Assembly (NCBI GenBank): GCA_052033375.1
Contig: JBPOJQ010000014.1
Span: forward strand, 342 to 64,341
Direction of reading: 5' to 3'
Source of the DNA: Candidatus Magasanikiibacteriota bacterium
GTDB taxonomy: Bacteria; Patescibacteriota; Patescibacteriia; Magasanikbacterales; UBA922
DNA length: 64,000 nt
A program made the position numbers and the translations under genes. Shown piece by piece: positions 1 through 64,000 of this stretch (its first letter is position 1; every line of letters starts with the position of its first letter). The notes under the pieces were generated by a model. The model did no database searches, was not told the origin of the DNA, and was given only the letters and a program-made list of their open reading frames with translations.

Positions 1-407
1 AACATATTGTGTATTAAGCGGTCGATTTTCCACTGATTTTCGAAACGCATCGGTTGTATCCCAATGTTTCAATATTTCAAGCTCTTGTTCTTGTGCATTA
101 TATGGCATATAAAAATAGTCAAAAGTCGTAAAGTCCAAAGTCTCAAAGTAAAGATTGGAGACCAAAAAAACAAAAAGCTACCCTATCTGCAGGAGCCAGG
201 CCAGGCCGGGCGGTACCATCCTGCTTCTACGATTGGTAGCACTTATTTGCAGCTATTACGGGCATACCCGAGAGGTTCTACTCCCCTATATTCTAGGGTT
301 TCTTCCTCTGGCGCTTCTCATTTACGAGAATTTCTGTTGATTGCAGAAAAATGCGCTTCTTTTATTGTAGTGTACACTGTACAAGATTATGTGCGAAAAG
401 TCAAAAA

Positions 408-857
408 TTACAGCCCAAAATTCTTCTTCAAAACTGCCTTATAAATACTATCTCGACTAACAACCCCAACGACTTTTCCATTTTCCACTACTGGTAGTCG
501 ATTGACATCATGCGCAAGCATGAGTGCGCCTGCTTTCATAATTGGATCATCTGGAGTGACAGTCAAAATATCTCGTTTCATAAACACCTCCACTTTAGTA
601 TCCCGAATATCACGCGCTTTTGATTCCCGCGCTTCCATATCCGTATAGCTCTCTGGGCTATCATAAAAGCTCTTGTACCACGGGTAGAGTATCCGCACAA
701 TATCTTTTTCTGATACAAATCCTACTACGCGTCCATGTACATCAAGTACCGGAACACCAGTGACCTGATTCGTATACAAAAGACGTGCAACGTGTTCATA
801 GGTAGTATCAGGTGTTACGGATACTACATTGGCGTCCATCAATTCTTTGACTTTCAT
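408..857 (-). CDS. CBS-pair domain protein
   Basis: 149-aa ORF with two tandem CBS-like segments (…VVSVTPDTT… and …ILTVTPDDP…/…NRLPVVENGKVVGVVS…) typical of CBS-pair regulatory proteins. Confidence 0.65.
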   Translation of the reverse strand: MKVKELMDANVVSVTPDTTYEHVARLLYTNQVTGVPVLDVHGRVVGFVSEKDIVRILYPWYKSFYDSPESYTDMEARESKARDIRDTKVEVFMKRDILTVTPDDPIMKAGALMLAHDVNRLPVVENGKVVGVVSRDSIYKAVLKKNFGL

Positions 858-1054
858 ATGGAGGGGGTTAAAAGTAAAGAATACAATGATTGATATATTG
901 AATCGTCACGCAATAAAGGTGCCTACTATTTTTATAGTAGTCCTATATCAAAACAAAGTCAAAATTATTTTCCTTTTGTTGCCTCTTTACCAAATTACAT
1001 AAACATTGCTATACTTTTACATACGATACATCTCACATACGTGAACATATTTGT

Positions 1055-1513
1055 ATGTACTCAGGACCACTCTATATCGCAGGAGATCACGGCGGATACG
1101 CTCTCAAAAAACGTCTTATTCGGTTTGTTGAAAATGAACTTGCTCGCCCTATTACAGATCTAGGACCCGTAGAACATGTAGATCACGATGATTATACTGA
1201 TTATGCATTTCCTCTTGCCACGCAAGTTGCGACAGAACATGCCCGTGGAATTCTCATATGCCGGAATGGTATTGGAGTCTGTATGGCAGCAAATAAAGTT
1301 ACAGGAATACGCGCTGGGATTGGCTACAATATAGCTGCAGCTGAATCTATGATGAAAGATGATAATACAAATGTACTATGTCTAGCAGCCGACCATCTTT
1401 CAGAAGATTTTGCTATGGCAATTGTAAAAAGATGGCTTGAAACCCCTTTTAGTGAAGCCGAACGGCATGTGCGGAGACTGGATAAAATCGAAGAATTTGA
1501 ACAGAGTGTATGA
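1055..1513 (+). CDS. rpiB: ribose-5-phosphate isomerase B (RpiB/LacAB family)
   Basis: 152 aa; N-terminal IAGDHGG motif, size and conserved core typical of the RpiB sugar-phosphate isomerase family; overlaps the start of the downstream rpe (pentose-phosphate pair). Confidence 0.75.
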   Translation: MYSGPLYIAGDHGGYALKKRLIRFVENELARPITDLGPVEHVDHDDYTDYAFPLATQVATEHARGILICRNGIGVCMAANKVTGIRAGIGYNIAAAESMMKDDNTNVLCLAADHLSEDFAMAIVKRWLETPFSEAERHVRRLDKIEEFEQSV

Positions 1514-2157
1514 TTGATATCATCCCTTCGATTCTAGTCAAAACCAAAAGCGAATTTTTATCTCAAATTTCTCTAGTGGATCATGCGGTCACTCACCTCC
1601 AGCTCGATATTGCAGATGGAAATTTTGTTCCGAATACCACGTGGAGTGAGCCGGAAATTATCCGCCATAGTGAAGGATACACATTTGAACTCCATCTCAT
1701 GGTCGAGCATCCGCTCGAAGTTATTGCGGAATGGAGTACTGTAACAAATGTCACCAGATATATCGTCCATTTTGAATCTGAGGACAACATTGAAGAAGTC
1801 ATATCTCATATACAAGCATCTATTGGACTGAAGAGAGAAGTCTTCATTGCACTCAATCCTGAAACACGGCTAAGTGCACTCGAAAGAATTGCCGATCGAA
1901 TTGATGGTGTGTTGTTTATGGGCGTCACTCCTGGGTTTCAAGGACAAACATTAATTCCTGCAGTTCTTGAAAAAATCACTCAGTGTAGAACCATACATCC
2001 TCATTTGTACACTGAGCTAGATGGTGGTGTGCATGAAGATACGCTCGAAGCGATCACTGGAAGTGGTGTTCATGCGATTTGTCCGGGGAGCCTCGTATTC
2101 CACCGGAAAACTAGCCCACGTGAACAAATCTTATTTATCAAAAACCAATTAGCGTAA
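1510..2157 (+). CDS. rpe: ribulose-phosphate 3-epimerase
   Basis: 215 aa; IIPSILVK…HLQLDIADGNFVPN motif characteristic of the RPE TIM-barrel metal-binding site; 4-bp overlap with rpiB. Confidence 0.75.
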   Translation: MIDIIPSILVKTKSEFLSQISLVDHAVTHLQLDIADGNFVPNTTWSEPEIIRHSEGYTFELHLMVEHPLEVIAEWSTVTNVTRYIVHFESEDNIEEVISHIQASIGLKREVFIALNPETRLSALERIADRIDGVLFMGVTPGFQGQTLIPAVLEKITQCRTIHPHLYTELDGGVHEDTLEAITGSGVHAICPGSLVFHRKTSPREQILFIKNQLA

Positions 2158-2167
2158 ACAAATATAT

Positions 2168-3133
2168 ATGTCTCAAAAAAATGAACTTCTTGACCTTGTC
2201 ATTATCGGAGCTGCTGCTGCTGGATGTGCTGCGGCAGTATATGCTGCACGAAGAAATTTGAAATTCGCTGTAGTTACCAAAGATATTGGTGGAGAAGTTG
2301 CTCTTTCGGGAGAAGTGGAAAACTGGCCAGGTATTATTCATACCACTGGTTTTGAACTTGCTCAACAATTTTACAAACACATAGAATCCTATGGTGTTAA
2401 AGCAGATGTAGGATATGCAGTGACTGGAATTGAAAAAGAGGCAAATTATTTTATTGTCAAAACTGAGGATTATTCAAAAAAAGAAATGTTGTACTACACA
2501 AAAACAGTAATCATCGGGAGTGGTATTCACCCACGAGAACTGGGAATTCCTGGAGAAAAGGAATTGCGTGGTAAAGGCGTTACGTATTGCACTGTATGTG
2601 ATGGTCCACTGTACCGAGGAAAAATAACCACAACCATCGGAGCTGGAAATGCTGCCCTCGAATCAGCCCTCATGATGTCTGAACTTGCAACCAAAGTATA
2701 TTGTATTACCAAATTTTCAAATACCACAGAAACCAATGGCGGATTCCCCAAAGGGGAAAATATCTTGATTGATAAAGTAAAAAAAGCCAAGAATGTCGAA
2801 ATCATATACGCCGCAAAAACTACTGAAATCCTGGGTTCTGAGAATGTGACTGGGGTGACCTATACGGATGTTACTGGCAGTACACAAACAATTGAAACCA
2901 ATGGTGTTATGGTGCACATTGGAAATATCCCTAATTCAAGCTTTGCCACGGCTGTTGAACGCACACCTCTCGGAGAAATCAAGGTTGATCTCAAATGCGC
3001 TACATCGATCCCTGGAATTTTTGCTGCAGGAGACGTGACCACGGTTCCCTACAAACAAATTGTCATTGCAGCTGGACAGGGAGTCACAGCCGCACTTTCA
3101 GCGATTGAATATATCAACAAATGGGAAGCATAA
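2168..3133 (+). CDS. trxB: thioredoxin reductase-like FAD/NAD(P)-dependent disulfide oxidoreductase
   Basis: 321 aa; N-terminal FAD fold (DLVIIGAAAAGCAAAVYAA), redox-active CxxC (CTVCDG), second dinucleotide fold (TTIGAGNAALESA), C-terminal FAAGDV motif. Confidence 0.7.
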   Translation: MSQKNELLDLVIIGAAAAGCAAAVYAARRNLKFAVVTKDIGGEVALSGEVENWPGIIHTTGFELAQQFYKHIESYGVKADVGYAVTGIEKEANYFIVKTEDYSKKEMLYYTKTVIIGSGIHPRELGIPGEKELRGKGVTYCTVCDGPLYRGKITTTIGAGNAALESALMMSELATKVYCITKFSNTTETNGGFPKGENILIDKVKKAKNVEIIYAAKTTEILGSENVTGVTYTDVTGSTQTIETNGVMVHIGNIPNSSFATAVERTPLGEIKVDLKCATSIPGIFAAGDVTTVPYKQIVIAAGQGVTAALSAIEYINKWEA

Positions 3134-3305
3134 GAAAATTATTCTAATTGCATTAGTAGACCGGCACACACAGAGACTACGAATATTTTTTATACCAATG
3201 TAGCGTAATTAGAAATTAGAATAATTTACAGTTTGTTATTTACTCTCATTTTGTTATACTTATACTCATATTACAGCTTTGTGCTTTTACTTTTGAGCTT
3301 TAAGT

Positions 3306-3623
3306 TTGAAATTTATGTTCCTCGAATCAGTATTTCCTGTACTTCCATCTTCGATAACAGAAATCCTCGTATATGTTTCGGCTTTTTTAGGTATCCTGCT
3401 TTTGTCCTATGGAGTCTTTCTCGAGGCTGAAAGAAGACAAGACTTGGTATTTTTTCTCGGTGCCTCATGTCTTCTTGTCTATGCGATCTATATCTCCAAT
3501 GTGATTTTTGTAATCGCAATGGGGGCATTTGCACTCAACTCAATGATAGAATTTATTGAGATACTCGTCGGTCTCCACACACACGACCCTGTACAGTTGG
3601 AGCGTATAAAAAAACTACGTTAA
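3306..3623 (+). CDS. hypothetical small membrane protein
   Basis: 105-aa ORF with three hydrophobic helices; no recognisable family; sits in the AT-rich spacer before the kinase gene. Confidence 0.3.
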   Translation: MKFMFLESVFPVLPSSITEILVYVSAFLGILLLSYGVFLEAERRQDLVFFLGASCLLVYAIYISNVIFVIAMGAFALNSMIEFIEILVGLHTHDPVQLERIKKLR

Positions 3624-3628
3624 ACGAT

Positions 3629-4600
3629 ATGTACGATCTAGTTACCATTGGCGATTCCACCATCGACATGTTCCTTCTCATTAATGAAGCCACCCTTAAT
3701 TGCGATGTTAAAACCAATGAATGCAAGCTCTGTTTTACCTATGCAGAAAAAATTCCGATCGATGGAGCCATCCAATCGATTGGCGGGAACGCTGCGAATG
3801 TGGCTGCTGGAGGCGCAAAATTGGGCCTACGCACAGCGATTATGACCGAGGTGGGAGATGATATCAATGGACTCCTTATTGCAGAGGATTTAAAGCAAAT
3901 CGGAGTAGATACAAGCCATATACATACTCGCAAAGGCACGGAAACACGTTATTCAGTCGTACTGAATTACAAAAGTGAGCGGACTATTCTCTCATATCAC
4001 ACTCCACACACATACCAGAGACCACACATACCAGAGACCACAGCTCTCTACTATACTTCTCTTGGAAAAACATTTGAGCGGATTCAAAATAGTGTTCTCG
4101 CGTACAAAAAGAAACACCCACACACGCTCCTTGCGTGCAACCCAGGATCATACCAACTAGGAGAAGGATTGCGACAGATACGCAACATAATACCTTTTGT
4201 CGATATTCTCTTTGTAAACAAACAGGAAGCCGAAAAAATAACGGACACTCATGCAGATATCCAGAAACTCACAGACCAGCTCCATGCAATGGGTGTACGA
4301 ATTGTGGCAATTACTGACGGGTCGCAGGGATCATACGTTTCAGACGGATCGGCGCGCTATCACATGCCTCGATATCCTGTAAAAACGATATCACGGACAG
4401 GCGCAGGAGATGCATATGCCACTGGTTTCATCGCTGCACGTCTCATGGGATGCACCATTCCCGAGGCAATGCGTTGGGGCAGTGCAAATGCTGCAAGCGT
4501 AGTCGGTCAATTTGGCGGACAAACAGGCCTCCTTTCCAAAAAACAAATCAATTCTCTTCTGAAAAAACACAGCTCAATTAAGCCAAAACTTCTTGTTTAA
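3629..4600 (+). CDS. PfkB-family carbohydrate kinase (ribokinase-like)
   Basis: 323 aa; N-terminal GG motif region (SIGGNAANVAAGGAKLG) and C-terminal TGAGDAYATGF anion-hole motif of the PfkB/ribokinase family; contains a perfect 16-bp tandem duplication at 4007-4038. Confidence 0.75.
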   Translation: MYDLVTIGDSTIDMFLLINEATLNCDVKTNECKLCFTYAEKIPIDGAIQSIGGNAANVAAGGAKLGLRTAIMTEVGDDINGLLIAEDLKQIGVDTSHIHTRKGTETRYSVVLNYKSERTILSYHTPHTYQRPHIPETTALYYTSLGKTFERIQNSVLAYKKKHPHTLLACNPGSYQLGEGLRQIRNIIPFVDILFVNKQEAEKITDTHADIQKLTDQLHAMGVRIVAITDGSQGSYVSDGSARYHMPRYPVKTISRTGAGDAYATGFIAARLMGCTIPEAMRWGSANAASVVGQFGGQTGLLSKKQINSLLKKHSSIKPKLLV

Positions 4601-4656
4601 GACTTGACAAAGAAACTGTTTTGTGATACAAAGTAGCGAATATTTTTGATCCATAA

Positions 4657-5967
4657 GTGTTGCCGCCTATGTCTTCGAAACATAAGCAGAACATCATACT
4701 CTACGTAGGAAAGATCCAGCCATACATGATCACCTCTCTCCGTGCGTACGAAAAAGAAAGTAAGCGTAAATTTCGCATTGCGCTTTTGTATGATGCAAAA
4801 GAAAAACGCCACGCACCAACTGATGACTTATTGAAAAGTATAGATATCGCACTCACCTGTGACACATTCTCGGAGCGAGCAATACAGGAAATACTGTTAC
4901 CTTACGAAGATCAGTTGCTCGCTATCTCATGTCGCGGAGAAGACTATATGGAAATGTTTGCTCGGGTTATCCCATTTGTACCATATTTGCGTACCCCCAC
5001 CACCGAATCACTCCGCTGGGCTTCTGATAAACTCAGTATGCGGAGACGACTCTACACCTATAACAAAAAAATCGCACCTGAATATACTGTTGTGAGCGAT
5101 ACAACTAAAGCTTCACTCGAACGAATCGAACAAAAGGTTGGATTCCCTCTGGTTGTAAAACCAACAGGTCTTGCTGCTAGCAGACTCGTAACCATTTGTT
5201 TTCACAAAGAGGAACTTGAAACGAATCTTAAAAAGGTATTTAAAAAAATCAATTCCGTGTACGAAGAAACTGGGGGTAATTGGAAACCTCAGGTATTGGT
5301 AGAGAGATTCATGGATGGTGATATGTATTCAATTGATGCATATGTTTCAGGTAGAGGAAAAGTCTATTTTGTTCCCATGGTGCATGTAAAAACTGGTCGA
5401 TCAATCGGATTTGATGACTTTTTTGGATATCAACAGATGACCCCAACAGGTCTCAATAAAGAAAGTACTGCTGCCGCTCGCGATGTCGCACGCCAGGCAA
5501 TCAAAGCTCTTGCACTTCGTAGCACTACTGCACATATCGAACTCATGAAGACTGAGAGTGGGTGGAAAATTATCGAACTTGCAGCTAGAGTAGGCGGATA
5601 TCGACAACAAATGTATGAATATTCTTACGGTATCAACCATACGGCCAACGATATTCTCATCCGAATACCAGAACAGGTCCATATCAAAAGAAAAATTAAA
5701 GGACATACGGTATACATGAAATTTTTTGCAAAAAAAGAAGGATATCTCAGCAAGCTTATCGGAATCAAACGTGCACAAGAGCTCAAATCTTTCAAAGAAA
5801 TCATTGTAAACAAAAAAATTGGTGATTTATGCACCTATGCCAAGCATGGTGGAACGAGTGTGTTTAATATTCTCCTCTTTAATCCAGAAAAATCAGAACT
5901 TCTTGCAGATATTAGACGTTTGGAACAAATGGTCGAGATCGAAACAGAAACAAAAAAACCAGAGTAA
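4657..5967 (+). CDS. ATP-grasp domain protein (carboxylate-amine ligase-like)
   Basis: 436 aa; …GFPLVVKPTGLAASRLV…, …VLVERFMDGDMYSIDAYV…, …HIELMKTESGWKIIELAARVGG… match ATP-grasp A/B/C subdomain signatures. Confidence 0.55.
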   Translation: MLPPMSSKHKQNIILYVGKIQPYMITSLRAYEKESKRKFRIALLYDAKEKRHAPTDDLLKSIDIALTCDTFSERAIQEILLPYEDQLLAISCRGEDYMEMFARVIPFVPYLRTPTTESLRWASDKLSMRRRLYTYNKKIAPEYTVVSDTTKASLERIEQKVGFPLVVKPTGLAASRLVTICFHKEELETNLKKVFKKINSVYEETGGNWKPQVLVERFMDGDMYSIDAYVSGRGKVYFVPMVHVKTGRSIGFDDFFGYQQMTPTGLNKESTAAARDVARQAIKALALRSTTAHIELMKTESGWKIIELAARVGGYRQQMYEYSYGINHTANDILIRIPEQVHIKRKIKGHTVYMKFFAKKEGYLSKLIGIKRAQELKSFKEIIVNKKIGDLCTYAKHGGTSVFNILLFNPEKSELLADIRRLEQMVEIETETKKPE

Positions 5968-5992
5968 TCCTCTGGTTTTTGATTTTTTACCC

Positions 5993-7399
5993 TTATTTCT
6001 GTTCTAGATTTTCCAGATCTTTATCACCAATTCCCAGCTGACTCATAATCCATAGATGCCTCTCATTTGATGGATCATATTTTCCAATACTAAACCTGTC
6101 CATCTCAGCGGGATTTTGTTTTACCACATTCCACACTGCCATATTTCCTTCGTGATATACAAGATCTTTGGTATAGCATGTGCCTGGAGTTTTTCCATCA
6201 GTTCCTCTAAATGTCCGCATAGTTCTGCTCCACGCTTTTGTCTGCGCCTCTTTCTTTGCATCCGTCACTGTTCTACCTTTAGACAACACTTCGTCGAGTG
6301 TATGGTATTTCTCAAGCACAGAATACACCCCTCTAAAGTTGCGCTTCTCTCCATCAAGTCCGTATGCAAGACCAATGCCTAAATATCCTTCGAGTCCTAT
6401 AAATCCGTCTATTTTCCCCATGATACTCTGTTCTCTGAGTGTTGCTACTCCCTCTTCACCTTTTAAATATCGATCTAGGCCCAATCCTAGTAATTTCAGG
6501 TGCGTCCGTTCTCCATTTTTTCTGCGAGCAATATGTGTACCGACTTCATGCGCTACCAAACCTTCGAGTGCTTTTTTTACCACTGAGTAGTTTACAGGTA
6601 TTTCTACTTTTTTATTTTCTTGACTCACATGTACGCTTGTCCGACTTCCTTCTACTCGTTCCACAGACCAATCATCTGCTTGTAATTTTTGCAAAGCTTC
6701 ACCAAATAATGTAGCTATCTCTTCTGATTCTATTTTTTTATCTGAAACATCATCAATCGAAAGAGTAACGAGATCATGCACTTCTTTAAGCGTTGCTTCT
6801 TTTGCGGCAGTAATACTCTCAGTATCAGGAAGCTCAAAACTCGCCGGTGTTATATGACCAAAGATTGAATCAAGCTCTCCTGCCAGGACGCGGACTTCGT
6901 CTTGTTCATGTGTTTTTGCTCGCTCTATTTTTTTCTGCACCAGACCAACAATATAATTAAATATTTCTATATTCGGTTTTCCATTTACAAATTCATTATA
7001 TCGTTTGAATAGTCGCGCATCCCCTTTTTCAGCCATCTGTAACATGCGTATTTCTACCAATTTTTCATTTATTTTCCATCGATATACCTGCTTTACCACT
7101 TCATTTTCTTCGAGATTAATGATTTCATTTTTCAGCTCAAGCAAGCTTTTCTCTCGTGCAACAAGCTCTTCTTGATCGAGTTTGGGATATTCAAGTACGG
7201 GGTCTTGTATCTCTCCAGAAATAAATTTCTTTTTTTGTTCTTCAAAGCGAGCAAAGGCCTCAGGGTATTCTTCTTTTTTAATCTCAAAAGAAGTATATCC
7301 TTCGAAAGATCCTATTTTTTCAAATCTGTCGTACCAATTAGCGTCCAAAATTTCCCTCTGTGCTTCTGGGGGCACGTACCCTCTTCCTAATTCTCCCAT
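5993..7399 (-). CDS. putative zinc metallopeptidase (HExxH motif) of unknown family
   Basis: 468 aa; VAHEVGTHIARR (HExxH) with a downstream Glu-rich segment (EEGVATLREQ); N-terminal coiled-coil-like region; no confident family assignment. Confidence 0.45.
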   Translation of the reverse strand: MGELGRGYVPPEAQREILDANWYDRFEKIGSFEGYTSFEIKKEEYPEAFARFEEQKKKFISGEIQDPVLEYPKLDQEELVAREKSLLELKNEIINLEENEVVKQVYRWKINEKLVEIRMLQMAEKGDARLFKRYNEFVNGKPNIEIFNYIVGLVQKKIERAKTHEQDEVRVLAGELDSIFGHITPASFELPDTESITAAKEATLKEVHDLVTLSIDDVSDKKIESEEIATLFGEALQKLQADDWSVERVEGSRTSVHVSQENKKVEIPVNYSVVKKALEGLVAHEVGTHIARRKNGERTHLKLLGLGLDRYLKGEEGVATLREQSIMGKIDGFIGLEGYLGIGLAYGLDGEKRNFRGVYSVLEKYHTLDEVLSKGRTVTDAKKEAQTKAWSRTMRTFRGTDGKTPGTCYTKDLVYHEGNMAVWNVVKQNPAEMDRFSIGKYDPSNERHLWIMSQLGIGDKDLENLEQK

Positions 7400-7434
7400 A
7401 TGTGTTGGTTAATTATTTTTGTTTAACATGAACC

Positions 7435-8187
7435 TTATATTCCCCATCGAACTTTCCTCTCTTCTCTTTTCCCCTCATAATATGCTGGCATCTGACGTAT
7501 CTCTCCTATCTCTATCCGTGGACCGAGCATTGCAATACTATGTTCAATTCCTGTGATTTTACTCTTGATATCCTGTGCCAAATCACGATGATCTTCACTC
7601 TGATTTTCAGCAAGATCATGAAGTGATCTTAGTACCTCATTCACTTCTTCAATCATTTTACCGTAGTATTCAATCTTTTCTTCATATGTTTTTCGGTCGT
7701 GAGTCAGTACAGCCTGCATAGCATAGCGACGAATATCATGCTTTAGATCTACCAACAATTCACCCAGCTCCTGCTTTTCAGCATGATCGAAATGTTCCGG
7801 CAGTGCCCCGCGGCATACTGGTCCAAAGCCTCCACCCAGTTCACACACCAGCATGTATTTTTTTCGTAAACTGGGAGAAGCTTTTTGTATGAAAAATTTA
7901 TCCCCCATTATTTTTTCATGATGTTCGACCATTTCTTCGAATGCCCTCATATAGGGCCACAACTTCATCCCATGTTCTACCATTGATTGTTCCACTTCGG
8001 AAAGAGAAATATCTTCCGTTCTATATAGACGATCAATCTCTACTTCCAGATTTTGTTTCAGATTTTGAGGAACTAATGGAGGAAGACGATGAAGAATTGT
8101 TTCGTAAATGGTAAGCGTATGTTGAATGATGGGTTGCATAGTGGTGATAGTATAGCATATCAAAACGACGCACGACACACACAGCAC
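7435..8187 (-). CDS. hypothetical protein
   Basis: 250-aa ORF (true start may be the internal MQPIIQHTL…); helical, charged; no recognisable motif. Confidence 0.4.
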   Translation of the reverse strand: MLCVSCVVLICYTITTMQPIIQHTLTIYETILHRLPPLVPQNLKQNLEVEIDRLYRTEDISLSEVEQSMVEHGMKLWPYMRAFEEMVEHHEKIMGDKFFIQKASPSLRKKYMLVCELGGGFGPVCRGALPEHFDHAEKQELGELLVDLKHDIRRYAMQAVLTHDRKTYEEKIEYYGKMIEEVNEVLRSLHDLAENQSEDHRDLAQDIKSKITGIEHSIAMLGPRIEIGEIRQMPAYYEGKREERKVRWGI

Positions 8188-8238
8188 AACAAGATACTTA
8201 TTGGTCGTGTTCCCATGAGTCGCGTATTGTTTTCTCCT

Positions 8239-8973
8239 TTAGAAGGATAAGTTATCTCTCCACCGTATATATAACTCTTTCGTTGCATGCAGATCTCCCG
8301 CGCAGTATTCTGCAATCTCCTTGCATTTTCCTGATTGAAACATGGGCAATACTTCATGCCCGTTCACCCCATTTGATTTAGGTGACTTGATTCCAAATGC
8401 TTTACAATAGAAATCAAGATTAAACTTACGATAGGCGTTGTAGAAGGTCAATTGCTCGAGTAAATCTACATGCGCATCAGTGCTATATCGATAGGGTGCT
8501 AAATTTTTGGTAGGTTTTACTCCAAGCATTGCTGATCGGAGCATGAGCACCGGACAATCAAACCCCCGCCCATTAAACGTTACAAATTTGTGAGAAAACG
8601 AAATGGCTTTCCAGAATTTTTCTAAAATTTCTTTTTCAGTCCCACACTCATATTTGATACCCTCTTTTTCGTATGGGTCAACCGTCTCTCCTGAGGTTTG
8701 AAAATATACAGCACCTTTCCCACTCTCAACTGAGAGCATACCAATCGCAACGATTCTGTTGGTTGGAGCCCAAAGTGCCATTTGTTGTTTTATCTTCTCT
8801 TCATCTTCTCCGTTTTCTGCAAACTTAAGCAAATAACTTTTTTGATCTTCATCCAATGTGTCGAAAGACACGGGAATAGTTTCGATATCGAATACTACTG
8901 TATTCATACATGTATTTATTACCCCACTTAATAACATACTTAACACTATACGACACCTGTTGATTTTTAGCAA
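8239..8973 (-). CDS. predicted 3'-5' exonuclease, PolB-exonuclease-like (RNase H-like fold)
   Basis: NTVVFDIETIP… (DEDD Exo I-type motif) followed by FNGRGFDCPVL and YCAGDLHATKELY resembling the PolB-like exonuclease domain family; start may be internal ATG at 8907. Confidence 0.6.
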   Translation of the reverse strand: MLKINRCRIVLSMLLSGVINTCMNTVVFDIETIPVSFDTLDEDQKSYLLKFAENGEDEEKIKQQMALWAPTNRIVAIGMLSVESGKGAVYFQTSGETVDPYEKEGIKYECGTEKEILEKFWKAISFSHKFVTFNGRGFDCPVLMLRSAMLGVKPTKNLAPYRYSTDAHVDLLEQLTFYNAYRKFNLDFYCKAFGIKSPKSNGVNGHEVLPMFQSGKCKEIAEYCAGDLHATKELYIRWRDNLSF

Positions 8974-9037
8974 AAATGTGTTAGGATATACTGATATATC
9001 CTACATTGATCTGTTCTAACTACCCTAGACAATCTCT

Positions 9038-9949
9038 ATGAAAAAAATTGCTGTTTTTTTTAAATTTCCTGGGGCAATGGATTATCCCTTATCCAAACCA
9101 ACATATTGGGCTTCATACTCCGAACTATCAGAGGCTATTAGCAATGCTGGTGGACAGCTCTATATCGTAAGAGGTCAGGACACATATCAAGGGCGCGGCT
9201 CTTTCTCAAATTCATGGATTATCAAAAATGATTCTCTTGTAGAAGCTGGGCCGATTGTTGCTGACGTTATTTACAATAAAGACAAGGGGCAGTTTAAAAA
9301 TGACCCCACACCAATCTTTAACTGCGAAAAAATAAAACAGATATGTGACGACAAATGGATCATGTATCAAACTTTTCCTGATTATTGTCCAAAAACTTTT
9401 TTTGTTACGACCGAGGAAGAGCTCCACTCTATACTACCTAATGTTTCTACTTCAAAAGTGGTATTTAAGCCGTATACGGGTGGTGAGGGAAAGGGTATCC
9501 ATATCGAAGAGAAGAATTATTTCTTAACTCTTCCTGAATTACTTGATTTTCCAGCAGTGGTATCGGAATTTTTAGATACCTCGTGTGGAATACCTGGAAT
9601 TGTCGATGGTTTGCATGACTTGCGCGTAGCTATTTTTGACGGAGAAATCCTCTACTCCTATGTAAGAACCCCTCCCAAAGACAGTTTTCTTGCAAATGTC
9701 TCCAAAGGGGGACGATTTGAGATGGTCGACACTAAACGATTGCCAGAAGAAGTGGCTGAAATGACTCATACAATCGACTCGACGCTATCTGACTGCGGTC
9801 ATCGCTTTTATGGGATCGATTTTGGTTACACGATGGATGGGCCAAAAATTATTGAAATGAATTCTGAGCTTGGACTCCTGCCAAATGAAGACCATCCTGT
9901 CTTTATTACCCTCAAAAACAAGCTGGCGCGAGTTTTTATGGATTTATAG
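9038..9949 (+). CDS. ATP-grasp domain protein (RimK/glutathione-synthetase-like)
   Basis: 303 aa; …KVVFKPYTGGEGKGIHI… and …GIDFGYTMDGPKIIEMNSELG… typical ATP-grasp nucleotide-binding segments. Confidence 0.55.
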   Translation: MKKIAVFFKFPGAMDYPLSKPTYWASYSELSEAISNAGGQLYIVRGQDTYQGRGSFSNSWIIKNDSLVEAGPIVADVIYNKDKGQFKNDPTPIFNCEKIKQICDDKWIMYQTFPDYCPKTFFVTTEEELHSILPNVSTSKVVFKPYTGGEGKGIHIEEKNYFLTLPELLDFPAVVSEFLDTSCGIPGIVDGLHDLRVAIFDGEILYSYVRTPPKDSFLANVSKGGRFEMVDTKRLPEEVAEMTHTIDSTLSDCGHRFYGIDFGYTMDGPKIIEMNSELGLLPNEDHPVFITLKNKLARVFMDL

Positions 9950-10430
9950 AAGAAGAATACCCATAAAACTCCTGTCCCACGTGGTACATCCCAATCCCCG
10001 CAGCTACAGACACATTCAAACTCTCTTTCATCCCACGCATAGGAATATGCACAATAATATCGCTCTTTTGAAGACTTTTCGTATCAATACCATCAACTTC
10101 ATTTCCTACAATAAGTGCTATTTTTGTTCCTAACATTTTCTTAGTCAGGGTCCCTAGATCAACACTCTTTTTTGTTTTTTCCAAAGCAACAATCGTATAC
10201 CCTTCTTTTTTCAAACTAGTAAGTAATCGTGCGAGACTCTTCTTGTGTTCCCAGGGCACTGTTTTTTCAGCTCCCAGTGCCACCTTATCTATTTCAGGTC
10301 TGGGAGGTACCGGTGTATACCCTACGAGATAAATGTTATTAAATCCACATGCATCAGCTGTGCGAAACATAGCCCCTACATTGTGGCACGAGCGAATATT
10401 AGGGAGTATGAGAGAAAGTTCTGGTTTCAT
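9936..10430 (-). CDS. SpoU/TrmH-family RNA 2'-O-methyltransferase
   Basis: 164 aa; SPOUT-class motifs (…NVGAMFRTADACG…, …IVGNEVDGI…, …IPMRGMKESLNVSVAAGIGMY…). Confidence 0.75.
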   Translation of the reverse strand: MKPELSLILPNIRSCHNVGAMFRTADACGFNNIYLVGYTPVPPRPEIDKVALGAEKTVPWEHKKSLARLLTSLKKEGYTIVALEKTKKSVDLGTLTKKMLGTKIALIVGNEVDGIDTKSLQKSDIIVHIPMRGMKESLNVSVAAGIGMYHVGQEFYGYSSSINP

Positions 10431-10483
10431 AGGATCTAAGCATAGCGAAAAAAAGACTGGATTTCAACCAGTCTTTTTTTCTG

Positions 10484-11464
10484 TTAATTTTGGGGACGTT
10501 CTTGAAGAGGAAGTATAGGACGAAGTTGTTTCTGCCCTCTACCAGACTCATCTTCTTCACGTTCTTCTTCACGTGCCTCTGTCCGTTTTTCGATTCGTTC
10601 GGACTTGCGTACGTCTTCAGAACTGTCATCTGCTTTTTCTCTTTCTTTAATTTTTTGCTTCAATTCTTCTCTACCTTCTTTTCTCTCCTCAATATTTATT
10701 TTAATCTCGGTGCGACGATCTTCTCGGAGGGTCTGCAATTCTTCTTTTGCAGAATCATCCCCCGATTTTATTCGGTCTAAAAGCACTTTTTGTTCATTTC
10801 TGAATTCTTGTACTTCTTCCACATGATCTTCAATACGAGCCTTCACTTCTTTTAGATGTTCTCGTACTTCTTCAGGGATAGTACTATTTTCAAGCGAATT
10901 CAAAAGTTCTTGTCTTTTTTGCTCTGCCTGCAGACGCATATTTTCTACACGCTCGAGCTGTTCAGGTGTAAGTTTTTTCTCTAATTTTGAGAAAAATTCT
11001 TCTCTATGTTCTTTAAAATTAATTAAATTTTTCAACAAAAGCTTTGCCCGTGCATCTGGATTTTCCAAAAGCTTTTCTTTAACACTATCTGCACGCTCTT
11101 CCAATTCCCCAGCTCGTTTAATCACCCGATCAAGACGTGCTTGCACTTTTGGATCATCTGTCTTTTCCGCCATTTTTTCTGCAATCCGAGTTCGTTCTTC
11201 GGCAAATTTAAGCGCTTTTTCTGCTTTTTTTACCGGATCAAACGTGGTCAGAAGTGACACACGCTCTCGAATACCTAAGAAAAACAAACCCCAACCACTT
11301 ACCTCATCAGATGCTTCTGCCTCTCCGCTGGTAGCAGAGCTGGCGGTTACGTCTGATGAAGTCTCGGTTGTAGTCCCGTCCACTTGCGCCCGAACCAATG
11401 ATGGTGAGCCTACTAATAGGACCCCGAATACTACCACACACACACGATAGATAAACTTATTCAT
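10484..11464 (-). CDS. secreted, highly charged coiled-coil protein
   Basis: 326 aa; N-terminal signal peptide (…VLLVGSPSLVRAQ) then long E/K/R-rich heptad-like region; no enzymatic motif. Confidence 0.5.
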   Translation of the reverse strand: MNKFIYRVCVVVFGVLLVGSPSLVRAQVDGTTTETSSDVTASSATSGEAEASDEVSGWGLFFLGIRERVSLLTTFDPVKKAEKALKFAEERTRIAEKMAEKTDDPKVQARLDRVIKRAGELEERADSVKEKLLENPDARAKLLLKNLINFKEHREEFFSKLEKKLTPEQLERVENMRLQAEQKRQELLNSLENSTIPEEVREHLKEVKARIEDHVEEVQEFRNEQKVLLDRIKSGDDSAKEELQTLREDRRTEIKINIEERKEGREELKQKIKEREKADDSSEDVRKSERIEKRTEAREEEREEDESGRGQKQLRPILPLQERPQN

Positions 11465-11815
11465 AATAATATAGAAAAATATAAGTGATGAAAGCAGCCC
11501 GGGTGGGCTGCTCCACTTCTATCACCTGATAGCGAGACGAGGAACAAAGATAAATACTGCAAGTGCAATAGCTACCCCTGTTGCGAGATAATAATATACT
11601 AAAGAAAACTCAGACTTTACGGCGTCTGTGGCCATATATTTGTGTTGCATATGTTTTTATGTTTGTTTTAAGGCGCAAGATTTTGCGTCTGTACTTTTTT
11701 GTATATTGTATGTTGCAACGTTATATACTATACCACAAAAAAGTGCTTTTGTCAATCCCAAAAAAACTGTTTTATAGAAAAAAAATACTAATTTTGTTAT
11801 GATGTGTGTACATGA

Positions 11816-12220
11816 ATGCCACAAAAAACAAATAGCAAGGAACAAAATACAAAAAATATAATTACTGATGATTATATGATCAGCAAAACCAATCCTTTAT
11901 ACGCAAAAGCTGATTTACTTGCAAAAACAGTGTACAACGTTACCCGATCTTTTCCAAAAGATGAGTCGTATGGGATGACGTCTCAAATACGTCGAGCAGC
12001 ACTGTCAGTTATTCTTAATATTATTGAGGGTTTCGCTCGCCAAGGTCCTGCTGAATACAGGAGATTTCTCATCATTTCATATGGATCACTTAAAGAAACT
12101 GCCTATCTCATAGACTTTGCAGAAGAGCAAGGATATCTTAATGCTACTTCTCATGATAAGCTACTTCTACTTACTGAAGAATTAGGAAAAATACTCTGGT
12201 CTATCATTCATAAATCTTAA
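11816..12220 (+). CDS. four-helix-bundle protein (23S rRNA intervening-sequence protein family)
   Basis: 134 aa; …AKADLLAKTVYNVTRSFPKDESYGMTSQIRRAALSVILNIIEG…SLKETAYLIDFA… matches the widespread 'four helix bundle protein' family. Confidence 0.7.
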   Translation: MPQKTNSKEQNTKNIITDDYMISKTNPLYAKADLLAKTVYNVTRSFPKDESYGMTSQIRRAALSVILNIIEGFARQGPAEYRRFLIISYGSLKETAYLIDFAEEQGYLNATSHDKLLLLTEELGKILWSIIHKS

Positions 12221-12252
12221 TTTGTTTTTTGTTCCTTGCTATTTGCTTTTTT

Positions 12253-13257
12253 ATGCCCACTCTCTCACAATACAAAACTGATTTTCTCGAACATCTCGAA
12301 ATTGAAAAAAATCGAAGTGACAAAACTACCAAAAACTACGATTTTTACCTCAAACGTTTTGTTGAATGGTTCGGGGAAAGCAAAAAACCTTCTGAAATCA
12401 CCTATGAGGATGTTCGTCAATTCAGACTCTGGCTACATAGACTTGTAGACGTACATGGCGAACCTCTCAAAAAAAACACACAGAACTACCACCTGATTGC
12501 ACTCCGAACATTTCTCAAATATCTTGCCAAGCGAGACGTGCCAACGCTCCCAGCAGAAAAAATTGAACTCATGAAGATGCCTGATCGAGAAGTATCTTTT
12601 CTTGACGGAAGTGATCTCAATCGTATCCTTGAAGCTCCACTCAAAAATATTAATACGAAAAAACTTGAGGCAGAAGGAAGTAAGATTTCCGCAGGACCCA
12701 CCCTCTTAATTGCCTATCGAGATAAATCTATTCTCGAATTACTATTTTCTACTGGACTTCGTGTGTCAGAATTGATAAAACTCAAAAAAGATGATGTGAA
12801 TCTGAAACGCGATGAGTTTACCGTTGTCGGTAAAGGACGTAAAGCTCGCGTCGTCTTTCTTTCTGAACAGGCAAAATATTTTCTCAAAAAATATTTAGAT
12901 CTTCGAAATGATATTCACCCTTATCTCTTTGTTTCTCATGACAAACGCACTAACAAACATGAAGTTGCAAAGAATTCCTCAAAAAACACTCCAGATGAAC
13001 CTCTGACTCCACGCTCAGTGCAGCGCCTGGTCCAAAAGCATGCCCGTGAGGCAGGAATAACCAAACCTGTGACTCCTCATACCATGAGGCATTCCTATGC
13101 CACCGATTTGCTCCAAAATGGGGCTGACATACGGAGTGTGCAATCAATGCTTGGACATGCGTCGATTACCACTACCCAAATCTATACCCACATTACTGAC
13201 AAAGAATTGCTTAATATACACAAAAAATTTCATGGAAAGAAACGAAAAGACGATTGA
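12253..13257 (+). CDS. tyrosine site-specific recombinase (XerC/XerD family)
   Basis: C-terminal catalytic motifs …HTMRHSYATDLLQNGADIRSVQSMLGHASITTTQIYTHI…; N-terminal SAM-like core-binding domain; ORF track starts at 12229, MPTLSQYK at 12253 avoids overlap with upstream gene; directly upstream of tRNA-Arg. Confidence 0.85.
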   Translation: MPTLSQYKTDFLEHLEIEKNRSDKTTKNYDFYLKRFVEWFGESKKPSEITYEDVRQFRLWLHRLVDVHGEPLKKNTQNYHLIALRTFLKYLAKRDVPTLPAEKIELMKMPDREVSFLDGSDLNRILEAPLKNINTKKLEAEGSKISAGPTLLIAYRDKSILELLFSTGLRVSELIKLKKDDVNLKRDEFTVVGKGRKARVVFLSEQAKYFLKKYLDLRNDIHPYLFVSHDKRTNKHEVAKNSSKNTPDEPLTPRSVQRLVQKHAREAGITKPVTPHTMRHSYATDLLQNGADIRSVQSMLGHASITTTQIYTHITDKELLNIHKKFHGKKRKDD

Positions 13258-13295
13258 CAAATGATCAGTTTAAGATTACACTCTTCAAGCATTAA

Positions 13296-13368
13296 GAGCC
13301 CATAGTTCAGTGGATAGAACACTAGCCTTCTAAGCTGGATACGCAGGTTCGATTCCTGCTGGGCTCAC
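13296..13368 (+). tRNA. tRNA-Arg (anticodon TCT)
   Basis: Manual cloverleaf: acceptor GAGCCCA/TGGGCTC, D-arm GTTC…GAAC, anticodon stem CTAGC/GCTGG with loop CTTCTAA, T-arm GCAGG TTCGATT CCTGC. Confidence 0.85.
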
Positions 13369-13377
13369 ACATGACAT

Positions 13378-13406
13378 CTGCTCGCCTTAGGCGAGCAGAT
13401 TTTTTA
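13378..13406 (+). terminator. rho-independent terminator after tRNA-Arg
   Basis: CTGCTCGCC-TTAG-GCGAGCAG hairpin followed by TTTTTTATT. Confidence 0.55.
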
Positions 13407-13459
13407 TTGACAAAAGATACTCTACACAGTAATTTCTATATGAGGAGGTTTCCACGAAA

Positions 13460-13708
13460 ATGAATAAAAACCAAAAGAATCCGCCCACAGAAGTACTGGG
13501 GTGTAATCGATGTGGGTACCGAGTACCTGAAGGAGAGACCACTCTCAGAAAAGGTCAGCCGTGCCCCAATCGCAGAAAATTCACCGACGGAGCGCGCTAC
13601 ACGGGTATCTACCAACATCTGTACGCTGGTCGCGAGAATCTTGAACCCACACGCGTACCCATGTGCCTACACGGCACACTCCGGTACATTCGGGTCAATT
13701 CTCTCTAG
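13460..13708 (+). CDS. hypothetical small protein on a GC-rich islet
   Basis: 82-aa ORF preceded by GAGGAGG 12 nt upstream of ATG; local composition visibly more GC-rich than flanks; CxxC…CP pattern but no confident family. Confidence 0.35.
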   Translation: MNKNQKNPPTEVLGCNRCGYRVPEGETTLRKGQPCPNRRKFTDGARYTGIYQHLYAGRENLEPTRVPMCLHGTLRYIRVNSL

Positions 13709-13853
13709 ACGACATCGCGTCTTTTCTCACCCGACACAGTAAGTGGTGTCCGTCGTGGAAGCAAGACAAGCCACCTCGACGTTATCAGCTTTGTAGCTAT
13801 ACAAGTTTGATAATGGGTGGCTTGTTTTTTCTACTCTTGCAATTACTATCTAT

Positions 13854-14633
13854 TTGCGCAATACTACCTACAGTTTCCTATTATTCTTAACTTACACAAC
13901 ATGTATGTGGGAAATTCTATCTGTGGCCCTATTTGTCATATTAATCAGCGTACGACAAGTAAACCAATACCAGCGCGGTGTAAAATTTCAGTTGGGTAAA
14001 TATGTCAAAATCGTAGAACCTGGATGGAGATTGGTTTTTCCTATTTTCCAGAGCATGCAAAAGGTAGATATTCGCACCAAGGCAGTTGATGTGCCCTACC
14101 AGGAAGCAATTACCAAAGATAACGTATCTGCAAAAATTAATGCTGTTATCTACTACCGCGTAGCTGATGCAGCAAAAGCAGTCCTCGAAGTGGAAAATTT
14201 CTGGTTTGCAGTATCACAGCTAGCACAAACCACCATGCGAAATGTGGTTGGACAACTCGAGCTCGATGAATTACTTGCTCGACGAGAAGAAGCTGCTAAA
14301 AAAATCCGTGAAATTATTGATGTAGCAACAGACGTATGGGGTATCAAAGTCGAAACGGTTGAATTAAAAGACATCACCCTTCCTGATGATATGCAGCGCG
14401 TAATTGCAAAACAGGCTGAAGCTGAACGTGAGAAACGCTCAGTAATCATCAAAGCAGAGGGAGAAATTGCTGCTGCTGAAAATATTGCAAAAGCAGCCCG
14501 TATGCTCTCTGATGCACCTGGAGCACTCCATCTTCGCACACTCAGCACGATTAATGATGTCAGTTCTGATCAATCCAACACTATCATTTTTGCAGTTCCT
14601 CTTGAGGTGCTTCGTTCATTTGAAAAAAAATAA
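13854..14633 (+). CDS. SPFH/band-7 (stomatin/prohibitin-like) membrane protein
   Basis: N-terminal TM helix then …QYQRGVKFQLGKYVKIVEPGWRLVFPIFQSMQKVDIRTKAVDV… and …IKVETVELKDITLPDDMQRVIAKQAEAEREKRS… typical of SPFH domain. Confidence 0.8.
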   Translation: MRNTTYSFLLFLTYTTCMWEILSVALFVILISVRQVNQYQRGVKFQLGKYVKIVEPGWRLVFPIFQSMQKVDIRTKAVDVPYQEAITKDNVSAKINAVIYYRVADAAKAVLEVENFWFAVSQLAQTTMRNVVGQLELDELLARREEAAKKIREIIDVATDVWGIKVETVELKDITLPDDMQRVIAKQAEAEREKRSVIIKAEGEIAAAENIAKAARMLSDAPGALHLRTLSTINDVSSDQSNTIIFAVPLEVLRSFEKK

Positions 14634-14663
14634 CGATTACACTCAATCTAGACTTTTCTACAC

Positions 14664-14689
14664 AAACCCTCTTCATGAGAAGAGGGTTT
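14664..14689 (+). terminator. hairpin (possible terminator) after SPFH gene
   Basis: AAACCCTCTTC-ATGA-GAAGAGGGTTT perfect 11-bp stem; weak U-tract. Confidence 0.35.
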
Positions 14690-14778
14690 GTAATATGATT
14701 GACAAAAGTGACACGTTTATATATACTCTTCAACACGTTTATACGGGTGTATACAGTGACAATTAAGCGATATAGTGG

Positions 14779-14853
14779 GGTGGCTATGGTGTAATGGTAG
14801 CACAGGAGATTGTGGCTCTCCTAGCACGGGTTCAATTCCCGTTAGTCACCCCA
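14779..14853 (+). tRNA. tRNA-His (anticodon GTG) with G-1 and encoded CCA
   Basis: Manual fold: G(-1)+GTGGCTA acceptor pairing TAGTCAC, discriminator C then CCA; D-arm GTGT/GCAC; anticodon stem GGAGA/TCTCC with loop TTGTGGC; T-arm ACGGG TTCAATT CCCGT. Confidence 0.85.
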
Positions 14854-15025
14854 GTGTACCGCTTCATGTATCATCTATCGTATCAGACGGACCAAACTCC
14901 TTGCATCGGCTCAATTTCTGTGGATTGATCGTAAAAAATGTTTTTTTACAATACAACGCCGACTCAGCGTTGTATTGTTTTCCAAAAATTAGCTATACTT
15001 GCTACTATCATATTCTTTTGCATTT

Positions 15026-16144
15026 ATGCGGACAAAAGTACTCATTGTCTCACTCTCAGCAGGATCGGGACATCTCCAGACAGCTCGGGCTCTCGAAAAA
15101 GCTGCACTACTCGAATTTCCTGAACTTGAGTGTAGACATATCGATATCGCTGACTATATCACTCCATTGCTCAAAAAAGCTACTGTCGAAGGATACGACT
15201 TTCTGGCTGCACATATGCCAAAGGTGTGGTCCGGAATATTTCGACTTACCGATAATCAAACATTTGCCAAAACTTACCAGGCCCTCACCGGATATCTAAA
15301 AATGCTCAATTCATTCGACTTTCTACGCGAAGTAGAAAAATTCAAACCTGACCATATTATTACGACGCATTTCCTGCCTTCAGAAATTCTCGTACACGCC
15401 ATGAAAAAACAAGGTATTTCTATCCCGATTACCCAAATTATTACAGACTATGGAGTACACCCCATGATGATAATCAACGGTGTCACCAACTATGTGGTCA
15501 GCACACCACACATGAAAGAAGAATTGATTCATACGTATCATATTCCTCCCGCACATATATATGACTTTGGTATTCCAATTGATCCCGCTTTTTACCATAT
15601 ACCGCCTCTAGATCCCACTCGATCTAAATATCACATTCCTCACGACAAGCCACTTATTCTGCTCTTATCCGGCGGAAGTGGACTAATTGAGCTTTCAGAC
15701 ATTATTGAAGAATTATTTGCACACATACATACACCAATTACCATTGTTTCCGTGGCAGGAAAAAACAAAAAGCTTTTAGCTCGTATTTCAAAACTTATTC
15801 CTCCGGCACATATTACCTACAGGCCCATTGGGTGGACTGATCATATTCCACAACTCATGAAACTTTCTTCAGTTGTTATTAGTAAGCCAGGAGGCCTCAC
15901 GACTACAGAGTGTATGGCAACTGGCGTACCCCTCATCGCAATTCACCCCATCCCAGGACAAGAAGAATTTAATATTGCATACGTGAAAAAAAACCATCTT
16001 GGTGATTTTGCCCAAACCGCCACTGATATTCCACCTCTTGTCGACAATTATTTTTCAAAAAAATCTGCATACAAAAAACAGACTGTGGTGCAGTCTGGTC
16101 GACAACTTCTCACATGTATTATCCAATCAAAAATCAACCATTAA
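15026..16144 (+). CDS. glycosyltransferase, GT28-like (MGDG synthase/UgtP/MurG-like)
   Basis: MRTKVLIVSLSAGSGHLQTARAL… N-terminal motif of the MGDG-synthase/UgtP family; C-terminal GT-B half (…SKPGGLTTTECMATGVPLI…); ORF track start 14999. Confidence 0.65.
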   Translation: MRTKVLIVSLSAGSGHLQTARALEKAALLEFPELECRHIDIADYITPLLKKATVEGYDFLAAHMPKVWSGIFRLTDNQTFAKTYQALTGYLKMLNSFDFLREVEKFKPDHIITTHFLPSEILVHAMKKQGISIPITQIITDYGVHPMMIINGVTNYVVSTPHMKEELIHTYHIPPAHIYDFGIPIDPAFYHIPPLDPTRSKYHIPHDKPLILLLSGGSGLIELSDIIEELFAHIHTPITIVSVAGKNKKLLARISKLIPPAHITYRPIGWTDHIPQLMKLSSVVISKPGGLTTTECMATGVPLIAIHPIPGQEEFNIAYVKKNHLGDFAQTATDIPPLVDNYFSKKSAYKKQTVVQSGRQLLTCIIQSKINH

Positions 16145-16617
16145 TCAGGATAGAGCCCGTACGTATCTTGATTTATCTGTATAGTCGGATCATACCCCGG
16201 TGACATCGGATTATTAATGCTTCCATATATTCCCATATAAATAAAATAGGTAATGCTGTATGCACCAAGTATTAGCGCCACTCCAACCACACAGTACATC
16301 AATATTTTTTTTCCTACTTCAATTTTTTCTTCATTACCACTCGAGGTCATGATCAAAAATCCAGCGTATAGCGCGAGCACTACTGCAATAATACCAATCA
16401 CACTCAATGATGTCTTAATGAGTCGAGACACGATTATACGTGGGTCAGAGTATTTCAATTCCGCCCCTTTTTGTCCTGCAAATGCATTCAACTGGGCTTC
16501 CATTTCGGATCCCTGAAACTGACCTGGTTTTTGTTCAGCATACACCACCGATGAGATGCCCACAAATATGTGCAAGGCCACAAATGTGAACAGTATTATT
16601 TTTTTTATTGTATACAT
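16141..16617 (-). CDS. VirB2/TrbC-like 'T4SS-pilin' family small membrane protein (paralog 1 of 11)
   Basis: Signal peptide plus conserved C-terminal core …SVIGIIAVVLALYAGFLIMTSSGNEEKIEVGKKILMYCVVGVALILGAYSITYF…: two hydrophobic helices separated by a GN(E/D)EK loop. Confidence 0.6.
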   Translation of the reverse strand: MYTIKKIILFTFVALHIFVGISSVVYAEQKPGQFQGSEMEAQLNAFAGQKGAELKYSDPRIIVSRLIKTSLSVIGIIAVVLALYAGFLIMTSSGNEEKIEVGKKILMYCVVGVALILGAYSITYFIYMGIYGSINNPMSPGYDPTIQINQDTYGLYPD

Positions 16618-16634
16618 AGAAACATGTGCTGTGT

Positions 16635-17078
16635 TTATCCACTGCCGATTGTCTCTGCCAATATCCGGCTTGTAATAAAATTGGTGATACTGTACGCGGA
16701 CACAATAATTATCAATCCTATCACCGCGTATTCAATAATTTTTTTTGCCTTGGACACATTTTCATCATTTCCTGCTGCTGTAAACACTAAAAATCCTGCA
16801 TACACTATTAAAACTACAAATACTATCCCTAATAAGGAAAGTACTAGTTGTATTCCTTTTGCAACGGTGATCCGTATATCTTGCGCTTCGGTACCATACC
16901 CTGCTGCTTTCGATCCTGCATTCAATTGTCCCATGATATCTGGTCCACCAGTAGTAGTCGCACTAGCCTCTAATGGCAATCCACAGACCCCGCACACGAG
17001 GACACCGAGCATACACATAAGGAGAAATTTCTGTGTTTTTTTCATACAAAAGAGTCTGATTGATTTTTCAATACTCAC
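16635..17078 (-). CDS. VirB2/TrbC-like 'T4SS-pilin' family small membrane protein (paralog 2)
   Basis: …LSLLGIVFVVLIVYAGFLVFTAAGNDENVSKAKKIIEYAVIGLIIIVSAYSITNF… shared core; Sec-type signal peptide. Confidence 0.6.
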   Translation of the reverse strand: MSIEKSIRLFCMKKTQKFLLMCMLGVLVCGVCGLPLEASATTTGGPDIMGQLNAGSKAAGYGTEAQDIRITVAKGIQLVLSLLGIVFVVLIVYAGFLVFTAAGNDENVSKAKKIIEYAVIGLIIIVSAYSITNFITSRILAETIGSG

Positions 17079-17079
17079 A

Positions 17080-17490
17080 TTAAGGACTTGTGCTTGAAGA
17101 AGTTATTGATCCCTCAAGTACACGCGGTACAACAAATCGAGTAATACTGTATGCCGCCATCAAAATTATCAATCCTATTACTGCCCTACCAATAATATTT
17201 TTTGCCTTAGCCACCTGCTCATCCTCTCCTCGAGCGGTCATCCAGAGATAGCCAGCATACACAATAAGCACCGTGAATAACACCCCTAATATTGAAAATA
17301 GTACAGTGATAATACGACCAATATTTTCTGCTAACGTAGTTTCTGTTGCTTGCACATAGCCTGCTTGCGCACCTGCTTTATGCACGTCTTCGATACCAAG
17401 ATTTTGAGCATGCGTGGTGGTCACTAATAACCCACACACGAGTGTCCCAAGGATAAAACTTATTTTTTTAAATATTTGATGATATGACAT
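17080..17490 (-). CDS. VirB2/TrbC-like 'T4SS-pilin' family small membrane protein (paralog 3)
   Basis: …FSILGVLFTVLIVYAGYLWMTARGEDEQVAKAKNIIGRAVIGLIILMAAYSITRF…. Confidence 0.6.
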   Translation of the reverse strand: MSYHQIFKKISFILGTLVCGLLVTTTHAQNLGIEDVHKAGAQAGYVQATETTLAENIGRIITVLFSILGVLFTVLIVYAGYLWMTARGEDEQVAKAKNIIGRAVIGLIILMAAYSITRFVVPRVLEGSITSSSTSP

Positions 17491-17557
17491 AGTATAAAGT
17501 TGAAATTTTGACTATCAGTGACCTTTTGGCATCCACTCACTGCTCATCCAGGATTGT

Positions 17558-17950
17558 TTAATTTCCACTAAATCGTGATGTGATAAATACTGTAATGGCG
17601 TATGATGACACCACAATAAATAATCCCATTATTGATGATTTGATAATTTCTTTTGCCTTGTTCACCTGCTCATCCTCTCCTCGAGCGGTCATCCAGAGGT
17701 AGCCAGCATACACTGTAAGGACCAAAAATATAATGCCGACCAGACTCAACACTGTCTTTATCACATTGCCCACCACCGCAGATAAATCCGTTGGTACATT
17801 TCCACCAATGCCTTTTTGCACATTTTGTAAATTATTCCCCGCATTTCCGAGGTTCCCAGTTCCGATTACCGTGGCTGGTAGCGCAACAATACCTAGTACC
17901 AAAAGTACTACCTGTACACAAATTTTTTTATATACATCATTTTTTTTCAT
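17558..17950 (-). CDS. VirB2/TrbC-like 'T4SS-pilin' family small membrane protein (paralog 4)
   Basis: …LSLVGIIFLVLTVYAGYLWMTARGEDEQVNKAKEIIKSSIMGLFIVVSSYAITVF…; 50-bp segment nearly identical to paralog 3. Confidence 0.6.
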   Translation of the reverse strand: MKKNDVYKKICVQVVLLVLGIVALPATVIGTGNLGNAGNNLQNVQKGIGGNVPTDLSAVVGNVIKTVLSLVGIIFLVLTVYAGYLWMTARGEDEQVNKAKEIIKSSIMGLFIVVSSYAITVFITSRFSGN

Positions 17951-17961
17951 ACAGAGTTCAT

Positions 17962-18354
17962 TTATTTACCGAAATTGACTGCATTTGTTACAAATGTCGC
18001 TATAGCATATCCGCCGACAGTTATGATAAGACCAATTACTGCCGCAGTGAGTGTCTGACGAGATTTTGCTATTTTTTCTTCCTCACCTCGAGCTAAGAAC
18101 CATGTGATGCCCGCGTATAGGGTAAGCACAAAAAATAAAAGTCCCAACATCCCAAAAATCCACTGGGCCACGTTCCCCACATAGGTAGCTACCTCATTTT
18201 TTGGTAGCCCAGTCGGGGCAATTGTCGAATCAAGAGCAGATCCAGCATCTTCGATAGTTTTTTTTGCATGCGCATACCCCACTTGTACAAAACTTGCACC
18301 TATCACTACCAATGTATACGCAATAATAATACGAGATTTTATTCCCATACACAT
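17962..18354 (-). CDS. VirB2/TrbC-like 'T4SS-pilin' family small membrane protein (paralog 5)
   Basis: …FGMLGLLFFVLTLYAGITWFLARGEEEKIAKSRQTLTAAVIGLIITVGGYAIATF…; likely start at internal Met (18348) to avoid overlap. Confidence 0.55.
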   Translation of the reverse strand: MCMGIKSRIIIAYTLVVIGASFVQVGYAHAKKTIEDAGSALDSTIAPTGLPKNEVATYVGNVAQWIFGMLGLLFFVLTLYAGITWFLARGEEEKIAKSRQTLTAAVIGLIITVGGYAIATFVTNAVNFGK

Positions 18355-18941
18355 AATGTAGCATTTGCATTACAAGACACCTCATCTGTCAACGTAGGAC
18401 AAATTGTCTTACCTTTTGATTCGCATGAAGTTCCTATATATGAACACAGATTCCCCCCACTTTCGCACACATCTTTGTTTTCCTGTGCAGTTAAAGCGCT
18501 GTCAACCGATGTAAGACAACTCGCTTCAATTGCTTTTTTAGATGTACACTTTCTTACTGTTTCAGTATTTGTATTATTACCTGTGTTTGCTCCCAATTTA
18601 AACACAAAATTGGTCAATGCATAGGCCCCAATAATGATAATAATTCCAATTGTTGCCGCGATAATAGTATTCAATGCTTTCTCGGTCTGCTCTGAGCTCC
18701 CTCGGGCCGTCATCCACAAAATTCCTCCGTATAGTACGAGTACAAAAAAAAGTACTGAGATCATCGAGAGAAGCGTACCGATTACATTTCCAGCAATCGT
18801 TGGTACACTATTGCCGTACGTGTCGAGTTTTGCGGCGCCAGCAGTCTCATCAAGACCAAAATTTCCTGCCAACACCGTCGTACCTAATGCAAAAATCAAT
18901 ACTACTACACCGATTCCCGCGATAATATACGCTCTTCTCAT
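18339..18941 (-). CDS. VirB2/TrbC-like core with C-terminal Cys-rich extension (paralog 6)
   Basis: MRRAYIIAGIGVVVLIF… then …LSMISVLFFVLVLYGGILWMTARGSSEQTEKALNTIIAATIGIIIIIGAYALTNF… followed by ~85-aa tail with 8 Cys; start chosen at 18941 to avoid overlap with upstream gene. Confidence 0.55.
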   Translation of the reverse strand: MRRAYIIAGIGVVVLIFALGTTVLAGNFGLDETAGAAKLDTYGNSVPTIAGNVIGTLLSMISVLFFVLVLYGGILWMTARGSSEQTEKALNTIIAATIGIIIIIGAYALTNFVFKLGANTGNNTNTETVRKCTSKKAIEASCLTSVDSALTAQENKDVCESGGNLCSYIGTSCESKGKTICPTLTDEVSCNANATLCVWE

Positions 18942-18951
18942 AAAAAATTTA

Positions 18952-19380
18952 TTAAGGATACATGGGGCCGCACGATCCGGTGGTTTCACACAAAGATCGA
19001 AGAACAAAACTCATGATTGAATATGAAGTCATGATAATTATCAGTCCCATTACTGCTGCAAAAAGTATTTTCTTTGCCGTACCTACTTTTTCATCATTTC
19101 CCCCCGCTGTCATCCAGGTAAATCCGGCATATAGAATAATCACTACCGAAACAATCCCCAATAAACTCAACGCAAAATTAATAATCCGAATGGTGATAAT
19201 ACGTGGATCTTCACCACTTAATCCTGAATACTCAGTACCTGCGCAATCAAGTCCTAATACATCTCCAGGATTGTCTGTACCATCACATCCTTGGGCTAAT
19301 ACGGGTCTTGGGTGTAGTGTCACAAGGGTAATCAAAAAAATACCTGATAAGAGACACGTAAGAATTTTTTTTGTATTCAT
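18952..19380 (-). CDS. VirB2/TrbC-like 'T4SS-pilin' family small membrane protein (paralog 7)
   Basis: Signal peptide; Cys pair in N-terminal part (QGCDGTDNPGDVLGLDCAG); …LSLLGIVSVVIILYAGFTWMTAGGNDEKVGTAKKILFAAVMGLIIIMTSYSIMSF…. Confidence 0.6.
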   Translation of the reverse strand: MNTKKILTCLLSGIFLITLVTLHPRPVLAQGCDGTDNPGDVLGLDCAGTEYSGLSGEDPRIITIRIINFALSLLGIVSVVIILYAGFTWMTAGGNDEKVGTAKKILFAAVMGLIIIMTSYSIMSFVLRSLCETTGSCGPMYP

Positions 19381-19474
19381 AGCATTCTAAGAGGATCAAA
19401 GCCTTCACCAACCTTTTGAAGAATCGGTGAGGGCTCTGACACCCGTACGGGTGTAAGAGTGAGAAGCACATTAC

Positions 19475-19888
19475 TTATGCTTCTTCTACCGCTGTTTGAA
19501 TTGAATTGATAAAGAAATTTGCAATCGCGTATGCAGATAAAATGATCGCAAGACCAATTACTGCAGCGATAATAATTTTCTTTGCCGCTTCTACACTTTC
19601 ATCGTTTCCACCAGCAGTCATCCATTTGAAACCACCCCAGAGGATCAATATTACTGCGATTAATCCTAAGAATGTTAACGCGAGGTTGATAATATTAACT
19701 ACCACTTCGCGTGCATCAGTCTCATCAGTACTGATGTTCAAACCCGTTGTTGGTTCGATACCAAATGGATCGTCATTTACATTTGTTGTGAAGGCAACTT
19801 TTGGTGATAACGTAAATACAGTTACTAAAGCTACAATAGCCAATAATACATTTCTATGCTTTAGTAATTTTGCTTGTATGTTTTTCAT
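19475..19888 (-). CDS. VirB2/TrbC-like 'T4SS-pilin' family small membrane protein (paralog 8)
   Basis: …LTFLGLIAVILILWGGFKWMTAGGNDESVEAAKKIIIAAVIGLAIILSAYAIANF…. Confidence 0.6.
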   Translation of the reverse strand: MKNIQAKLLKHRNVLLAIVALVTVFTLSPKVAFTTNVNDDPFGIEPTTGLNISTDETDAREVVVNIINLALTFLGLIAVILILWGGFKWMTAGGNDESVEAAKKIIIAAVIGLAIILSAYAIANFFINSIQTAVEEA

Positions 19889-20075
19889 ACTCCCTCACCC
19901 CCCTTCAATTTTTGACATGTTTTATACATAACAATGAATCACGTTTATGTACGAACTTACGAACAAATGCCGAAAGTACGAAACTTTATTTTACTATTCT
20001 TGGTTGCACCTCCAACTTTACTTAAAATAAATTTCGTACTTTCGTAATGGATTTCTTAAGTTCGTACGTATATTA

Positions 20076-20474
20076 TTAATTTGGACTCGCCTGTAACGTG
20101 GTTAAAATCAACGTAATTATAGCATAGCTACTAAAAACTACAATAATTCCAATTCCAGCCCAAAGCATCGCCTGTAATCCCTTCTGAATCTTTTCTGAAT
20201 TTCCTGCTGAGGTGAGCCAGAGAAAACCCCCGTACAGGAATACGACAAAGGTGATTGACCCCACGATTCCCATGATGACCTGAATTGTATTTCCTATAAT
20301 CACTTTTATATCCGATGTTTCGAGTGGGTTCACCAACGATACACATTCTTCTCCCGTACGACAAACACTTGCTGGTGTGCTCGAGGCCGAAGCTAATTGA
20401 AAATTACTAAAACTTATAAGAGTTCCAAATATAAGTATTATAATCACGACTAATTTTTTCCAACTTTTCTTCAT
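20076..20474 (-). CDS. VirB2/TrbC-like 'T4SS-pilin' family small membrane protein (paralog 9)
   Basis: …MGIVGSITFVVFLYGGFLWLTSAGNSEKIQKGLQAMLWAGIGIIVVFSSYAIITL…; CxxxxC in N-terminal region. Confidence 0.55.
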   Translation of the reverse strand: MKKSWKKLVVIIILIFGTLISFSNFQLASASSTPASVCRTGEECVSLVNPLETSDIKVIIGNTIQVIMGIVGSITFVVFLYGGFLWLTSAGNSEKIQKGLQAMLWAGIGIIVVFSSYAIITLILTTLQASPN

Positions 20475-20479
20475 ACTAA

Positions 20480-21652
20480 TTAAAATGGTGTCAGATTAGG
20501 GTTAATGCCAATCGCCTTTACAATAAAGCTCACTAATATGTAGGCTGAAAATGCGATTATCATACCCACGGTTGCGGCTACTAATATCTGCTTTCCTTGT
20601 CCTACTTTTTCTGAATTTCCAAATGACAGAACCATAGTGAGACCACCATAGACAAAAAATGCAAACCCAAGTCCAGCAATAATGCCAAAAAGCCAATTTG
20701 CCACGTTCACTCCAAGCTCTATCAAATCTTCCACACTACGACAGGTGCCTGTAAAGGCGCACGCAGGAAGTGGGCCTGTATAGTCATCAGGTCTACGATA
20801 ACGATCGGCTATATATTGATCGACCGCTTTTGACATATCGACATCAGTTGTTTTTTTTATACACGTATTATTTTCTCCAGTTGTACAATAGTTTGCAGTC
20901 GCACAGACATCTGGTGGTAATTGTGTACAGTCTACTGCAGGATCAGCTTTTGCCATGCATTTTGCCGGAGCGACCCACCAAAAACATTGTGAATTTGCTT
21001 CACAGATAGACTTTTCCTTACCATTATTTTGTGCGCACAAAGGGACCGGATTTACCTGCTGTTCATCTCCGTCAGCCTTCTTGAAAAAATATACATATGC
21101 ATCATCCACATCTGCATCAAGATCGTTGAAATAGAATCGTAATCGTGCATTTACTTCAGCAGCACCGCACTTGACTGAATTAATAAGAGGATATGTCGCC
21201 CTATCTGGTCTCTTATCATCAGATTGATAACTATTCCATTGACCCGTTCCACTTACTAGATAGGATCCAGGGACACCCGGTATACCACCACTCGCACTAC
21301 ATAGAGAATTATCATGAATTTGCATGCGCACATCTTCATCTCCCCAGCTTTGATCAATCACGAAAACACCGTCCTTATCAATACCTTTTATAAGCTGTGC
21401 CCAGTTGACTTCATTGATACCTACAGGAATCGTAACACAAAAAAATCTACCTCCTGTTGGCTGATTAGTCGTTTCATTGAAATCATCATCTTGACTTATT
21501 TTAAAAATTGCTAATTCTGTCTGCCCTGGTATGGCAAATGTTGGACACTTGAATCCCCCAAGTGATGCATCAACCGCATGTAATTCTGATGCAATAAAAA
21601 AAGTACTGAAAAAAGATAGTGTCAAAAAAATATGTTTGATACAACGATTCAT
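20480..21652 (-). CDS. large Cys-rich secreted domain fused to VirB2/TrbC-like core (paralog 10)
   Basis: 390 aa; signal peptide, ~300-aa ectodomain with >20 Cys, C-terminal …FGIIAGLGFAFFVYGGLTMVLSFGNSEKVGQGKQILVAATVGMIIAFSAYILVSF… core. Confidence 0.55.
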   Translation of the reverse strand: MNRCIKHIFLTLSFFSTFFIASELHAVDASLGGFKCPTFAIPGQTELAIFKISQDDDFNETTNQPTGGRFFCVTIPVGINEVNWAQLIKGIDKDGVFVIDQSWGDEDVRMQIHDNSLCSASGGIPGVPGSYLVSGTGQWNSYQSDDKRPDRATYPLINSVKCGAAEVNARLRFYFNDLDADVDDAYVYFFKKADGDEQQVNPVPLCAQNNGKEKSICEANSQCFWWVAPAKCMAKADPAVDCTQLPPDVCATANYCTTGENNTCIKKTTDVDMSKAVDQYIADRYRRPDDYTGPLPACAFTGTCRSVEDLIELGVNVANWLFGIIAGLGFAFFVYGGLTMVLSFGNSEKVGQGKQILVAATVGMIIAFSAYILVSFIVKAIGINPNLTPF

Positions 21653-21660
21653 AAACTTAT

Positions 21661-23046
21661 TTAGTACGTTTGTTGAATTTTTGCAGCCGCATTAATGATT
21701 ACGGTTTTATCTTTTTTGAGTGTCTCTTGTTCAGTATTTCCGGCTCTAAGAAATTCTGTAATCATATCTTTCATTGCTGAAACAGCTATTTCGCTCTCTC
21801 GTCCTCTATACCAATTATCTGCAAACAATGCTTGGGTTGCAAATGGCCCCATGGTCTCGTCTTGTTGTTGAACTACGATTTGTTCGCGGTAAGGACTCGG
21901 TCTAAAAGTCGCTGTCGTATAGGTCTGCACTTTTTCTTTTGAAGAAATAAATCGTACAAAATCCCATGCTTCATTTTGATGTTTTGATTTTTTTACCACT
22001 GATTCAAGCCAATAATTGGCTACATTTGCAGGCGATCCAGAATTCAATTGAGGTACTGTCGTAATTTTGATATTGAGCTGTGGTGCACGTGCTTTGATAC
22101 GCGGATAATCATATGCAAATCCGAAAAAAAACGCGCTTTTCCCTCGTACAAATTCGTCGAATGCATTTTGTTGCTTTTCGTTCCAGCTGTACCGATCTGC
22201 AGTAGCTCTCGCAAATCCGGTATAAAAATCTAGGGCTCGAATCATCGGATGCGAACGATCTTGAGACCGATCTACACCTGCTGCAAACGTAACTGATTCC
22301 TGAGTTACGGGAGTTGCCCCACTCTGTACCATAAATAGCGAGACAATATCAAAAAAATTATCAATATTATTGGAGGTTCCGAGTGCTACCCCTGATTGTG
22401 TAATATCAAGCGTTGCGTTGAATTTAGTCGTTTTCTGTACCGCTGCGACAAATTCTTCCCATGTAGTCGGTGCTTCGGCTATCCCTGCCCGATCGAGAAG
22501 TGTCTGATTGTAGAAGAGCGCCAGTGAATCGAAGGCAATAGGTAATCCATAAATTTTTCCCTCAATTACAGCATCTTTGTGGACTGATTGGACATATTCA
22601 CTACGCAGGTCGCGTTCTTTGGGTAGCGGAATAGTATCGACCACCACTGCCATCTCTTTGGTGTACTTATTTTTTTGTATTAAACGTGGTACTTGGACAC
22701 TGTCAGGGGCTGTAGCAAGTCGATTCTGATTTTTTCGAATCCAGCGTACATGCATAGATACTATATCTGGCCCCACATCGTCTGCTAATGCGTTGGTAAA
22801 TAATTGATCGAATTCTTCATATCGTACTTGTCGTATATTTATCGTCACTTGTGGTCGTAGTGCCTTGTATTCTGCAGCATATTTTTTCAATTCTTCCACA
22901 TCATTATACACCGTCCAATAATTCAATGTGACCGCCTTTACACTTGATTGCTCCTGCGCAGTCAATCCTTTGCACCCAAAACCAGAAAAAACCAACAACA
23001 CAGTTAGAATGGTGGAAAAAATTATCGATCGCTGCCTGGTTTTCAT
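21661..23046 (-). CDS. ABC transporter substrate-binding lipoprotein (family 1, sugar-type)
   Basis: 461 aa; lipoprotein signal with lipobox-like …FSGFGC; periplasmic-binding-protein type 2 fold residues throughout. Confidence 0.7.
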   Translation of the reverse strand: MKTRQRSIIFSTILTVLLVFSGFGCKGLTAQEQSSVKAVTLNYWTVYNDVEELKKYAAEYKALRPQVTINIRQVRYEEFDQLFTNALADDVGPDIVSMHVRWIRKNQNRLATAPDSVQVPRLIQKNKYTKEMAVVVDTIPLPKERDLRSEYVQSVHKDAVIEGKIYGLPIAFDSLALFYNQTLLDRAGIAEAPTTWEEFVAAVQKTTKFNATLDITQSGVALGTSNNIDNFFDIVSLFMVQSGATPVTQESVTFAAGVDRSQDRSHPMIRALDFYTGFARATADRYSWNEKQQNAFDEFVRGKSAFFFGFAYDYPRIKARAPQLNIKITTVPQLNSGSPANVANYWLESVVKKSKHQNEAWDFVRFISSKEKVQTYTTATFRPSPYREQIVVQQQDETMGPFATQALFADNWYRGRESEIAVSAMKDMITEFLRAGNTEQETLKKDKTVIINAAAKIQQTY

Positions 23047-23121
23047 AGTTTTCTAGTTATTGAGTTGTCTAGTTTTTTGCTACATGATACTACATCACCC
23101 AAAAACCATAATTAATTAACC

Positions 23122-23835
23122 TTATCTGAATATTTCAAAAATAAAATTCACCAATGCATAACTTGCAAAAATCAACACTATCCCCAACCCTGCCCAAAGA
23201 ATTGTATCTCTAGCTTTCTGTGTACTCTCAGAATTCCCTCGTGCTGTCATCCATGTGATTCCACCATAGAGCATCATGACCAGTGCCACTGTCCCGACCA
23301 CCCCCATAACCCCTTTTATCAACACACCAATCAGTTCTGGGAGTGTGTCTGCTTCTAGTTTATTGAGTTGATTTGCGTATTTAGAGAGTTGGGTTGACGA
23401 TGTGTTCCCGCGTGCAACCTCATCTACACATTTCTGAAAATTCGTGTATTCAGTACACGCACCGCAATTCCCTGGTGTCATAATACTTCCCCCGGCAGCA
23501 CTATTGCCATATTTGATACACTGATTTCCACACCGACATCCGCCATTTGGATAAGTAATGCCCCCAGCTTGACACGCCTGCAGTGTTTCAAATGGTTCTT
23601 GCAAGGGCGGACTACAAAAAGTTTCCAGCCATGAAGAATCTATTTTTCCTACTCCTTGCACACCATTTATATTTGGAACATCGTCCCCAATTTTATAACA
23701 CACACTGTTTATCTTACACGCCTGAGTCGCAGTAAAAACATTATGTGAAAAAAACATGGTGCCACTTAATATAACAAGCAAAACGAATATTTTTTTACTT
23801 TCTCGAAAAAATAACGACATATATGCGTAGTTCAT
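23122..23835 (-). CDS. Cys-rich secreted domain fused to VirB2/TrbC-like core (paralog 11)
   Basis: 237 aa; ~150-aa ectodomain with 12 Cys then …VMGVVGTVALVMMLYGGITWMTARGNSESTQKARDTILWAGLGIVLIFASYALVNF…. Confidence 0.55.
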   Translation of the reverse strand: MNYAYMSLFFRESKKIFVLLVILSGTMFFSHNVFTATQACKINSVCYKIGDDVPNINGVQGVGKIDSSWLETFCSPPLQEPFETLQACQAGGITYPNGGCRCGNQCIKYGNSAAGGSIMTPGNCGACTEYTNFQKCVDEVARGNTSSTQLSKYANQLNKLEADTLPELIGVLIKGVMGVVGTVALVMMLYGGITWMTARGNSESTQKARDTILWAGLGIVLIFASYALVNFIFEIFR

Positions 23836-23837
23836 GT

Positions 23838-24677
23838 CTACAGAAGTCCTTCTTTTTCGGCAAAATGAATTGCTGTTTTTAGTAATGCTAATTTATTCCC
23901 TGTATCAAAATATTCTCCTTCATACTCGTATGCAAAAAATTTCTTTTTCTTTGCTAGGGTATTTGCTGCGTCAGAGAGCCAAATCTCTCCATCTCTGCCC
24001 TCCTTCTGATTCTCCAAAATTGCCCAAATATCATTGGTGAAAATGTAGCGCATCCCTCCGACAATGAGACCCAATGGTGACACCGCATCAATCGGTGGTT
24101 TCTCACGAAATTCTGTTACTCGATAAATTCCCCGGCCAACAGATTTTCCGTATACATTACCGTATTTTTTTGACATTGACTCTTTGTCATCAATTTTCTG
24201 TACACCAATCACCGAAGATTTTTTCTTATAGAAAATATCCAATAGCTGTTGAATTACAGGAATTTGCGCATCAATGATACTGTCTCCGTCGGAAAACGCA
24301 AATGGCTCATCCCCCACAAATTCTTTTGCACACAGTAGTGCATGTCCATTCCCGCGTGGTTCCGCTTGTCGTGTATAAAAAAATCTTACTTTTTTGCTCA
24401 AATCTATCAACGATTGAATTCTATCTAATTTTCCCTGACTTTCTAGATATGCTTCAAAATCACGGTCACGGTCAAAGTGATCTTCAATAGCACGTTTTTG
24501 TGAACTAGTTACAAAAATTATTTCTCGTATTCCGCTCGCTGCCATTTCCTCGACGATGTATTGCAATACCGGCTTATCAAGTACTGGCAACATTTCTTTT
24601 GGCATAGCTTTTGTCGCAGGCAGGAATCTCGTTCCGAGTCCTGCAACCGTGATTACACCTTTACGGACTTTGTGCAT
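23838..24677 (-). CDS. galU: UTP--glucose-1-phosphate uridylyltransferase
   Basis: KGVITVAGLGTRFLPATKAMPKEMLPVLDKPVLQYIVEE… canonical GalU N-terminus; full-length nucleotidyltransferase fold. Confidence 0.85.
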   Translation of the reverse strand: MHKVRKGVITVAGLGTRFLPATKAMPKEMLPVLDKPVLQYIVEEMAASGIREIIFVTSSQKRAIEDHFDRDRDFEAYLESQGKLDRIQSLIDLSKKVRFFYTRQAEPRGNGHALLCAKEFVGDEPFAFSDGDSIIDAQIPVIQQLLDIFYKKKSSVIGVQKIDDKESMSKKYGNVYGKSVGRGIYRVTEFREKPPIDAVSPLGLIVGGMRYIFTNDIWAILENQKEGRDGEIWLSDAANTLAKKKKFFAYEYEGEYFDTGNKLALLKTAIHFAEKEGLL

Positions 24678-24791
24678 ACATTCTTTTTACAATAAGATTG
24701 TAAATAGTATACCATACTATAACTCAAAACTTAAAGTTCAAAACACAACACTATCACTCACATCTTAAAAACATGTGTTTTTGTTGTCTTT

Positions 24792-26192
24792 TTATTTCAC
24801 TTCTTCCCAACTAATCAACTCATACGTCGAACCCACAGGAAATCCCGGTGGCGGATAATATTGCAGATTACCATCGTATACATGATTCGTATAATAGTAT
24901 CCCGAGACGACCTGCCCACTCCCATTGATATACTTCCATCCACCGCCTGCATATGAAATCTGTGAACCAAAAAAGGTGAGAGAATTTTTAAGTGCACCCG
25001 CATGTTGACTTGGGTTGTAATACGGAGTGTAAATTTTTGCATACTGCGTCAATGCTGCAGCATTGATTTCAAGTGTACTCGGAGCCTCGTATGGAATGAT
25101 AATATCCCCTTGGGCTATAATCCCGATTACATCGTCACTTGATTTTTGTTTCTGTAGCAAATTATTCGAGATAAATACTTCTTTGTAATTACTTGGTACA
25201 GGGAAATTTCCCACACCGATCGTTACCCTCCCATCGACAGTTCCCTCTACCCAGACATTATCTTCGACAAACATGACTCCATTTGCCGGAAGTGTGTAGG
25301 TACCAATCAATGTTTTTGTTCCAATATCATAACAATATGATGTCCCATTCCAATACCACCCAGACCATCTCCATCTCCAATTTCCTTCACCGTAATAGCA
25401 GTCGCGGGTATTCACCCGATATACCGTATACTGTGTATCATTAAACACAATGTGATATCCCTCTCCCCCTGAAGAAGCAAGATATTTTCCACCACTCTGT
25501 GCAGCAGTGCGTATGTCTGAGAGATCCGCTGATACTGACCCAAAATCAGCTGCAGGAACTGGAAATTCCCAATAATATTGAGGTCCTCCCGCACCCCAAA
25601 TACCCGCTTTGGTGGTACCTTCATATGTGTACGTCGTCTTTGCACTTCGAATCCATGAATCCGTTGTGCCATCAAATCTAATACCGCCATTAGACATTAT
25701 TTCGCCATGTACCTGAGTCGTGGCACTAAAAGACATATCCACATTCTCTATAAATGCACTGTCCGTAAAAGAAGGAAATCCTAAACGAACTTTGATGGCT
25801 CGATTGGCATTCGGAGACGATGCGACAGTGCCGGTAGATGCCACTGCAATTACAGAAGAATTGGGCAAGGGCGTTGAGATACTTATTGCAAAACTCCCTA
25901 CCGTGCTATTAAACTTATCTTTTATATTATGCACATATGGCCCCGGAGCACCTGTACCATCAGTGAAATCAGTTGGATTATGCGCCAAATGCCACCGATA
26001 ATAATTTATACCAGCTTCTGAGATATGAAATGTCACATCGCGACGGTACACCTCCATGGAAATACGGTGTTCGAATAAGGAGTAACTCAAAATTCCCAAG
26101 ACCATTGTCACGAATGCTATTGATCCAAAAACCATCACAATGAGTAATGTATTTCCCTGATGCCATTGAATTTTTTTTCTACTTTTATACAT
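24792..26192 (-). CDS. PilX-like type IV pilus minor pilin
   Basis: 466 aa; N-terminus …QGNTLLIVMVFGSIAFVTMVLGILSYSLFEHR… resembles PilX_N (hydrophobic helix after Gly, no Glu5); large beta-rich C-terminal region; first gene downstream of pseudopilins. Confidence 0.45.
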   Translation of the reverse strand: MYKSRKKIQWHQGNTLLIVMVFGSIAFVTMVLGILSYSLFEHRISMEVYRRDVTFHISEAGINYYRWHLAHNPTDFTDGTGAPGPYVHNIKDKFNSTVGSFAISISTPLPNSSVIAVASTGTVASSPNANRAIKVRLGFPSFTDSAFIENVDMSFSATTQVHGEIMSNGGIRFDGTTDSWIRSAKTTYTYEGTTKAGIWGAGGPQYYWEFPVPAADFGSVSADLSDIRTAAQSGGKYLASSGGEGYHIVFNDTQYTVYRVNTRDCYYGEGNWRWRWSGWYWNGTSYCYDIGTKTLIGTYTLPANGVMFVEDNVWVEGTVDGRVTIGVGNFPVPSNYKEVFISNNLLQKQKSSDDVIGIIAQGDIIIPYEAPSTLEINAAALTQYAKIYTPYYNPSQHAGALKNSLTFFGSQISYAGGGWKYINGSGQVVSGYYYTNHVYDGNLQYYPPPGFPVGSTYELISWEEVK

Positions 26193-26224
26193 ACATGTGA
26201 ACCACTACTCGTATATGTGAATAA

Positions 26225-26848
26225 TCAATTGGTCTTCAAATTTCTAATATGTGTCAACGATTCGACTCTCAACGGTACCGGACTTTTTGTCTGATCCTTT
26301 TCTATTTCAATAATAATTTTTACCATTCGTATATTTGTAATACTCACTGGATCAGACATCGCCGCCTCGCTCCCAGTATAACTCTCGGTAAAATATTGAA
26401 AAGTCGGTGTTCCTCGCGATGCATTTCTCACATAGCTTGCCAATGTGGTCACTTGCTCTTGTCCTGAATAATTCAACGGATTTCCGCTGGGTTTTAATAT
26501 TCCACGCTTTAGATCAGTACCAGACAACCAATAATGTATACGTTCACGCATACTATCCCCGTCAATATTTGCATATACTATCAGCGATGACGTTGTAGCT
26601 TCTGCTATCGGATACGAACCAATGCTTGAAGCTTCTGCAGTTCTAATAGTATTCACAATTTCAGACACCACTCGTCGAGCATCCTTTTGTCCATATAATT
26701 GATCATCGAGTACACGCTGATTGCGGAAAGTCAGTATAATAAATGATGTAGCTCCGAGACCTACAATCAATGAAATTCCCATGACAACCGCTACCTCAAG
26801 CAGGGTCATTCCTCGGTAATCACTATTATTTTTATACACACGTTTCAT
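26225..26848 (-). CDS. type IV pilin-like protein (prepilin-type N-terminal cleavage/methylation domain), PilW-like
   Basis: …YRGMTLLEVAVVMGISLIVGLG… class III signal (G|MTLLE with Glu+5). Confidence 0.6.
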   Translation of the reverse strand: MKRVYKNNSDYRGMTLLEVAVVMGISLIVGLGATSFIILTFRNQRVLDDQLYGQKDARRVVSEIVNTIRTAEASSIGSYPIAEATTSSLIVYANIDGDSMRERIHYWLSGTDLKRGILKPSGNPLNYSGQEQVTTLASYVRNASRGTPTFQYFTESYTGSEAAMSDPVSITNIRMVKIIIEIEKDQTKSPVPLRVESLTHIRNLKTN

Positions 26849-28620
26849 AGAGAAGTTAGATCTGCGATTATAAAATGATCCTCGGTTACCTCGAATATTT
26901 CTTCGTAATCCTGATACCCTTCTGCTTCAATATGAATCGTATATTCCCCTTGGGATAAATTTCCCACATATACTTGCCCTGGTGGTGTACATGCATTCGT
27001 ATAGACAAATGTAAGGTCAGAGAGTAGCGGTGAAACCGATGGGTCTGCGGTATCCAAATATACTCGATAACGCATGTACCTCTCATCATCATGAACATCT
27101 GATATATGCACACTGCTTTCAGTAAAATAGGTATTTTCTGTACCATCAGGTCCTACAAAAACCCAAGACTGCGGTGTGCTCGAAGGGCTGGTAGCCATTT
27201 GCAGCCGTAGCGTCGTCGAAGGTGACTGGGCCATAGGATTCCACGACCAGATAATATATCGTGCATTTTCTCCAGTATCTATTGTTGACGATTCAAGATA
27301 TCCGCTTGATACATAGTCATTTCCATTCTTTGCAAGAAGCACATTTCCTGGACTAGTGAGTGTGTCAACACCACTCGCTGAACTGTATCCACCCTCTTCC
27401 TCAGTAAAATTTTCAAATCCTGCACCCATTGACCACTCTGTCTGTCCAATACTTCCAACTCCAGTATTTTTTGTAGAAGAAAAACCATTTGGTCCAGTAA
27501 TCGTCACGGTTGCATTGGCAATCGGAGCACTCTGATGTTCTGCCATAACCACTAGTGAGCGTGATGTATTCGGACCTAAAATCAATGTGCCTACTTCGTC
27601 TGCTCCAGGGAGTAATGTCATTGGAACATCAGGAATGGTCCCAATCAAATCATAGCCGGATACCACCAAACCATAACTATCCCACGGCAGAGAAATAAGC
27701 GACTGCATTCCACCAGCATCAGTCGTATAACTCTCATGTATCAAATAGACACTTGGATTCGCACCGATAAGTCGTGTCCCCTTGATCTGAAATGGTACAT
27801 TTCCCACTGCATTACACTGAGCATTTTTGGTTTCAACACTTAATGTAGAAATTTCATCAATAGTTAACGTGAGATTACTGACTTCCTGTTGCAGGACAGT
27901 CACATTCGAGGTAGTCGGATTTGGATTGGTCGAACTTGGTGCATAGGTCTTATCTGTGGTGTATCCTGTCTTTGTCGCCTGTATAAAATATTTTGCAGTA
28001 CCAGTAGCTAAATCATATATACGCAAAAATCCATCATCATCTGTCGTATCCATGAAATTATACGAGGGGTCAGTGCTCGTCGAAATAACAGTGACCGACG
28101 CATTTGAAACAGGATTACCATATGCATCGATCACTTGAACAAATAATGCACCGTGGTTCAGATTTCCTTCTAGATATTTTGGTGCAATATAGGTATACAT
28201 TGACAATGGTTCAGTCTGATCACACGAGACGCAGCGCGCCTCAATTTGAACAAATTTGTAATCAGCTGGCGCAGTATCCCCAGTCATTCCACCGATAGTT
28301 CCATCGTATGGATCATCAATATTTCGTATAGTGCGAGTAATTTCAAATATCATGCCATTTCGCGAAGTTGTGGTAGTATACTCAAATATACCAGAAGGAC
28401 TTCCATTGATAATTCCCACATCCTCGAAAGCTACGTTGTGCATAATTTCCATTTGTTCATTCAAAATAGCCGTCCCAAGGATGCGGACTCGAGAATGATA
28501 CACGAGTGAAAAACTCAGCTGGATACTACCATAAATTCCAACAATAAATAGCCCGAAAATGCCGAGTGCAACGACTGACTCAATTAAGGTAAATCCTTTC
28601 TGTATACGCGGTATTTTCAT
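26845..28620 (-). CDS. large type IV pilin-like protein (PilV-like N-terminus with ~550-aa ectodomain), candidate pilus tip/adhesin
   Basis: MKIPRIQKGFTLIESVVALGIFGLFIVGIY… canonical G|FTLIE prepilin signal; long Thr/Ser-rich beta-rich C-terminal domain. Confidence 0.6.
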   Translation of the reverse strand: MKIPRIQKGFTLIESVVALGIFGLFIVGIYGSIQLSFSLVYHSRVRILGTAILNEQMEIMHNVAFEDVGIINGSPSGIFEYTTTTSRNGMIFEITRTIRNIDDPYDGTIGGMTGDTAPADYKFVQIEARCVSCDQTEPLSMYTYIAPKYLEGNLNHGALFVQVIDAYGNPVSNASVTVISTSTDPSYNFMDTTDDDGFLRIYDLATGTAKYFIQATKTGYTTDKTYAPSSTNPNPTTSNVTVLQQEVSNLTLTIDEISTLSVETKNAQCNAVGNVPFQIKGTRLIGANPSVYLIHESYTTDAGGMQSLISLPWDSYGLVVSGYDLIGTIPDVPMTLLPGADEVGTLILGPNTSRSLVVMAEHQSAPIANATVTITGPNGFSSTKNTGVGSIGQTEWSMGAGFENFTEEEGGYSSASGVDTLTSPGNVLLAKNGNDYVSSGYLESSTIDTGENARYIIWSWNPMAQSPSTTLRLQMATSPSSTPQSWVFVGPDGTENTYFTESSVHISDVHDDERYMRYRVYLDTADPSVSPLLSDLTFVYTNACTPPGQVYVGNLSQGEYTIHIEAEGYQDYEEIFEVTEDHFIIADLTSL

Positions 28621-28630
28621 TCAAAAAAAA

Positions 28631-29137
28631 TTATTCTTCAATCCCCAATTCAACCATAATTTTTTCGACTATTGCACGAGCTTCTGCACTAGTCCGAGCA
28701 GGTACAGTCTTTTTGTCTCGACCTTCTTCCACAAGCGCTCTGACCAGATCTTCTTTCATGCCGAGTAATTCTTTTTTATGTTCAATGATTTTTTGTTTGA
28801 GTTGTGCAACCACCCTCTGGTCTTCCCCTATCGAAGGCGCCCCCTCAACGGTGGTCAATTGTAATTGTTGCCTCAGTATCTTCAGTGCGGATAGTACGTG
28901 CTGAATATGCAACACCACGTTTTGCACTTGTGTTGTAGCATTTTGCACTTCTTTTACAAGATATTCTGCTCGCTCACGAATTGCTGCAGTCCGCATTTCT
29001 TCGTCTAACTCAATTCCATTCGTTTCTTTTGTTTCTCTATTTTTTTCTTTCTCAAAAACATATTTTTTTTCTTGATTTTCCATATACTGCATCTTCAATG
29101 CTAGATTTTTCATAAGTATATCACAGTACAGATTCAA
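28631..29137 (-). CDS. hypothetical coiled-coil protein (first gene of the minor-pilin operon)
   Basis: 168-aa charged helical ORF; no motif. Confidence 0.4.
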   Translation of the reverse strand: MNLYCDILMKNLALKMQYMENQEKKYVFEKEKNRETKETNGIELDEEMRTAAIRERAEYLVKEVQNATTQVQNVVLHIQHVLSALKILRQQLQLTTVEGAPSIGEDQRVVAQLKQKIIEHKKELLGMKEDLVRALVEEGRDKKTVPARTSAEARAIVEKIMVELGIEE

Positions 29138-29271
29138 AATAAATTATATTCCTCGAGTACATGGTCAAAAAAACAGGTAACCCATACATTTCATTGTCAC
29201 ATTTTAGTGTGATGGACATTGGTGTTTCCAAAAATCATGGTATTGTTTCAAAACGATTTATTAGATTAATA

Positions 29272-29306
29272 AAAACTCTTCTCCAATTTGGAGAAGAGTT
29301 TTGTAT
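29272..29306 (-). terminator. rho-independent terminator after rpsR
   Basis: AACTCTTCTCCAA-TTTGGAGAAGAGTT hairpin with flanking A/T tracts (U-run on minus strand). Confidence 0.6.
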
Positions 29307-29330
29307 AGTAATTTATATGTTGACTCGTGC

Positions 29331-29564
29331 TTATTTGGGAACAAATGCGAGTAGTCCAGCAATTCGTGCCTGCTTGATTGCTCGAGCAATCTGACGCTGG
29401 TGTTTTGCACAAAGTCCACTGCGACGACGAGGCTGGATCTTCATATATGAAGAGGTAAATCTTCGAAGTGCCTCGTTATCTTTGTAGTCAATAAATTTTT
29501 TTTTGTCGACACAGAAAAAGCATTGTTTTTGTTTTTTCTGATTTTGATTTTTCACTGGATTCAT
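29331..29564 (-). CDS. rpsR: 30S ribosomal protein S18
   Basis: …CFFCVDKKKFIDYKDNEALRRFTSSYMKIQPRRRSGLCAKHQRQIARAIKQARIAGLL… canonical S18. Confidence 0.9.
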   Translation of the reverse strand: MNPVKNQNQKKQKQCFFCVDKKKFIDYKDNEALRRFTSSYMKIQPRRRSGLCAKHQRQIARAIKQARIAGLLAFVPK

Positions 29565-29579
29565 ACGTTACTTCATGAA

Positions 29580-30020
29580 TTAAAACGGTATATCTTCTAC
29601 TTTTATCTCATCATCTGGAGCACTTGATGGAGCTGGTGGGCGTTCATCGTCTTTTCCTCCCCCAAATGATTCTCCCTGAGCTGAAGCACCTCGTGGCGCG
29701 TCAAGCATGATTAAATTTTCAGCAATTATCTCTGTCCGGTATCTTTTTACCCCATCCTGTCCAGTCCAATCTCTGGTCTCAAGACGTCCTTCGATATATA
29801 CTCGGCGACCCTTTCCTAGATATTGTCCTGCAATATCTGCCAACTTACCCCACAACACCACATTATGATATTCTGGGCGTTCTTGACGGGTACCAGAGGC
29901 ATCTTTCCACACTCGGCTTGTTGCAACACCGATATTTGCGACACTTTGTCCAGAAGGTGTACTTCTGACTTCGGGATCCCGGGTAAGACGCCCGAGGATC
30001 ATAGCTCGATTCAGGTCCAT
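29580..30020 (-). CDS. ssb: single-stranded DNA-binding protein
   Basis: MDLNRAMILGRLTRDPEVRSTPSGQSVANIGVATSRVWKD…NVVLWGKLADIAGQYLGKGRRVYIEGRLETRDW… OB-fold; acidic C-terminal tail …DDEIKVEDIPF. Confidence 0.9.
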   Translation of the reverse strand: MDLNRAMILGRLTRDPEVRSTPSGQSVANIGVATSRVWKDASGTRQERPEYHNVVLWGKLADIAGQYLGKGRRVYIEGRLETRDWTGQDGVKRYRTEIIAENLIMLDAPRGASAQGESFGGGKDDERPPAPSSAPDDEIKVEDIPF

Positions 30021-30089
30021 AGAGAAATGAGTTAGTAATAAGTGCCGAACCCTCCTTGGTTTAGGGAACGACGATAGGACTTGCTCCTA

Positions 30090-30608
30090 TTATACCTTAT
30101 CAATATCTTTCTGCAATATCTCATCGAGCTTGTCATCGATATTCTCTAGATTGAGAGAAGGTTCTACTACAATTTTTTCTTTTTGCTCCTCTGGGACCAC
30201 CTCTACCCGCTCTTTCTGCTCTCTTCGAGAGTCAGTACGTCCAGATCGTGTCGGCGCATCTGCTTTTTGTGGTGCGCTCAGCGCAGTAGGATCCTGTGCA
30301 AGAGTGATGGTTCCTTTCTGCTTTGGGTTATGCACCTGAATTCCTACTCTGAGGATATTACCAAGAAGTCTGATGCTCTGTTCAAGAGCAGCGACTTTTT
30401 CTGGAAGCACCTGAGCAGTAAAAAACTCGAAATACCCGTATCGAATATGCTTCATTGGATACGCAAGTCTACTTTTACCCAAATCAGTCTTTTGAATTTC
30501 CTCAGCCCCATATGCTTTGAGCTGACTTTCGATCTGTGCGGCAATCGGAGCCACCTCATCTTCAGCGAGGGTGCCCGGGAGTACACACAATATCTCGTAC
30601 TTTTTCAT
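30090..30608 (-). CDS. rpsF: 30S ribosomal protein S6 (with C-terminal acidic extension)
   Basis: MKKYEILCVLPGTLAEDEV…KSRLAYPMKHIRYGYFEFFTAQV… canonical S6; rpsF-ssb-rpsR operon order. Confidence 0.9.
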   Translation of the reverse strand: MKKYEILCVLPGTLAEDEVAPIAAQIESQLKAYGAEEIQKTDLGKSRLAYPMKHIRYGYFEFFTAQVLPEKVAALEQSIRLLGNILRVGIQVHNPKQKGTITLAQDPTALSAPQKADAPTRSGRTDSRREQKERVEVVPEEQKEKIVVEPSLNLENIDDKLDEILQKDIDKV

Positions 30609-30947
30609 AACAATAACCTTTCAAAAATACACGTTAAATTAATTTAGATACTTTTAACACCAATTTAACTACATATTTAAATCATTTTTTATGCACCAAT
30701 CATCAGATTCATGCATATGAATGAAATAGCCTGATATTCCAGACATCTTATATGTAATAAACGACCGCGCGTACTATAGCAGTAGATTAACTGTTTGTCA
30801 ATAAGCAACAATACTACTATATGCATTAATTTTTACAGAAAATACAGTGCCGTTGCCTTGTCCTGTTGCCATTCAAAATACCTATACCCTTATCATTTTT
30901 TCAATACCTTTCATGACTGTCTATTATTTTTCCACCGCATCCCATTA

Positions 30948-30958
30948 TGTGATATACT
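30948..30958 (+). promoter_or_regulatory. candidate extended -10 promoter element for pilB
   Basis: TGaTATACT ~35 nt upstream of pilB ATG in AT-rich divergent intergenic region. Confidence 0.3.
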
Positions 30959-30993
30959 ATGATTTGATTATTTGAGTATCCACTCACTTTCTT

Positions 30994-32709
30994 ATGCTAC
31001 CTTTGGAAGAATTTAAAAAACTTCTTATCAAGAAATTTAAGCTTACGGCTTCTCAAATTACTACCTATCTTGAAGATGCCCAAAATCGTGGTAAGGACAT
31101 GGAGACACACTTACTTGAAAAAGGCATTATCAAAGAAGATGCCCTCTATGAGGCTATTGCCGAAGAATATGGACTGCCCCGTATTTCCCTCAAAGGGCGC
31201 GATATCCCACTCGAAACACTTCATGAGTTGCCCGAAGCTTTTGCCGAAGCACATCATATTTTGGCATTTGAAAGTTCTCCCACATCACTAAAAATCGCAC
31301 TTACTGACCCCACAGATGTACAGACAATAGAATTCATACGACGAAAAAGTAGGAAAGATTTGGAAATCTTTATCACTCCCCCTCGTGAAACCAAGGAAGC
31401 ATTGCGCCGATATCGCTCAGACTTAAAACAAGAATTGAGCCAGCCACTCGCCCATTCTGACCCAACCGACTTAAAAAAAGCTGCAGAAGAATTACCCATT
31501 ATTAATATTGTCAACTCAATTCTCGAACATTCAGTATTTGAAAATTCGAGTGATATTCATATTGAACCTACCGAGCTTGATGTGGTTGTCAGATTCCGCA
31601 TTGATGGAATATTGCGCGAAATGATGCATCTTCCAAAAACTGTCCAAAGCGGAATTGTCGCGAGAATAAAAATTCTTTCAAATCTCAAAATTGATGAACA
31701 CATGATTCCTCAGGATGGAAGATTTAAAATTTCAGTGCAGGGAGAAACACTCTCATTCCGTGTTTCAATTATTCCCGTATATGACGGAGAAAAGATCGTC
31801 ATGCGTTTATTACACGAAGGGCAGAAACCTTTAACACTTGATGAACTTGGCTTTTTGCCCGGAATCAAAGAGTTGGTCAACGATGCGATTGAGAAGCCAC
31901 ATGGTATGGTTTTGGTAACTGGTCCTACTGGATCAGGAAAAACCACGACGCTCTACTCAGTATTAGGCATGCTGAATCAACCAGATGTGAACATCTGCAC
32001 CATCGAAGATCCAATTGAATATCATGTGAGTGGTATCAACCAAAGTCAGATTAATCCAAAAGCCGGTTTTACTTTTGCGTCAGGCCTCCGTTCCTTTCTG
32101 CGACAAGATCCAGATATTATTATGGTTGGAGAAATCCGCGACAAAGAGACTGCCGAAATTGCGATTCATGCTGCAATGACTGGACACTTAGTACTCTCGA
32201 CCTTGCACACCAATGATGCACCTACTACTATCCCTCGACTTCTCGATATGGATATTCCACCATTCTTGGTTGCTTTTACTGCAAATATCATCATTGCACA
32301 ACGACTGGTCAGAAAAATCTGTCCACATTGTAAGGAATCATTCAAGCTGACTGCAAAAGAAATAAAACAACTCCATTCCCTGATTGATAAATCAAAAATA
32401 ACAGCATTATTCAAAGAATATAAAGTATCGTTGTCTGCAAAGGAAAAAAGTCTAGAGTCACTGACGTTCTACCGAGGTAAGGGTTGTAAAAAATGTGAAA
32501 ATTCTGGGTACAAAGGCCGTATTGGAATTTATGAAGTCCTCGTTGTAGATGAAGACTTACAAAAAATTATCAATGCAAAGGCAACCGCTGCAGACATAAA
32601 AGTACATGCAATCAAACGTGGCATGTTGACCTTATTCCAAGATGGTTTAATCAAGGCAAAGCAAGGTGTAACCACCATTGAAGAGGTGCTCCGTGCTACC
32701 AAAGATTAA
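30994..32709 (+). CDS. pilB: type IV pilus assembly ATPase PilB (GspE family)
   Basis: N-terminal GSPII_E_N-like domain; Walker A VLVTGPTGSGKTTTLYS; Asp/His boxes; C-terminal tetra-Cys (CPHC…CKKC). Confidence 0.9.
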   Translation: MLPLEEFKKLLIKKFKLTASQITTYLEDAQNRGKDMETHLLEKGIIKEDALYEAIAEEYGLPRISLKGRDIPLETLHELPEAFAEAHHILAFESSPTSLKIALTDPTDVQTIEFIRRKSRKDLEIFITPPRETKEALRRYRSDLKQELSQPLAHSDPTDLKKAAEELPIINIVNSILEHSVFENSSDIHIEPTELDVVVRFRIDGILREMMHLPKTVQSGIVARIKILSNLKIDEHMIPQDGRFKISVQGETLSFRVSIIPVYDGEKIVMRLLHEGQKPLTLDELGFLPGIKELVNDAIEKPHGMVLVTGPTGSGKTTTLYSVLGMLNQPDVNICTIEDPIEYHVSGINQSQINPKAGFTFASGLRSFLRQDPDIIMVGEIRDKETAEIAIHAAMTGHLVLSTLHTNDAPTTIPRLLDMDIPPFLVAFTANIIIAQRLVRKICPHCKESFKLTAKEIKQLHSLIDKSKITALFKEYKVSLSAKEKSLESLTFYRGKGCKKCENSGYKGRIGIYEVLVVDEDLQKIINAKATAADIKVHAIKRGMLTLFQDGLIKAKQGVTTIEEVLRATKD

Positions 32710-32713
32710 TGGT

Positions 32714-33838
32714 ATGAAAACTCCTACAATATTTAGTTCGCCACAATCAAAAGAAACTCCGCACACGCACCGTCTTTTCAATCCAGAACGCGTACGCATT
32801 CCTATGGTTGATCGAATTTTTTTTCTTGACCACCTAAAAACCATGATACATGCCGGTCTTTCTCTCATAGAGGCGCTGCACGTACTCGCAAAAGAGGCAC
32901 AAAATAAAAAACTTACGCACATCGTCCAAGAAATCACTGACCACGTAGAAAAAGGAAATCAATTAAGTGATAGTTTGAAACTATACCCAAAAATTTTTCC
33001 TGACTTACAAACAAAAATGATCGCCTCAGGAGAAATTGCGGGGAAACTCGAAGATTCTCTCGATCAAGTGGTTGTGCAAATGAAAAAAAATCACGCACTT
33101 GTCTCCAGTGTCAAAGGCGCACTCATCTACCCCTCAGTAATTGTCGGTGCGATCATGGTTATCGGTGTACTGATGGTAACCCTTGTACTCCCAAAACTCA
33201 CTTCGATGTTTGATGAATTTGACGCAGAACTCCCTCTTCCGACTAAGATACTTATTGGTGTTACAGACTTTTTGTCACAGCCGCTGAACTTAATCTCAGT
33301 TTTTGCGGTATTTTTTCTTTTAATCGCACTTTTTATCGTCATGCTGAAAAAAAATACCTCCTTCAAACATGCTATTCACGGGATTATTCTCCACCTACCG
33401 ATATTTGGTCCCATTATTAAAAAAGTTAACCTCGCACGATTTTCTATAACCCTCTCCTCGTTACTCAAGAGTACTATTCCAATTGTAGACGCAGTACGTA
33501 TTGCTGGAGAAACTTGCAAAAATGTTCGCTATAAAAATGCGCTACTCAGCGCAACTGACAGTCTCTCAAAAGGAGAACAGCTCTCTGAGATTCTCTCTGA
33601 ACACTCGAAATTATTTCCTCCTATGGTTACCGAGATGATAATGGTTGGAGAAAAAACAGGTGAAATTGACCACTTACTACAAGAACTTTCGTCTTTCTAT
33701 TCTGATGAAGTTGATAAAACAATGAAAAATTTTTCAACAATTATTGAACCAGTTATTATTATATTGCTCGGCCTTGGCGTTGCAGGTATAGCGGTTTCAA
33801 TCATTATGCCGATGTACTCACTTACTCAAGCTTTCTAA
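32714..33838 (+). CDS. pilC: type IV pilus platform protein PilC (GspF family)
   Basis: Two GspF repeats with TM segments (…LSLIEALHVLAKE…, …ITLSSLLKSTIPIVDAVRIAGE…); ORF track start 32678 overlaps pilB, ATG at 32714 follows pilB stop. Confidence 0.85.
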   Translation: MKTPTIFSSPQSKETPHTHRLFNPERVRIPMVDRIFFLDHLKTMIHAGLSLIEALHVLAKEAQNKKLTHIVQEITDHVEKGNQLSDSLKLYPKIFPDLQTKMIASGEIAGKLEDSLDQVVVQMKKNHALVSSVKGALIYPSVIVGAIMVIGVLMVTLVLPKLTSMFDEFDAELPLPTKILIGVTDFLSQPLNLISVFAVFFLLIALFIVMLKKNTSFKHAIHGIILHLPIFGPIIKKVNLARFSITLSSLLKSTIPIVDAVRIAGETCKNVRYKNALLSATDSLSKGEQLSEILSEHSKLFPPMVTEMIMVGEKTGEIDHLLQELSSFYSDEVDKTMKNFSTIIEPVIIILLGLGVAGIAVSIIMPMYSLTQAF

Positions 33839-33846
33839 ATACTCTC

Positions 33847-34953
33847 ATGCTTACTCATCCGTTTCCCCATGCATTTGGTATCGATATTGGAGACCGTTCG
33901 GTAAAACTGGTCCAACTTAAGAATCGAGAAAAATTAAGAAGCACCACATTCCACCCTACCGCTATGCGTGCCTGTCAATTAGAGCCTGGTCTGGTCGTCA
34001 ATGGCATTATCGAACAACCTGAATTGGTAAGAAAAAAAATTGAAAAACTCCTCAAAGGAGAAGGCAAGGGTGAACGCCCTATCAAAAGCCCATGGGTTGT
34101 AGCTTCTGTTCCTGAAAATCACAGCTTCCTCAAACTGATTTCCATACCTGCAAGTAGCGCTTCAGTTACCGAGTCACCTGACATACTCAATCTTATCTCG
34201 ACGTATCTTCCTGTGGACGATCTCTCTACATATGCGCTTGATTGGCATGTGGTGCAGCCCAAAGATAGTGATACCGAAATACGTATACTTGTTGGAGCCA
34301 TTCCAAAGCGAATTGGGGATAGCTACACCTACCTACTCGAAAGTCTAGGACTGGGTGTGATGGCACTTGAAATCGAAGAAGTGGCAATCGCTCGTTCGAT
34401 GGTCACTGCACACAAAGAATACCATGATGAAGCGCGTGCCATCATCGATATCGGATCAACCCGAACACAGGTCATTATATATGATCGAGATGTTATCCAA
34501 TTCAGTACAGTACTCCCTTTTTCCGGAGAGCTTCTCACCCGAGCAATCATGGAATCCCAAAAAATAGATGAAGCGGCTGCAGAAAAAATAAAACGGGAAG
34601 TCGGACTAGAAATCCCCAAGGGTAAAAAAAATAATTCTGCGCTTCTGAAATTAGTCACCGAATTTTCACATGCTCTGGAACACACTTTCTCTTCATATTA
34701 TGGACACAATTCAAATGCTCATCGTATCACCCGTATCGTACTCTGCGGTGGCACATGCAACTTATTACACCTAGACACAGTCTTGCACGAAGCATTGGGA
34801 ATCGAGTGCGTACGCGGTAACGTATGGAAAAATCTTGGTATTGACCCAAAACATGCACCTGCTGACAACACTATTGCACTTTCCTATGCGACAGCAATCG
34901 GTCTCGCACTTCGTGCAGCAGATAATCCTTTTAGTACACGTGATACTATCTAA
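33847..34953 (+). CDS. pilM: type IV pilus assembly protein PilM (actin-like ATPase)
   Basis: …FGIDIGDRSVKLVQL… N-terminal actin-fold phosphate-1 motif; 368 aa; pilB-pilC-pilM-pilN-pilO order. Confidence 0.8.
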   Translation: MLTHPFPHAFGIDIGDRSVKLVQLKNREKLRSTTFHPTAMRACQLEPGLVVNGIIEQPELVRKKIEKLLKGEGKGERPIKSPWVVASVPENHSFLKLISIPASSASVTESPDILNLISTYLPVDDLSTYALDWHVVQPKDSDTEIRILVGAIPKRIGDSYTYLLESLGLGVMALEIEEVAIARSMVTAHKEYHDEARAIIDIGSTRTQVIIYDRDVIQFSTVLPFSGELLTRAIMESQKIDEAAAEKIKREVGLEIPKGKKNNSALLKLVTEFSHALEHTFSSYYGHNSNAHRITRIVLCGGTCNLLHLDTVLHEALGIECVRGNVWKNLGIDPKHAPADNTIALSYATAIGLALRAADNPFSTRDTI

Positions 34954-34958
34954 ATTGT

Positions 34959-35489
34959 ATGATGTTTCCTGTCCGAATTAATGTTTTGTCTGATTCAAAA
35001 AAAGCACATCTCAAACGACTTGCGCTTTTTACCTATCTCAAAAGTTCATGTGCACTTATTTTTTCTCTTATCGCCGTGCTTGCAGCAGTATTACTGATTG
35101 CAGAAAGTTTTTTTATCAATTATCGTGCCGCACTCACCTACGGAGTTCTCTCAGGAAGACGATCATACCTCAGTGATATCCAGCGCATACAAGCTACCAA
35201 TCAACAACTGAAAAAAATTGACGCTATCCAAACAGAATTTACCCTCTGGTCACCTCGTGTACACACCATTCTTGCTGCGCTTCCTCCAGGAATTGAGCTC
35301 AGCTCAATAATACTCGATTCTGAGACAAAGTCTCTTTCTCTTGCAGGTAGCGCACTCACCCGAGAAGTTCTTGGCGAATGTGAAAAAGCAATCAAATCTC
35401 TCCCCCTTCTTGAGTCAGTCGAAATTCCACTTGGGGAGCTTACCCAAAAAGAACATATTCCTTTTACCCTACGAGCAACTTTGAAATAA
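34959..35489 (+). CDS. pilN: PilN-like bitopic membrane protein
   Basis: 176 aa; single N-terminal TM helix then periplasmic domain; position immediately after pilM. Confidence 0.5.
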   Translation: MMFPVRINVLSDSKKAHLKRLALFTYLKSSCALIFSLIAVLAAVLLIAESFFINYRAALTYGVLSGRRSYLSDIQRIQATNQQLKKIDAIQTEFTLWSPRVHTILAALPPGIELSSIILDSETKSLSLAGSALTREVLGECEKAIKSLPLLESVEIPLGELTQKEHIPFTLRATLK

Positions 35490-35490
35490 T

Positions 35491-36051
35491 ATGAGATTTA
35501 CGATCACACACAAGCTTATTGTCACCATCATTTTTTTCGTCTCGGCTGGTATTGGAATTATATTTGGTTTTATCATTCCTTCTCTACAATCAATCACCCA
35601 GACTACCGAAGCCATGGTAGCGCAGGTAAGCGCTGATAATGATGAGCTCGATCGTGTACGATTGCTCCGCCGCTCATTGATTGCAATAGACGAAACCGAA
35701 ACCAAGCTATCGCAAACAACCGGAATTTCAATAACCCGATCAGAAGAAGAACAGATAATTGAGTTAATTGAATTTATTGCGGATCAAAATGGTGTGGAGC
35801 AAAAATTATCTGTTTCGTATCTACCCCACCAAGATACTACCCAATTTGCAGGACGATACCTCTTCACTTTCTCAACTCAAGGAACCCTTGAACGAATTGA
35901 AAAATACCTCGTCGATCTCGAATCAATCCCCTATTATCTAAGTATCAAACGATTGACCCTTGAAAAAAGTTCAAAAGTGGGAGACAATCTGGTTACCCTC
36001 AATTTTAGTGCGACCCTTAATACCACCAGCGAGCCATCCTATGTCGACTAA
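35491..36051 (+). CDS. pilO: PilO-like bitopic membrane protein
   Basis: 186 aa; N-terminal TM helix, coiled-coil segment then periplasmic domain; operon position. Confidence 0.5.
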   Translation: MRFTITHKLIVTIIFFVSAGIGIIFGFIIPSLQSITQTTEAMVAQVSADNDELDRVRLLRRSLIAIDETETKLSQTTGISITRSEEEQIIELIEFIADQNGVEQKLSVSYLPHQDTTQFAGRYLFTFSTQGTLERIEKYLVDLESIPYYLSIKRLTLEKSSKVGDNLVTLNFSATLNTTSEPSYVD

Positions 36052-36430
36052 TACACCAAAACGTATCCACAATCCAATACCCCCCGAATTTGCCAATGTT
36101 TCAATACTCCGGTTAATCACTGTTTTTGTTGCGTGTATTAGTTTACTTGGCACGGGATACACCACTTGGTTGGTATATTCTATGTCCAATCGGATTTCTG
36201 GATATGAAGTTTCAAAACAATTTGAGATGGTTTCAAAAAAAGCTGGACCTATCAATTTCACTCTTTTGGAAAAAGTGTTGAATGTGGATAGTGAAAAACA
36301 ACGTTTGACATTCATTCCCCCAACTCACGATCCATTCTATAATCGACCCGTAACCACCACCGTTAGTAGTATTCCTACGGTTTCTTCTACCATTAGTGTC
36401 GCGGTATCTTCTTCAACCACCAGTTTATGA
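36041..36430 (+). CDS. hypothetical bitopic membrane protein with Ser/Thr-rich tail (pilus-operon associated)
   Basis: Start at ATG 36041 (ORF track 35960 overlaps pilO); one TM helix; C-terminal TTTVSSIPTVSSTISVAVSSSTTSL. Confidence 0.35.
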   Translation: MSTNTPKRIHNPIPPEFANVSILRLITVFVACISLLGTGYTTWLVYSMSNRISGYEVSKQFEMVSKKAGPINFTLLEKVLNVDSEKQRLTFIPPTHDPFYNRPVTTTVSSIPTVSSTISVAVSSSTTSL

Positions 36431-37551
36431 CATATGCATTTGAACTCGGGCATCAGCCACACCTGTCAGTAGCTGAAATTATTTCTGTATGTAATCGCTT
36501 ATCCATCTCATACCATTCCGTAACAACCATCGGTTCTTTTTTTGTTATTGAAACGGAAAAACCTCTCGATACCCAGCTCCTCATTCACACATTGGGCGGT
36601 ACGATTCGAATTGCCCAGCACATCGAAACAACAGGTACCGATCTCACGACCATCACACAGCATCTTGAACATACCACCGAAGGAAAAATTCAATTTTCAC
36701 TATCCGGCCCCAATTCCAAATCCCTCGCACTTGAAGTAAAAAAATATTTGAAATCCAACGGGCGTTCAGTCCGATATATTGAATCAAAAAATACAGCTAC
36801 AGTAATTCATAATCATCTAATTGAAAAAAGGGGAGAAATACTGAGCGTTGGGAACGAATGGTATGTGACTGAAGCAATCCAGGATATTGAGTCATTTACC
36901 AAACGTGATTATGACCGTCCGCGGACTGATAGCAGAAGTGGCATGCTCCCACCCAAACTTGCACGAATAATGATAAACCTTGCCGAAGTGCCGACTACGT
37001 CTCACATTCTTGATCCATTTTGCGGATCGGGCACTATTTTGACTGAAGCGTTGTCTCTCGGATATACCCATGTATCTGGATCAGACAATTCAGAGAAGGC
37101 GGTGGAAGATTCAACAGCAAACGTGGGTTGGTTTTTGAAAGAAAAACCACATGACAACGTGCGCACTGCAATCCATCTTGCCTCTGCAACCAAACTAGAA
37201 AATGTACTTAAAAAAGAACGTGTTGATGCAATTATTTCCGAACCATACATGGGAAAGCCGCTGCGCGGACACGAGAGTATTGTTGCTCTTGCTTCTCAGG
37301 CAGCTGAATTAAAAGAGTTATATATCAAAAGTTTTGAATCATTTAAAAAAATACTTTCCCCGACTGGAGTTATCATTTTTATCATTCCTATATTCAAGGC
37401 TGGCACAGAATGGGTGAGAACTAACGCGCAGAGTGAAATCGAAAAACGCGGATTCACCATTATTCCTTTTTCAGAAAAAAATACATCCCTCCTTTATTCA
37501 AGGGATAATCAATTTGTCGGTCGAGAAATCTGGAAATTCAAAAAAACTTGA
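36427..37551 (+). CDS. class I SAM-dependent methyltransferase (UPF0020/Trm11-like, probable RNA or DNA m6A/m2G methylase)
   Basis: …RSGMLPPKLARIMINLAEV…ILDPFCGSGTILTEAL… motif I and …ISEPYMGKPL… (DPPY/NPPY-like motif IV). Confidence 0.65.
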   Translation: MTYAFELGHQPHLSVAEIISVCNRLSISYHSVTTIGSFFVIETEKPLDTQLLIHTLGGTIRIAQHIETTGTDLTTITQHLEHTTEGKIQFSLSGPNSKSLALEVKKYLKSNGRSVRYIESKNTATVIHNHLIEKRGEILSVGNEWYVTEAIQDIESFTKRDYDRPRTDSRSGMLPPKLARIMINLAEVPTTSHILDPFCGSGTILTEALSLGYTHVSGSDNSEKAVEDSTANVGWFLKEKPHDNVRTAIHLASATKLENVLKKERVDAIISEPYMGKPLRGHESIVALASQAAELKELYIKSFESFKKILSPTGVIIFIIPIFKAGTEWVRTNAQSEIEKRGFTIIPFSEKNTSLLYSRDNQFVGREIWKFKKT

Positions 37552-37964
37552 CACCCGCTTCTGTTTCTGGGATTAATAAGTATCAGTGTTCCTACCCACA
37601 ACCCATGAGGTCCACCATGGTCGTACACATTCAGAATGCTCAGAAGAGACTCGCACGCCTCCGAAATACAACTCTCATCGGCGTGATCCTGATAGTGCTC
37701 GTGTTCGGCGGATTACTGATCGCGAGTGTCCGTCACACCCTCGCCGTCGCGAGTGAACTCGACCGACGCCCCGCAATCGGGTACACCGTGTATCGAAGTG
37801 AGAACACCATCATGATCATGAACGTGGACCTCGCCGAGGTCTACTGGTTCACCGACTGCCCGCATCTGGAAGATTATACGAGATACGAAGAAGTCGCCAT
37901 CTATGGTGATCACGAGAACCACTGTCGTGATTGGTATCCTCTCCGCGGGGTTTTGAGGAAGTGA
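37548..37964 (+). CDS. hypothetical membrane protein on a GC-rich islet
   Basis: ORF with strong G/C third-position bias unlike neighbours; TM helix (LIGVILIVLVFGGLLIA) then small Cys/His-containing domain; likely start MRSTMVV ~37605. Confidence 0.4.
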   Translation: MTPASVSGINKYQCSYPQPMRSTMVVHIQNAQKRLARLRNTTLIGVILIVLVFGGLLIASVRHTLAVASELDRRPAIGYTVYRSENTIMIMNVDLAEVYWFTDCPHLEDYTRYEEVAIYGDHENHCRDWYPLRGVLRK

Positions 37965-38019
37965 AGTCCACCCATCTGGCATGTCGCGGTCGACACACAA
38001 CCTACGAGCGAACACTACC

Positions 38020-38085
38020 ATTCACCGCCAACATGCCTTTGTTGGGCCGAAATACTTCGGAGCAGCAAAGGAGGTGTTGACGGTG
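38020..38085 (+). terminator. structured terminator after GC-rich gene
   Basis: CACCGCCAACA…TGTTGACGGTG long stem enclosing two small hairpins, followed by TTTTGTTTAT. Confidence 0.45.
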
Positions 38086-38091
38086 TTTTGT

Positions 38092-38313
38092 TTATAGAGT
38101 TACTTCAACAATTTTCTTCTTTCCTGTTTTTCCTTTGAGGAGTGAAATATTTGATTTTGCAACACTAAAATACTCACTTAAAATTTTAATAAGTTGCTCA
38201 TTTGCCTCCCCATCGACTGGTGATGCAGTGAGACGAATTTGATACTCAGTATCTGAAATTTTCATGACTTCGTTTTTTGATGAACGCGGTTTTACAGTAA
38301 TAGTGAGGCGCAT
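38092..38313 (-). CDS. DUF167/YggU-family protein (UPF0235)
   Basis: 73 aa; …LTASPVDGEANEQLIKILSEYFSVAKSNISLLKGKTGKKK… matches the YggU signature. Confidence 0.7.
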   Translation of the reverse strand: MRLTITVKPRSSKNEVMKISDTEYQIRLTASPVDGEANEQLIKILSEYFSVAKSNISLLKGKTGKKKIVEVTL

Positions 38314-38317
38314 ATAA

Positions 38318-38440
38318 ATTCTAAATCCGTGCCTATCTGTCAGATCCGTTAAATCCGTGTTCTATTCTATAACTTTCGCTAAATGGAACACGGATGACAC
38401 GGATTGAACGGATTAACACGGATTTAATTAAATTCTTTTT
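38318..38440. promoter_or_regulatory. array of AATCCGTG / CACGGATT motifs (candidate operator/iteron region)
   Basis: Two direct AAATCCGTG copies and three inverted (A)CACGGAT(T) copies plus GATCCGTTA/GAACGGATT within ~120 bp immediately upstream of the DUF167 gene. Confidence 0.3.
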
Positions 38441-38465
38441 TATGTAAATTTTCTCAACCAGATAA

Positions 38466-39770
38466 CTAATCATGTTTGTGTTCTGGTCTTCCAGTCAATA
38501 CTTTTTCTCTGAGGAAATTGATTACTTTTCGATTTACTAGATAGATGCGTACAGAATCTTGCACCTCTGCTTTATTAAGATTTTCCAAATATTCTGGATG
38601 GTCTTTGTATTCTTTTTTCATTTTTTCGATTTCATTTTTTAGCTCCTCATCACTAACTATGATTTTTTCTTCCCGCGCAATTTGTCTTGACACAAGTGCT
38701 GCTTTTGCACGTTTTGTCGCGGTCTCTGTAAAATCCTTCTGAATATCTTCCTCACTTTTTTTCAAATCAGAGAGGTATTGGTCAATCGTAATTCCATTTT
38801 TTTCTAGATCACGTTTCAATTCATAGAACATTTTTTTTCGTTCAGCATCGATCAACACTTCAGGAATTTCTTCGAATTTTGATTTGTCGATCAGGGCATC
38901 AAACATTTCAATCTCAGCCACTTCATCAGCCTTGTGAAGCGCTTCATGCTCCATATTATTCTGCAATAATTCGCGGAGTTTGATCACACTTTCTTGTCCT
39001 ACTTTTTTTGCAAACTCATCATTCACTTCTGGGAACACACGGGTATACACTTCTTTTACTTTGATTTTGAAATGGCCAGTGTTTCCCGCAAGCATTTTGT
39101 TGTAATAATCTTTTGGAAACGGAATATCAAATTCTTTTTCTTCATCTTTTGAGACACCTATAAGCGCATCATTGAATCCGGGAATGTGCTGATTTTCTGA
39201 GAGATACACCTGATAGTCTTTTGCCTGTCCACCCTCGATTGGCACTCCGTCAAGAAAGAGGTTCATGTCGATCACTACTTTATCTTCCTTGGTAGCCTTA
39301 CCTTCTTTTATCACTTCTGTTGCCTGCATTTTGGTAAGGTTTTCGATAACTGCGTCAATATCAGTCTCAGTTACTGGTTTTGCTTTATGTTCTACTTTTA
39401 TTTTTTCAAGTTTTGGAAGTGTTACTACCGGAAGAATCGCAACCACAGCTTTATACACCAAATCATTACCCGGGGCAATTTTCTCAATAGCAATCTTCGG
39501 CATCCCAATAGTATCCAACTTTTCTTCTGTTACCGCATTATAAAATGTTTCCTGAAGAATATCTTCGAGCGCTTCATTCATTACATGCATTTCACCGATT
39601 TCTCGCTTTACCATGTCGAATGGAGCATGTCCTTTGCGGAAACCTTTGATGGTGGTTCTATTTGAAATCCTTTCAGCTGCTTTTCGCAAATGTTTTTCAT
39701 ATTCAGCAGATGTGACAGTAATTGTTATCTCGATTTCTGAATTTTTGAGTTTTTTATACGTGTGTTCCAT
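38466..39770 (-). CDS. tig: trigger factor
   Basis: …TTIKGFRKGHAPFDMVKRE… TF signature (GFRxGxxP), PPIase middle domain, C-terminal helical arm; 434 aa. Confidence 0.9.
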   Translation of the reverse strand: MEHTYKKLKNSEIEITITVTSAEYEKHLRKAAERISNRTTIKGFRKGHAPFDMVKREIGEMHVMNEALEDILQETFYNAVTEEKLDTIGMPKIAIEKIAPGNDLVYKAVVAILPVVTLPKLEKIKVEHKAKPVTETDIDAVIENLTKMQATEVIKEGKATKEDKVVIDMNLFLDGVPIEGGQAKDYQVYLSENQHIPGFNDALIGVSKDEEKEFDIPFPKDYYNKMLAGNTGHFKIKVKEVYTRVFPEVNDEFAKKVGQESVIKLRELLQNNMEHEALHKADEVAEIEMFDALIDKSKFEEIPEVLIDAERKKMFYELKRDLEKNGITIDQYLSDLKKSEEDIQKDFTETATKRAKAALVSRQIAREEKIIVSDEELKNEIEKMKKEYKDHPEYLENLNKAEVQDSVRIYLVNRKVINFLREKVLTGRPEHKHD

Positions 39771-39835
39771 ATAACATAAATTATGCTTAACAGTTTGCTG
39801 ATTATAGCGAAAGTTAATGAAATTGTCAAAGGTGC

Positions 39836-39958
39836 TTTTACCCTATAAAAACATTCACCCCCGTATCGTATGACACGGGGGTTCGTCGAGTCCGTCGGGC
39901 CAGAAGCGTTGCGCTCCATGAAGCCAGTCTAGACTTGCCTGAACAGGAGTTCAGGACT
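39836..39958. repeat. ~123-bp repeat copy 1 (two hairpins; 3' flank of GC-rich gene)
   Basis: TTTTACCCTATAAAAACATTCACCCCCGTATCGTATGACACGGGGGTTCGTCGAGTCCGTCGGGCCAGAAGCGTTGCGCTCCATGAAGCC…CCTGAACAGGAGTTCAGGA; 120/123 identical to copy 2. Confidence 0.8.
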
Positions 39959-39967
39959 TGTGCGTAC

Positions 39968-40303
39968 TTACTCAAATTCCTTTATGAGTTTTTCCTTCTC
40001 TACCTCCTTTGTCTTCTTGTTTTGGGTATCGTGCACACTAATCATGACCATGCCGAGAACGGCGATGAAGGACATGGTGATCAAAAAGATCCCCATCACC
40101 TTGTCGTGAGTACGAGGATTCTCGTACCCACAGGTCATGTCGAGACCGACGCACAGCATGATGATGTACATCAGTGCACACCAGAGCATGACGAATTTGT
40201 AAGCTGTGTCTTTGCTCTTTTCTCTTCTCTCTTCCGGGTTCATCCTTCCTCCATGATTCCCTGACTTTCGATTTCCGTGACTACCTATTAGTATGCCAAG
40301 CAT
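39968..40303 (-). CDS. hypothetical small membrane protein on a GC-rich islet
   Basis: 111-aa ORF, C/G-ending codon preference, two TM helices, Lys/Glu-rich tail; stop codon abuts repeat copy 1. Confidence 0.4.
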   Translation of the reverse strand: MLGILIGSHGNRKSGNHGGRMNPEERREKSKDTAYKFVMLWCALMYIIMLCVGLDMTCGYENPRTHDKVMGIFLITMSFIAVLGMVMISVHDTQNKKTKEVEKEKLIKEFE

Positions 40304-40455
40304 TTAGCATACCAGTATGTAGTCACGTTATTGCTCTTTGATTGGAAAGGGCTTACTATGTAACAATACAGTATAGCATGAAAAGAAGATTCTGTCAAGA
40401 TATTTATGCAATAATTTCGCTTAACCTAGCAAAATTTTCTCAATTAAGCCTAGGT

Positions 40456-40578
40456 TTTTACCCTATAAAAACATTCACCCCCGTATCGTATGACACGGGG
40501 GTTCGTCGAGTCCGTCGGGCCAGAAGCGTTGCGCTCCATGAAGCCCGCCTGGACTTGCCTGAACAGGAGTTCAGGATT
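40456..40578. repeat. ~123-bp repeat copy 2
   Basis: Same sequence as 39836-39958 with 3 substitutions; terminal hairpin CCTGAACAGGAGTTCAGG followed by ATTTT. Confidence 0.8.
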
Positions 40579-40891
40579 TTGAGTTGCACTCACGATTCAC
40601 CGCGAGATGATCCTCGAGTTTCTCGTCGATCTGGACAATCTCGTCCTCGGTGAACGGCTCACCACGAGCCATGTCGGCGAAGGAATCATCGTGATGAGCT
40701 CCGCTGTACTCCTCACCAGGCTCGTAGTAGTTACCCTTGTCGGTTGAGCTCTCCGGCTCGACTATATCTTCGTCATCCAACCCCTCATACCATAGACGTT
40801 GCCGCTCGAGTTCATCCGCCTCTTCATCGAGCTCCACCTGTGCATCTCGACTCCACTGTGCGAAATTGCTCTGACGCCGATTCTTTCCCAC
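40571..40891 (-). CDS. hypothetical acidic protein on a GC-rich islet
   Basis: 106 aa, D/E-rich, C/G-ending codons; last ~10 nt of CDS lie inside repeat copy 2. Confidence 0.4.
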   Translation of the reverse strand: MGKNRRQSNFAQWSRDAQVELDEEADELERQRLWYEGLDDEDIVEPESSTDKGNYYEPGEEYSGAHHDDSFADMARGEPFTEDEIVQIDEKLEDHLAVNRECNSKS

Positions 40892-41139
40892 GATTCACCC
40901 CTTTACACGGAATGTCTTATACCTGACCCTGTGCCAAGTTTTTTGACACTCTATGTACTGTGTTTTGACAGCCTTCTTTTTGTATATTTTATCTAAAATA
41001 AGCCAAAAAGAAAGCCAAGAAAGATATTATAAAGGACGATTTTGAACTAGAAAATATACCATATTTAAGCCATTTTGTCAAGGCTTTTATGCTATTTTTA
41101 CCTAAAATTAGCCACACGTACTATATTTTTCTATAAAAA

Positions 41140-41175
41140 CATGAACCTCTGCACCAGTATATACCAGCGCAGAGG
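41140..41175. terminator. bidirectional hairpin terminator
   Basis: CCTCTGC-ACCAGTATATACCAG-CGCAGAGG flanked by ATGTTTTTATAG on one side and CTTTTTCC on the other. Confidence 0.45.
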
Positions 41176-41191
41176 CTTTTTCCTCCTATGT

Positions 41192-41632
41192 CTAATGTGT
41201 GATGATCCTACGGATGGATGCGAGCCACCCTGGCGGCAGCCGCGGAGGCCCCCATCCAGGACGTATGCAGACGAGACTCAGGTCGGTGTAGAGGACGCCG
41301 TTCATCCGATGCCTCGAATCTGCACCTGGAATCTCTGGTGTCACACTGTACAGAGGCCACGTGTAGCCCGTGATACTGATGATCCTCTCGTTCACAGGCG
41401 TGACATCCTCGATATAGATGACATGCCCCCCCACCCGATTGCGTGGATTCCCGTAGACAGTGATCCTCGCCCTCGGGACGAAGTCTGTGGGAACATAGAA
41501 TCCCCAGACATCGAACGAACTGTAGAAAAACCTGTCACAGACACCCATACACACCCCCTTGCAGTACGAATCAGAACACCAGTAACAAAAAATACACCTG
41601 CATATCTGGCTTGTCAAGGATATATCTCTCAT
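41192..41632 (-). CDS. hypothetical protein on a GC-rich islet
   Basis: 146-aa minus-strand ORF; strand preferred over overlapping plus-strand 202-aa ORF because of downstream terminator and beta-rich rather than P/R/D low-complexity translation; Cys-rich N-terminus may be an over-extension. Confidence 0.3.
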   Translation of the reverse strand: MRDISLTSQICRCIFCYWCSDSYCKGVCMGVCDRFFYSSFDVWGFYVPTDFVPRARITVYGNPRNRVGGHVIYIEDVTPVNERIISITGYTWPLYSVTPEIPGADSRHRMNGVLYTDLSLVCIRPGWGPPRLPPGWLASIRRIITH

Positions 41633-41738
41633 ATTTCAGTTCCATTTGGGCATATTGTCGCCACCATTCGGTGCGATATCTAATTTTCAGGTTTCAGGAA
41701 CCACAAAACCTGCTATACTATCTCTACCTAATATTCTT

Positions 41739-44417
41739 ATGCCAAAAACCAATAAAACAGTCGTCATAATAGATGGAAATGCCATCATCCACCGCGCATA
41801 CCATGCCCTCCCCCCGCTCACAGCCCCAGATGGGACCCTCGTGAATGCTGTTTATGGATTTGCGTCTATGCTCCTCAAAGTCATGGCAGATCTGAAGCCT
41901 GACTATCTGGTAACTACGTTTGACGTCGCTGGTGGAACATTTCGTGATGAAATCTATACTGAATACAAAGCAACACGTGTCAAAGCTGAGCAATCACTCT
42001 ATGATCAAATTCCGCTAGTTCATGAACTGGTTAAAGGTTTTAATGTTCCAATTTATACGAAGGCAGGATTTGAGGCTGATGATCTTATTGGCACGGTCGC
42101 AAAAAAAATTACAGCAGACCATAAAGATATCACCTGTATTGTGGTGACAGGTGATAAAGACTTATTGCAACTTGTCGATGATAATAAAATCGAAGTATAT
42201 CTTCTCAAAAAAGGAATGTCCGAGTTTGAGTTGTTTAACGAAGCACATGTACAGGAAAAATTCGGATTCTCGCCAATTCAAATGATTGATTACAAATCTC
42301 TTCGCGGAGATACTTCTGATAATATTCCCGGAGTAAAAGGTATCGGAGAAAAAACCGCAACAGAACTCATCACACATTTCGGATCACTCGAAAAAATTTA
42401 TACTGCGCTCAAAAAAGAAGATACAAAAATATCTGCAAGTGTGCAAAAAAAATTAACCGAAGGATACGAGTCGGCATTGATGAGCAAAAAACTTGCAACG
42501 ATTGATACCAATGTTCCAGACATCGAATATTCACTTACTGAAATGCACACAACCTCATACAAACGAGAGGATGTGATTGAGTTGTTCAAAAAATTTGGTT
42601 TTTATTCTCTGGTAAAGCGCCTGTCGGGCGGAGAATCTGTTGTGGAAGAAAAAAAATTCAAGAAAAAAGAAAAAAAACTGAAGGTTGGTGATGTTACCCT
42701 AGTCGACACCAAAAATATTTCTGAACTTAACGCACTTTTAAAAAAATACAAAATCTGTGCATGCAGACCATTGTTCCAAAATGAATCTGGAAACGTACTC
42801 ACGTCTCCATGTACAGGTATCGTATGCGTGGTTGGCGGGGATGCATGGCAAATTCCTTTTTCTCTATTTCCAAAAATTCAGTTTAATACCAAAGATATTA
42901 CCATTGTCGGGCATGATGTGAAACAATTCGTAAAACTGTACATGCACGAAGGAATAGAGTTCAAAGCAAAACTTTTTGATGTCATGATTGCATCATATCT
43001 TCTCAACTCAAGTACACGAGCACACGACATGGAATCAATTGCGATTCGTGAATTAGGAATTGAACTTCCTAATACGGATCAATCCTCACTATTTGGAATT
43101 GACCCGAAGCTTGTCGCAACTGAACTTTCAGCAATGCTCCAGGTACAAGAAAAATATGATACAGCACTCTCCAGTGAAGCAGACAAAGGATTATTTGAGG
43201 ATGTAGAGATGGCCCTTATTCCTGTCTTGGCACACATGGAGCTTGCTGGGGTTGCAATTGATCTTCCTCTCTTGGGACAGTTATCAGAAAAAATCGCAAA
43301 GACAATCAAAGAGCTTGAACAGAAAATCTGGAAAGAAGCTGGAAAAGAATTCAATGTGGCATCTTCAACACAACTTCGTGATATTTTATTTGAGACATTG
43401 CAGTTACCAACCGACATGATCAAAAAAGGTAAGACCGGTTATTCTACTGCCGCAAGTGAACTCGAAAAATTACGAGAAATACACCCAGTTATACCTTTTA
43501 TTGAAGAATATCGTGAAGTTGAAAAACTGCGAAATACCTATATTGATGTATTACCAACACTTATCAATCCAAAAACTGGACGCATTCACACAACCTTCAA
43601 TCAAGCAATCGCTGCGACAGGCCGTCTTTCAAGTATTGACCCGAATTTACAAAATATTCCAATTAGAACTGAATTGGGGAAAGATGTACGCAAAGCATTT
43701 ATTGCAGACAAGGGAAACAAACTAATTTCAGCTGATTATTCCCAGATTGAACTCCGTATCGTGGCTTCTCTTGCGAATGATCTGAAAATGATTGAAATAT
43801 TTAAAAAGGGCGAGGATATTCATACGGCGACAGCTGCAGCAATTCACAATATTCCACTCGATAAAGTCACCAAGGACATTCGGAGATCAGCAAAAGAAGT
43901 AAATTTTGGTGTTCTTTATGGGATGGGTGCCTTTGGACTTGCTTCTCGAACCGGCATAACTCAATTTGAAGCAAAGGACTTTATTAAAAAATATTTTGAA
44001 ACGTTTTCTGGTGTAAAAGCATACCTAGATAATACACTTGAAGAAGCAAAAAAAACTGGATATGTAGAAACATTATTTGGTCGCAAACGGTATGTGCCAG
44101 AATTACAATCACCAAATAGACAAATCCAGGCAGCCGGAGAACGTATGGCAATCAATATGCCAATACAAGGAACCGCAGCTGATCTTATGAAAATGGCAAT
44201 GATCGCGGTATACCACGCACTTAAAAAAGAAAAATTACTTGATACACATGCTCGAATGACGCTTCAAATACATGATGAACTCGTCCTTGAGGTTGAGGAA
44301 ACATACGCTAAAACGGTTGCAGAGATTGTACAAGCAGAAATGCAAAATGTTGCAAAATTACGTGTACCGATTGACGTGGGTGTTGAAATTGGGGATCGAT
44401 GGGGAGAGATGAAATAG
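41739..44417 (+). CDS. polA: DNA polymerase I
   Basis: 5'-3' exonuclease domain (VVIIDGNAIIHRAYHALP…), polymerase motifs A (…LISADYSQIELRI…), B (RRSAKEVNFGVLYGMGAFGL) and C (…QIHDELVLEV…); ORF track start 41646, ATG at 41739 gives the conserved N-terminus. Confidence 0.9.
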   Translation: MPKTNKTVVIIDGNAIIHRAYHALPPLTAPDGTLVNAVYGFASMLLKVMADLKPDYLVTTFDVAGGTFRDEIYTEYKATRVKAEQSLYDQIPLVHELVKGFNVPIYTKAGFEADDLIGTVAKKITADHKDITCIVVTGDKDLLQLVDDNKIEVYLLKKGMSEFELFNEAHVQEKFGFSPIQMIDYKSLRGDTSDNIPGVKGIGEKTATELITHFGSLEKIYTALKKEDTKISASVQKKLTEGYESALMSKKLATIDTNVPDIEYSLTEMHTTSYKREDVIELFKKFGFYSLVKRLSGGESVVEEKKFKKKEKKLKVGDVTLVDTKNISELNALLKKYKICACRPLFQNESGNVLTSPCTGIVCVVGGDAWQIPFSLFPKIQFNTKDITIVGHDVKQFVKLYMHEGIEFKAKLFDVMIASYLLNSSTRAHDMESIAIRELGIELPNTDQSSLFGIDPKLVATELSAMLQVQEKYDTALSSEADKGLFEDVEMALIPVLAHMELAGVAIDLPLLGQLSEKIAKTIKELEQKIWKEAGKEFNVASSTQLRDILFETLQLPTDMIKKGKTGYSTAASELEKLREIHPVIPFIEEYREVEKLRNTYIDVLPTLINPKTGRIHTTFNQAIAATGRLSSIDPNLQNIPIRTELGKDVRKAFIADKGNKLISADYSQIELRIVASLANDLKMIEIFKKGEDIHTATAAAIHNIPLDKVTKDIRRSAKEVNFGVLYGMGAFGLASRTGITQFEAKDFIKKYFETFSGVKAYLDNTLEEAKKTGYVETLFGRKRYVPELQSPNRQIQAAGERMAINMPIQGTAADLMKMAMIAVYHALKKEKLLDTHARMTLQIHDELVLEVEETYAKTVAEIVQAEMQNVAKLRVPIDVGVEIGDRWGEMK

Positions 44418-44546
44418 AGTCGAAAGTTACAAGAGAATTCTGTATTTTGACTTTATAAACTTTACGACTTTACAGGTTTTCGATTTAAATGAAACAGCCA
44501 GGGTACATGAAAGCGTTTGACGCCGTCAGTGTCCCTGGCAATTGAT

Positions 44547-44990
44547 TCAGGCCTCCGATCGATACTTCCGGAAAATATTGACGAAGTACTTCTCCGCCGA
44601 CATTCCCCGTAGTTCGACCACCCGAACCCCGAGTGTCTTTGCTTCGCGCTTCTCCTTTTCCCGAAATTCGGGATCGAGCCCCTCGAAGCTGGTCACGACC
44701 GTAACCTTTTTCCCACGACCATTGAGGTCTTTGAGGATCCGGCGAACCAGAAGCCATGATTGCTCTCGCGTCGCGCATGCCTGCTCCACGTCTCCGACGT
44801 AGACATACACCGCATCAGCTCGGGCAAGCTCGTGACGATTGAAGTTCCTGTAGATGAGCTGGGGATCGTCCCACTCACCAGGTTTTCTCTCGTACGAATG
44901 CACCACGAGCGTATCGTTGTGACGTGTGTATTGCTTGTGTCCTGCCGGCACTTCCGGCACGACTCCGAATGTCACAATCATCTCGAACAC
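44547..44990 (-). CDS. hypothetical protein on a GC-rich islet (Rossmann-like alternating strand/helix pattern)
   Basis: 147-aa ORF, GC-rich codons; …ADAVYVYVGDV… and …KKVTVVTSFEG… strands; AGGA-like RBS before second Met; hairpin GCCAGGG…CCCTGGC downstream. Confidence 0.45.
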   Translation of the reverse strand: MFEMIVTFGVVPEVPAGHKQYTRHNDTLVVHSYERKPGEWDDPQLIYRNFNRHELARADAVYVYVGDVEQACATREQSWLLVRRILKDLNGRGKKVTVVTSFEGLDPEFREKEKREAKTLGVRVVELRGMSAEKYFVNIFRKYRSEA

Positions 44991-45140
44991 ATATCCTCGT
45001 TTCTCACGTATGCGTCAGGAAAGCACATGCTCGTTGGAACAATAGTCCACCGAACTTTTGTTCCTTATCCTGTGGCAGACGCAAGTCTATGTCCACTCCT
45101 CCTTTACCAGTGGACTGTAATTTGACTATACCAAAAAAAG

Positions 45141-45168
45141 AAAAACTATACGAATACGTATAGTTTTT
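45141..45168 (-). terminator. rho-independent terminator after NDH-2-like gene
   Basis: AAAACTATACG-AAT-ACGTATAGTTTT perfect hairpin with flanking A/T runs. Confidence 0.6.
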
Positions 45169-45206
45169 TCCTGTAGTAGATGACACGTATGTGCAATACA
45201 ACCCCC

Positions 45207-46499
45207 TCATTTCTTCTCAATATAAATAAAATGTCCGAATCCAAAACTATGCATAGTCCAGTCAAACACAATCCGAAGTTTTCTGAGAATTCCTGGCATA
45301 TACATCACATATACTGTGCGCCTAATCCACCAGGCAACCCACCCATACACAGTAAGTGTTCCAAATATTGCCACTCCATACCAATCACCCACCGGCATTA
45401 GTTGACCTTTTGATGTAAAGGCAAAAGGTCGCATAGTTTTTTTCCCGGCAAGTCTACGTGCAATATCTTTTCCTACAAACTGCCCTGCCTTGTGTGCAAC
45501 TTCAGCGAGTTGTGGGCATGGACGACCCGTGACACCATCGTTCGTATAAGCAATATCCCCAATCGCATAACAAGATTCATCACCCTGAATTCTCAAATAT
45601 TGATCCACTACCATTCGTCCTTTTTCACATTTTTTTTCATCAATATAACACGCACCCGTATTCGCAAACCCCGCTGCCCACACCGTAATATCACTCTTTA
45701 ATTCTGTTCCTGTATTGAGGATTACTGAATTAGGAGTTACCCGAGCAACAGAATTATTGAATACGAATTCAACCCCTTGTTTTTCCAGACGTTTTTTTAC
45801 TCGCTTCTGCACTTCTGATTTCATAGACGACAGAATCGAAGCACTCGGGTCAATTACTCGCACGGTTATTTTTTTATCTGGGTATAATTTTTTCAAATCC
45901 CCATTTTTCAATGTACCATACTGCCCCGCAATCTCCACACCCACATATCCTCCTCCGACAATGGTAATAATAAATTCCTCTGATTCACTATTTTCAAGTT
46001 TTTCAATCAGACTATATTTCAAAAATAATGCTTCCTGTAAATTTCTTACATGGTGTGTGTATTCACCAGCGCCCGGCACGCCATACAAATTTACCGTGCT
46101 GCCCAGTGCTATCACGCAATAAGCATATGAAATCACCGCTGATGAAGTGCGTACTTCTTTTTTTTCATAGTCTATTTTTTCTACCTGTGCTTTTACAAAA
46201 GTATGTGGTGTACCGTGTATCAGCTCACGAAGTGGGATTGAGGCGTGTGTCGATTCTACCGACCCAGTCGCGACTTCATGTAGCAATGGAATAAAGGTAA
46301 AATAATTATTTTCATCAACAATCGTAATATGCGCCGGCACTCCTGCACGTCTTATTTCACGACTCAATGTTCGGAATGCTTCATATCCACCAATTCCTGC
46401 TCCCAGAATTACGATGTCTGTTTTGATTTTTTTCATCATACTAATAAAAGACGTGTGATATTTAAAAGTGCAGATAGTATAGCAGTCCGTCCGAATCAT
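45207..46499 (-). CDS. NAD(P)/FAD-dependent oxidoreductase, type II NADH dehydrogenase (NDH-2)-like
   Basis: …KTDIVILGAGIGGYEAF… first dinucleotide fold, …TIVGGGYVGVEIAG… second fold, …VWAAGF… and C-terminal amphipathic membrane anchor; probable start at MMKKIK (46439). Confidence 0.7.
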   Translation of the reverse strand: MIRTDCYTICTFKYHTSFISMMKKIKTDIVILGAGIGGYEAFRTLSREIRRAGVPAHITIVDENNYFTFIPLLHEVATGSVESTHASIPLRELIHGTPHTFVKAQVEKIDYEKKEVRTSSAVISYAYCVIALGSTVNLYGVPGAGEYTHHVRNLQEALFLKYSLIEKLENSESEEFIITIVGGGYVGVEIAGQYGTLKNGDLKKLYPDKKITVRVIDPSASILSSMKSEVQKRVKKRLEKQGVEFVFNNSVARVTPNSVILNTGTELKSDITVWAAGFANTGACYIDEKKCEKGRMVVDQYLRIQGDESCYAIGDIAYTNDGVTGRPCPQLAEVAHKAGQFVGKDIARRLAGKKTMRPFAFTSKGQLMPVGDWYGVAIFGTLTVYGWVAWWIRRTVYVMYMPGILRKLRIVFDWTMHSFGFGHFIYIEKK

Positions 46500-46522
46500 T
46501 GCCTAGAGCATCGTCATTTAGA

Positions 46523-46556
46523 TACAAAATTCGCCCATCTTTGGGCGAATTTTGTA
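46523..46556 (-). terminator. rho-independent terminator after DoxX gene
   Basis: AAAATTCGCCCA-TCTT-TGGGCGAATTTT perfect 12-bp stem with T-run. Confidence 0.55.
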
Positions 46557-46565
46557 TTATACATT

Positions 46566-47135
46566 TTATACCTTAGTTTTTTTATCCGTATGTCCAGACT
46601 CACACTCACATTTATCCCCACAACACCCACGATCGGTATGTTCTTCTACACAGCCATCACTGCCACATGCGTCCTGACGACAGCACGCAGAATCAGCTGA
46701 CCCACGCCCCATTAATGCCCATGCACCCGCCCCAGTTGTATAGAGCGCCACCAGTGCACCTAATAATACGATTGGTAATTCAGTGGCACCACCATATGGC
46801 ATTTTAGTGTGCACAGTGACAAGTGCTACAATCATTGTTATTCCGAGTAACGCAGTTACCACACGATTGAACAGTCCTAATATGAGCGCTATACCTCCAC
46901 CAAATTCTACTACTGCGACCACCCATGCCCAAAAGGTAGGTAGTGGCAAACCAATTCCTTGCATCATTCCCACAGTGCCTTCCATTCCATTTAATTTCAT
47001 CCACCCGTGGTAGATAAACACAATACCCACTGCAAGACGAAGTGCGAGCAAGCCCCAATGTTTCTTTTTTGACTGATTATCCATGCACATATGTGATACA
47101 TTAAAAAATAAAGGTGAACACCAATCAGTGTACAC
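46566..47135 (-). CDS. DoxX-family membrane protein with Cys/His-rich C-terminal tail
   Basis: …WGLLALRLAVGIVFIYHGWMKL… DoxX signature, 4 TM helices; last ~45 aa contain 10 Cys plus His (CCRQDACGSDGCVEEHTDRGCCGDKCECESGHTD). Confidence 0.7.
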   Translation of the reverse strand: MYTDWCSPLFFNVSHMCMDNQSKKKHWGLLALRLAVGIVFIYHGWMKLNGMEGTVGMMQGIGLPLPTFWAWVVAVVEFGGGIALILGLFNRVVTALLGITMIVALVTVHTKMPYGGATELPIVLLGALVALYTTGAGAWALMGRGSADSACCRQDACGSDGCVEEHTDRGCCGDKCECESGHTDKKTKV

Positions 47136-47258
47136 TATTTTTCCCTTCTATTCAAGAGATTGAGTAATCAAAAAAAAACAGGTACAATGGACGCACCAAT
47201 TGCGAATTAAAGATATCCGTAATGTTCGATTTTCATAATTCGCGTATAACCAATATAT

Positions 47259-48245
47259 ATGTTGATTTTTCTCTACGGTACTGATACATTCCGAAGCCGT
47301 GAATCACTCCACAAAATGATCCGCAAGTTTACAGCCGAACGCGATCCTTCAGGCTATAATGTAGTCCGCCTTGATGCACTTACCGAAAAACCAACCACAA
47401 TACTCACTGAACTTCATGGTTCCCCATTCTTAGCTGAAAAACGAATGGTGGTAATCCAATATGCACTTGAATCAAAACATGCAGTATTGCATGAAAAACT
47501 TGAAACTATTCTTGAAGACGAGCACTCAATTCCCTCTACCACCATTTGTGTTGTGTACGAAAAAAATGACACATTCAAAACAAAAATTCAGAAGGAGTTG
47601 CTCAAAAAATTGGCATCCACTGCGTATGCCCAGCACTTTGAAACACTCGAAGGAGCACAGCTAGCCCGATGGATTGCTGAGTATGCAAAAGAAAAAAAAC
47701 TTGTACTCGAAAAAAGGGCTCTTGATTTTATCACAACACACTCACGAGGCAACAGTTGGTTCATTCATTCTCTCGTTGACCAACTCGCTGCATATTGCAA
47801 CGCCACAACATGCACGATTGAGACAGTACAGCTCTTTCTCAATGAAAGTGCAGATGATAATATCTTCAACCTCATTGATGCGATCGTGGCAAAAAAACCA
47901 CAAAAAATATACGCAATGATACGGGAACAATATGATCGCGGAGAAGATGCTCAATATATTTTTTCTATGCTTATACGGCAATTCCGCATCATGCTTCAAA
48001 TCAAAGACGCACTGGTCCGGACACAAAATCCTGCGCTGCGCCCTTCGCCAGACATACTTGCAAAAACCATAGGAATTCATCCATTTGTGGTAAAAAAAAC
48101 CATTCCACTTCTCGCTACATACACACTAGAACAACTAAAAACTTTGTACAATGAACTTCTCTCTATCGACATCAAAACAAAAACCGGCAAGGGTTCTATG
48201 CCGACTTTGATTGATTTGTTGGTTGGAAAAATTTGCGTGAAATAA
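47259..48245 (+). CDS. holA: DNA polymerase III delta subunit
   Basis: MLIFLYGTDTFRSRE… typical HolA N-terminus, 328 aa, three-domain clamp-loader subunit pattern. Confidence 0.75.
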   Translation: MLIFLYGTDTFRSRESLHKMIRKFTAERDPSGYNVVRLDALTEKPTTILTELHGSPFLAEKRMVVIQYALESKHAVLHEKLETILEDEHSIPSTTICVVYEKNDTFKTKIQKELLKKLASTAYAQHFETLEGAQLARWIAEYAKEKKLVLEKRALDFITTHSRGNSWFIHSLVDQLAAYCNATTCTIETVQLFLNESADDNIFNLIDAIVAKKPQKIYAMIREQYDRGEDAQYIFSMLIRQFRIMLQIKDALVRTQNPALRPSPDILAKTIGIHPFVVKKTIPLLATYTLEQLKTLYNELLSIDIKTKTGKGSMPTLIDLLVGKICVK

Positions 48246-49433
48246 TTATTTCCTTCCTTTTCCAACTTCTTTTGCAATTTCTGCAAAACGCGCAAGTCTT
48301 GAAACTAAGAGTTCTGGATCCTCTGTTTGGGGAATATCTATTATGAGAGAAGCGTATTCGCTAAGCGCATTCTCTTTAGCTTTTGGAAATTGTTCGGCAA
48401 GTGGGCGCATCTGTTTGTGAATTGCCTCAAAACGCTCCAATTCTTCCAAAGATTCTTCAATCACTGTTTGAGGACCAACAATACGTTCAACTGAGGTTAA
48501 CTTTTTATCTCCTGTTTCTGACTTTCCGCCTTTTTTTAGATACTTATACTGCAGCTTTTTTGATATATACGCCCGCTGATCTGCTTCTTTATATTTTTTT
48601 TCAAACAAATCACCCGCATTCCCAGCTTTTAATTTTTCCTGTGCCTCTTCATGAGTAACAATAGCATACCCCACGCTCAATTCTTGTATTTCTGATTGGG
48701 TCTCGGGTATACCCGGACGCTGCGTAAGTCCTTGGGTTTCTGAAATAACACGCTTTACAACTAGCGAATCTGGTATTTGCTCAGGCATCACCATCATGAA
48801 GCCAAATTCATCCCCGCCAAGACGAGCAACCACATCTCCTGATTTACGAAGTGCTTGTTCTAAAGAATTAGCTACAGAAGTTTTCAATCCGGCACTAAAC
48901 GATTTGATTAGTTCGTCCCCAGCCTCATGCCCCAATGCATCATTTATTTTTTTTAAGCTATCTAAATCTACAAACACAAAGACAATCTTTTGTCCTGATT
49001 GTAGATCCTCCACCGCTTTGACAAAACGTTCCCCCAATTCCACTTTATTGCGCATTTCAGACCTTTTGATTTCATTGTAGACCCTCTCCCTAAACCTTCC
49101 TAACATTCCCGAGAGGAACGCTTTTTTTTCAGCTTCTTTTTCATCTTCGTCTTTTTCTTGTCGCTCAATATGCTCCCTACCTTCTTGCACATCTTTCTGA
49201 AACTTTGCTTCTATTTCCTCCACTTTTTCGGGTGGTAATCTGACTCCTTTTTCTGCAAATATTTCTTCTAATATTCCTTGGGTTGCTTCTCCGCTATCCA
49301 CCACTTCTGAGCGCACAAATTTGTCTGGTCTTATAAAAATTTTTGTATCCACTTGTTTTCTCTCTTGTGGTCTCCTCGGTTTTCTTTCTCCAGCATTTTC
49401 TGGAGGTTTTGGCCCCCCGTTTTCTCTTCCCAT
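48246..49433 (-). CDS. GGDEF-domain diguanylate cyclase with N-terminal charged/coiled-coil region
   Basis: …VFVDLDSLKKINDALGHEAGDELIK… and …VARLGGDEFGFMM… (GG[D/E]EF active site). Confidence 0.8.
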   Translation of the reverse strand: MGRENGGPKPPENAGERKPRRPQERKQVDTKIFIRPDKFVRSEVVDSGEATQGILEEIFAEKGVRLPPEKVEEIEAKFQKDVQEGREHIERQEKDEDEKEAEKKAFLSGMLGRFRERVYNEIKRSEMRNKVELGERFVKAVEDLQSGQKIVFVFVDLDSLKKINDALGHEAGDELIKSFSAGLKTSVANSLEQALRKSGDVVARLGGDEFGFMMVMPEQIPDSLVVKRVISETQGLTQRPGIPETQSEIQELSVGYAIVTHEEAQEKLKAGNAGDLFEKKYKEADQRAYISKKLQYKYLKKGGKSETGDKKLTSVERIVGPQTVIEESLEELERFEAIHKQMRPLAEQFPKAKENALSEYASLIIDIPQTEDPELLVSRLARFAEIAKEVGKGRK

Positions 49434-49488
49434 ATAGTATAAATTAAAAACTCTACACCATTTCTAGTGCAGAGTTAGTATATTTGCT

Positions 49489-49758
49489 TTAAGCTTTCTT
49501 TACAAGTTTCGCAGCTTTTGTAGACATACGTGAGAGATATCGTGATGCAGTGTTCTGCTTCAATACCCCTTTCTTCACCGCCTTGTCTAATTTCTTCTGA
49601 GCAATCTTGATTTTTTCTACTACATCTTTTTCACCTTTTTCTACTGCGGTTCGGGCCTTTTTGAGAGCCTCTTTATATGCGCGTTTGAATACCAGGTTTT
49701 CAGCTTCGCGTCTTTTTGATTGGCGAAGAGCTTTCTTCGCATTTCTTAAAATTGGCAT
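49489..49758 (-). CDS. rpsT: 30S ribosomal protein S20
   Basis: MPILRNAKKALRQSKRREAENLVFKRAYKEALKK… canonical S20; ORF track start 49773. Confidence 0.85.
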   Translation of the reverse strand: MPILRNAKKALRQSKRREAENLVFKRAYKEALKKARTAVEKGEKDVVEKIKIAQKKLDKAVKKGVLKQNTASRYLSRMSTKAAKLVKKA

Positions 49759-49885
49759 AGTTTCAATTAACAATTAGCAATAAACAACTAACAAAATCTG
49801 GGACATCGAGCATGTATTGTTAATTGCTCGTTGTTAGTCGTTCGTTAAAATGTGTGAGAGTAGGGAGAGTATAGCTAAGTGTAGC

Positions 49886-50983
49886 CTAATTGTCAAGCTG
49901 TGGCTTATCTAGGAGATCAGGTACGATTACCTTCTCACTTGCCCCGGTGATTCTGACCACATCTTTATCAATTTTACCCAGTTCCTTATACGCAGTGTTG
50001 AAATGATTGACCGTGGTCGACATACTCAATCCGAGCTTTTTCATATATTCATCATATGCATTAAGGTGTTTTCCTAGCATCTCTACATTTTTCCGAATCA
50101 TCTTAGCACCTTCTTCAATCTTCAAAGCTCGGAGACCGAAGAGTACGGTCTGGAGATAGGCTGAGAACGTTGTTGGTGAGACTATTACCACTTTCTTTTC
50201 ATTGAATGCATAATCAATCAGATTTCTGGTATTTACTTTTACAGCCCCCACTTCATTCACCAGGAGATCATAATAGATTGCTTCAGATGGAATATACATG
50301 AATGCAAATTCCAGCGTTCCCTCATCTGGCTTAATATATTTTGCTGTTTCATCAATTCGTTTTTTCAAATCATTTTTAAATTCTTTCTCAAGTTGCTCTC
50401 TGTTTGGACCCTCTGATTCATGAATCAATCGTTCGTAATTATCCAGAGAAAATTTAGAATCAACAGGAATTATTCCTTCTTTGGTAAATATCGCAACATC
50501 AACAATATCTCCATTATTAAAATGGTACTGGGTTTTAAAATCATTGGGTGATAAAATATTTTCAAGCAATAATTGAAGTCCCACTTCACCCAAATTCCCT
50601 CTCTGTTTCTGATGCTTCAACACTTTTTCAAGATTACTCAACTGTTCTGAAAAGCCAATTACTTGCTGATTGGTCTTATCTAGACTGGTTAATTTTTCGG
50701 TAATATCAGTAATGATTTTTGAACTCTGTGCAAATTGTGTTTGGAGTGTGTGGTGTAAATTCTGTTGACCATCTCCTACGATTTTATATGTTTCTGAAAT
50801 TTTACTATCCATTGTTTTTTGCATATCCTGCAACTGTTGTTGCAACATAAGAAACACTCCTTTGTCTTCATCAGGATTTTTCTTCTCCGCCTTACTTAAT
50901 TTTTTATACATTAATATAATCACCGCAAGCATCCCGAACAACAGTACGACAAATATTCCTAATAACACATTATTCATATACAA
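49886..50983 (-). CDS. rmuC: DNA recombination protein RmuC
   Basis: N-terminal TM helix, long coiled coil, C-terminal RmuC nuclease-like domain (…IVDVAIFTKEGIIPVDSKFSLDNY…FAFMYIPSEAIYYDL…). Confidence 0.8.
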   Translation of the reverse strand: MYMNNVLLGIFVVLLFGMLAVIILMYKKLSKAEKKNPDEDKGVFLMLQQQLQDMQKTMDSKISETYKIVGDGQQNLHHTLQTQFAQSSKIITDITEKLTSLDKTNQQVIGFSEQLSNLEKVLKHQKQRGNLGEVGLQLLLENILSPNDFKTQYHFNNGDIVDVAIFTKEGIIPVDSKFSLDNYERLIHESEGPNREQLEKEFKNDLKKRIDETAKYIKPDEGTLEFAFMYIPSEAIYYDLLVNEVGAVKVNTRNLIDYAFNEKKVVIVSPTTFSAYLQTVLFGLRALKIEEGAKMIRKNVEMLGKHLNAYDEYMKKLGLSMSTTVNHFNTAYKELGKIDKDVVRITGASEKVIVPDLLDKPQLDN

Positions 50984-51321
50984 CTAATTAGTATTTTCAT
51001 CATCCGGAGGATTCTTTTTTCCAACTTTACCAAAGAAAAATACAATGAGTGCGGCTCCTGCAGCACCAACGATAAGAATAAGAATTGATAAAAATCCATC
51101 CATAGTATTATCCATAATAACACAAACTTTTCTCTCTGTCATTCCCATACATACGTCATTCCCGCGAAAGTGGGAATCTTTTAGTCAAAGGACTGTAAAA
51201 CAAAAAGACACCACGATTGTGATGTACTTTTGGTTTGGGCGGAGCTCTTTGGCAGAACTCCGCAGTTTGTATGGGCTTTACTTCCGTGCCATTGGAAGGA
51301 GTGCGAGATGCGCCCAGATGT

Positions 51322-51807
51322 TCACCCCCAGAATCCGAGTCGCTGCCACCAGTGCGGCGGGTATTGTTTTTGAGGAATGTACACTCCCTCATGATCCAGG
51401 AATTTCCCCACCTGCGGTGGCGGACAGCCTAGTTCAAGACTATTGATCATGAAGATGAAGTTGCACACCCCTTTTCCGAGATAGGTCGAGAATGCGATCA
51501 CCCCTCCTCGACTCTTCAGGTACCCGAACTGATCGATTCCATGAAATCCGAACGGTAGCTCGAGTCTGAAGGTCAATAGTACTGAGAAATCCTTTCCTGA
51601 AGCATTTCTTAGTACAACGGTATGCATTCCCGGTTTCATGTTGACTCCTGCTGAACCGGGATAGTTCCACACCAGTCGTTGGTGGTCAGGACAGGTATCA
51701 ACAAACCCCTTCATGAACCCGAACTTCTTCACCATCTCCTTGCCAAGGAAGATAGCGGTAGCGAGGAAGATCAGAGCAAAGATCCATCCGATCATGATTT
51801 TCTCCAT
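51322..51807 (-). CDS. hypothetical membrane-anchored protein on a GC-rich islet
   Basis: 161-aa ORF, N-terminal TM helix, C/G-ending codons, flanked by AT-rich spacers. Confidence 0.4.
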   Translation of the reverse strand: MEKIMIGWIFALIFLATAIFLGKEMVKKFGFMKGFVDTCPDHQRLVWNYPGSAGVNMKPGMHTVVLRNASGKDFSVLLTFRLELPFGFHGIDQFGYLKSRGGVIAFSTYLGKGVCNFIFMINSLELGCPPPQVGKFLDHEGVYIPQKQYPPHWWQRLGFWG

Positions 51808-51972
51808 GTCCTTGGTTGTAAGGACAAAAAATTATATTACAAAACACCTCCTTTGTCAAGGTTATTTGACACATATTTACCAAGCTCTAAAACTATCTTG
51901 TAAATTTATATTTACTAATATATACTATATATATGCTTAATTATTATCTATTGTAAATTTATATTTACAATT

Positions 51973-52716
51973 ATGCAGATTGAAGAGCTGGTAAAAATTG
52001 GATTGGCAGAAACTGAAGCAAAGACATATCTTGCTCTTCTTGAACTTGGATCAGGAACTGTGACATCAATCACCCACCGAGCTGGTATTACCCGCACCCT
52101 TGGCTACCACTCACTTGATCGATTAGTAGAGTTAGATTTGATTGAACAAAAAAAGAATTCACAGCCCGCAGAGTTCCACGTGAAACATCCACGAAAATTA
52201 ATTGAGTATGCGGAACGACAAAAAAACTTGTGGAACAATCGTATAAATGACGCGGAAATTCTCTTGCCAAAACTTGAGTCGTCATATACAATGCTCGGGC
52301 ACCCATTTCTTTCACATCGTGTAGGAAAAGAAGCGGTATTGGATTTGTATAGAACACTGTATACAAATAAAACTGCATTTATCTCTCTTCTCAATCCTAC
52401 CATTCTCGACCGTGAAACTCTTATAGACTTTTTCCAAGCTAAATCTCAGTCTGATAGCTCCTCACACATTTGTTGTATATTTGATACTCCGAAAAATAGA
52501 CTTATTCTCGAGGATCTTCCCAGGACACCTGTCATTACATGGATTTCTTCCTCGAAAGTACACGCAGATGTATACAAAGCGATTGAAATTATCATCTCCG
52601 AAGATACTGTACATACTATCAGCAGTAAGGATGGTGAATTGTGTATCGATAGTATTACTCACCAAGCAACCACAGGCTTAATGTACACACTATTGTATAC
52701 ATTAATAGAAAAATAG
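51973..52716 (+). CDS. TrmB-family transcriptional regulator
   Basis: N-terminal wHTH …LVKIGLAETEAKTYLALLELGSGTVTSITHRAGITRTLGYHSLDRLVELDLIEQ… typical TrmB; C-terminal TrmB_C-like domain. Confidence 0.6.
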   Translation: MQIEELVKIGLAETEAKTYLALLELGSGTVTSITHRAGITRTLGYHSLDRLVELDLIEQKKNSQPAEFHVKHPRKLIEYAERQKNLWNNRINDAEILLPKLESSYTMLGHPFLSHRVGKEAVLDLYRTLYTNKTAFISLLNPTILDRETLIDFFQAKSQSDSSSHICCIFDTPKNRLILEDLPRTPVITWISSSKVHADVYKAIEIIISEDTVHTISSKDGELCIDSITHQATTGLMYTLLYTLIEK

Positions 52717-52792
52717 CTTCGTTACCCACTCTGTTTCATGTGAAACAAACAGCGGGATACAATCCAATTGCCGACCTCCCGCCATGGCCCAT

Positions 52793-52865
52793 GCTCTCGT
52801 AGTTCAATGGATAGAACAAGACACTCCTAACGTCTAGATACAGGTTCGATTCCTGTCGAGGGCAC
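52793..52865 (+). tRNA. tRNA-Arg (anticodon CCT)
   Basis: Manual fold: acceptor GCTCTCG/CGAGGGC, D-arm GTTC…GAAC, anticodon stem AGACA/CGTCT loop CTCCTAA, T-arm ACAGG TTCGATT CCTGT. Confidence 0.8.
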
Positions 52866-53246
52866 AGGCGATGGCAGGCTGAGAACAATAACCACAACTA
52901 CACGTAGACGCAGATCTATCTCACGATAGAAGTACTAACGTATCAAATTTACGTGATAGGGAGCACAGGCATAGTGTACAACTACACAGGTGATTTGCGT
53001 CTACACATCAAAATACTATCTCAAGATGGTGTTTTTATTTATACCTATCATACTCTAGTAGGGGGGAGTGGCACGCAGCTCATTATACGCAATCATGATC
53101 TACAAGGCTCATGTACAGGGCGTATGTACAAAAATTTTACTTATTTTTGCTTATTTAATAATATATAGTATGTCGTACAATATTATTATAGGTATATTTT
53201 ATAATTGGTCCTGCCAAAAAAAAATCTTTTTTTAGGTCATTCACAC

Positions 53247-53275
53247 CTTGCTTTTGTTTGTAACATGTGATATAA
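53247..53275 (+). promoter_or_regulatory. sigma70-type promoter (TTGCTT-17-TGaTATAAT) driving GC-rich small gene
   Basis: TTGCTT at 53247, 17-nt spacer, extended -10 TGATATAAT ending 53275; ATG at 53321 with AAGGTGGG RBS. Confidence 0.55.
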
Positions 53276-53320
53276 TCTTTTCAGTTTCTTTTCTACACAC
53301 ACCCCTTCAAGGTGGGAAGA

Positions 53321-53605
53321 ATGTACGAATTTCTTGTTTCGGCAGTCCTTATCGCTATCGCCGTCGATGTAGCTCGATACATCATCGAGCGCGTCGATGC
53401 AGATCGAACTCTCAAGAGCGTCGAAGACGCCGTCTCCCCTCCGCCGAAAGATAAAGTCGACGATATGGTGAGCTGGTTCTTCGCCCAAGAAGATCCCGTC
53501 AAAGACGTTCATCGTCCACACATGCGTTCTCCTCGGAGAAGAAGGTGTGACCGATACCAACGTCGCAGACCCCACGTGCCGTCCACGTCATGGAGGTGGC
53601 ACTAG
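53321..53605 (+). CDS. hypothetical small protein on a GC-rich islet (TM helix plus Arg-rich tail)
   Basis: MYEFLVSAVLIAIAVDV… GC-rich codons; two perfect palindromes (GGTGGCACTAGTGCCACC; GTGTCCCAGG…CCTGGGACAC) follow the stop. Confidence 0.4.
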   Translation: MYEFLVSAVLIAIAVDVARYIIERVDADRTLKSVEDAVSPPPKDKVDDMVSWFFAQEDPVKDVHRPHMRSPRRRRCDRYQRRRPHVPSTSWRWH

Positions 53606-53766
53606 TGCCACCTATCGACTCCTCCCCGTGTCCCAGGTTCGTTCGCACACCGAATGAGCCTGGGACACCTACTTCAAAGATTTCAATAATCTTTTTTTTA
53701 TTATATAAGGTTTGATTTTTTCTATCTCTTCTGTTACACTCCGCAATACAAAACTAACTTGTTATT

Positions 53767-54840
53767 ATGCTATCGATTGGAATTGTCGGACTCCCCAATG
53801 TAGGAAAATCAACACTCTTCAATGCGCTTACCAAAAGTAAGCTTGCTGAAGCTGCAAACTATCCTTTTTGCACGATTGAGCCGAATGTGGGAGTCGTTGA
53901 AGTTCCTGATGCACGCCTTGCCCCTCTTGCTACCACTTCAAAATCTGGAAAAATCATCCCAACCGCGATTCAATTCGTTGATATTGCTGGAATTGTAAAA
54001 GGTGCATCAGAAGGAGAAGGGTTGGGAAATAAATTTCTTACCCATATTCGCGAGGCTGACGCAATCGTGCAAGTGGTCCGTGCATTTGAAGATGGAAATA
54101 TTATACACGTCGCAGGAAAAGTGGATCCCAAAGATGATAGCGATGTCATCAATCTCGAACTTGCTCTTGCTGATCTCGCGACTGTGTCAAAACGATTGGA
54201 TAAAACAAAACGTGATGCAAAAGGCGCAGCCGCAAAAGGAAAAGAAGTGGAAATTGCAGTGCTCGAAAAACTAAATGCACAACTCGAAGGAGGAAAGGCG
54301 ACTCGTGAACTAGAATTTAACGATGAAGAAAAAATAATCGTCCGTGATTTACATTTACTTACCATGAAACCAATGATGTATGTGGTAAATGTGAAAGAAG
54401 ATATGATTGGAAAGGCTGATTTCTCCCCAATTTTCGGCACAACCCCGTATATCGAAATTAGCGCAAAAATCGAAGCAGAAATTGCAGAACTTTCTTCTGA
54501 TGATGCAAAAATGTTTATGGAAGATTTGGGAATGAAAGAGACCGGGCTTGATCGATTGATTGTTGCTGGATACAAACTACTTAATCTCATCACCTATTTT
54601 ACTTCCGGAGAACAGGAAACTCGAGCATGGACGGTGACGCGTGGGACACTGGGGCCTGACGCCGCAGGAGTCATCCATACCGATTTTATCAAAGGATATA
54701 TCAAAGCTGATGTCGCGAGTGTTGCTGACTTTGTAGAACTTGGTGGCTGGCCAGGAGTGAAGGAAAAAGGCAAGATGCAGCTCGTCGGAAAAGATTATGA
54801 AGTGAAAGATGGTGATGTATGTTATTTTCATATTGCATAG
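53767..54840 (+). CDS. ychF: ribosome-binding ATPase YchF
   Basis: MLSIGIVGLPNVGKSTLFNALT…AANYPFCTIEPNVG… canonical YchF G1/G2, C-terminal TGS domain. Confidence 0.9.
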   Translation: MLSIGIVGLPNVGKSTLFNALTKSKLAEAANYPFCTIEPNVGVVEVPDARLAPLATTSKSGKIIPTAIQFVDIAGIVKGASEGEGLGNKFLTHIREADAIVQVVRAFEDGNIIHVAGKVDPKDDSDVINLELALADLATVSKRLDKTKRDAKGAAAKGKEVEIAVLEKLNAQLEGGKATRELEFNDEEKIIVRDLHLLTMKPMMYVVNVKEDMIGKADFSPIFGTTPYIEISAKIEAEIAELSSDDAKMFMEDLGMKETGLDRLIVAGYKLLNLITYFTSGEQETRAWTVTRGTLGPDAAGVIHTDFIKGYIKADVASVADFVELGGWPGVKEKGKMQLVGKDYEVKDGDVCYFHIA

Positions 54841-55037
54841 GAAAGTCAAAGTTTAAAACACACACGTAAAGAGATAATATACATACACTGTGAAATTAAA
54901 AAACCGCCCTCCCATTCGAGGTGCGGTTTTATTTTAGGATTTCGTTCTAATTTTCAGAACTCATCAGTTCACGTTTCACATGAAGATCCTTTGGAGCCAG
55001 CTCGACCTAGTGTCGAGTCTGACTCCGCGTAACATTG

Positions 55038-55751
55038 TCACGGCGCTCGGGTGAGTACCACACGCACTGGCTTGGTGAGGTACACCCCTTTTGGATTGCC
55101 CCCTCCATCAGGCCAATATTCGACGATCACCCCACCTGCGTGGCCATCGAGAAGCACTCCTCCACCGAATGATTCGACCAAACTCACCTCGAAGCTCTGT
55201 TCGACGACATCTTTCTCAAAGGGAAAGTCCCGCCACCAGATGTTGAGGAAGAATTCGAGTGAATCTCCCTCCGCAAGACCGTCGGTATCCCCGTCGATCA
55301 TGCCGTAGGCGTGGTCGACCTGAACACCTGCGCTGTACCACCAGCCACGGTACCTGTTCTCCTCACCCTCAGGGAGATGACTCAGGTGCATATCCGGCAG
55401 TCCGAAGATTGAGTACTCACCTTCTTCCTCCCATTGGACCTTGAAGCCCACGCCGTGGAAGTTCAGGTTCGTACACCCACGGATCTCGACCTTCATGACC
55501 ACAGTGTCCATGGCCATGTCTGGATCGTCTGGGATCTCGACCCTGACTTCGTCCTCCGCGATCGTGCGGACGATGTAGTCGATACCCTCCGGGCACCCAG
55601 AGGTGATCTCTTCCGAGGAGTCGGAAGGTAGCACCGTTTCTACTGCGTCCAGATGTGCATCCTCACGCTTGACGCCACCCTCCCGAGCTTCGAGACAGGC
55701 GACGTTCATGATGGCAACGGCGGCGAAGACGATGGTAACGATAGAATTCAT
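55038..55751 (-). CDS. hypothetical secreted protein on a GC-rich islet
   Basis: 237 aa; signal peptide MNSIVTIVFAAVAIMNVACLEA; acidic beta-rich body; strong G/C third positions. Confidence 0.45.
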   Translation of the reverse strand: MNSIVTIVFAAVAIMNVACLEAREGGVKREDAHLDAVETVLPSDSSEEITSGCPEGIDYIVRTIAEDEVRVEIPDDPDMAMDTVVMKVEIRGCTNLNFHGVGFKVQWEEEGEYSIFGLPDMHLSHLPEGEENRYRGWWYSAGVQVDHAYGMIDGDTDGLAEGDSLEFFLNIWWRDFPFEKDVVEQSFEVSLVESFGGGVLLDGHAGGVIVEYWPDGGGNPKGVYLTKPVRVVLTRAP

Positions 55752-55854
55752 GAGAACACTCCTTGGGCCATGAGGCCTCGTTTGGTTGACACGGAATAAT
55801 ATACATCATAAAAAGAGCATTTTGTCAATGCTCCACGACCTCTGTTGTATACTT

Positions 55855-56115
55855 TTATGGTATGTCTTCACCGCCCTTTGACCATGGATTACACCGGATA
55901 ATGCGCCAGATGGTCAATGGAACTCCTCGAATTACTCCATATTTTTTGATTGCCTGATATCCATATTCACTACAGGTGGGATGAAATTTGCAGTATCCAT
56001 ACGGAAATTTTGCTTTTAAAGGTCCATGATCGGGCGAAAGTGTTCGTTGGTAGACGCGGATTAAAAACAGAAGAATATATTTTGGAATAGAAACAATAAA
56101 TCTCAATAAACGCAT
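55855..56115 (-). CDS. yidD: membrane protein insertion efficiency factor YidD
   Basis: …[57 protein letters not shown]… YidD signature; downstream of rnpA. Confidence 0.8.
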
Positions 56116-56150
56116 ATTTTATTATATTTGAGCGAAAAATCCGTATTATA

Positions 56151-56528
56151 TTACACAAGAAGTCGTCCTTTTTTGAGAATTGACTCAATATCTGTCTTTA
56201 TCTGAATATAATCTGCGTCAAAAAGCTTAGGCGTTGAGAGAAATGCAATAAAATATCCTGACCTAATTTGTCCCTCTTTTACCAAAAGACGTACTACTTC
56301 ACGCATCTGTCGCTTTACGCGATTACGCCCTACCGCTTTCTTTTCATGTTTTACACTCGCAACAAACCCAATTTTTAAATCATTCTCTTTATATCCTCGT
56401 TTTGGAAATTTACTAGGGTCTATTTTCCATATTTTTGCATTCATGAGTGATCCTACGACAAATCTGCCTTCAGCAAACAGGATTTCAAAATCTTTCATTT
56501 TTTTGAGACGGTGCTCCTGAGGAAGCAT
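56151..56528 (-). CDS. rnpA: ribonuclease P protein component
   Basis: …LKIGFVASVKHEKKAVGRNRVKRQMREVVR… RnpA RNR motif; rpmH-rnpA-yidD order. Confidence 0.85.
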   Translation of the reverse strand: MLPQEHRLKKMKDFEILFAEGRFVVGSLMNAKIWKIDPSKFPKRGYKENDLKIGFVASVKHEKKAVGRNRVKRQMREVVRLLVKEGQIRSGYFIAFLSTPKLFDADYIQIKTDIESILKKGRLLV

Positions 56529-56695
56529 ATATTATTTATTCCCTTACCCAAAAGACTGGGTTATGGCTGTTGGGGGTTGATCCTAATAAAAGGACCAACC
56601 CCCGTGATGATGCTGCCTGATTAGAGGCGTACACCTAACATAGTATAAACAACAACCCCGCTCATGACAAAGGGCGGGGTTGTTAATTTCTTTTT

Positions 56696-56872
56696 TTATC
56701 TGGTTTTTTTAGTTCGCTTTCCTTTTCGTTCACTGCTTACAGTAAGCTTTTTTCGTCCTTTAGCTCGACGACGTTTCAACACATCGCGACCATTTTTGGT
56801 TGTCATTTTTTTCAAAAACCCATGAGTCTTTGCTCGTTTACGTTTTTTTGGCTGATATTTTCGTTTTGGCAT
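56696..56872 (-). CDS. rpmH: 50S ribosomal protein L34 (with short basic C-terminal extension)
   Basis: Not in ORF track (<60 aa); manual translation [45 protein letters not shown]… matches L34; positioned upstream of rnpA. Confidence 0.75.
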
Positions 56873-57056
56873 ACAAAATTGCTCCTTAAGAAGTTATTTA
56901 ATAAATATACTATACACTATTTTTTGTGTTTTGTCAAGAAAAAATCTCTAATTTTAGTGAATTTAGGAGCACTGCGCCAAACCCGTGCATCCAGTCCGAA
57001 GACCGTGATGTCAAAAGTTGGCGCAGCGCTACGAAAGAGTTCCCTCTTGCCCCCCC

Positions 57057-57332
57057 CTAGCGGACGAGTGGGTACCGGAAGAACAGGGTGTATGCACCAG
57101 GAGGCACACGCGGAATCGTCCCCTCGGCATGAGGAGGAATTCTCGTCGTCTCAGCGATCGCCTTCGGCGACTCTCCGTGCCGGACCACACAGCACTCCAG
57201 ATGATGGCTCCTGTGGTTCGTCACGACAGCTTCTCCCCCTTCGTTCACAACCACCGCAACTCTCCCATAGTCATGGGCCGTGCGGCCGGGCTTGCCGAGC
57301 CTCAGACTACTCCATCGTTCTAGATTCGACAT
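57057..57332 (-). CDS. hypothetical small protein on a GC-rich islet in the rpmH-dnaA spacer
   Basis: 91-aa minus ORF with AGAGGAA RBS 5 nt before ATG and TTGACA…TACTAT-like promoter upstream; preferred over overlapping plus-strand S/P/R-rich ORFs. Confidence 0.35.
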   Translation of the reverse strand: MSNLERWSSLRLGKPGRTAHDYGRVAVVVNEGGEAVVTNHRSHHLECCVVRHGESPKAIAETTRIPPHAEGTIPRVPPGAYTLFFRYPLVR

Positions 57333-57470
57333 GCGGTTCCTCTTGCGTGAGTTGGGTTTTCTCCCCGTACATACCCCTAATTCAGGAGTACTTTAGAGAT
57401 GAACGATAGTAAACACAAAAAAAGCTTAGTTGTCAATAATTTTAATTTCAGGCATACTAGTTTCTCCCAC

Positions 57471-57567
57471 ATTATCCACACCATCCACAGGTAATCCACA
57501 CTCTGTGCACTTTACCCTTCACTCTAAGGATACTTGGTATTTTGAAACTGTGTTACAATTCCACACA
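57471..57567. promoter_or_regulatory. DnaA-box cluster upstream of dnaA
   Basis: TTATCCACA (perfect), CATCCACAG, TAATCCACA, TTCCACACA within ~100 bp before dnaA start. Confidence 0.55.
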
Positions 57568-57579
57568 TAATAAAAAAAT

Positions 57580-58968
57580 ATGACTAATTACGAAATTTGG
57601 CAATCAGTACTTGCTGAATTTGAACTCACACTTTCTAAAGCAAACTTTACCACCTGGTTCAAAAATACAGGCATTTCTCAATATGAGAATAGTAACGTAA
57701 TTGTCTGTGTTCCCAATGCATTTACGAAAAGTTGGCTTGAAAAAAAATATCACACAACAATAGTAAAAATCCTAGAACGTGTCACCGGCAAACCAGTAAA
57801 AAAAATCGACTACATCGTTGATAACGTCAGAAATATCAAAGAACAAGAGTGTACTCCTACCTCTGCTGAAGCTTTCAAAGTTCCCTCTCTTCACGCTTCA
57901 ATCGCTCAAGTACCCAAAAAAGCCTTGCTGGTACAACAGTTTGGGCTTAACCCAAAATACATATTTGAAACTTTTGTAGTTGGTAAAGGAAATGAGCTCG
58001 CTCATGCTGCGGCACAGGCGGTTGCCTCGAGACCAGGCGATGCGTATAACCCACTATTTATCTACGGCGGTGTCGGACTTGGTAAAACCCACCTAATTCA
58101 GGCTATCGGACACACCATGCTTGCTACCAATCCTAACGTAAAAATTCTGTACGTTAGTTCAGAAAAATTTACAAATGAATTTGTCTCGTCAGTCAAAGAG
58201 GGTCGTGCCAAAGAATTCAAAGATCGATATAGAAATGTCGATTTACTTCTTATCGATGATATTCAATTTATTGGTGGCAAAGAACAAACCCAAGAGGAAT
58301 TCTTCCACACCTTCAATGAGCTCCATCAACAAGGTAAACAGGTAGTAATGACGAGTGATCGTCCACCAAAAGCTATTCCTGCCCTTGAAGACCGTCTACG
58401 TAGCCGATTTGAGTGGGGAATGATTGCAGATGTTTCACCTCCTGATCTTGAGACACGTATTGCGATTATTCAAAAAAAGGCCCAGGAGCGTCAATTTCCT
58501 ATTTCTTCTGACATACAGACCCTCATTGCAGCTAATATTCAGAGTAATATACGCGAACTTGAAGGTGCTCTCAATAAAATAATTGCCTTCCATGAATTAA
58601 AAAATACCACCCCAACAGAAGAATCTATTCGTCATATTCTTTCTAGTTTCCAGGAGCAGAACATGCGCCGTTCGCTCACCCCAAAAGACTTGATTGAGGA
58701 GGTTAACAAATTTTACGATATCAAATTGGAAGACACTCTAGGTAAAAGCAGAGAAAAACGTTTTGCGTTTCCACGCCAAGTCATCATGTATCTTATGAGA
58801 GAAGAGTTAAAACTCTCGTACCCGAGTATTGGCGAAGAACTCGGAGGCCGTGATCACACTACTGCCATGCACGCGCATTCCAAAATTGTTTCAGAAATTG
58901 AAAATGATCTGAAATTACGACAGGATGTGGAGCTTATTAAGCAACGGTTATACACAAACAAAATTTAA
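57580..58968 (+). CDS. dnaA: chromosomal replication initiator protein DnaA
   Basis: AAA+ Walker A …IYGGVGLGKTHLIQAIGH…, Walker B …LLLIDDIQF…, C-terminal DnaA-box-binding HTH (…VIMYLMREELKLSYPSIGEELGGRDHTTAMHA…). Confidence 0.95.
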   Translation: MTNYEIWQSVLAEFELTLSKANFTTWFKNTGISQYENSNVIVCVPNAFTKSWLEKKYHTTIVKILERVTGKPVKKIDYIVDNVRNIKEQECTPTSAEAFKVPSLHASIAQVPKKALLVQQFGLNPKYIFETFVVGKGNELAHAAAQAVASRPGDAYNPLFIYGGVGLGKTHLIQAIGHTMLATNPNVKILYVSSEKFTNEFVSSVKEGRAKEFKDRYRNVDLLLIDDIQFIGGKEQTQEEFFHTFNELHQQGKQVVMTSDRPPKAIPALEDRLRSRFEWGMIADVSPPDLETRIAIIQKKAQERQFPISSDIQTLIAANIQSNIRELEGALNKIIAFHELKNTTPTEESIRHILSSFQEQNMRRSLTPKDLIEEVNKFYDIKLEDTLGKSREKRFAFPRQVIMYLMREELKLSYPSIGEELGGRDHTTAMHAHSKIVSEIENDLKLRQDVELIKQRLYTNKI

Positions 58969-59214
58969 TTTCTGTGCATAAACCAGCGAAAAAGTGTATA
59001 TAAGCTGGTACACAGAGGTGGAGTAATTAAATGTTTTCCACAAGCTGACTTCAACATGTTATTTCTGTACAGGTTCTATCACTGTTGACCGCACTGTCTA
59101 TCCACAATACAAAATTAAAATTTTCTCTGTAATTAGCCCAAAAATCAACTTATCCACCTTATTCACAGTCTCTACTATTATCTACTAGTTTATATTATAT
59201 AAAGAGATACAAAT
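58969..59214. promoter_or_regulatory. candidate oriC (DnaA boxes plus AT-rich unwinding element) between dnaA and dnaN
   Basis: TTTTCCACA, TATCCACAA, TTATCCACC, TTATTCACA then AT-rich …TTTATATTATATAAAGAGATACAAAT…. Confidence 0.5.
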
Positions 59215-60342
59215 ATGAAACTAACATCCACAAGAGAAAATTTATTATATAGTTTGGATATTGCAAATACATTTGCGGGGAAACATGCAAATTTACCCAT
59301 TCTACAAAATATACTTATTCGAGCACATGAATCTGGTGTAGAAATAAGTGCCACTAATCTTGAAGTTTCAATCAAAACACACATCCGTGCAAAAGTAGAA
59401 ATACCTGGTTCGTTTACTGTACCTGCAAAAACAATCACCGAATATGTACGATTATTAACAAATGATCAGGTAGAGTTGACTCTTGAGGGTACTGAGTTGG
59501 TAATTCGTTCTGCTGGTTCTGAAACAAAAATAAAAGGATTTCCTGCTGAAGAGTTCCCGGTGATTCCAGGGATAGAGGAAGGAAATACCTATCTTATACA
59601 TGCTGAAACCTTGAGACAAACAATTGCAAAAGTGGCTATTTCTTGTGCTAAGAATGAGATCCGTCCAGAATTTTCAGGTGTGTATTGTCGGTTTAAAAGT
59701 GAACGTTATGATGGATTGATAATGGCAGCAACTGACTCGTATCGACTTTCTGAAGCTCGTGTACCTATTGCTCAGGGAGGAGAGGGGGAAATGAGCTGCA
59801 TCATACCTGGTCGGGTTGCTCAGGAAATCGCTCGTTTAATACAGTTTGGTCGACAGCATGAGGGAGAGGAACATGTGCGAATGACCGTGAGCGCAAATCA
59901 AATTTCGATTCGTTATGATATGTTTGAAATGGTGAGTCGACTCATTGAGGGGAGATATCCAGATTATACACAAATAATCCCAACAACCTTTAAAACACAG
60001 GCCACCTTCCATGTATCAGAGCTTGTGAATAAAATAAAGGCGGCAAGTCTGTTTTCTACTGCCGGGGTGAACGCAATTTCTTTTCAATTGGATTCTCAAA
60101 AAAAACAATTGGGTGTGTCTTCGACTAGTGCACAAACCGGTGCACATACTTCCTATATTGATACAGAAGTAACCGGTGATCACATGACGGTGTTGCTCAA
60201 TTTTCGATACGTATTGGATGGACTTCAACAAATCGAAGAGGACGAAGCGCTCATGCAGATAAATTCTCCTGATGCACCGTGTCTCATACGTGTACCCGGA
60301 AATGAGACTTTTCAATATATCGTGATGCCAATACGGCAGTAA
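59215..60342 (+). CDS. dnaN: DNA polymerase III beta sliding clamp
   Basis: 375 aa; three-domain beta-clamp pattern; immediately downstream of dnaA. Confidence 0.9.
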   Translation: MKLTSTRENLLYSLDIANTFAGKHANLPILQNILIRAHESGVEISATNLEVSIKTHIRAKVEIPGSFTVPAKTITEYVRLLTNDQVELTLEGTELVIRSAGSETKIKGFPAEEFPVIPGIEEGNTYLIHAETLRQTIAKVAISCAKNEIRPEFSGVYCRFKSERYDGLIMAATDSYRLSEARVPIAQGGEGEMSCIIPGRVAQEIARLIQFGRQHEGEEHVRMTVSANQISIRYDMFEMVSRLIEGRYPDYTQIIPTTFKTQATFHVSELVNKIKAASLFSTAGVNAISFQLDSQKKQLGVSSTSAQTGAHTSYIDTEVTGDHMTVLLNFRYVLDGLQQIEEDEALMQINSPDAPCLIRVPGNETFQYIVMPIRQ

Positions 60343-60346
60343 GAAT

Positions 60347-60378
60347 AAAAAAACTCCTGACGCTCTCAGGAGTTTTTT
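60347..60378. terminator. bidirectional rho-independent terminator between convergent dnaN and PBP gene
   Basis: AAAAAACTCCTGA-CGCTC-TCAGGAGTTTTTTT. Confidence 0.7.
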
Positions 60379-60383
60379 TATTC

Positions 60384-63272
60384 TTAATTTTTAATTTCAA
60401 CCGGTATCTCATCACTTATAGTGGTATTGTCGTTTCTAGACGTAATTTCAGCGGTCAGGCGATAGTTTCCTGGTGGAAGTGAGTCGTACCAGACAATTGA
60501 AATTTTGTTATTGAAGAATGTTGCATTTTCGAAATCGGTTATTTCAGCGATATTTTTTCTATTACCCCCACCTGTCGATTGAATTGATACTGTAATTTTT
60601 TTGAGGTCTTGTAGTTTTCGGTGATTGAGTAGTAGTCCTATAGGGAAACTACTTTTTGTCATAGAGTATGATCTTTCTGAAAAACTAACTCCTGGAGGAA
60701 GTGGCTCCACATCGAAAACAAAAGGTATGTGTTCTTCAATTCTGTTTCCGATGTCGTCAGTTACGGTAATTGTCAGTGTGTGGTCACCGGGCTCCACATT
60801 CGATGCGGTGTGAGTGATGTTAAATGGAATTGAGCGTTCGACACCAATTAACTCATTATCAATTTTATAGGTTACTTCAGACACACCTCTGGGTGCGGAA
60901 ACGGAAATGTTGGTGGAAAATGATCGTGAGGTGAGAACCGTACCTGGTTTTGGGTATATAACTTCAAGAGTCGGAATTAATTCAAGTGAGTACGTGTCAT
61001 CATATTCTGTCGGTGGCTCTCCAAAATTTGGAGCCCATGAGGGGTCTTCGGTCAGTTTTCGTTGTATCCATTCCTGTATTCCTTTTTCCCATGAAAAATA
61101 TTGTGGGTCATTTTCGGGGTGTTCGGGTGCTGGTCCTCGGGGATTACTTTTGTCCACATAATGTAGGATTTCATGTGGTTGCATGTACGTTCGTTCTTCA
61201 ATTAGGTTTTCAGGTGTTGAGCTGGAGACAAGTCTACCTGTGATTTTGTTTACTCTTAGTGTAATTCCTCCGCCGTTCCCTCCACGTAATACGGGTTTTT
61301 CGGCAGTGTTGGGAGGTAACTCAGGGAATTGTTCAACTGGTGAACCTTTGGTTGCTTCGCGCATAAATTTACTCCACAACCGCGCAGCGAGCATACTTCC
61401 ACTTGATCCCGATTTCATAGGAGTATTATCTGTGTTTCCGGTCCAAATACCCACGGCAAGGCCAGGGGTGTATCCCACGGTCCATGCATCAATATAATTA
61501 TTTGTGGTCCCTGTTTTTGCAGCGACTGGGCGGCCTGGAAGTGTTAATACTCCACCTGCCCCAAAAATGAATGATCGTGCACCATCATCGCTTAATACGT
61601 TACTAATGGTCGCTGCTATTTCTGGTTTTATAGCTTCGGTACCTTTTTGTTTTTTCCACTCTTCCAGCACTTTTCCCGTACTATCTTCTACTTTGAGTAT
61701 GCTCACTGGTTCGTAGTAACTTCCTCCATTGGCAAGTGTCGCATATGCATTTGTGTGCTCAAGCACAGACACACCTCCGCATCCAAGCACGAGAGCTAGC
61801 CCACAATCTTCAGTATCATCAAGTGTGGTGTATCCTAGTCGTTTTGCAAAATCAATTCCATTTTTTGCACCTCCAATAAGATATAGTGTTTTGACTGCTG
61901 GAATATTCAGGGAACCGGCAAGAGCTTGGCGCATGGTGAGAGGGCCGTATTCTTTGAGAGTATAGTTAGTCGGGATATAGGGTTTATTTCCATTTGGATT
62001 AAAATTGGTAAGCACATCATAGAGAATAGTGTCTGGGGTGTATCCCTTTTCAAATGCCGCAGTATAAATAATTGGTTTGAAAGAAGAACCTGGCTGACGT
62101 TTTCCTAGTGTTGCTACGTTGAATTGTCCGTCAATTGTTTCGTCGTCAAAATCTTTTGATCCAATCATTGCGAGAATCTGTCCTGTCTTTGGATCCATTG
62201 CAACGAGAGAAGCGTTGTCGGCATCAGCATTTTGGAGTGTTTCAATACCGTCTTCACCACTAATCACTTCTTTAGCGAGTTGTTGTTTGTCCCAATCAAG
62301 TGTGGTGATTACTGTAAGGCCGCCTTTGTCTACGAGCGCTTCGCCATATTTATCTACTAATAATTGTTTTACATACATTACAAAGTGGGGCGCTTCGAAG
62401 TTTGATTTAATTGTTCTGATAGTGAGTTCTTCGGCCTGTGCAGCATTTTTTTCTTCCTCTGTAATGTGTCCCTCTTTATACATTTCATATAACACTAAAT
62501 TTCTTCGCTCTTTGAACGCATCAGGATTATTTAAAAAACGTGAAGGCGATTGAGGCATTCCTGCAAGTGCTGCAGATTCTGCAAGGGTAAGATCTTTTAC
62601 ATCTTTACCAAAATAACTTTGTGCTGCAGATTGTACGCCGTAATTCGTAGATCCGTATGGGATTTCATTAAAATAGATTTGGAGGATTTGGTCTTTAGAA
62701 TATTTTTGTTCCAGTCGAATTGAAAGAATCCATTCTTTTATTTTTCGCACGTATGAACGATCATTGGTCAGAATGGCGTTTTTTACTAGTTGTTGTGTGA
62801 TTGTGGAAGCTCCGCGTGTACGCTCACTGCTCAGTGCCCCCTCAATAACTACTTTGATGATACTTAATGGACGAATACCCTTATGCTCATAGAATGTTTT
62901 ATCTTCGGTTGCTATCAGTCCATTAATCAGGTCTTTTGGTATATCTTCAAGTGTGACAAGTGTCCGTTTTTCGTCGGCAAAAATTTCATATAAGAGGTGT
63001 TCGCCGGTGCGGTCATAGATTTTTGTGCTCTCGGCAACTTCTCGGTCGGTAAGTCTGTTTGGGTCTGGGAGATCCTTACTGGCCCATGCGACTAGAATTG
63101 TACTGCCTAAAAATCCAAAAACAGCCAAGGCAAAGAGAGTTAAAAAAATGTTTTTTTTGCTAAAAATTTGTTTTTTTCTTCTTTTTGGGCTTTCACTTCC
63201 AGAATAGGTCTGTCGGGGACCTCGTCCTGTGAGGTATCCGTAAGATCTGGTTTTTAAGCTTGGGATAGGCAT
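60384..63272 (-). CDS. class A penicillin-binding protein (PBP1A; transglycosylase + transpeptidase) with C-terminal Ig-like repeat extension
   Basis: N-terminal TM anchor; GT51 motifs (…ATEDKTFYEHKGI…, …GASTITQQLVKN…, …RKIKEWILSIRLEQKYSKDQILQIYFNEIPYG…); transpeptidase SSFKP, SLN, KTGT; ~280-aa C-terminal beta-rich tandem domains. Confidence 0.85.
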   Translation of the reverse strand: MPIPSLKTRSYGYLTGRGPRQTYSGSESPKRRKKQIFSKKNIFLTLFALAVFGFLGSTILVAWASKDLPDPNRLTDREVAESTKIYDRTGEHLLYEIFADEKRTLVTLEDIPKDLINGLIATEDKTFYEHKGIRPLSIIKVVIEGALSSERTRGASTITQQLVKNAILTNDRSYVRKIKEWILSIRLEQKYSKDQILQIYFNEIPYGSTNYGVQSAAQSYFGKDVKDLTLAESAALAGMPQSPSRFLNNPDAFKERRNLVLYEMYKEGHITEEEKNAAQAEELTIRTIKSNFEAPHFVMYVKQLLVDKYGEALVDKGGLTVITTLDWDKQQLAKEVISGEDGIETLQNADADNASLVAMDPKTGQILAMIGSKDFDDETIDGQFNVATLGKRQPGSSFKPIIYTAAFEKGYTPDTILYDVLTNFNPNGNKPYIPTNYTLKEYGPLTMRQALAGSLNIPAVKTLYLIGGAKNGIDFAKRLGYTTLDDTEDCGLALVLGCGGVSVLEHTNAYATLANGGSYYEPVSILKVEDSTGKVLEEWKKQKGTEAIKPEIAATISNVLSDDGARSFIFGAGGVLTLPGRPVAAKTGTTNNYIDAWTVGYTPGLAVGIWTGNTDNTPMKSGSSGSMLAARLWSKFMREATKGSPVEQFPELPPNTAEKPVLRGGNGGGITLRVNKITGRLVSSSTPENLIEERTYMQPHEILHYVDKSNPRGPAPEHPENDPQYFSWEKGIQEWIQRKLTEDPSWAPNFGEPPTEYDDTYSLELIPTLEVIYPKPGTVLTSRSFSTNISVSAPRGVSEVTYKIDNELIGVERSIPFNITHTASNVEPGDHTLTITVTDDIGNRIEEHIPFVFDVEPLPPGVSFSERSYSMTKSSFPIGLLLNHRKLQDLKKITVSIQSTGGGNRKNIAEITDFENATFFNNKISIVWYDSLPPGNYRLTAEITSRNDNTTISDEIPVEIKN

Positions 63273-63312
63273 AAAAAATTTGCTAAAATAAGCATTTTTT
63301 GGGGCTTTAGGC

Positions 63313-63341
63313 TTGACAAAAAGGCCTTTGTATGGTACTAT
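63313..63341 (+). promoter_or_regulatory. sigma70-type promoter TTGACA-17-TACTAT
   Basis: TTGACA at 63313-63318, 17-nt spacer, TACTAT at 63336-63341; ~105 nt upstream of the 3D-domain gene. Confidence 0.55.
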
Positions 63342-63346
63342 ATGCC

Positions 63347-63450
63347 GTTACCAAGTGCAAGATACCATATAGGTATCTTTTTGATTTCGATGTACAGCAC
63401 TTGGTCAATCCTCACAGAGTGATGCTCTGAGGGGTAACACATATTAGTCT
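63347..63450 (+). ncRNA. structured 5' leader (candidate cis-regulatory RNA/riboswitch) of 3D-domain gene
   Basis: Long-range stem CCAAGTGC(63351-58)/GCACTTGG(63397-404) enclosing hairpin GATACC-ATAT-AGGTATC; second hairpin CCTCACAGAG…CTCTGAGGGG sequesters GAGGGG SD; alternative GTTACC/GGTAAC pairing. Confidence 0.35.
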
Positions 63451-63993
63451 ATGGCTACTATAACATATAGTCGAGTACAGAAGGTAGGTATCGCGGTAGT
63501 ATGTGCTGTCTTGAGTGTTGCCTACATTATCCGTCCTGTTACTGCTCATGCAGAAACAGGAGCAGTAAGCTCAGCTTTTAGAAGTATCATGAATTTGTTC
63601 TCTGATAAAAATGTGGAAGCCGAGTCTGAAGAAGTGAATGTGTTTCCTGAGGTCGAAGATCGAGAGCCTACACGTGTGATTCTTGCAGTCATGACCGCGT
63701 ACTCAAGTGAGGTTGCTCAGACAGATGCGAGTCCGTGTATTCCTGCAGATTGGAAATACGATCTCTGTGAACATTATGAAAAATATGGAGAACAGAATAC
63801 GATTGCTGCTAACTTTCTCCCCTTAGGCACCAAAGTACGTTTTCCTGACCTATATGGCGATAAAGTGTTTACGGTCCGTGATCGTATGAATTCTCGCTAT
63901 GGAGTGGGCAGAGGTGATATCTGGATGCCTACCAAAGCGGAGGCAAAACAGTTTGGTGTGAAGAAAGTTACTATGGAAATTTATTCAAGATAA
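63451..63993 (+). CDS. 3D-domain cell-wall-binding protein (MltA/YabE-like lytic transglycosylase fold)
   Basis: Signal/TM …VGIAVVCAVLSVAYIIRPVTAHA; C-terminal …VMTAYSSEV…TDASPCIPADW…GTKVRFPDLYGDKVFTVRDRMNSRYGVGRGDIWMPTKAEAKQFG… with the conserved Asp pattern of 3D domains. Confidence 0.65.
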   Translation: MATITYSRVQKVGIAVVCAVLSVAYIIRPVTAHAETGAVSSAFRSIMNLFSDKNVEAESEEVNVFPEVEDREPTRVILAVMTAYSSEVAQTDASPCIPADWKYDLCEHYEKYGEQNTIAANFLPLGTKVRFPDLYGDKVFTVRDRMNSRYGVGRGDIWMPTKAEAKQFGVKKVTMEIYSR

Positions 63994-64000
63994 CATATAA

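Follow-up and report, generated by a model that had tools for sequence, protein, structure and literature searches.

Two nearly identical repeats in the spacer between polA and tig are, in our judgement, probably copies of a conserved 3'UTR/terminator element of that spacer (here called E), duplicated by the tandem stacking of a gene unit, that of gene1. The window, that is, the whole stretch of DNA analysed, is 64 kb long. We regard the repeat pair as a by-product that recombination left around an RNA element of the terminator type, and not as a new class of system. Where the original prediction saw a small mobile or selfish module, we find a resident, locus-specific element of which 226 kb of related DNA hold no extra copies. 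Its home is the polA-tig spacer of a narrow clade within Candidatus Magasanikbacteria. The kind of result is ordinary (an unannotated, lineage-restricted 3'UTR/terminator motif plus a duplication by recombination); the more interesting part is the cassette spacer around E.

The repeat pair and its neighbouring genes

A repeat search and a direct comparison give a single direct-repeat family, at 39836-39959 and 40456-40579, each copy 124 nt long, with 620 bp from one start to the next. The copies are identical at 120 of 124 positions, which equals 119 of 123; they had rightly been described as near-identical, and only the earlier count of 120 in 123 has to be corrected. The four differing sites are 39926/40546, 39928/40548, 39931/40551 and 39957/40577. 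Since we were not able to find any other repeat longer than 26 nt in 38000-43000, the pair is far beyond chance. Similarity of the flanks ends at both borders, a possible ACCT beyond a 2-nt indel being the sole exception. Both copies lie directly 3' of GC-rich minus-strand open reading frames, as predicted. The further claim, that each overlaps or abuts a stop codon, holds for gene2, whose stop (40571-40573) lies inside the repeat, whereas for gene1 there are 8 nt between the repeat and the stop (39968-39970). The features of the region are as follows.

39801 to 39829, minus strand: tig promoter, TTGACA-17-TATAAT (12/12), conserved in the related loci L007, L011, L013, L014, L015 and L020
39836 to 39959, minus strand: E copy 1, putative structured 3'UTR/terminator element on the downstream side of gene1, directly before the tig promoter; direct repeat
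39968 to 40243, minus strand: gene1, 91-aa orphan, start ATG at 40243 with RBS; cargo of the extra 620-bp unit
40244 to 40455, minus strand: gene1 upstream region, with promoter TTGACA-17-TATACT (40398-40370) and a 5'UTR palindrome (40276-40327)
40388 to 40455, minus strand: 68-nt stretch of the gene1 upstream region, homologous to the spacer/promoter of the polA-tig site in relatives
40456 to 40579, minus strand: E copy 2, downstream of gene2 and overlapping its last three codons and stop; direct repeat
40571 to 40891, minus strand: gene2, 106-aa acidic protein; in relatives, the gene before the single E
40892 to 41143, minus strand: gene2 promoter (41081-41053) and long 5'UTR, conserved in L007, L011, L009 and L020
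41144 to 41617, minus strand: gene3 unit, with promoter (41617-41589), CDS (41192-41548) and terminator hairpin (41144-41177)

Every unit has its own strong sigma70-like promoter on the minus strand (TTGACA-17-TATAAT-like), and that of tig begins 7 nt past the end of the repeat, about 14 nt beyond the U-tract of E copy 1. The GC3 values of gene1, gene2 and gene3 (0.67, 0.61 and 0.67) confirm the minus-strand reading frames. Gene1 had been placed at 39968-40303; the gene stands, and its start is more likely the RBS-preceded ATG at 40243, according to our reading of the sequence and to a database protein of equal length (P0004). Read by eye, with no predictor, gene1 encodes a two-transmembrane protein. 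It matches only itself among 5.8 billion and 1.84 billion proteins, and it is absent from all the relatives sampled. For gene2, on the other hand, there are three clusters of homologues, with in-frame indels and a dN/dS of 0.4-0.5. The gene3 protein is 34% identical to a 132-aa protein of L013, and gene3 is missing from L011 and L009. Searches with the small proteins gave sub-threshold membrane-protein noise in Pfam and NCBIfam, nothing in PADLOC, one weak match in PHROGs and no viral relatives; exact-protein look-ups of the window genes found none on record.

The fold of E and its strand

E is best read on the minus strand, which is the sense strand of the neighbouring small genes. On that strand its fold consists of three helices, P1, P2 and P3.

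39938 to 39955, minus strand: P1 of copy 1, 7-bp hairpin with loop UCCU
40558 to 40575, minus strand: P1 of copy 2, which holds the gene2 stop codon TGA
39889 to 39936, minus strand: P2 of copy 1, three-part stem (5+6+6 bp = 17 bp) with an invariant UCAU/U internal loop
40509 to 40556, minus strand: P2 of copy 2, equivalent to that of copy 1
39843 to 39882, minus strand: P3 of copy 1, 11-bp GC-rich terminator-like hairpin (39857-39882) with the tail GAAUGUUUUUAUAG (39843-39856)
40463 to 40502, minus strand: P3 of copy 2, equivalent to that of copy 1

Two of these helices had been noticed before. The hairpin CCTGAAC-AGGA-GTTCAGG is confirmed at 39938-39955 and 40558-40575, and so is the ATTTT that follows it in copy 2 only. 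The hairpin CCCCCGT...ACGGGGG is also present, with a stem of 11 bp instead of the proposed 7 bp (39857-39882 and 40477-40502), and a terminator/promoter scan called it as a minus-strand terminator-like site in both copies (39882-39857 and 40502-40477). The decamer CTATAAAAAC is found at 39843-39852 and 40463-40472. What had been taken for a TATAAAA box is the complement of the minus-strand terminator U-tract.

The consensus fold of five E sequences has 35 pairs, with standard pairs in 96% of the pair cells and two-sided (compensatory) changes in six pairs; none of 500 shuffles matched the observed values. This covariation support comes from four independent lineages only, through which the structure is kept by compensatory change. 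For example, P1 has one compensatory change from A-U to G-C (in L009), and P3 has changes from U-A to C-G (in L011 and L009). Three of the four differences between the window copies fall within P2. A covariance model scores the copies at 149.8 bits (copy 1) and 154.6 bits (copy 2) on the minus strand. The stretch GCUUCAUGG, most of it base-paired, does not vary in any of the E variants, and neither does the UCAU/U loop.

Folding z-scores of the sense strand range from -3.6 to -6.3 and lie below the antisense value in every pair. Because the plus strand likewise folds well (z down to -5.5), the choice of strand rests on context and on an asymmetry of the one-sided stem changes: what becomes G-U on the minus strand is A-C when read on the plus strand. 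RNAalifold assigns the minus strand a covariation term of -1.4 and the plus strand one of +1.4. The proposed check, folding both strands and comparing covariation among copies, has thus been carried out, and it yields a conserved fold with the minus strand favoured. A scan for tRNA and tmRNA found nothing at either repeat, and Rfam gave no match at gathering thresholds, nor at E<=10 over 39700-41300. We rejected a coding function of E, as an open reading frame across it is broken by 1-nt indels in the E variants of L011 and L009. A role as leader of tig was rejected too, the tig promoter being downstream of the terminator.

From these observations we infer that E is a non-coding element of roughly 125 nt that would act on the minus strand, as the structured 3' end of the small-gene mRNAs. 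It would terminate the transcription of the small accessory gene just ahead of the consensus tig promoter, and its stacked 3' helices probably protect the mRNA. E has a GC-rich stem-loop and U-tract on the sense strand just 3' of a CDS, as in intrinsic (Rho-independent) terminators and structured 3'UTRs, with which it also shares extra upstream helices, compensatory changes and the promoter of the next gene close behind. It departs from usual intrinsic terminators in its unusual length and conservation (35 pairs in three helices), in its conserved tail ATGTTTTTATAGGGTA, and in that a 124-bp copy is common to two unrelated genes. Furthermore, its U-tract begins 5 nt past the P3 stem, which is not ideal terminator geometry. 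As an RNA motif of a CPR lineage, E is unannotated and conserved in structure, and it has no match in Rfam; to our knowledge, almost no non-coding RNAs have been described in CPR.

Could E be a small RNA itself? The original prediction had proposed that each repeat encodes a plus-strand sRNA, cis-antisense to the adjacent gene in the manner of type I toxin-antitoxin loci. In copy 1 we do see, by eye, a TATAAA 15 nt past a TTGTCA, and gene1 is small and hydrophobic. However, no plus-strand promoter was called, and the -35 box would be located beyond the repeat, in sequence that is not the same for the two copies. The plus-strand hairpin is followed by AUUUU in copy 2 and L007, but this U-run is absent from copy 1, L011 and L009. 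The plus-strand stems carry the A-C mismatches and the unfavourable covariation term. Type I toxins are small and hydrophobic, usually below 60 aa, whereas gene1 encodes 91 aa and gene2, the conserved partner of E, encodes an acidic soluble protein of 106 aa that does not resemble a toxin-like peptide. Taken together, we consider the antisense sRNA highly improbable. A refinement of our preferred explanation is that E or its 3' part is a stable, gene-sense sRNA derived from the 3'UTR and acting in trans, with its dose doubled by the duplication. Known sRNAs of this type, such as CpxQ and SroC, end in a terminator, as E does, and like E they are conserved, structured 3' segments of an mRNA that share its terminator. 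The idea gains from the low divergence of E from L007 (11%, against pS of 0.53-0.59 at neutral sites of the flanking core genes) and from the invariance of GCUUCAUGG and the UCAU/U loop. On the other hand, that invariant stretch is largely paired, we identified no promoter or processing signal, and a cursory look at neighbouring start regions showed no target complementarity; a seed region was not seen either, and in these respects E differs from CpxQ and SroC. Such an sRNA is therefore doubtful.

The origin of the second copy

In L007/L008 and in L011 we see gene2, one E and then tig, with no gene1. Positions 6487-10430 of L007 correspond to 44427-40459 of the window and positions 10313-12164 to 39956-38104, so that the two alignment blocks overlap on one E; the arrangement in L011 is the same. 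Given this single gene2-E-tig order in relatives, the window has an extra unit of 620 bp, consisting of gene1, its promoter and a second E. The single E of L007, L008, L011, L009 and L010 is orthologous to copy 2. Identity is 97% between the two window copies, but only 89% when they are compared with the E of L007.

Searches for the source of the 496-bp insert by blastn and tblastx against the window and the relatives gave nothing besides a homology to the spacer that was found later. It concerns the 68 nt upstream of gene1: they align to L020, L011 and L014, over the -35 box and the polA-proximal part of the spacer, with local alignment scores of 40, 33 and 31, compared with a maximum of 27-29 for shuffled sequences. 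The other junction of the insert reads GGGTAAAA|ACCTAGGCT, where relatives have ..AAAA(N)CTAGGCT; it may be a microhomology join with the tail of E. All four differences between the copies lie within the gene-proximal 37 nt, for which we calculate a probability of (37/124)^4, about 0.008, and this clustering suggests a crossover inside E.

The unit thus bears the marks of allele stacking, in that its upstream 68 nt are homologous to other alleles of this locus and the E anchor is repeated on both sides. We infer that the gene1 unit may be an alternative spacer allele, stacked in tandem by E-anchored recombination. A second promoter-gene-E unit, taken from an alternative allele of the spacer, would have been added beside gene2-E, with the homology of E as the anchor. 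The route may have been homology-facilitated illegitimate recombination; a single crossover could also have done it, had the fragment been circularised. As one-step illegitimate recombination alone would leave the anchor unduplicated, a circular intermediate or a replicating recipient would have to be assumed. According to this best explanation, two unrelated genes have a common 3' flank because recombination took place at or in E.

Homology-facilitated illegitimate recombination is a described process (PMC3240628), and allele stacking by it has been proposed for the T6SS immunity arrays of Vibrio cholerae (PMC5361080). In those T6SS orphan immunity arrays, and in Rhs/CDI orphan arrays, an alternative allele is likewise added in tandem while the resident is kept, and the conserved segment that acts as homologous anchor is repeated as a result (PMC5361080). 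In the present case, by contrast, a non-coding 3'UTR/terminator takes the role that the constant part of a coding gene has there; only one small orphan gene is carried, the host is a CPR bacterium, and the mechanism is deduced from one junction.

An alternative history would make the two-unit array gene2-E-gene1-E ancestral, with gene1 lost in the relatives by recombination between the copies of E, whose identity would then reflect gene conversion. A segment of 496 bp between 124-bp direct repeats is easily deleted, and the single E of the relatives is exactly what such a deletion would leave. Against this, gene1 has no homologue elsewhere and is absent from every related spacer sampled, and its promoter region is similar to alleles of the spacer itself instead of to a diverged neighbour, which makes an ancestral array unlikely. 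It is also conceivable that E belongs to the dispersed intergenic repeats (MITE, REP or Correia type) and that two copies occur in the window by chance; it is hairpin-rich, about 124 bp long, intergenic and located at gene 3' ends. However, E lacks terminal inverted repeats (3/20 matches) and a target-site duplication, and its flanks are unrelated. The search for further copies that the original prediction had suggested produced none: a covariance-model scan of 226 kb of related DNA recovered only the two copies of the 64-kb window and one orthologous copy per relative. A genome collection, scanned with a 21-mer specific to the window (GGCCCGACGGACTCGACGAAC, compared with GGCCCGTCGGGCTCGACGAAC in L007, so that L007-type variants were outside its reach), gave six matches, all of them chance matches in high-GC genomes with dissimilar flanks. 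A consensus pattern that fits all five known variants had one chance match in a metagenome collection, on a contig with 68% GC. Two E patterns had no match in viral contigs, nor did blastn of 39800-41200 against phages and plasmids. Judged by these features and by the DNA scanned, we consider a dispersed repeat extremely improbable.

The first reading of the original prediction, that the repeats are cassette boundaries like integron attC sites, is supported as regards the boundary position of E between gene units and the probable recombination at or in E, but the defining features of attC are absent. Like attC sites (e.g. the 123-126-bp repeats of Vibrio cholerae), E forms direct repeats of similar length around a short gene unit, at the 3' ends of small, unrelated genes of the same orientation. 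However, instead of a single imperfect end-to-end hairpin, the MFE and consensus folds have three independent helices and leave the ends of E unpaired with each other. Neither GTTRRRY nor RYYYAAC is found at the borders, and no R'/R'' core sites, IntI, attI or Pc are seen. GTTAAGC/GCTTAAC occurs once in 820 bp, in the gene1 spacer at about 30 nt from E, and this is no more than chance would give (about 1.6 expected by our estimate). Integron cassettes are mostly promoterless, but here each unit has its own promoter, and other units of the spacer are without E. The proposed check for a recombinase beside the copies found no integron integrase: the sole tyrosine recombinase among the 20 larger ORFs of the window is of the Xer type, 27 kb away (12229-13257), with 133.9 bits on the integron-integrase model (cutoff 265), and there is none in the gene tables of the syntenic loci. 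A broader proposal is that E functions as attC does, as a target of site-specific recombination at which the Xer-type or some other enzyme moves cassettes. This could account for the 620-bp unit between direct repeats, for a unit order that varies between relatives, and for the fact that the near-identical gene3-gene2 tract common with L007 stops inside P1, a perfect 7-bp palindrome at a gene boundary. That endpoint is expected in any case, because the upstream genes differ and homology must begin at E; moreover, the attC architecture, the core sites and an integron integrase are missing, and the gene3 unit and the units of L013-L020 have neither P1 nor P2. We regard enzymatic mobility of this kind as very unlikely, and assign an equally small chance to the spacer being a dedicated cassette-exchange site through which small GC3-rich orphan genes pass between species, with the hairpin-rich E as an integron-like recombination site without IntI and the Xer-type or another recombinase as the enzyme.

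The variable spacer between polA and tig

Judged by the loci compared, the polA-tig spacer is a variable site, in which small GC3-rich orphan genes differ by relative, each with its own promoter and terminator. The spacers of L013, L014, L015-L019 and L020 contain different genes. Between the window and L007, gene2 and gene3 differ by 0-0.012 at synonymous sites, whereas tig and polA differ by 0.53-0.59. The neighbouring small genes thus appear horizontally exchangeable, apparently through recent exchange between species. We rejected the idea that E travels as a unit with gene2: gene2 is 98.4% identical to its counterpart in L007 while E is only 89% identical, so the two have different histories. 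Like phage morons, the spacer units have their own promoter and terminator, atypical GC and a pattern of presence and absence among close relatives; unlike them, they are placed in a housekeeping region of the chromosome, outside any prophage, and no viral relatives were found.

Here, beside essential genes, sit small genes that are near-identical between genomes differing by about 55% at synonymous sites of their core genes. On our preferred reading, the locus is a clean natural example of the gain of an orphan gene with the resident kept and a regulatory element as homology anchor, and it could serve studies of how genes flow and orphan genes turn over in CPR bacteria that are uncultivated and possibly naturally competent.

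The ends of the spacer genes have a common signature. In L013, L014 and L015-L019 they consist of a hairpin and a TTTTTATAG-like tail (for example, TTTTATTATAG in L013 and TTTTTATAA in L015), whereas the gene in L020 ends with a hairpin and a plain T-run, without such a tail. In the window, the tail of the gene3 terminator, CATGTTTTTATAG (41131-41143), is of the same type as that of E. Of the five occurrences of this tail in the 64-kb window, three come after a terminator-like hairpin, and all three are in this spacer.

The repeat and its genes

A repeat search has found one long direct repeat between polA and tig, at 39836-39959 and 40456-40579 (124 nt, start-to-start spacing 620 bp). The two copies of this element, E, which we read on the minus strand, agree at 120 of 124 positions; the mismatches are 39926/40546, 39928/40548, 39931/40551 and 39957/40577, and the flanking sequences are unrelated on both sides. 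The original prediction counted 120 of 123 identical positions; the repeat is real, while the count over that span is 119/123. The hairpins and the CTATAAAAAC box which it described lie where it had placed them. We see no need for a new kind of system to explain the repeat: judged by its sequence, E is a 3'UTR/terminator element of conserved structure, restricted to this lineage, and its second copy most likely arose when a unit with an orphan gene was added in tandem at a variable intergenic site.

A scan for promoters and terminators has shown that, on the minus strand, three autonomous units precede the tig promoter in the spacer:

41646-44417, plus strand, polA, flanking the spacer
41617-41589, minus strand, promoter of the gene3 unit, followed by gene3 and a terminator hairpin (41177-41144)
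41081-41053, minus strand, promoter of the gene2 unit, followed by gene2 (40571-40891) and E copy 2
40398-40370, minus strand, promoter of the gene1 unit, followed by gene1 (39968-40243) and E copy 1
39829-39801, minus strand, tig promoter, perfect consensus
38466-39770, minus strand, tig, flanking the spacer

Each repeat does indeed lie 3' of a minus-strand ORF, as had been predicted: the gene2 stop is inside the repeat and the gene1 stop 8 nt before it. Gene1 had been placed at 39968-40303; the minus-strand ORF stands, but we read it as the RBS-preceded 39968-40243 (91 aa), and a database protein of exactly the same length exists.

The window has a GC content of 41%, and its trigger-factor homologues are named Candidatus Magasanikbacteria (Patescibacteria/CPR lineage). 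GC3 is 0.61-0.67 in the three small genes and 0.31-0.33 in tig and polA, which confirms the minus-strand frames and sets the small genes apart as a distinct class. In-frame indels and a dN/dS of 0.4-0.5 in four lineages show that gene2 is coding. Gene3 has a homologue (34% identity) in L013, one of the related contigs used for comparison (numbered L007-L020). Two very large protein searches returned no homologue of gene1 besides itself. In the gene1 5'UTR, between promoter and RBS, there is an inverted repeat (40276-40327; 24-nt arms, 83% complementary, 4-nt gap), which may act as an operator or as a 5' hairpin. The recorded gene calls in the gene3 region of L007 (9230-9703) and L008 (5570-6043), 157 aa on the polA strand, are probably on the wrong strand, since the opposite ORF has a promoter, a terminator, a GC3 of 0.67 and the L013 homologue.

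Fold and strand of the element

The related contigs were reached via gene2 homologues, and a single E directly follows gene2 in each of L007/L008, L011 and L009/L010. From five distinct E sequences (four independent lineages) we obtained a consensus fold in gene-sense orientation with three helices:

P1, gene-sense, 7 bp
P2, gene-sense, 5+6+6 bp, internal loop UCAU/U invariant
P3, gene-sense, 11 bp, then GAAUGUUUUUAUAG

Pairing is standard in 96% of the 174 pair cells, and six pairs are changed on both sides among the four lineages. None of 500 shuffles reached the observed values, and slid controls drop to 24-46% paired. E is non-coding, since in L011 and L009 the ORF across it is interrupted by indels of 1 nt. 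A search of Rfam found no match, even with a cutoff of E<=10. E has diverged by 11% between the window and L007, against about 55% at neutral sites, which argues for constraint. In our reading, E would be the structured 3' end of a small-gene mRNA, closed by an intrinsic terminator; the tig -35 box follows about 14 nt after the terminator end.

The original prediction offered two other readings. One was a plus-strand antisense sRNA, as in type I toxin-antitoxin loci, for which we find no support. The folding and covariation of both strands, which it had proposed as a check, confirm a conserved fold and favour the minus strand: plus-strand stems have A-C mismatches where the minus strand shows G-U, the covariation term is +1.4 for the plus and -1.4 for the minus strand, and in each of the five pairs the gene-sense strand has the lower single-sequence z-score. 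What reads as "TATAAAA" on the plus strand is complementary to the minus-strand terminator U-tract, and the plus-strand "terminator" is P1, with a U-run limited to copy 2 and L007. Furthermore, the product of gene2, the conserved partner of E, is an acidic protein rather than a toxin-like peptide.

The other reading was a recombination site like the integron attC. The likeness is functional only loosely: E lies at the boundary of a unit and provided homology for recombination. E does not fold into one hairpin from end to end, its ends carry no GTTRRRY or RYYYAAC, the spacer units have their own promoters, and P1 and P2 are missing from other units there. A recombinase near E was sought as well; the sole tyrosine recombinase among the 20 larger window ORFs is of Xer type and 27 kb away. 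The further copies that were to be looked for were found at the orthologous position only: in 226 kb of related DNA, an E covariance model found the known copies and weak matches (~22 bits) at that position in L014 and L015-L019, and no dispersed ones. The scan of a genome collection used a window-specific 21-mer as query. A MITE is unlikely as well: E has neither terminal inverted repeats nor a target duplication, and those 226 kb hold no dispersed copies.

Origin of the second copy

In an alignment with the window, L007 gives two blocks whose overlap is its single E:

L007 6487-10430, window 44427-40459
L007 10313-12164, window 39956-38104

Hence the window has an extra 620 bp, namely one E, gene1 and its promoter. 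Like L007, L008 and L011 have one E each, and gene1 is absent from all related spacers sampled. The window copies are 97% alike to each other and 89% like the L007 E, so that they were duplicated, or homogenised, after the lineage had parted from L007. The four differences between them all fall in the gene-proximal 37 nt (chance about 0.008 by our calculation), as would be expected of a crossover that was resolved within E.

A stretch of 68 nt upstream of the gene1 promoter, with the -35 box included, shows homology to the polA-proximal spacer/promoter of L020, L011 and L014 (local alignment scores 40, 33 and 31; shuffled maxima 27-29). We thus read gene1 and its promoter as an alternative allele of the same spacer, which now stands in tandem beside the resident gene2-E. 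At the non-homologous junction the sequence is GGGTAAAA|ACCTAGGCT, where relatives have an A-run before CTAGGCT; this is compatible with a microhomology join. One possible route is homology-facilitated illegitimate recombination (described in PMC3240628), which has been suggested as the origin of stacked immunity genes in Vibrio cholerae (PMC5361080) and matches the duplication pattern at E; a single crossover of a circularised fragment would fit the pattern too. Parsimony and copy identity suggest that gene1 was gained here and not lost in the relatives.

Turnover of the spacer genes

Other relatives have different small GC-rich genes in the spacer: a gene3-like gene next to tig in L013 and unrelated genes in L014, L015-L019 and L020. 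In L013, L014 and L015-L019 a hairpin with a TTTTTATAG-like tail closes the unit (TTTTATTATAG in L013, TTTTTATAA in L015); in L020 the unit ends in a hairpin and a plain T-run, without such a tail. The TTTTTATAG tail occurs five times in the 64-kb window, and only the three in the polA-tig spacer are preceded by a terminator-like hairpin.

Synonymous divergence between the window and L007 is 0.53 for tig and 0.59 for polA, but 0.00 for gene2 and 0.012 for gene3. The near-identical gene3-gene2 block (window 40572-41620, L007 9278-10317), which ends inside P1 of E, points to a very recent exchange of the small genes between otherwise different species, or to MAG chimerism. E itself, like tig and polA, is resident. 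The cassette-like turnover of the small genes and their identity across species are worth a separate study.

The spacers compared are window 39771-41645, L013 1-589, L014 7291-8000, L015 9390-10000 and L020 9237-10000. Their small GC3-rich orphan genes differ per relative, several read from sequence as small membrane proteins, and each comes with a sigma70-like promoter and a hairpin terminator of its own; the unit order varies between genomes. The spacer promoter with a ~110-nt 5'UTR (window 40930-41081, minus strand) is conserved in L007, L011, L009 and L020, and in L020 it precedes an unrelated membrane protein CDS; it seems that coding parts are exchanged while the regulatory flanks stay constant.

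Elsewhere in the window, the interval between tig and a DUF167-like gene holds an imperfect inverted repeat (38322-38426) with 45-nt arms of ATCCGTG/CACGGAT heptads, about four per arm. GC islands of ~50-54%, against 41% for the genome, are found at 37541-38110, 44471-45100, 53281-53710, 54901-55840 and 56921-57430. A conserved 138-aa gene with a GC3 of 0.64 lies at 37548-37964, so the GC-rich genes here are not all variable. The Xer-type recombinase (12229-13368; XerD, XerC and XerA models best) is immediately upstream of tRNA-Arg(TCT). Finally, dnaA and dnaN are present at 57580-60342, and thus the window adjoins a likely replication origin.
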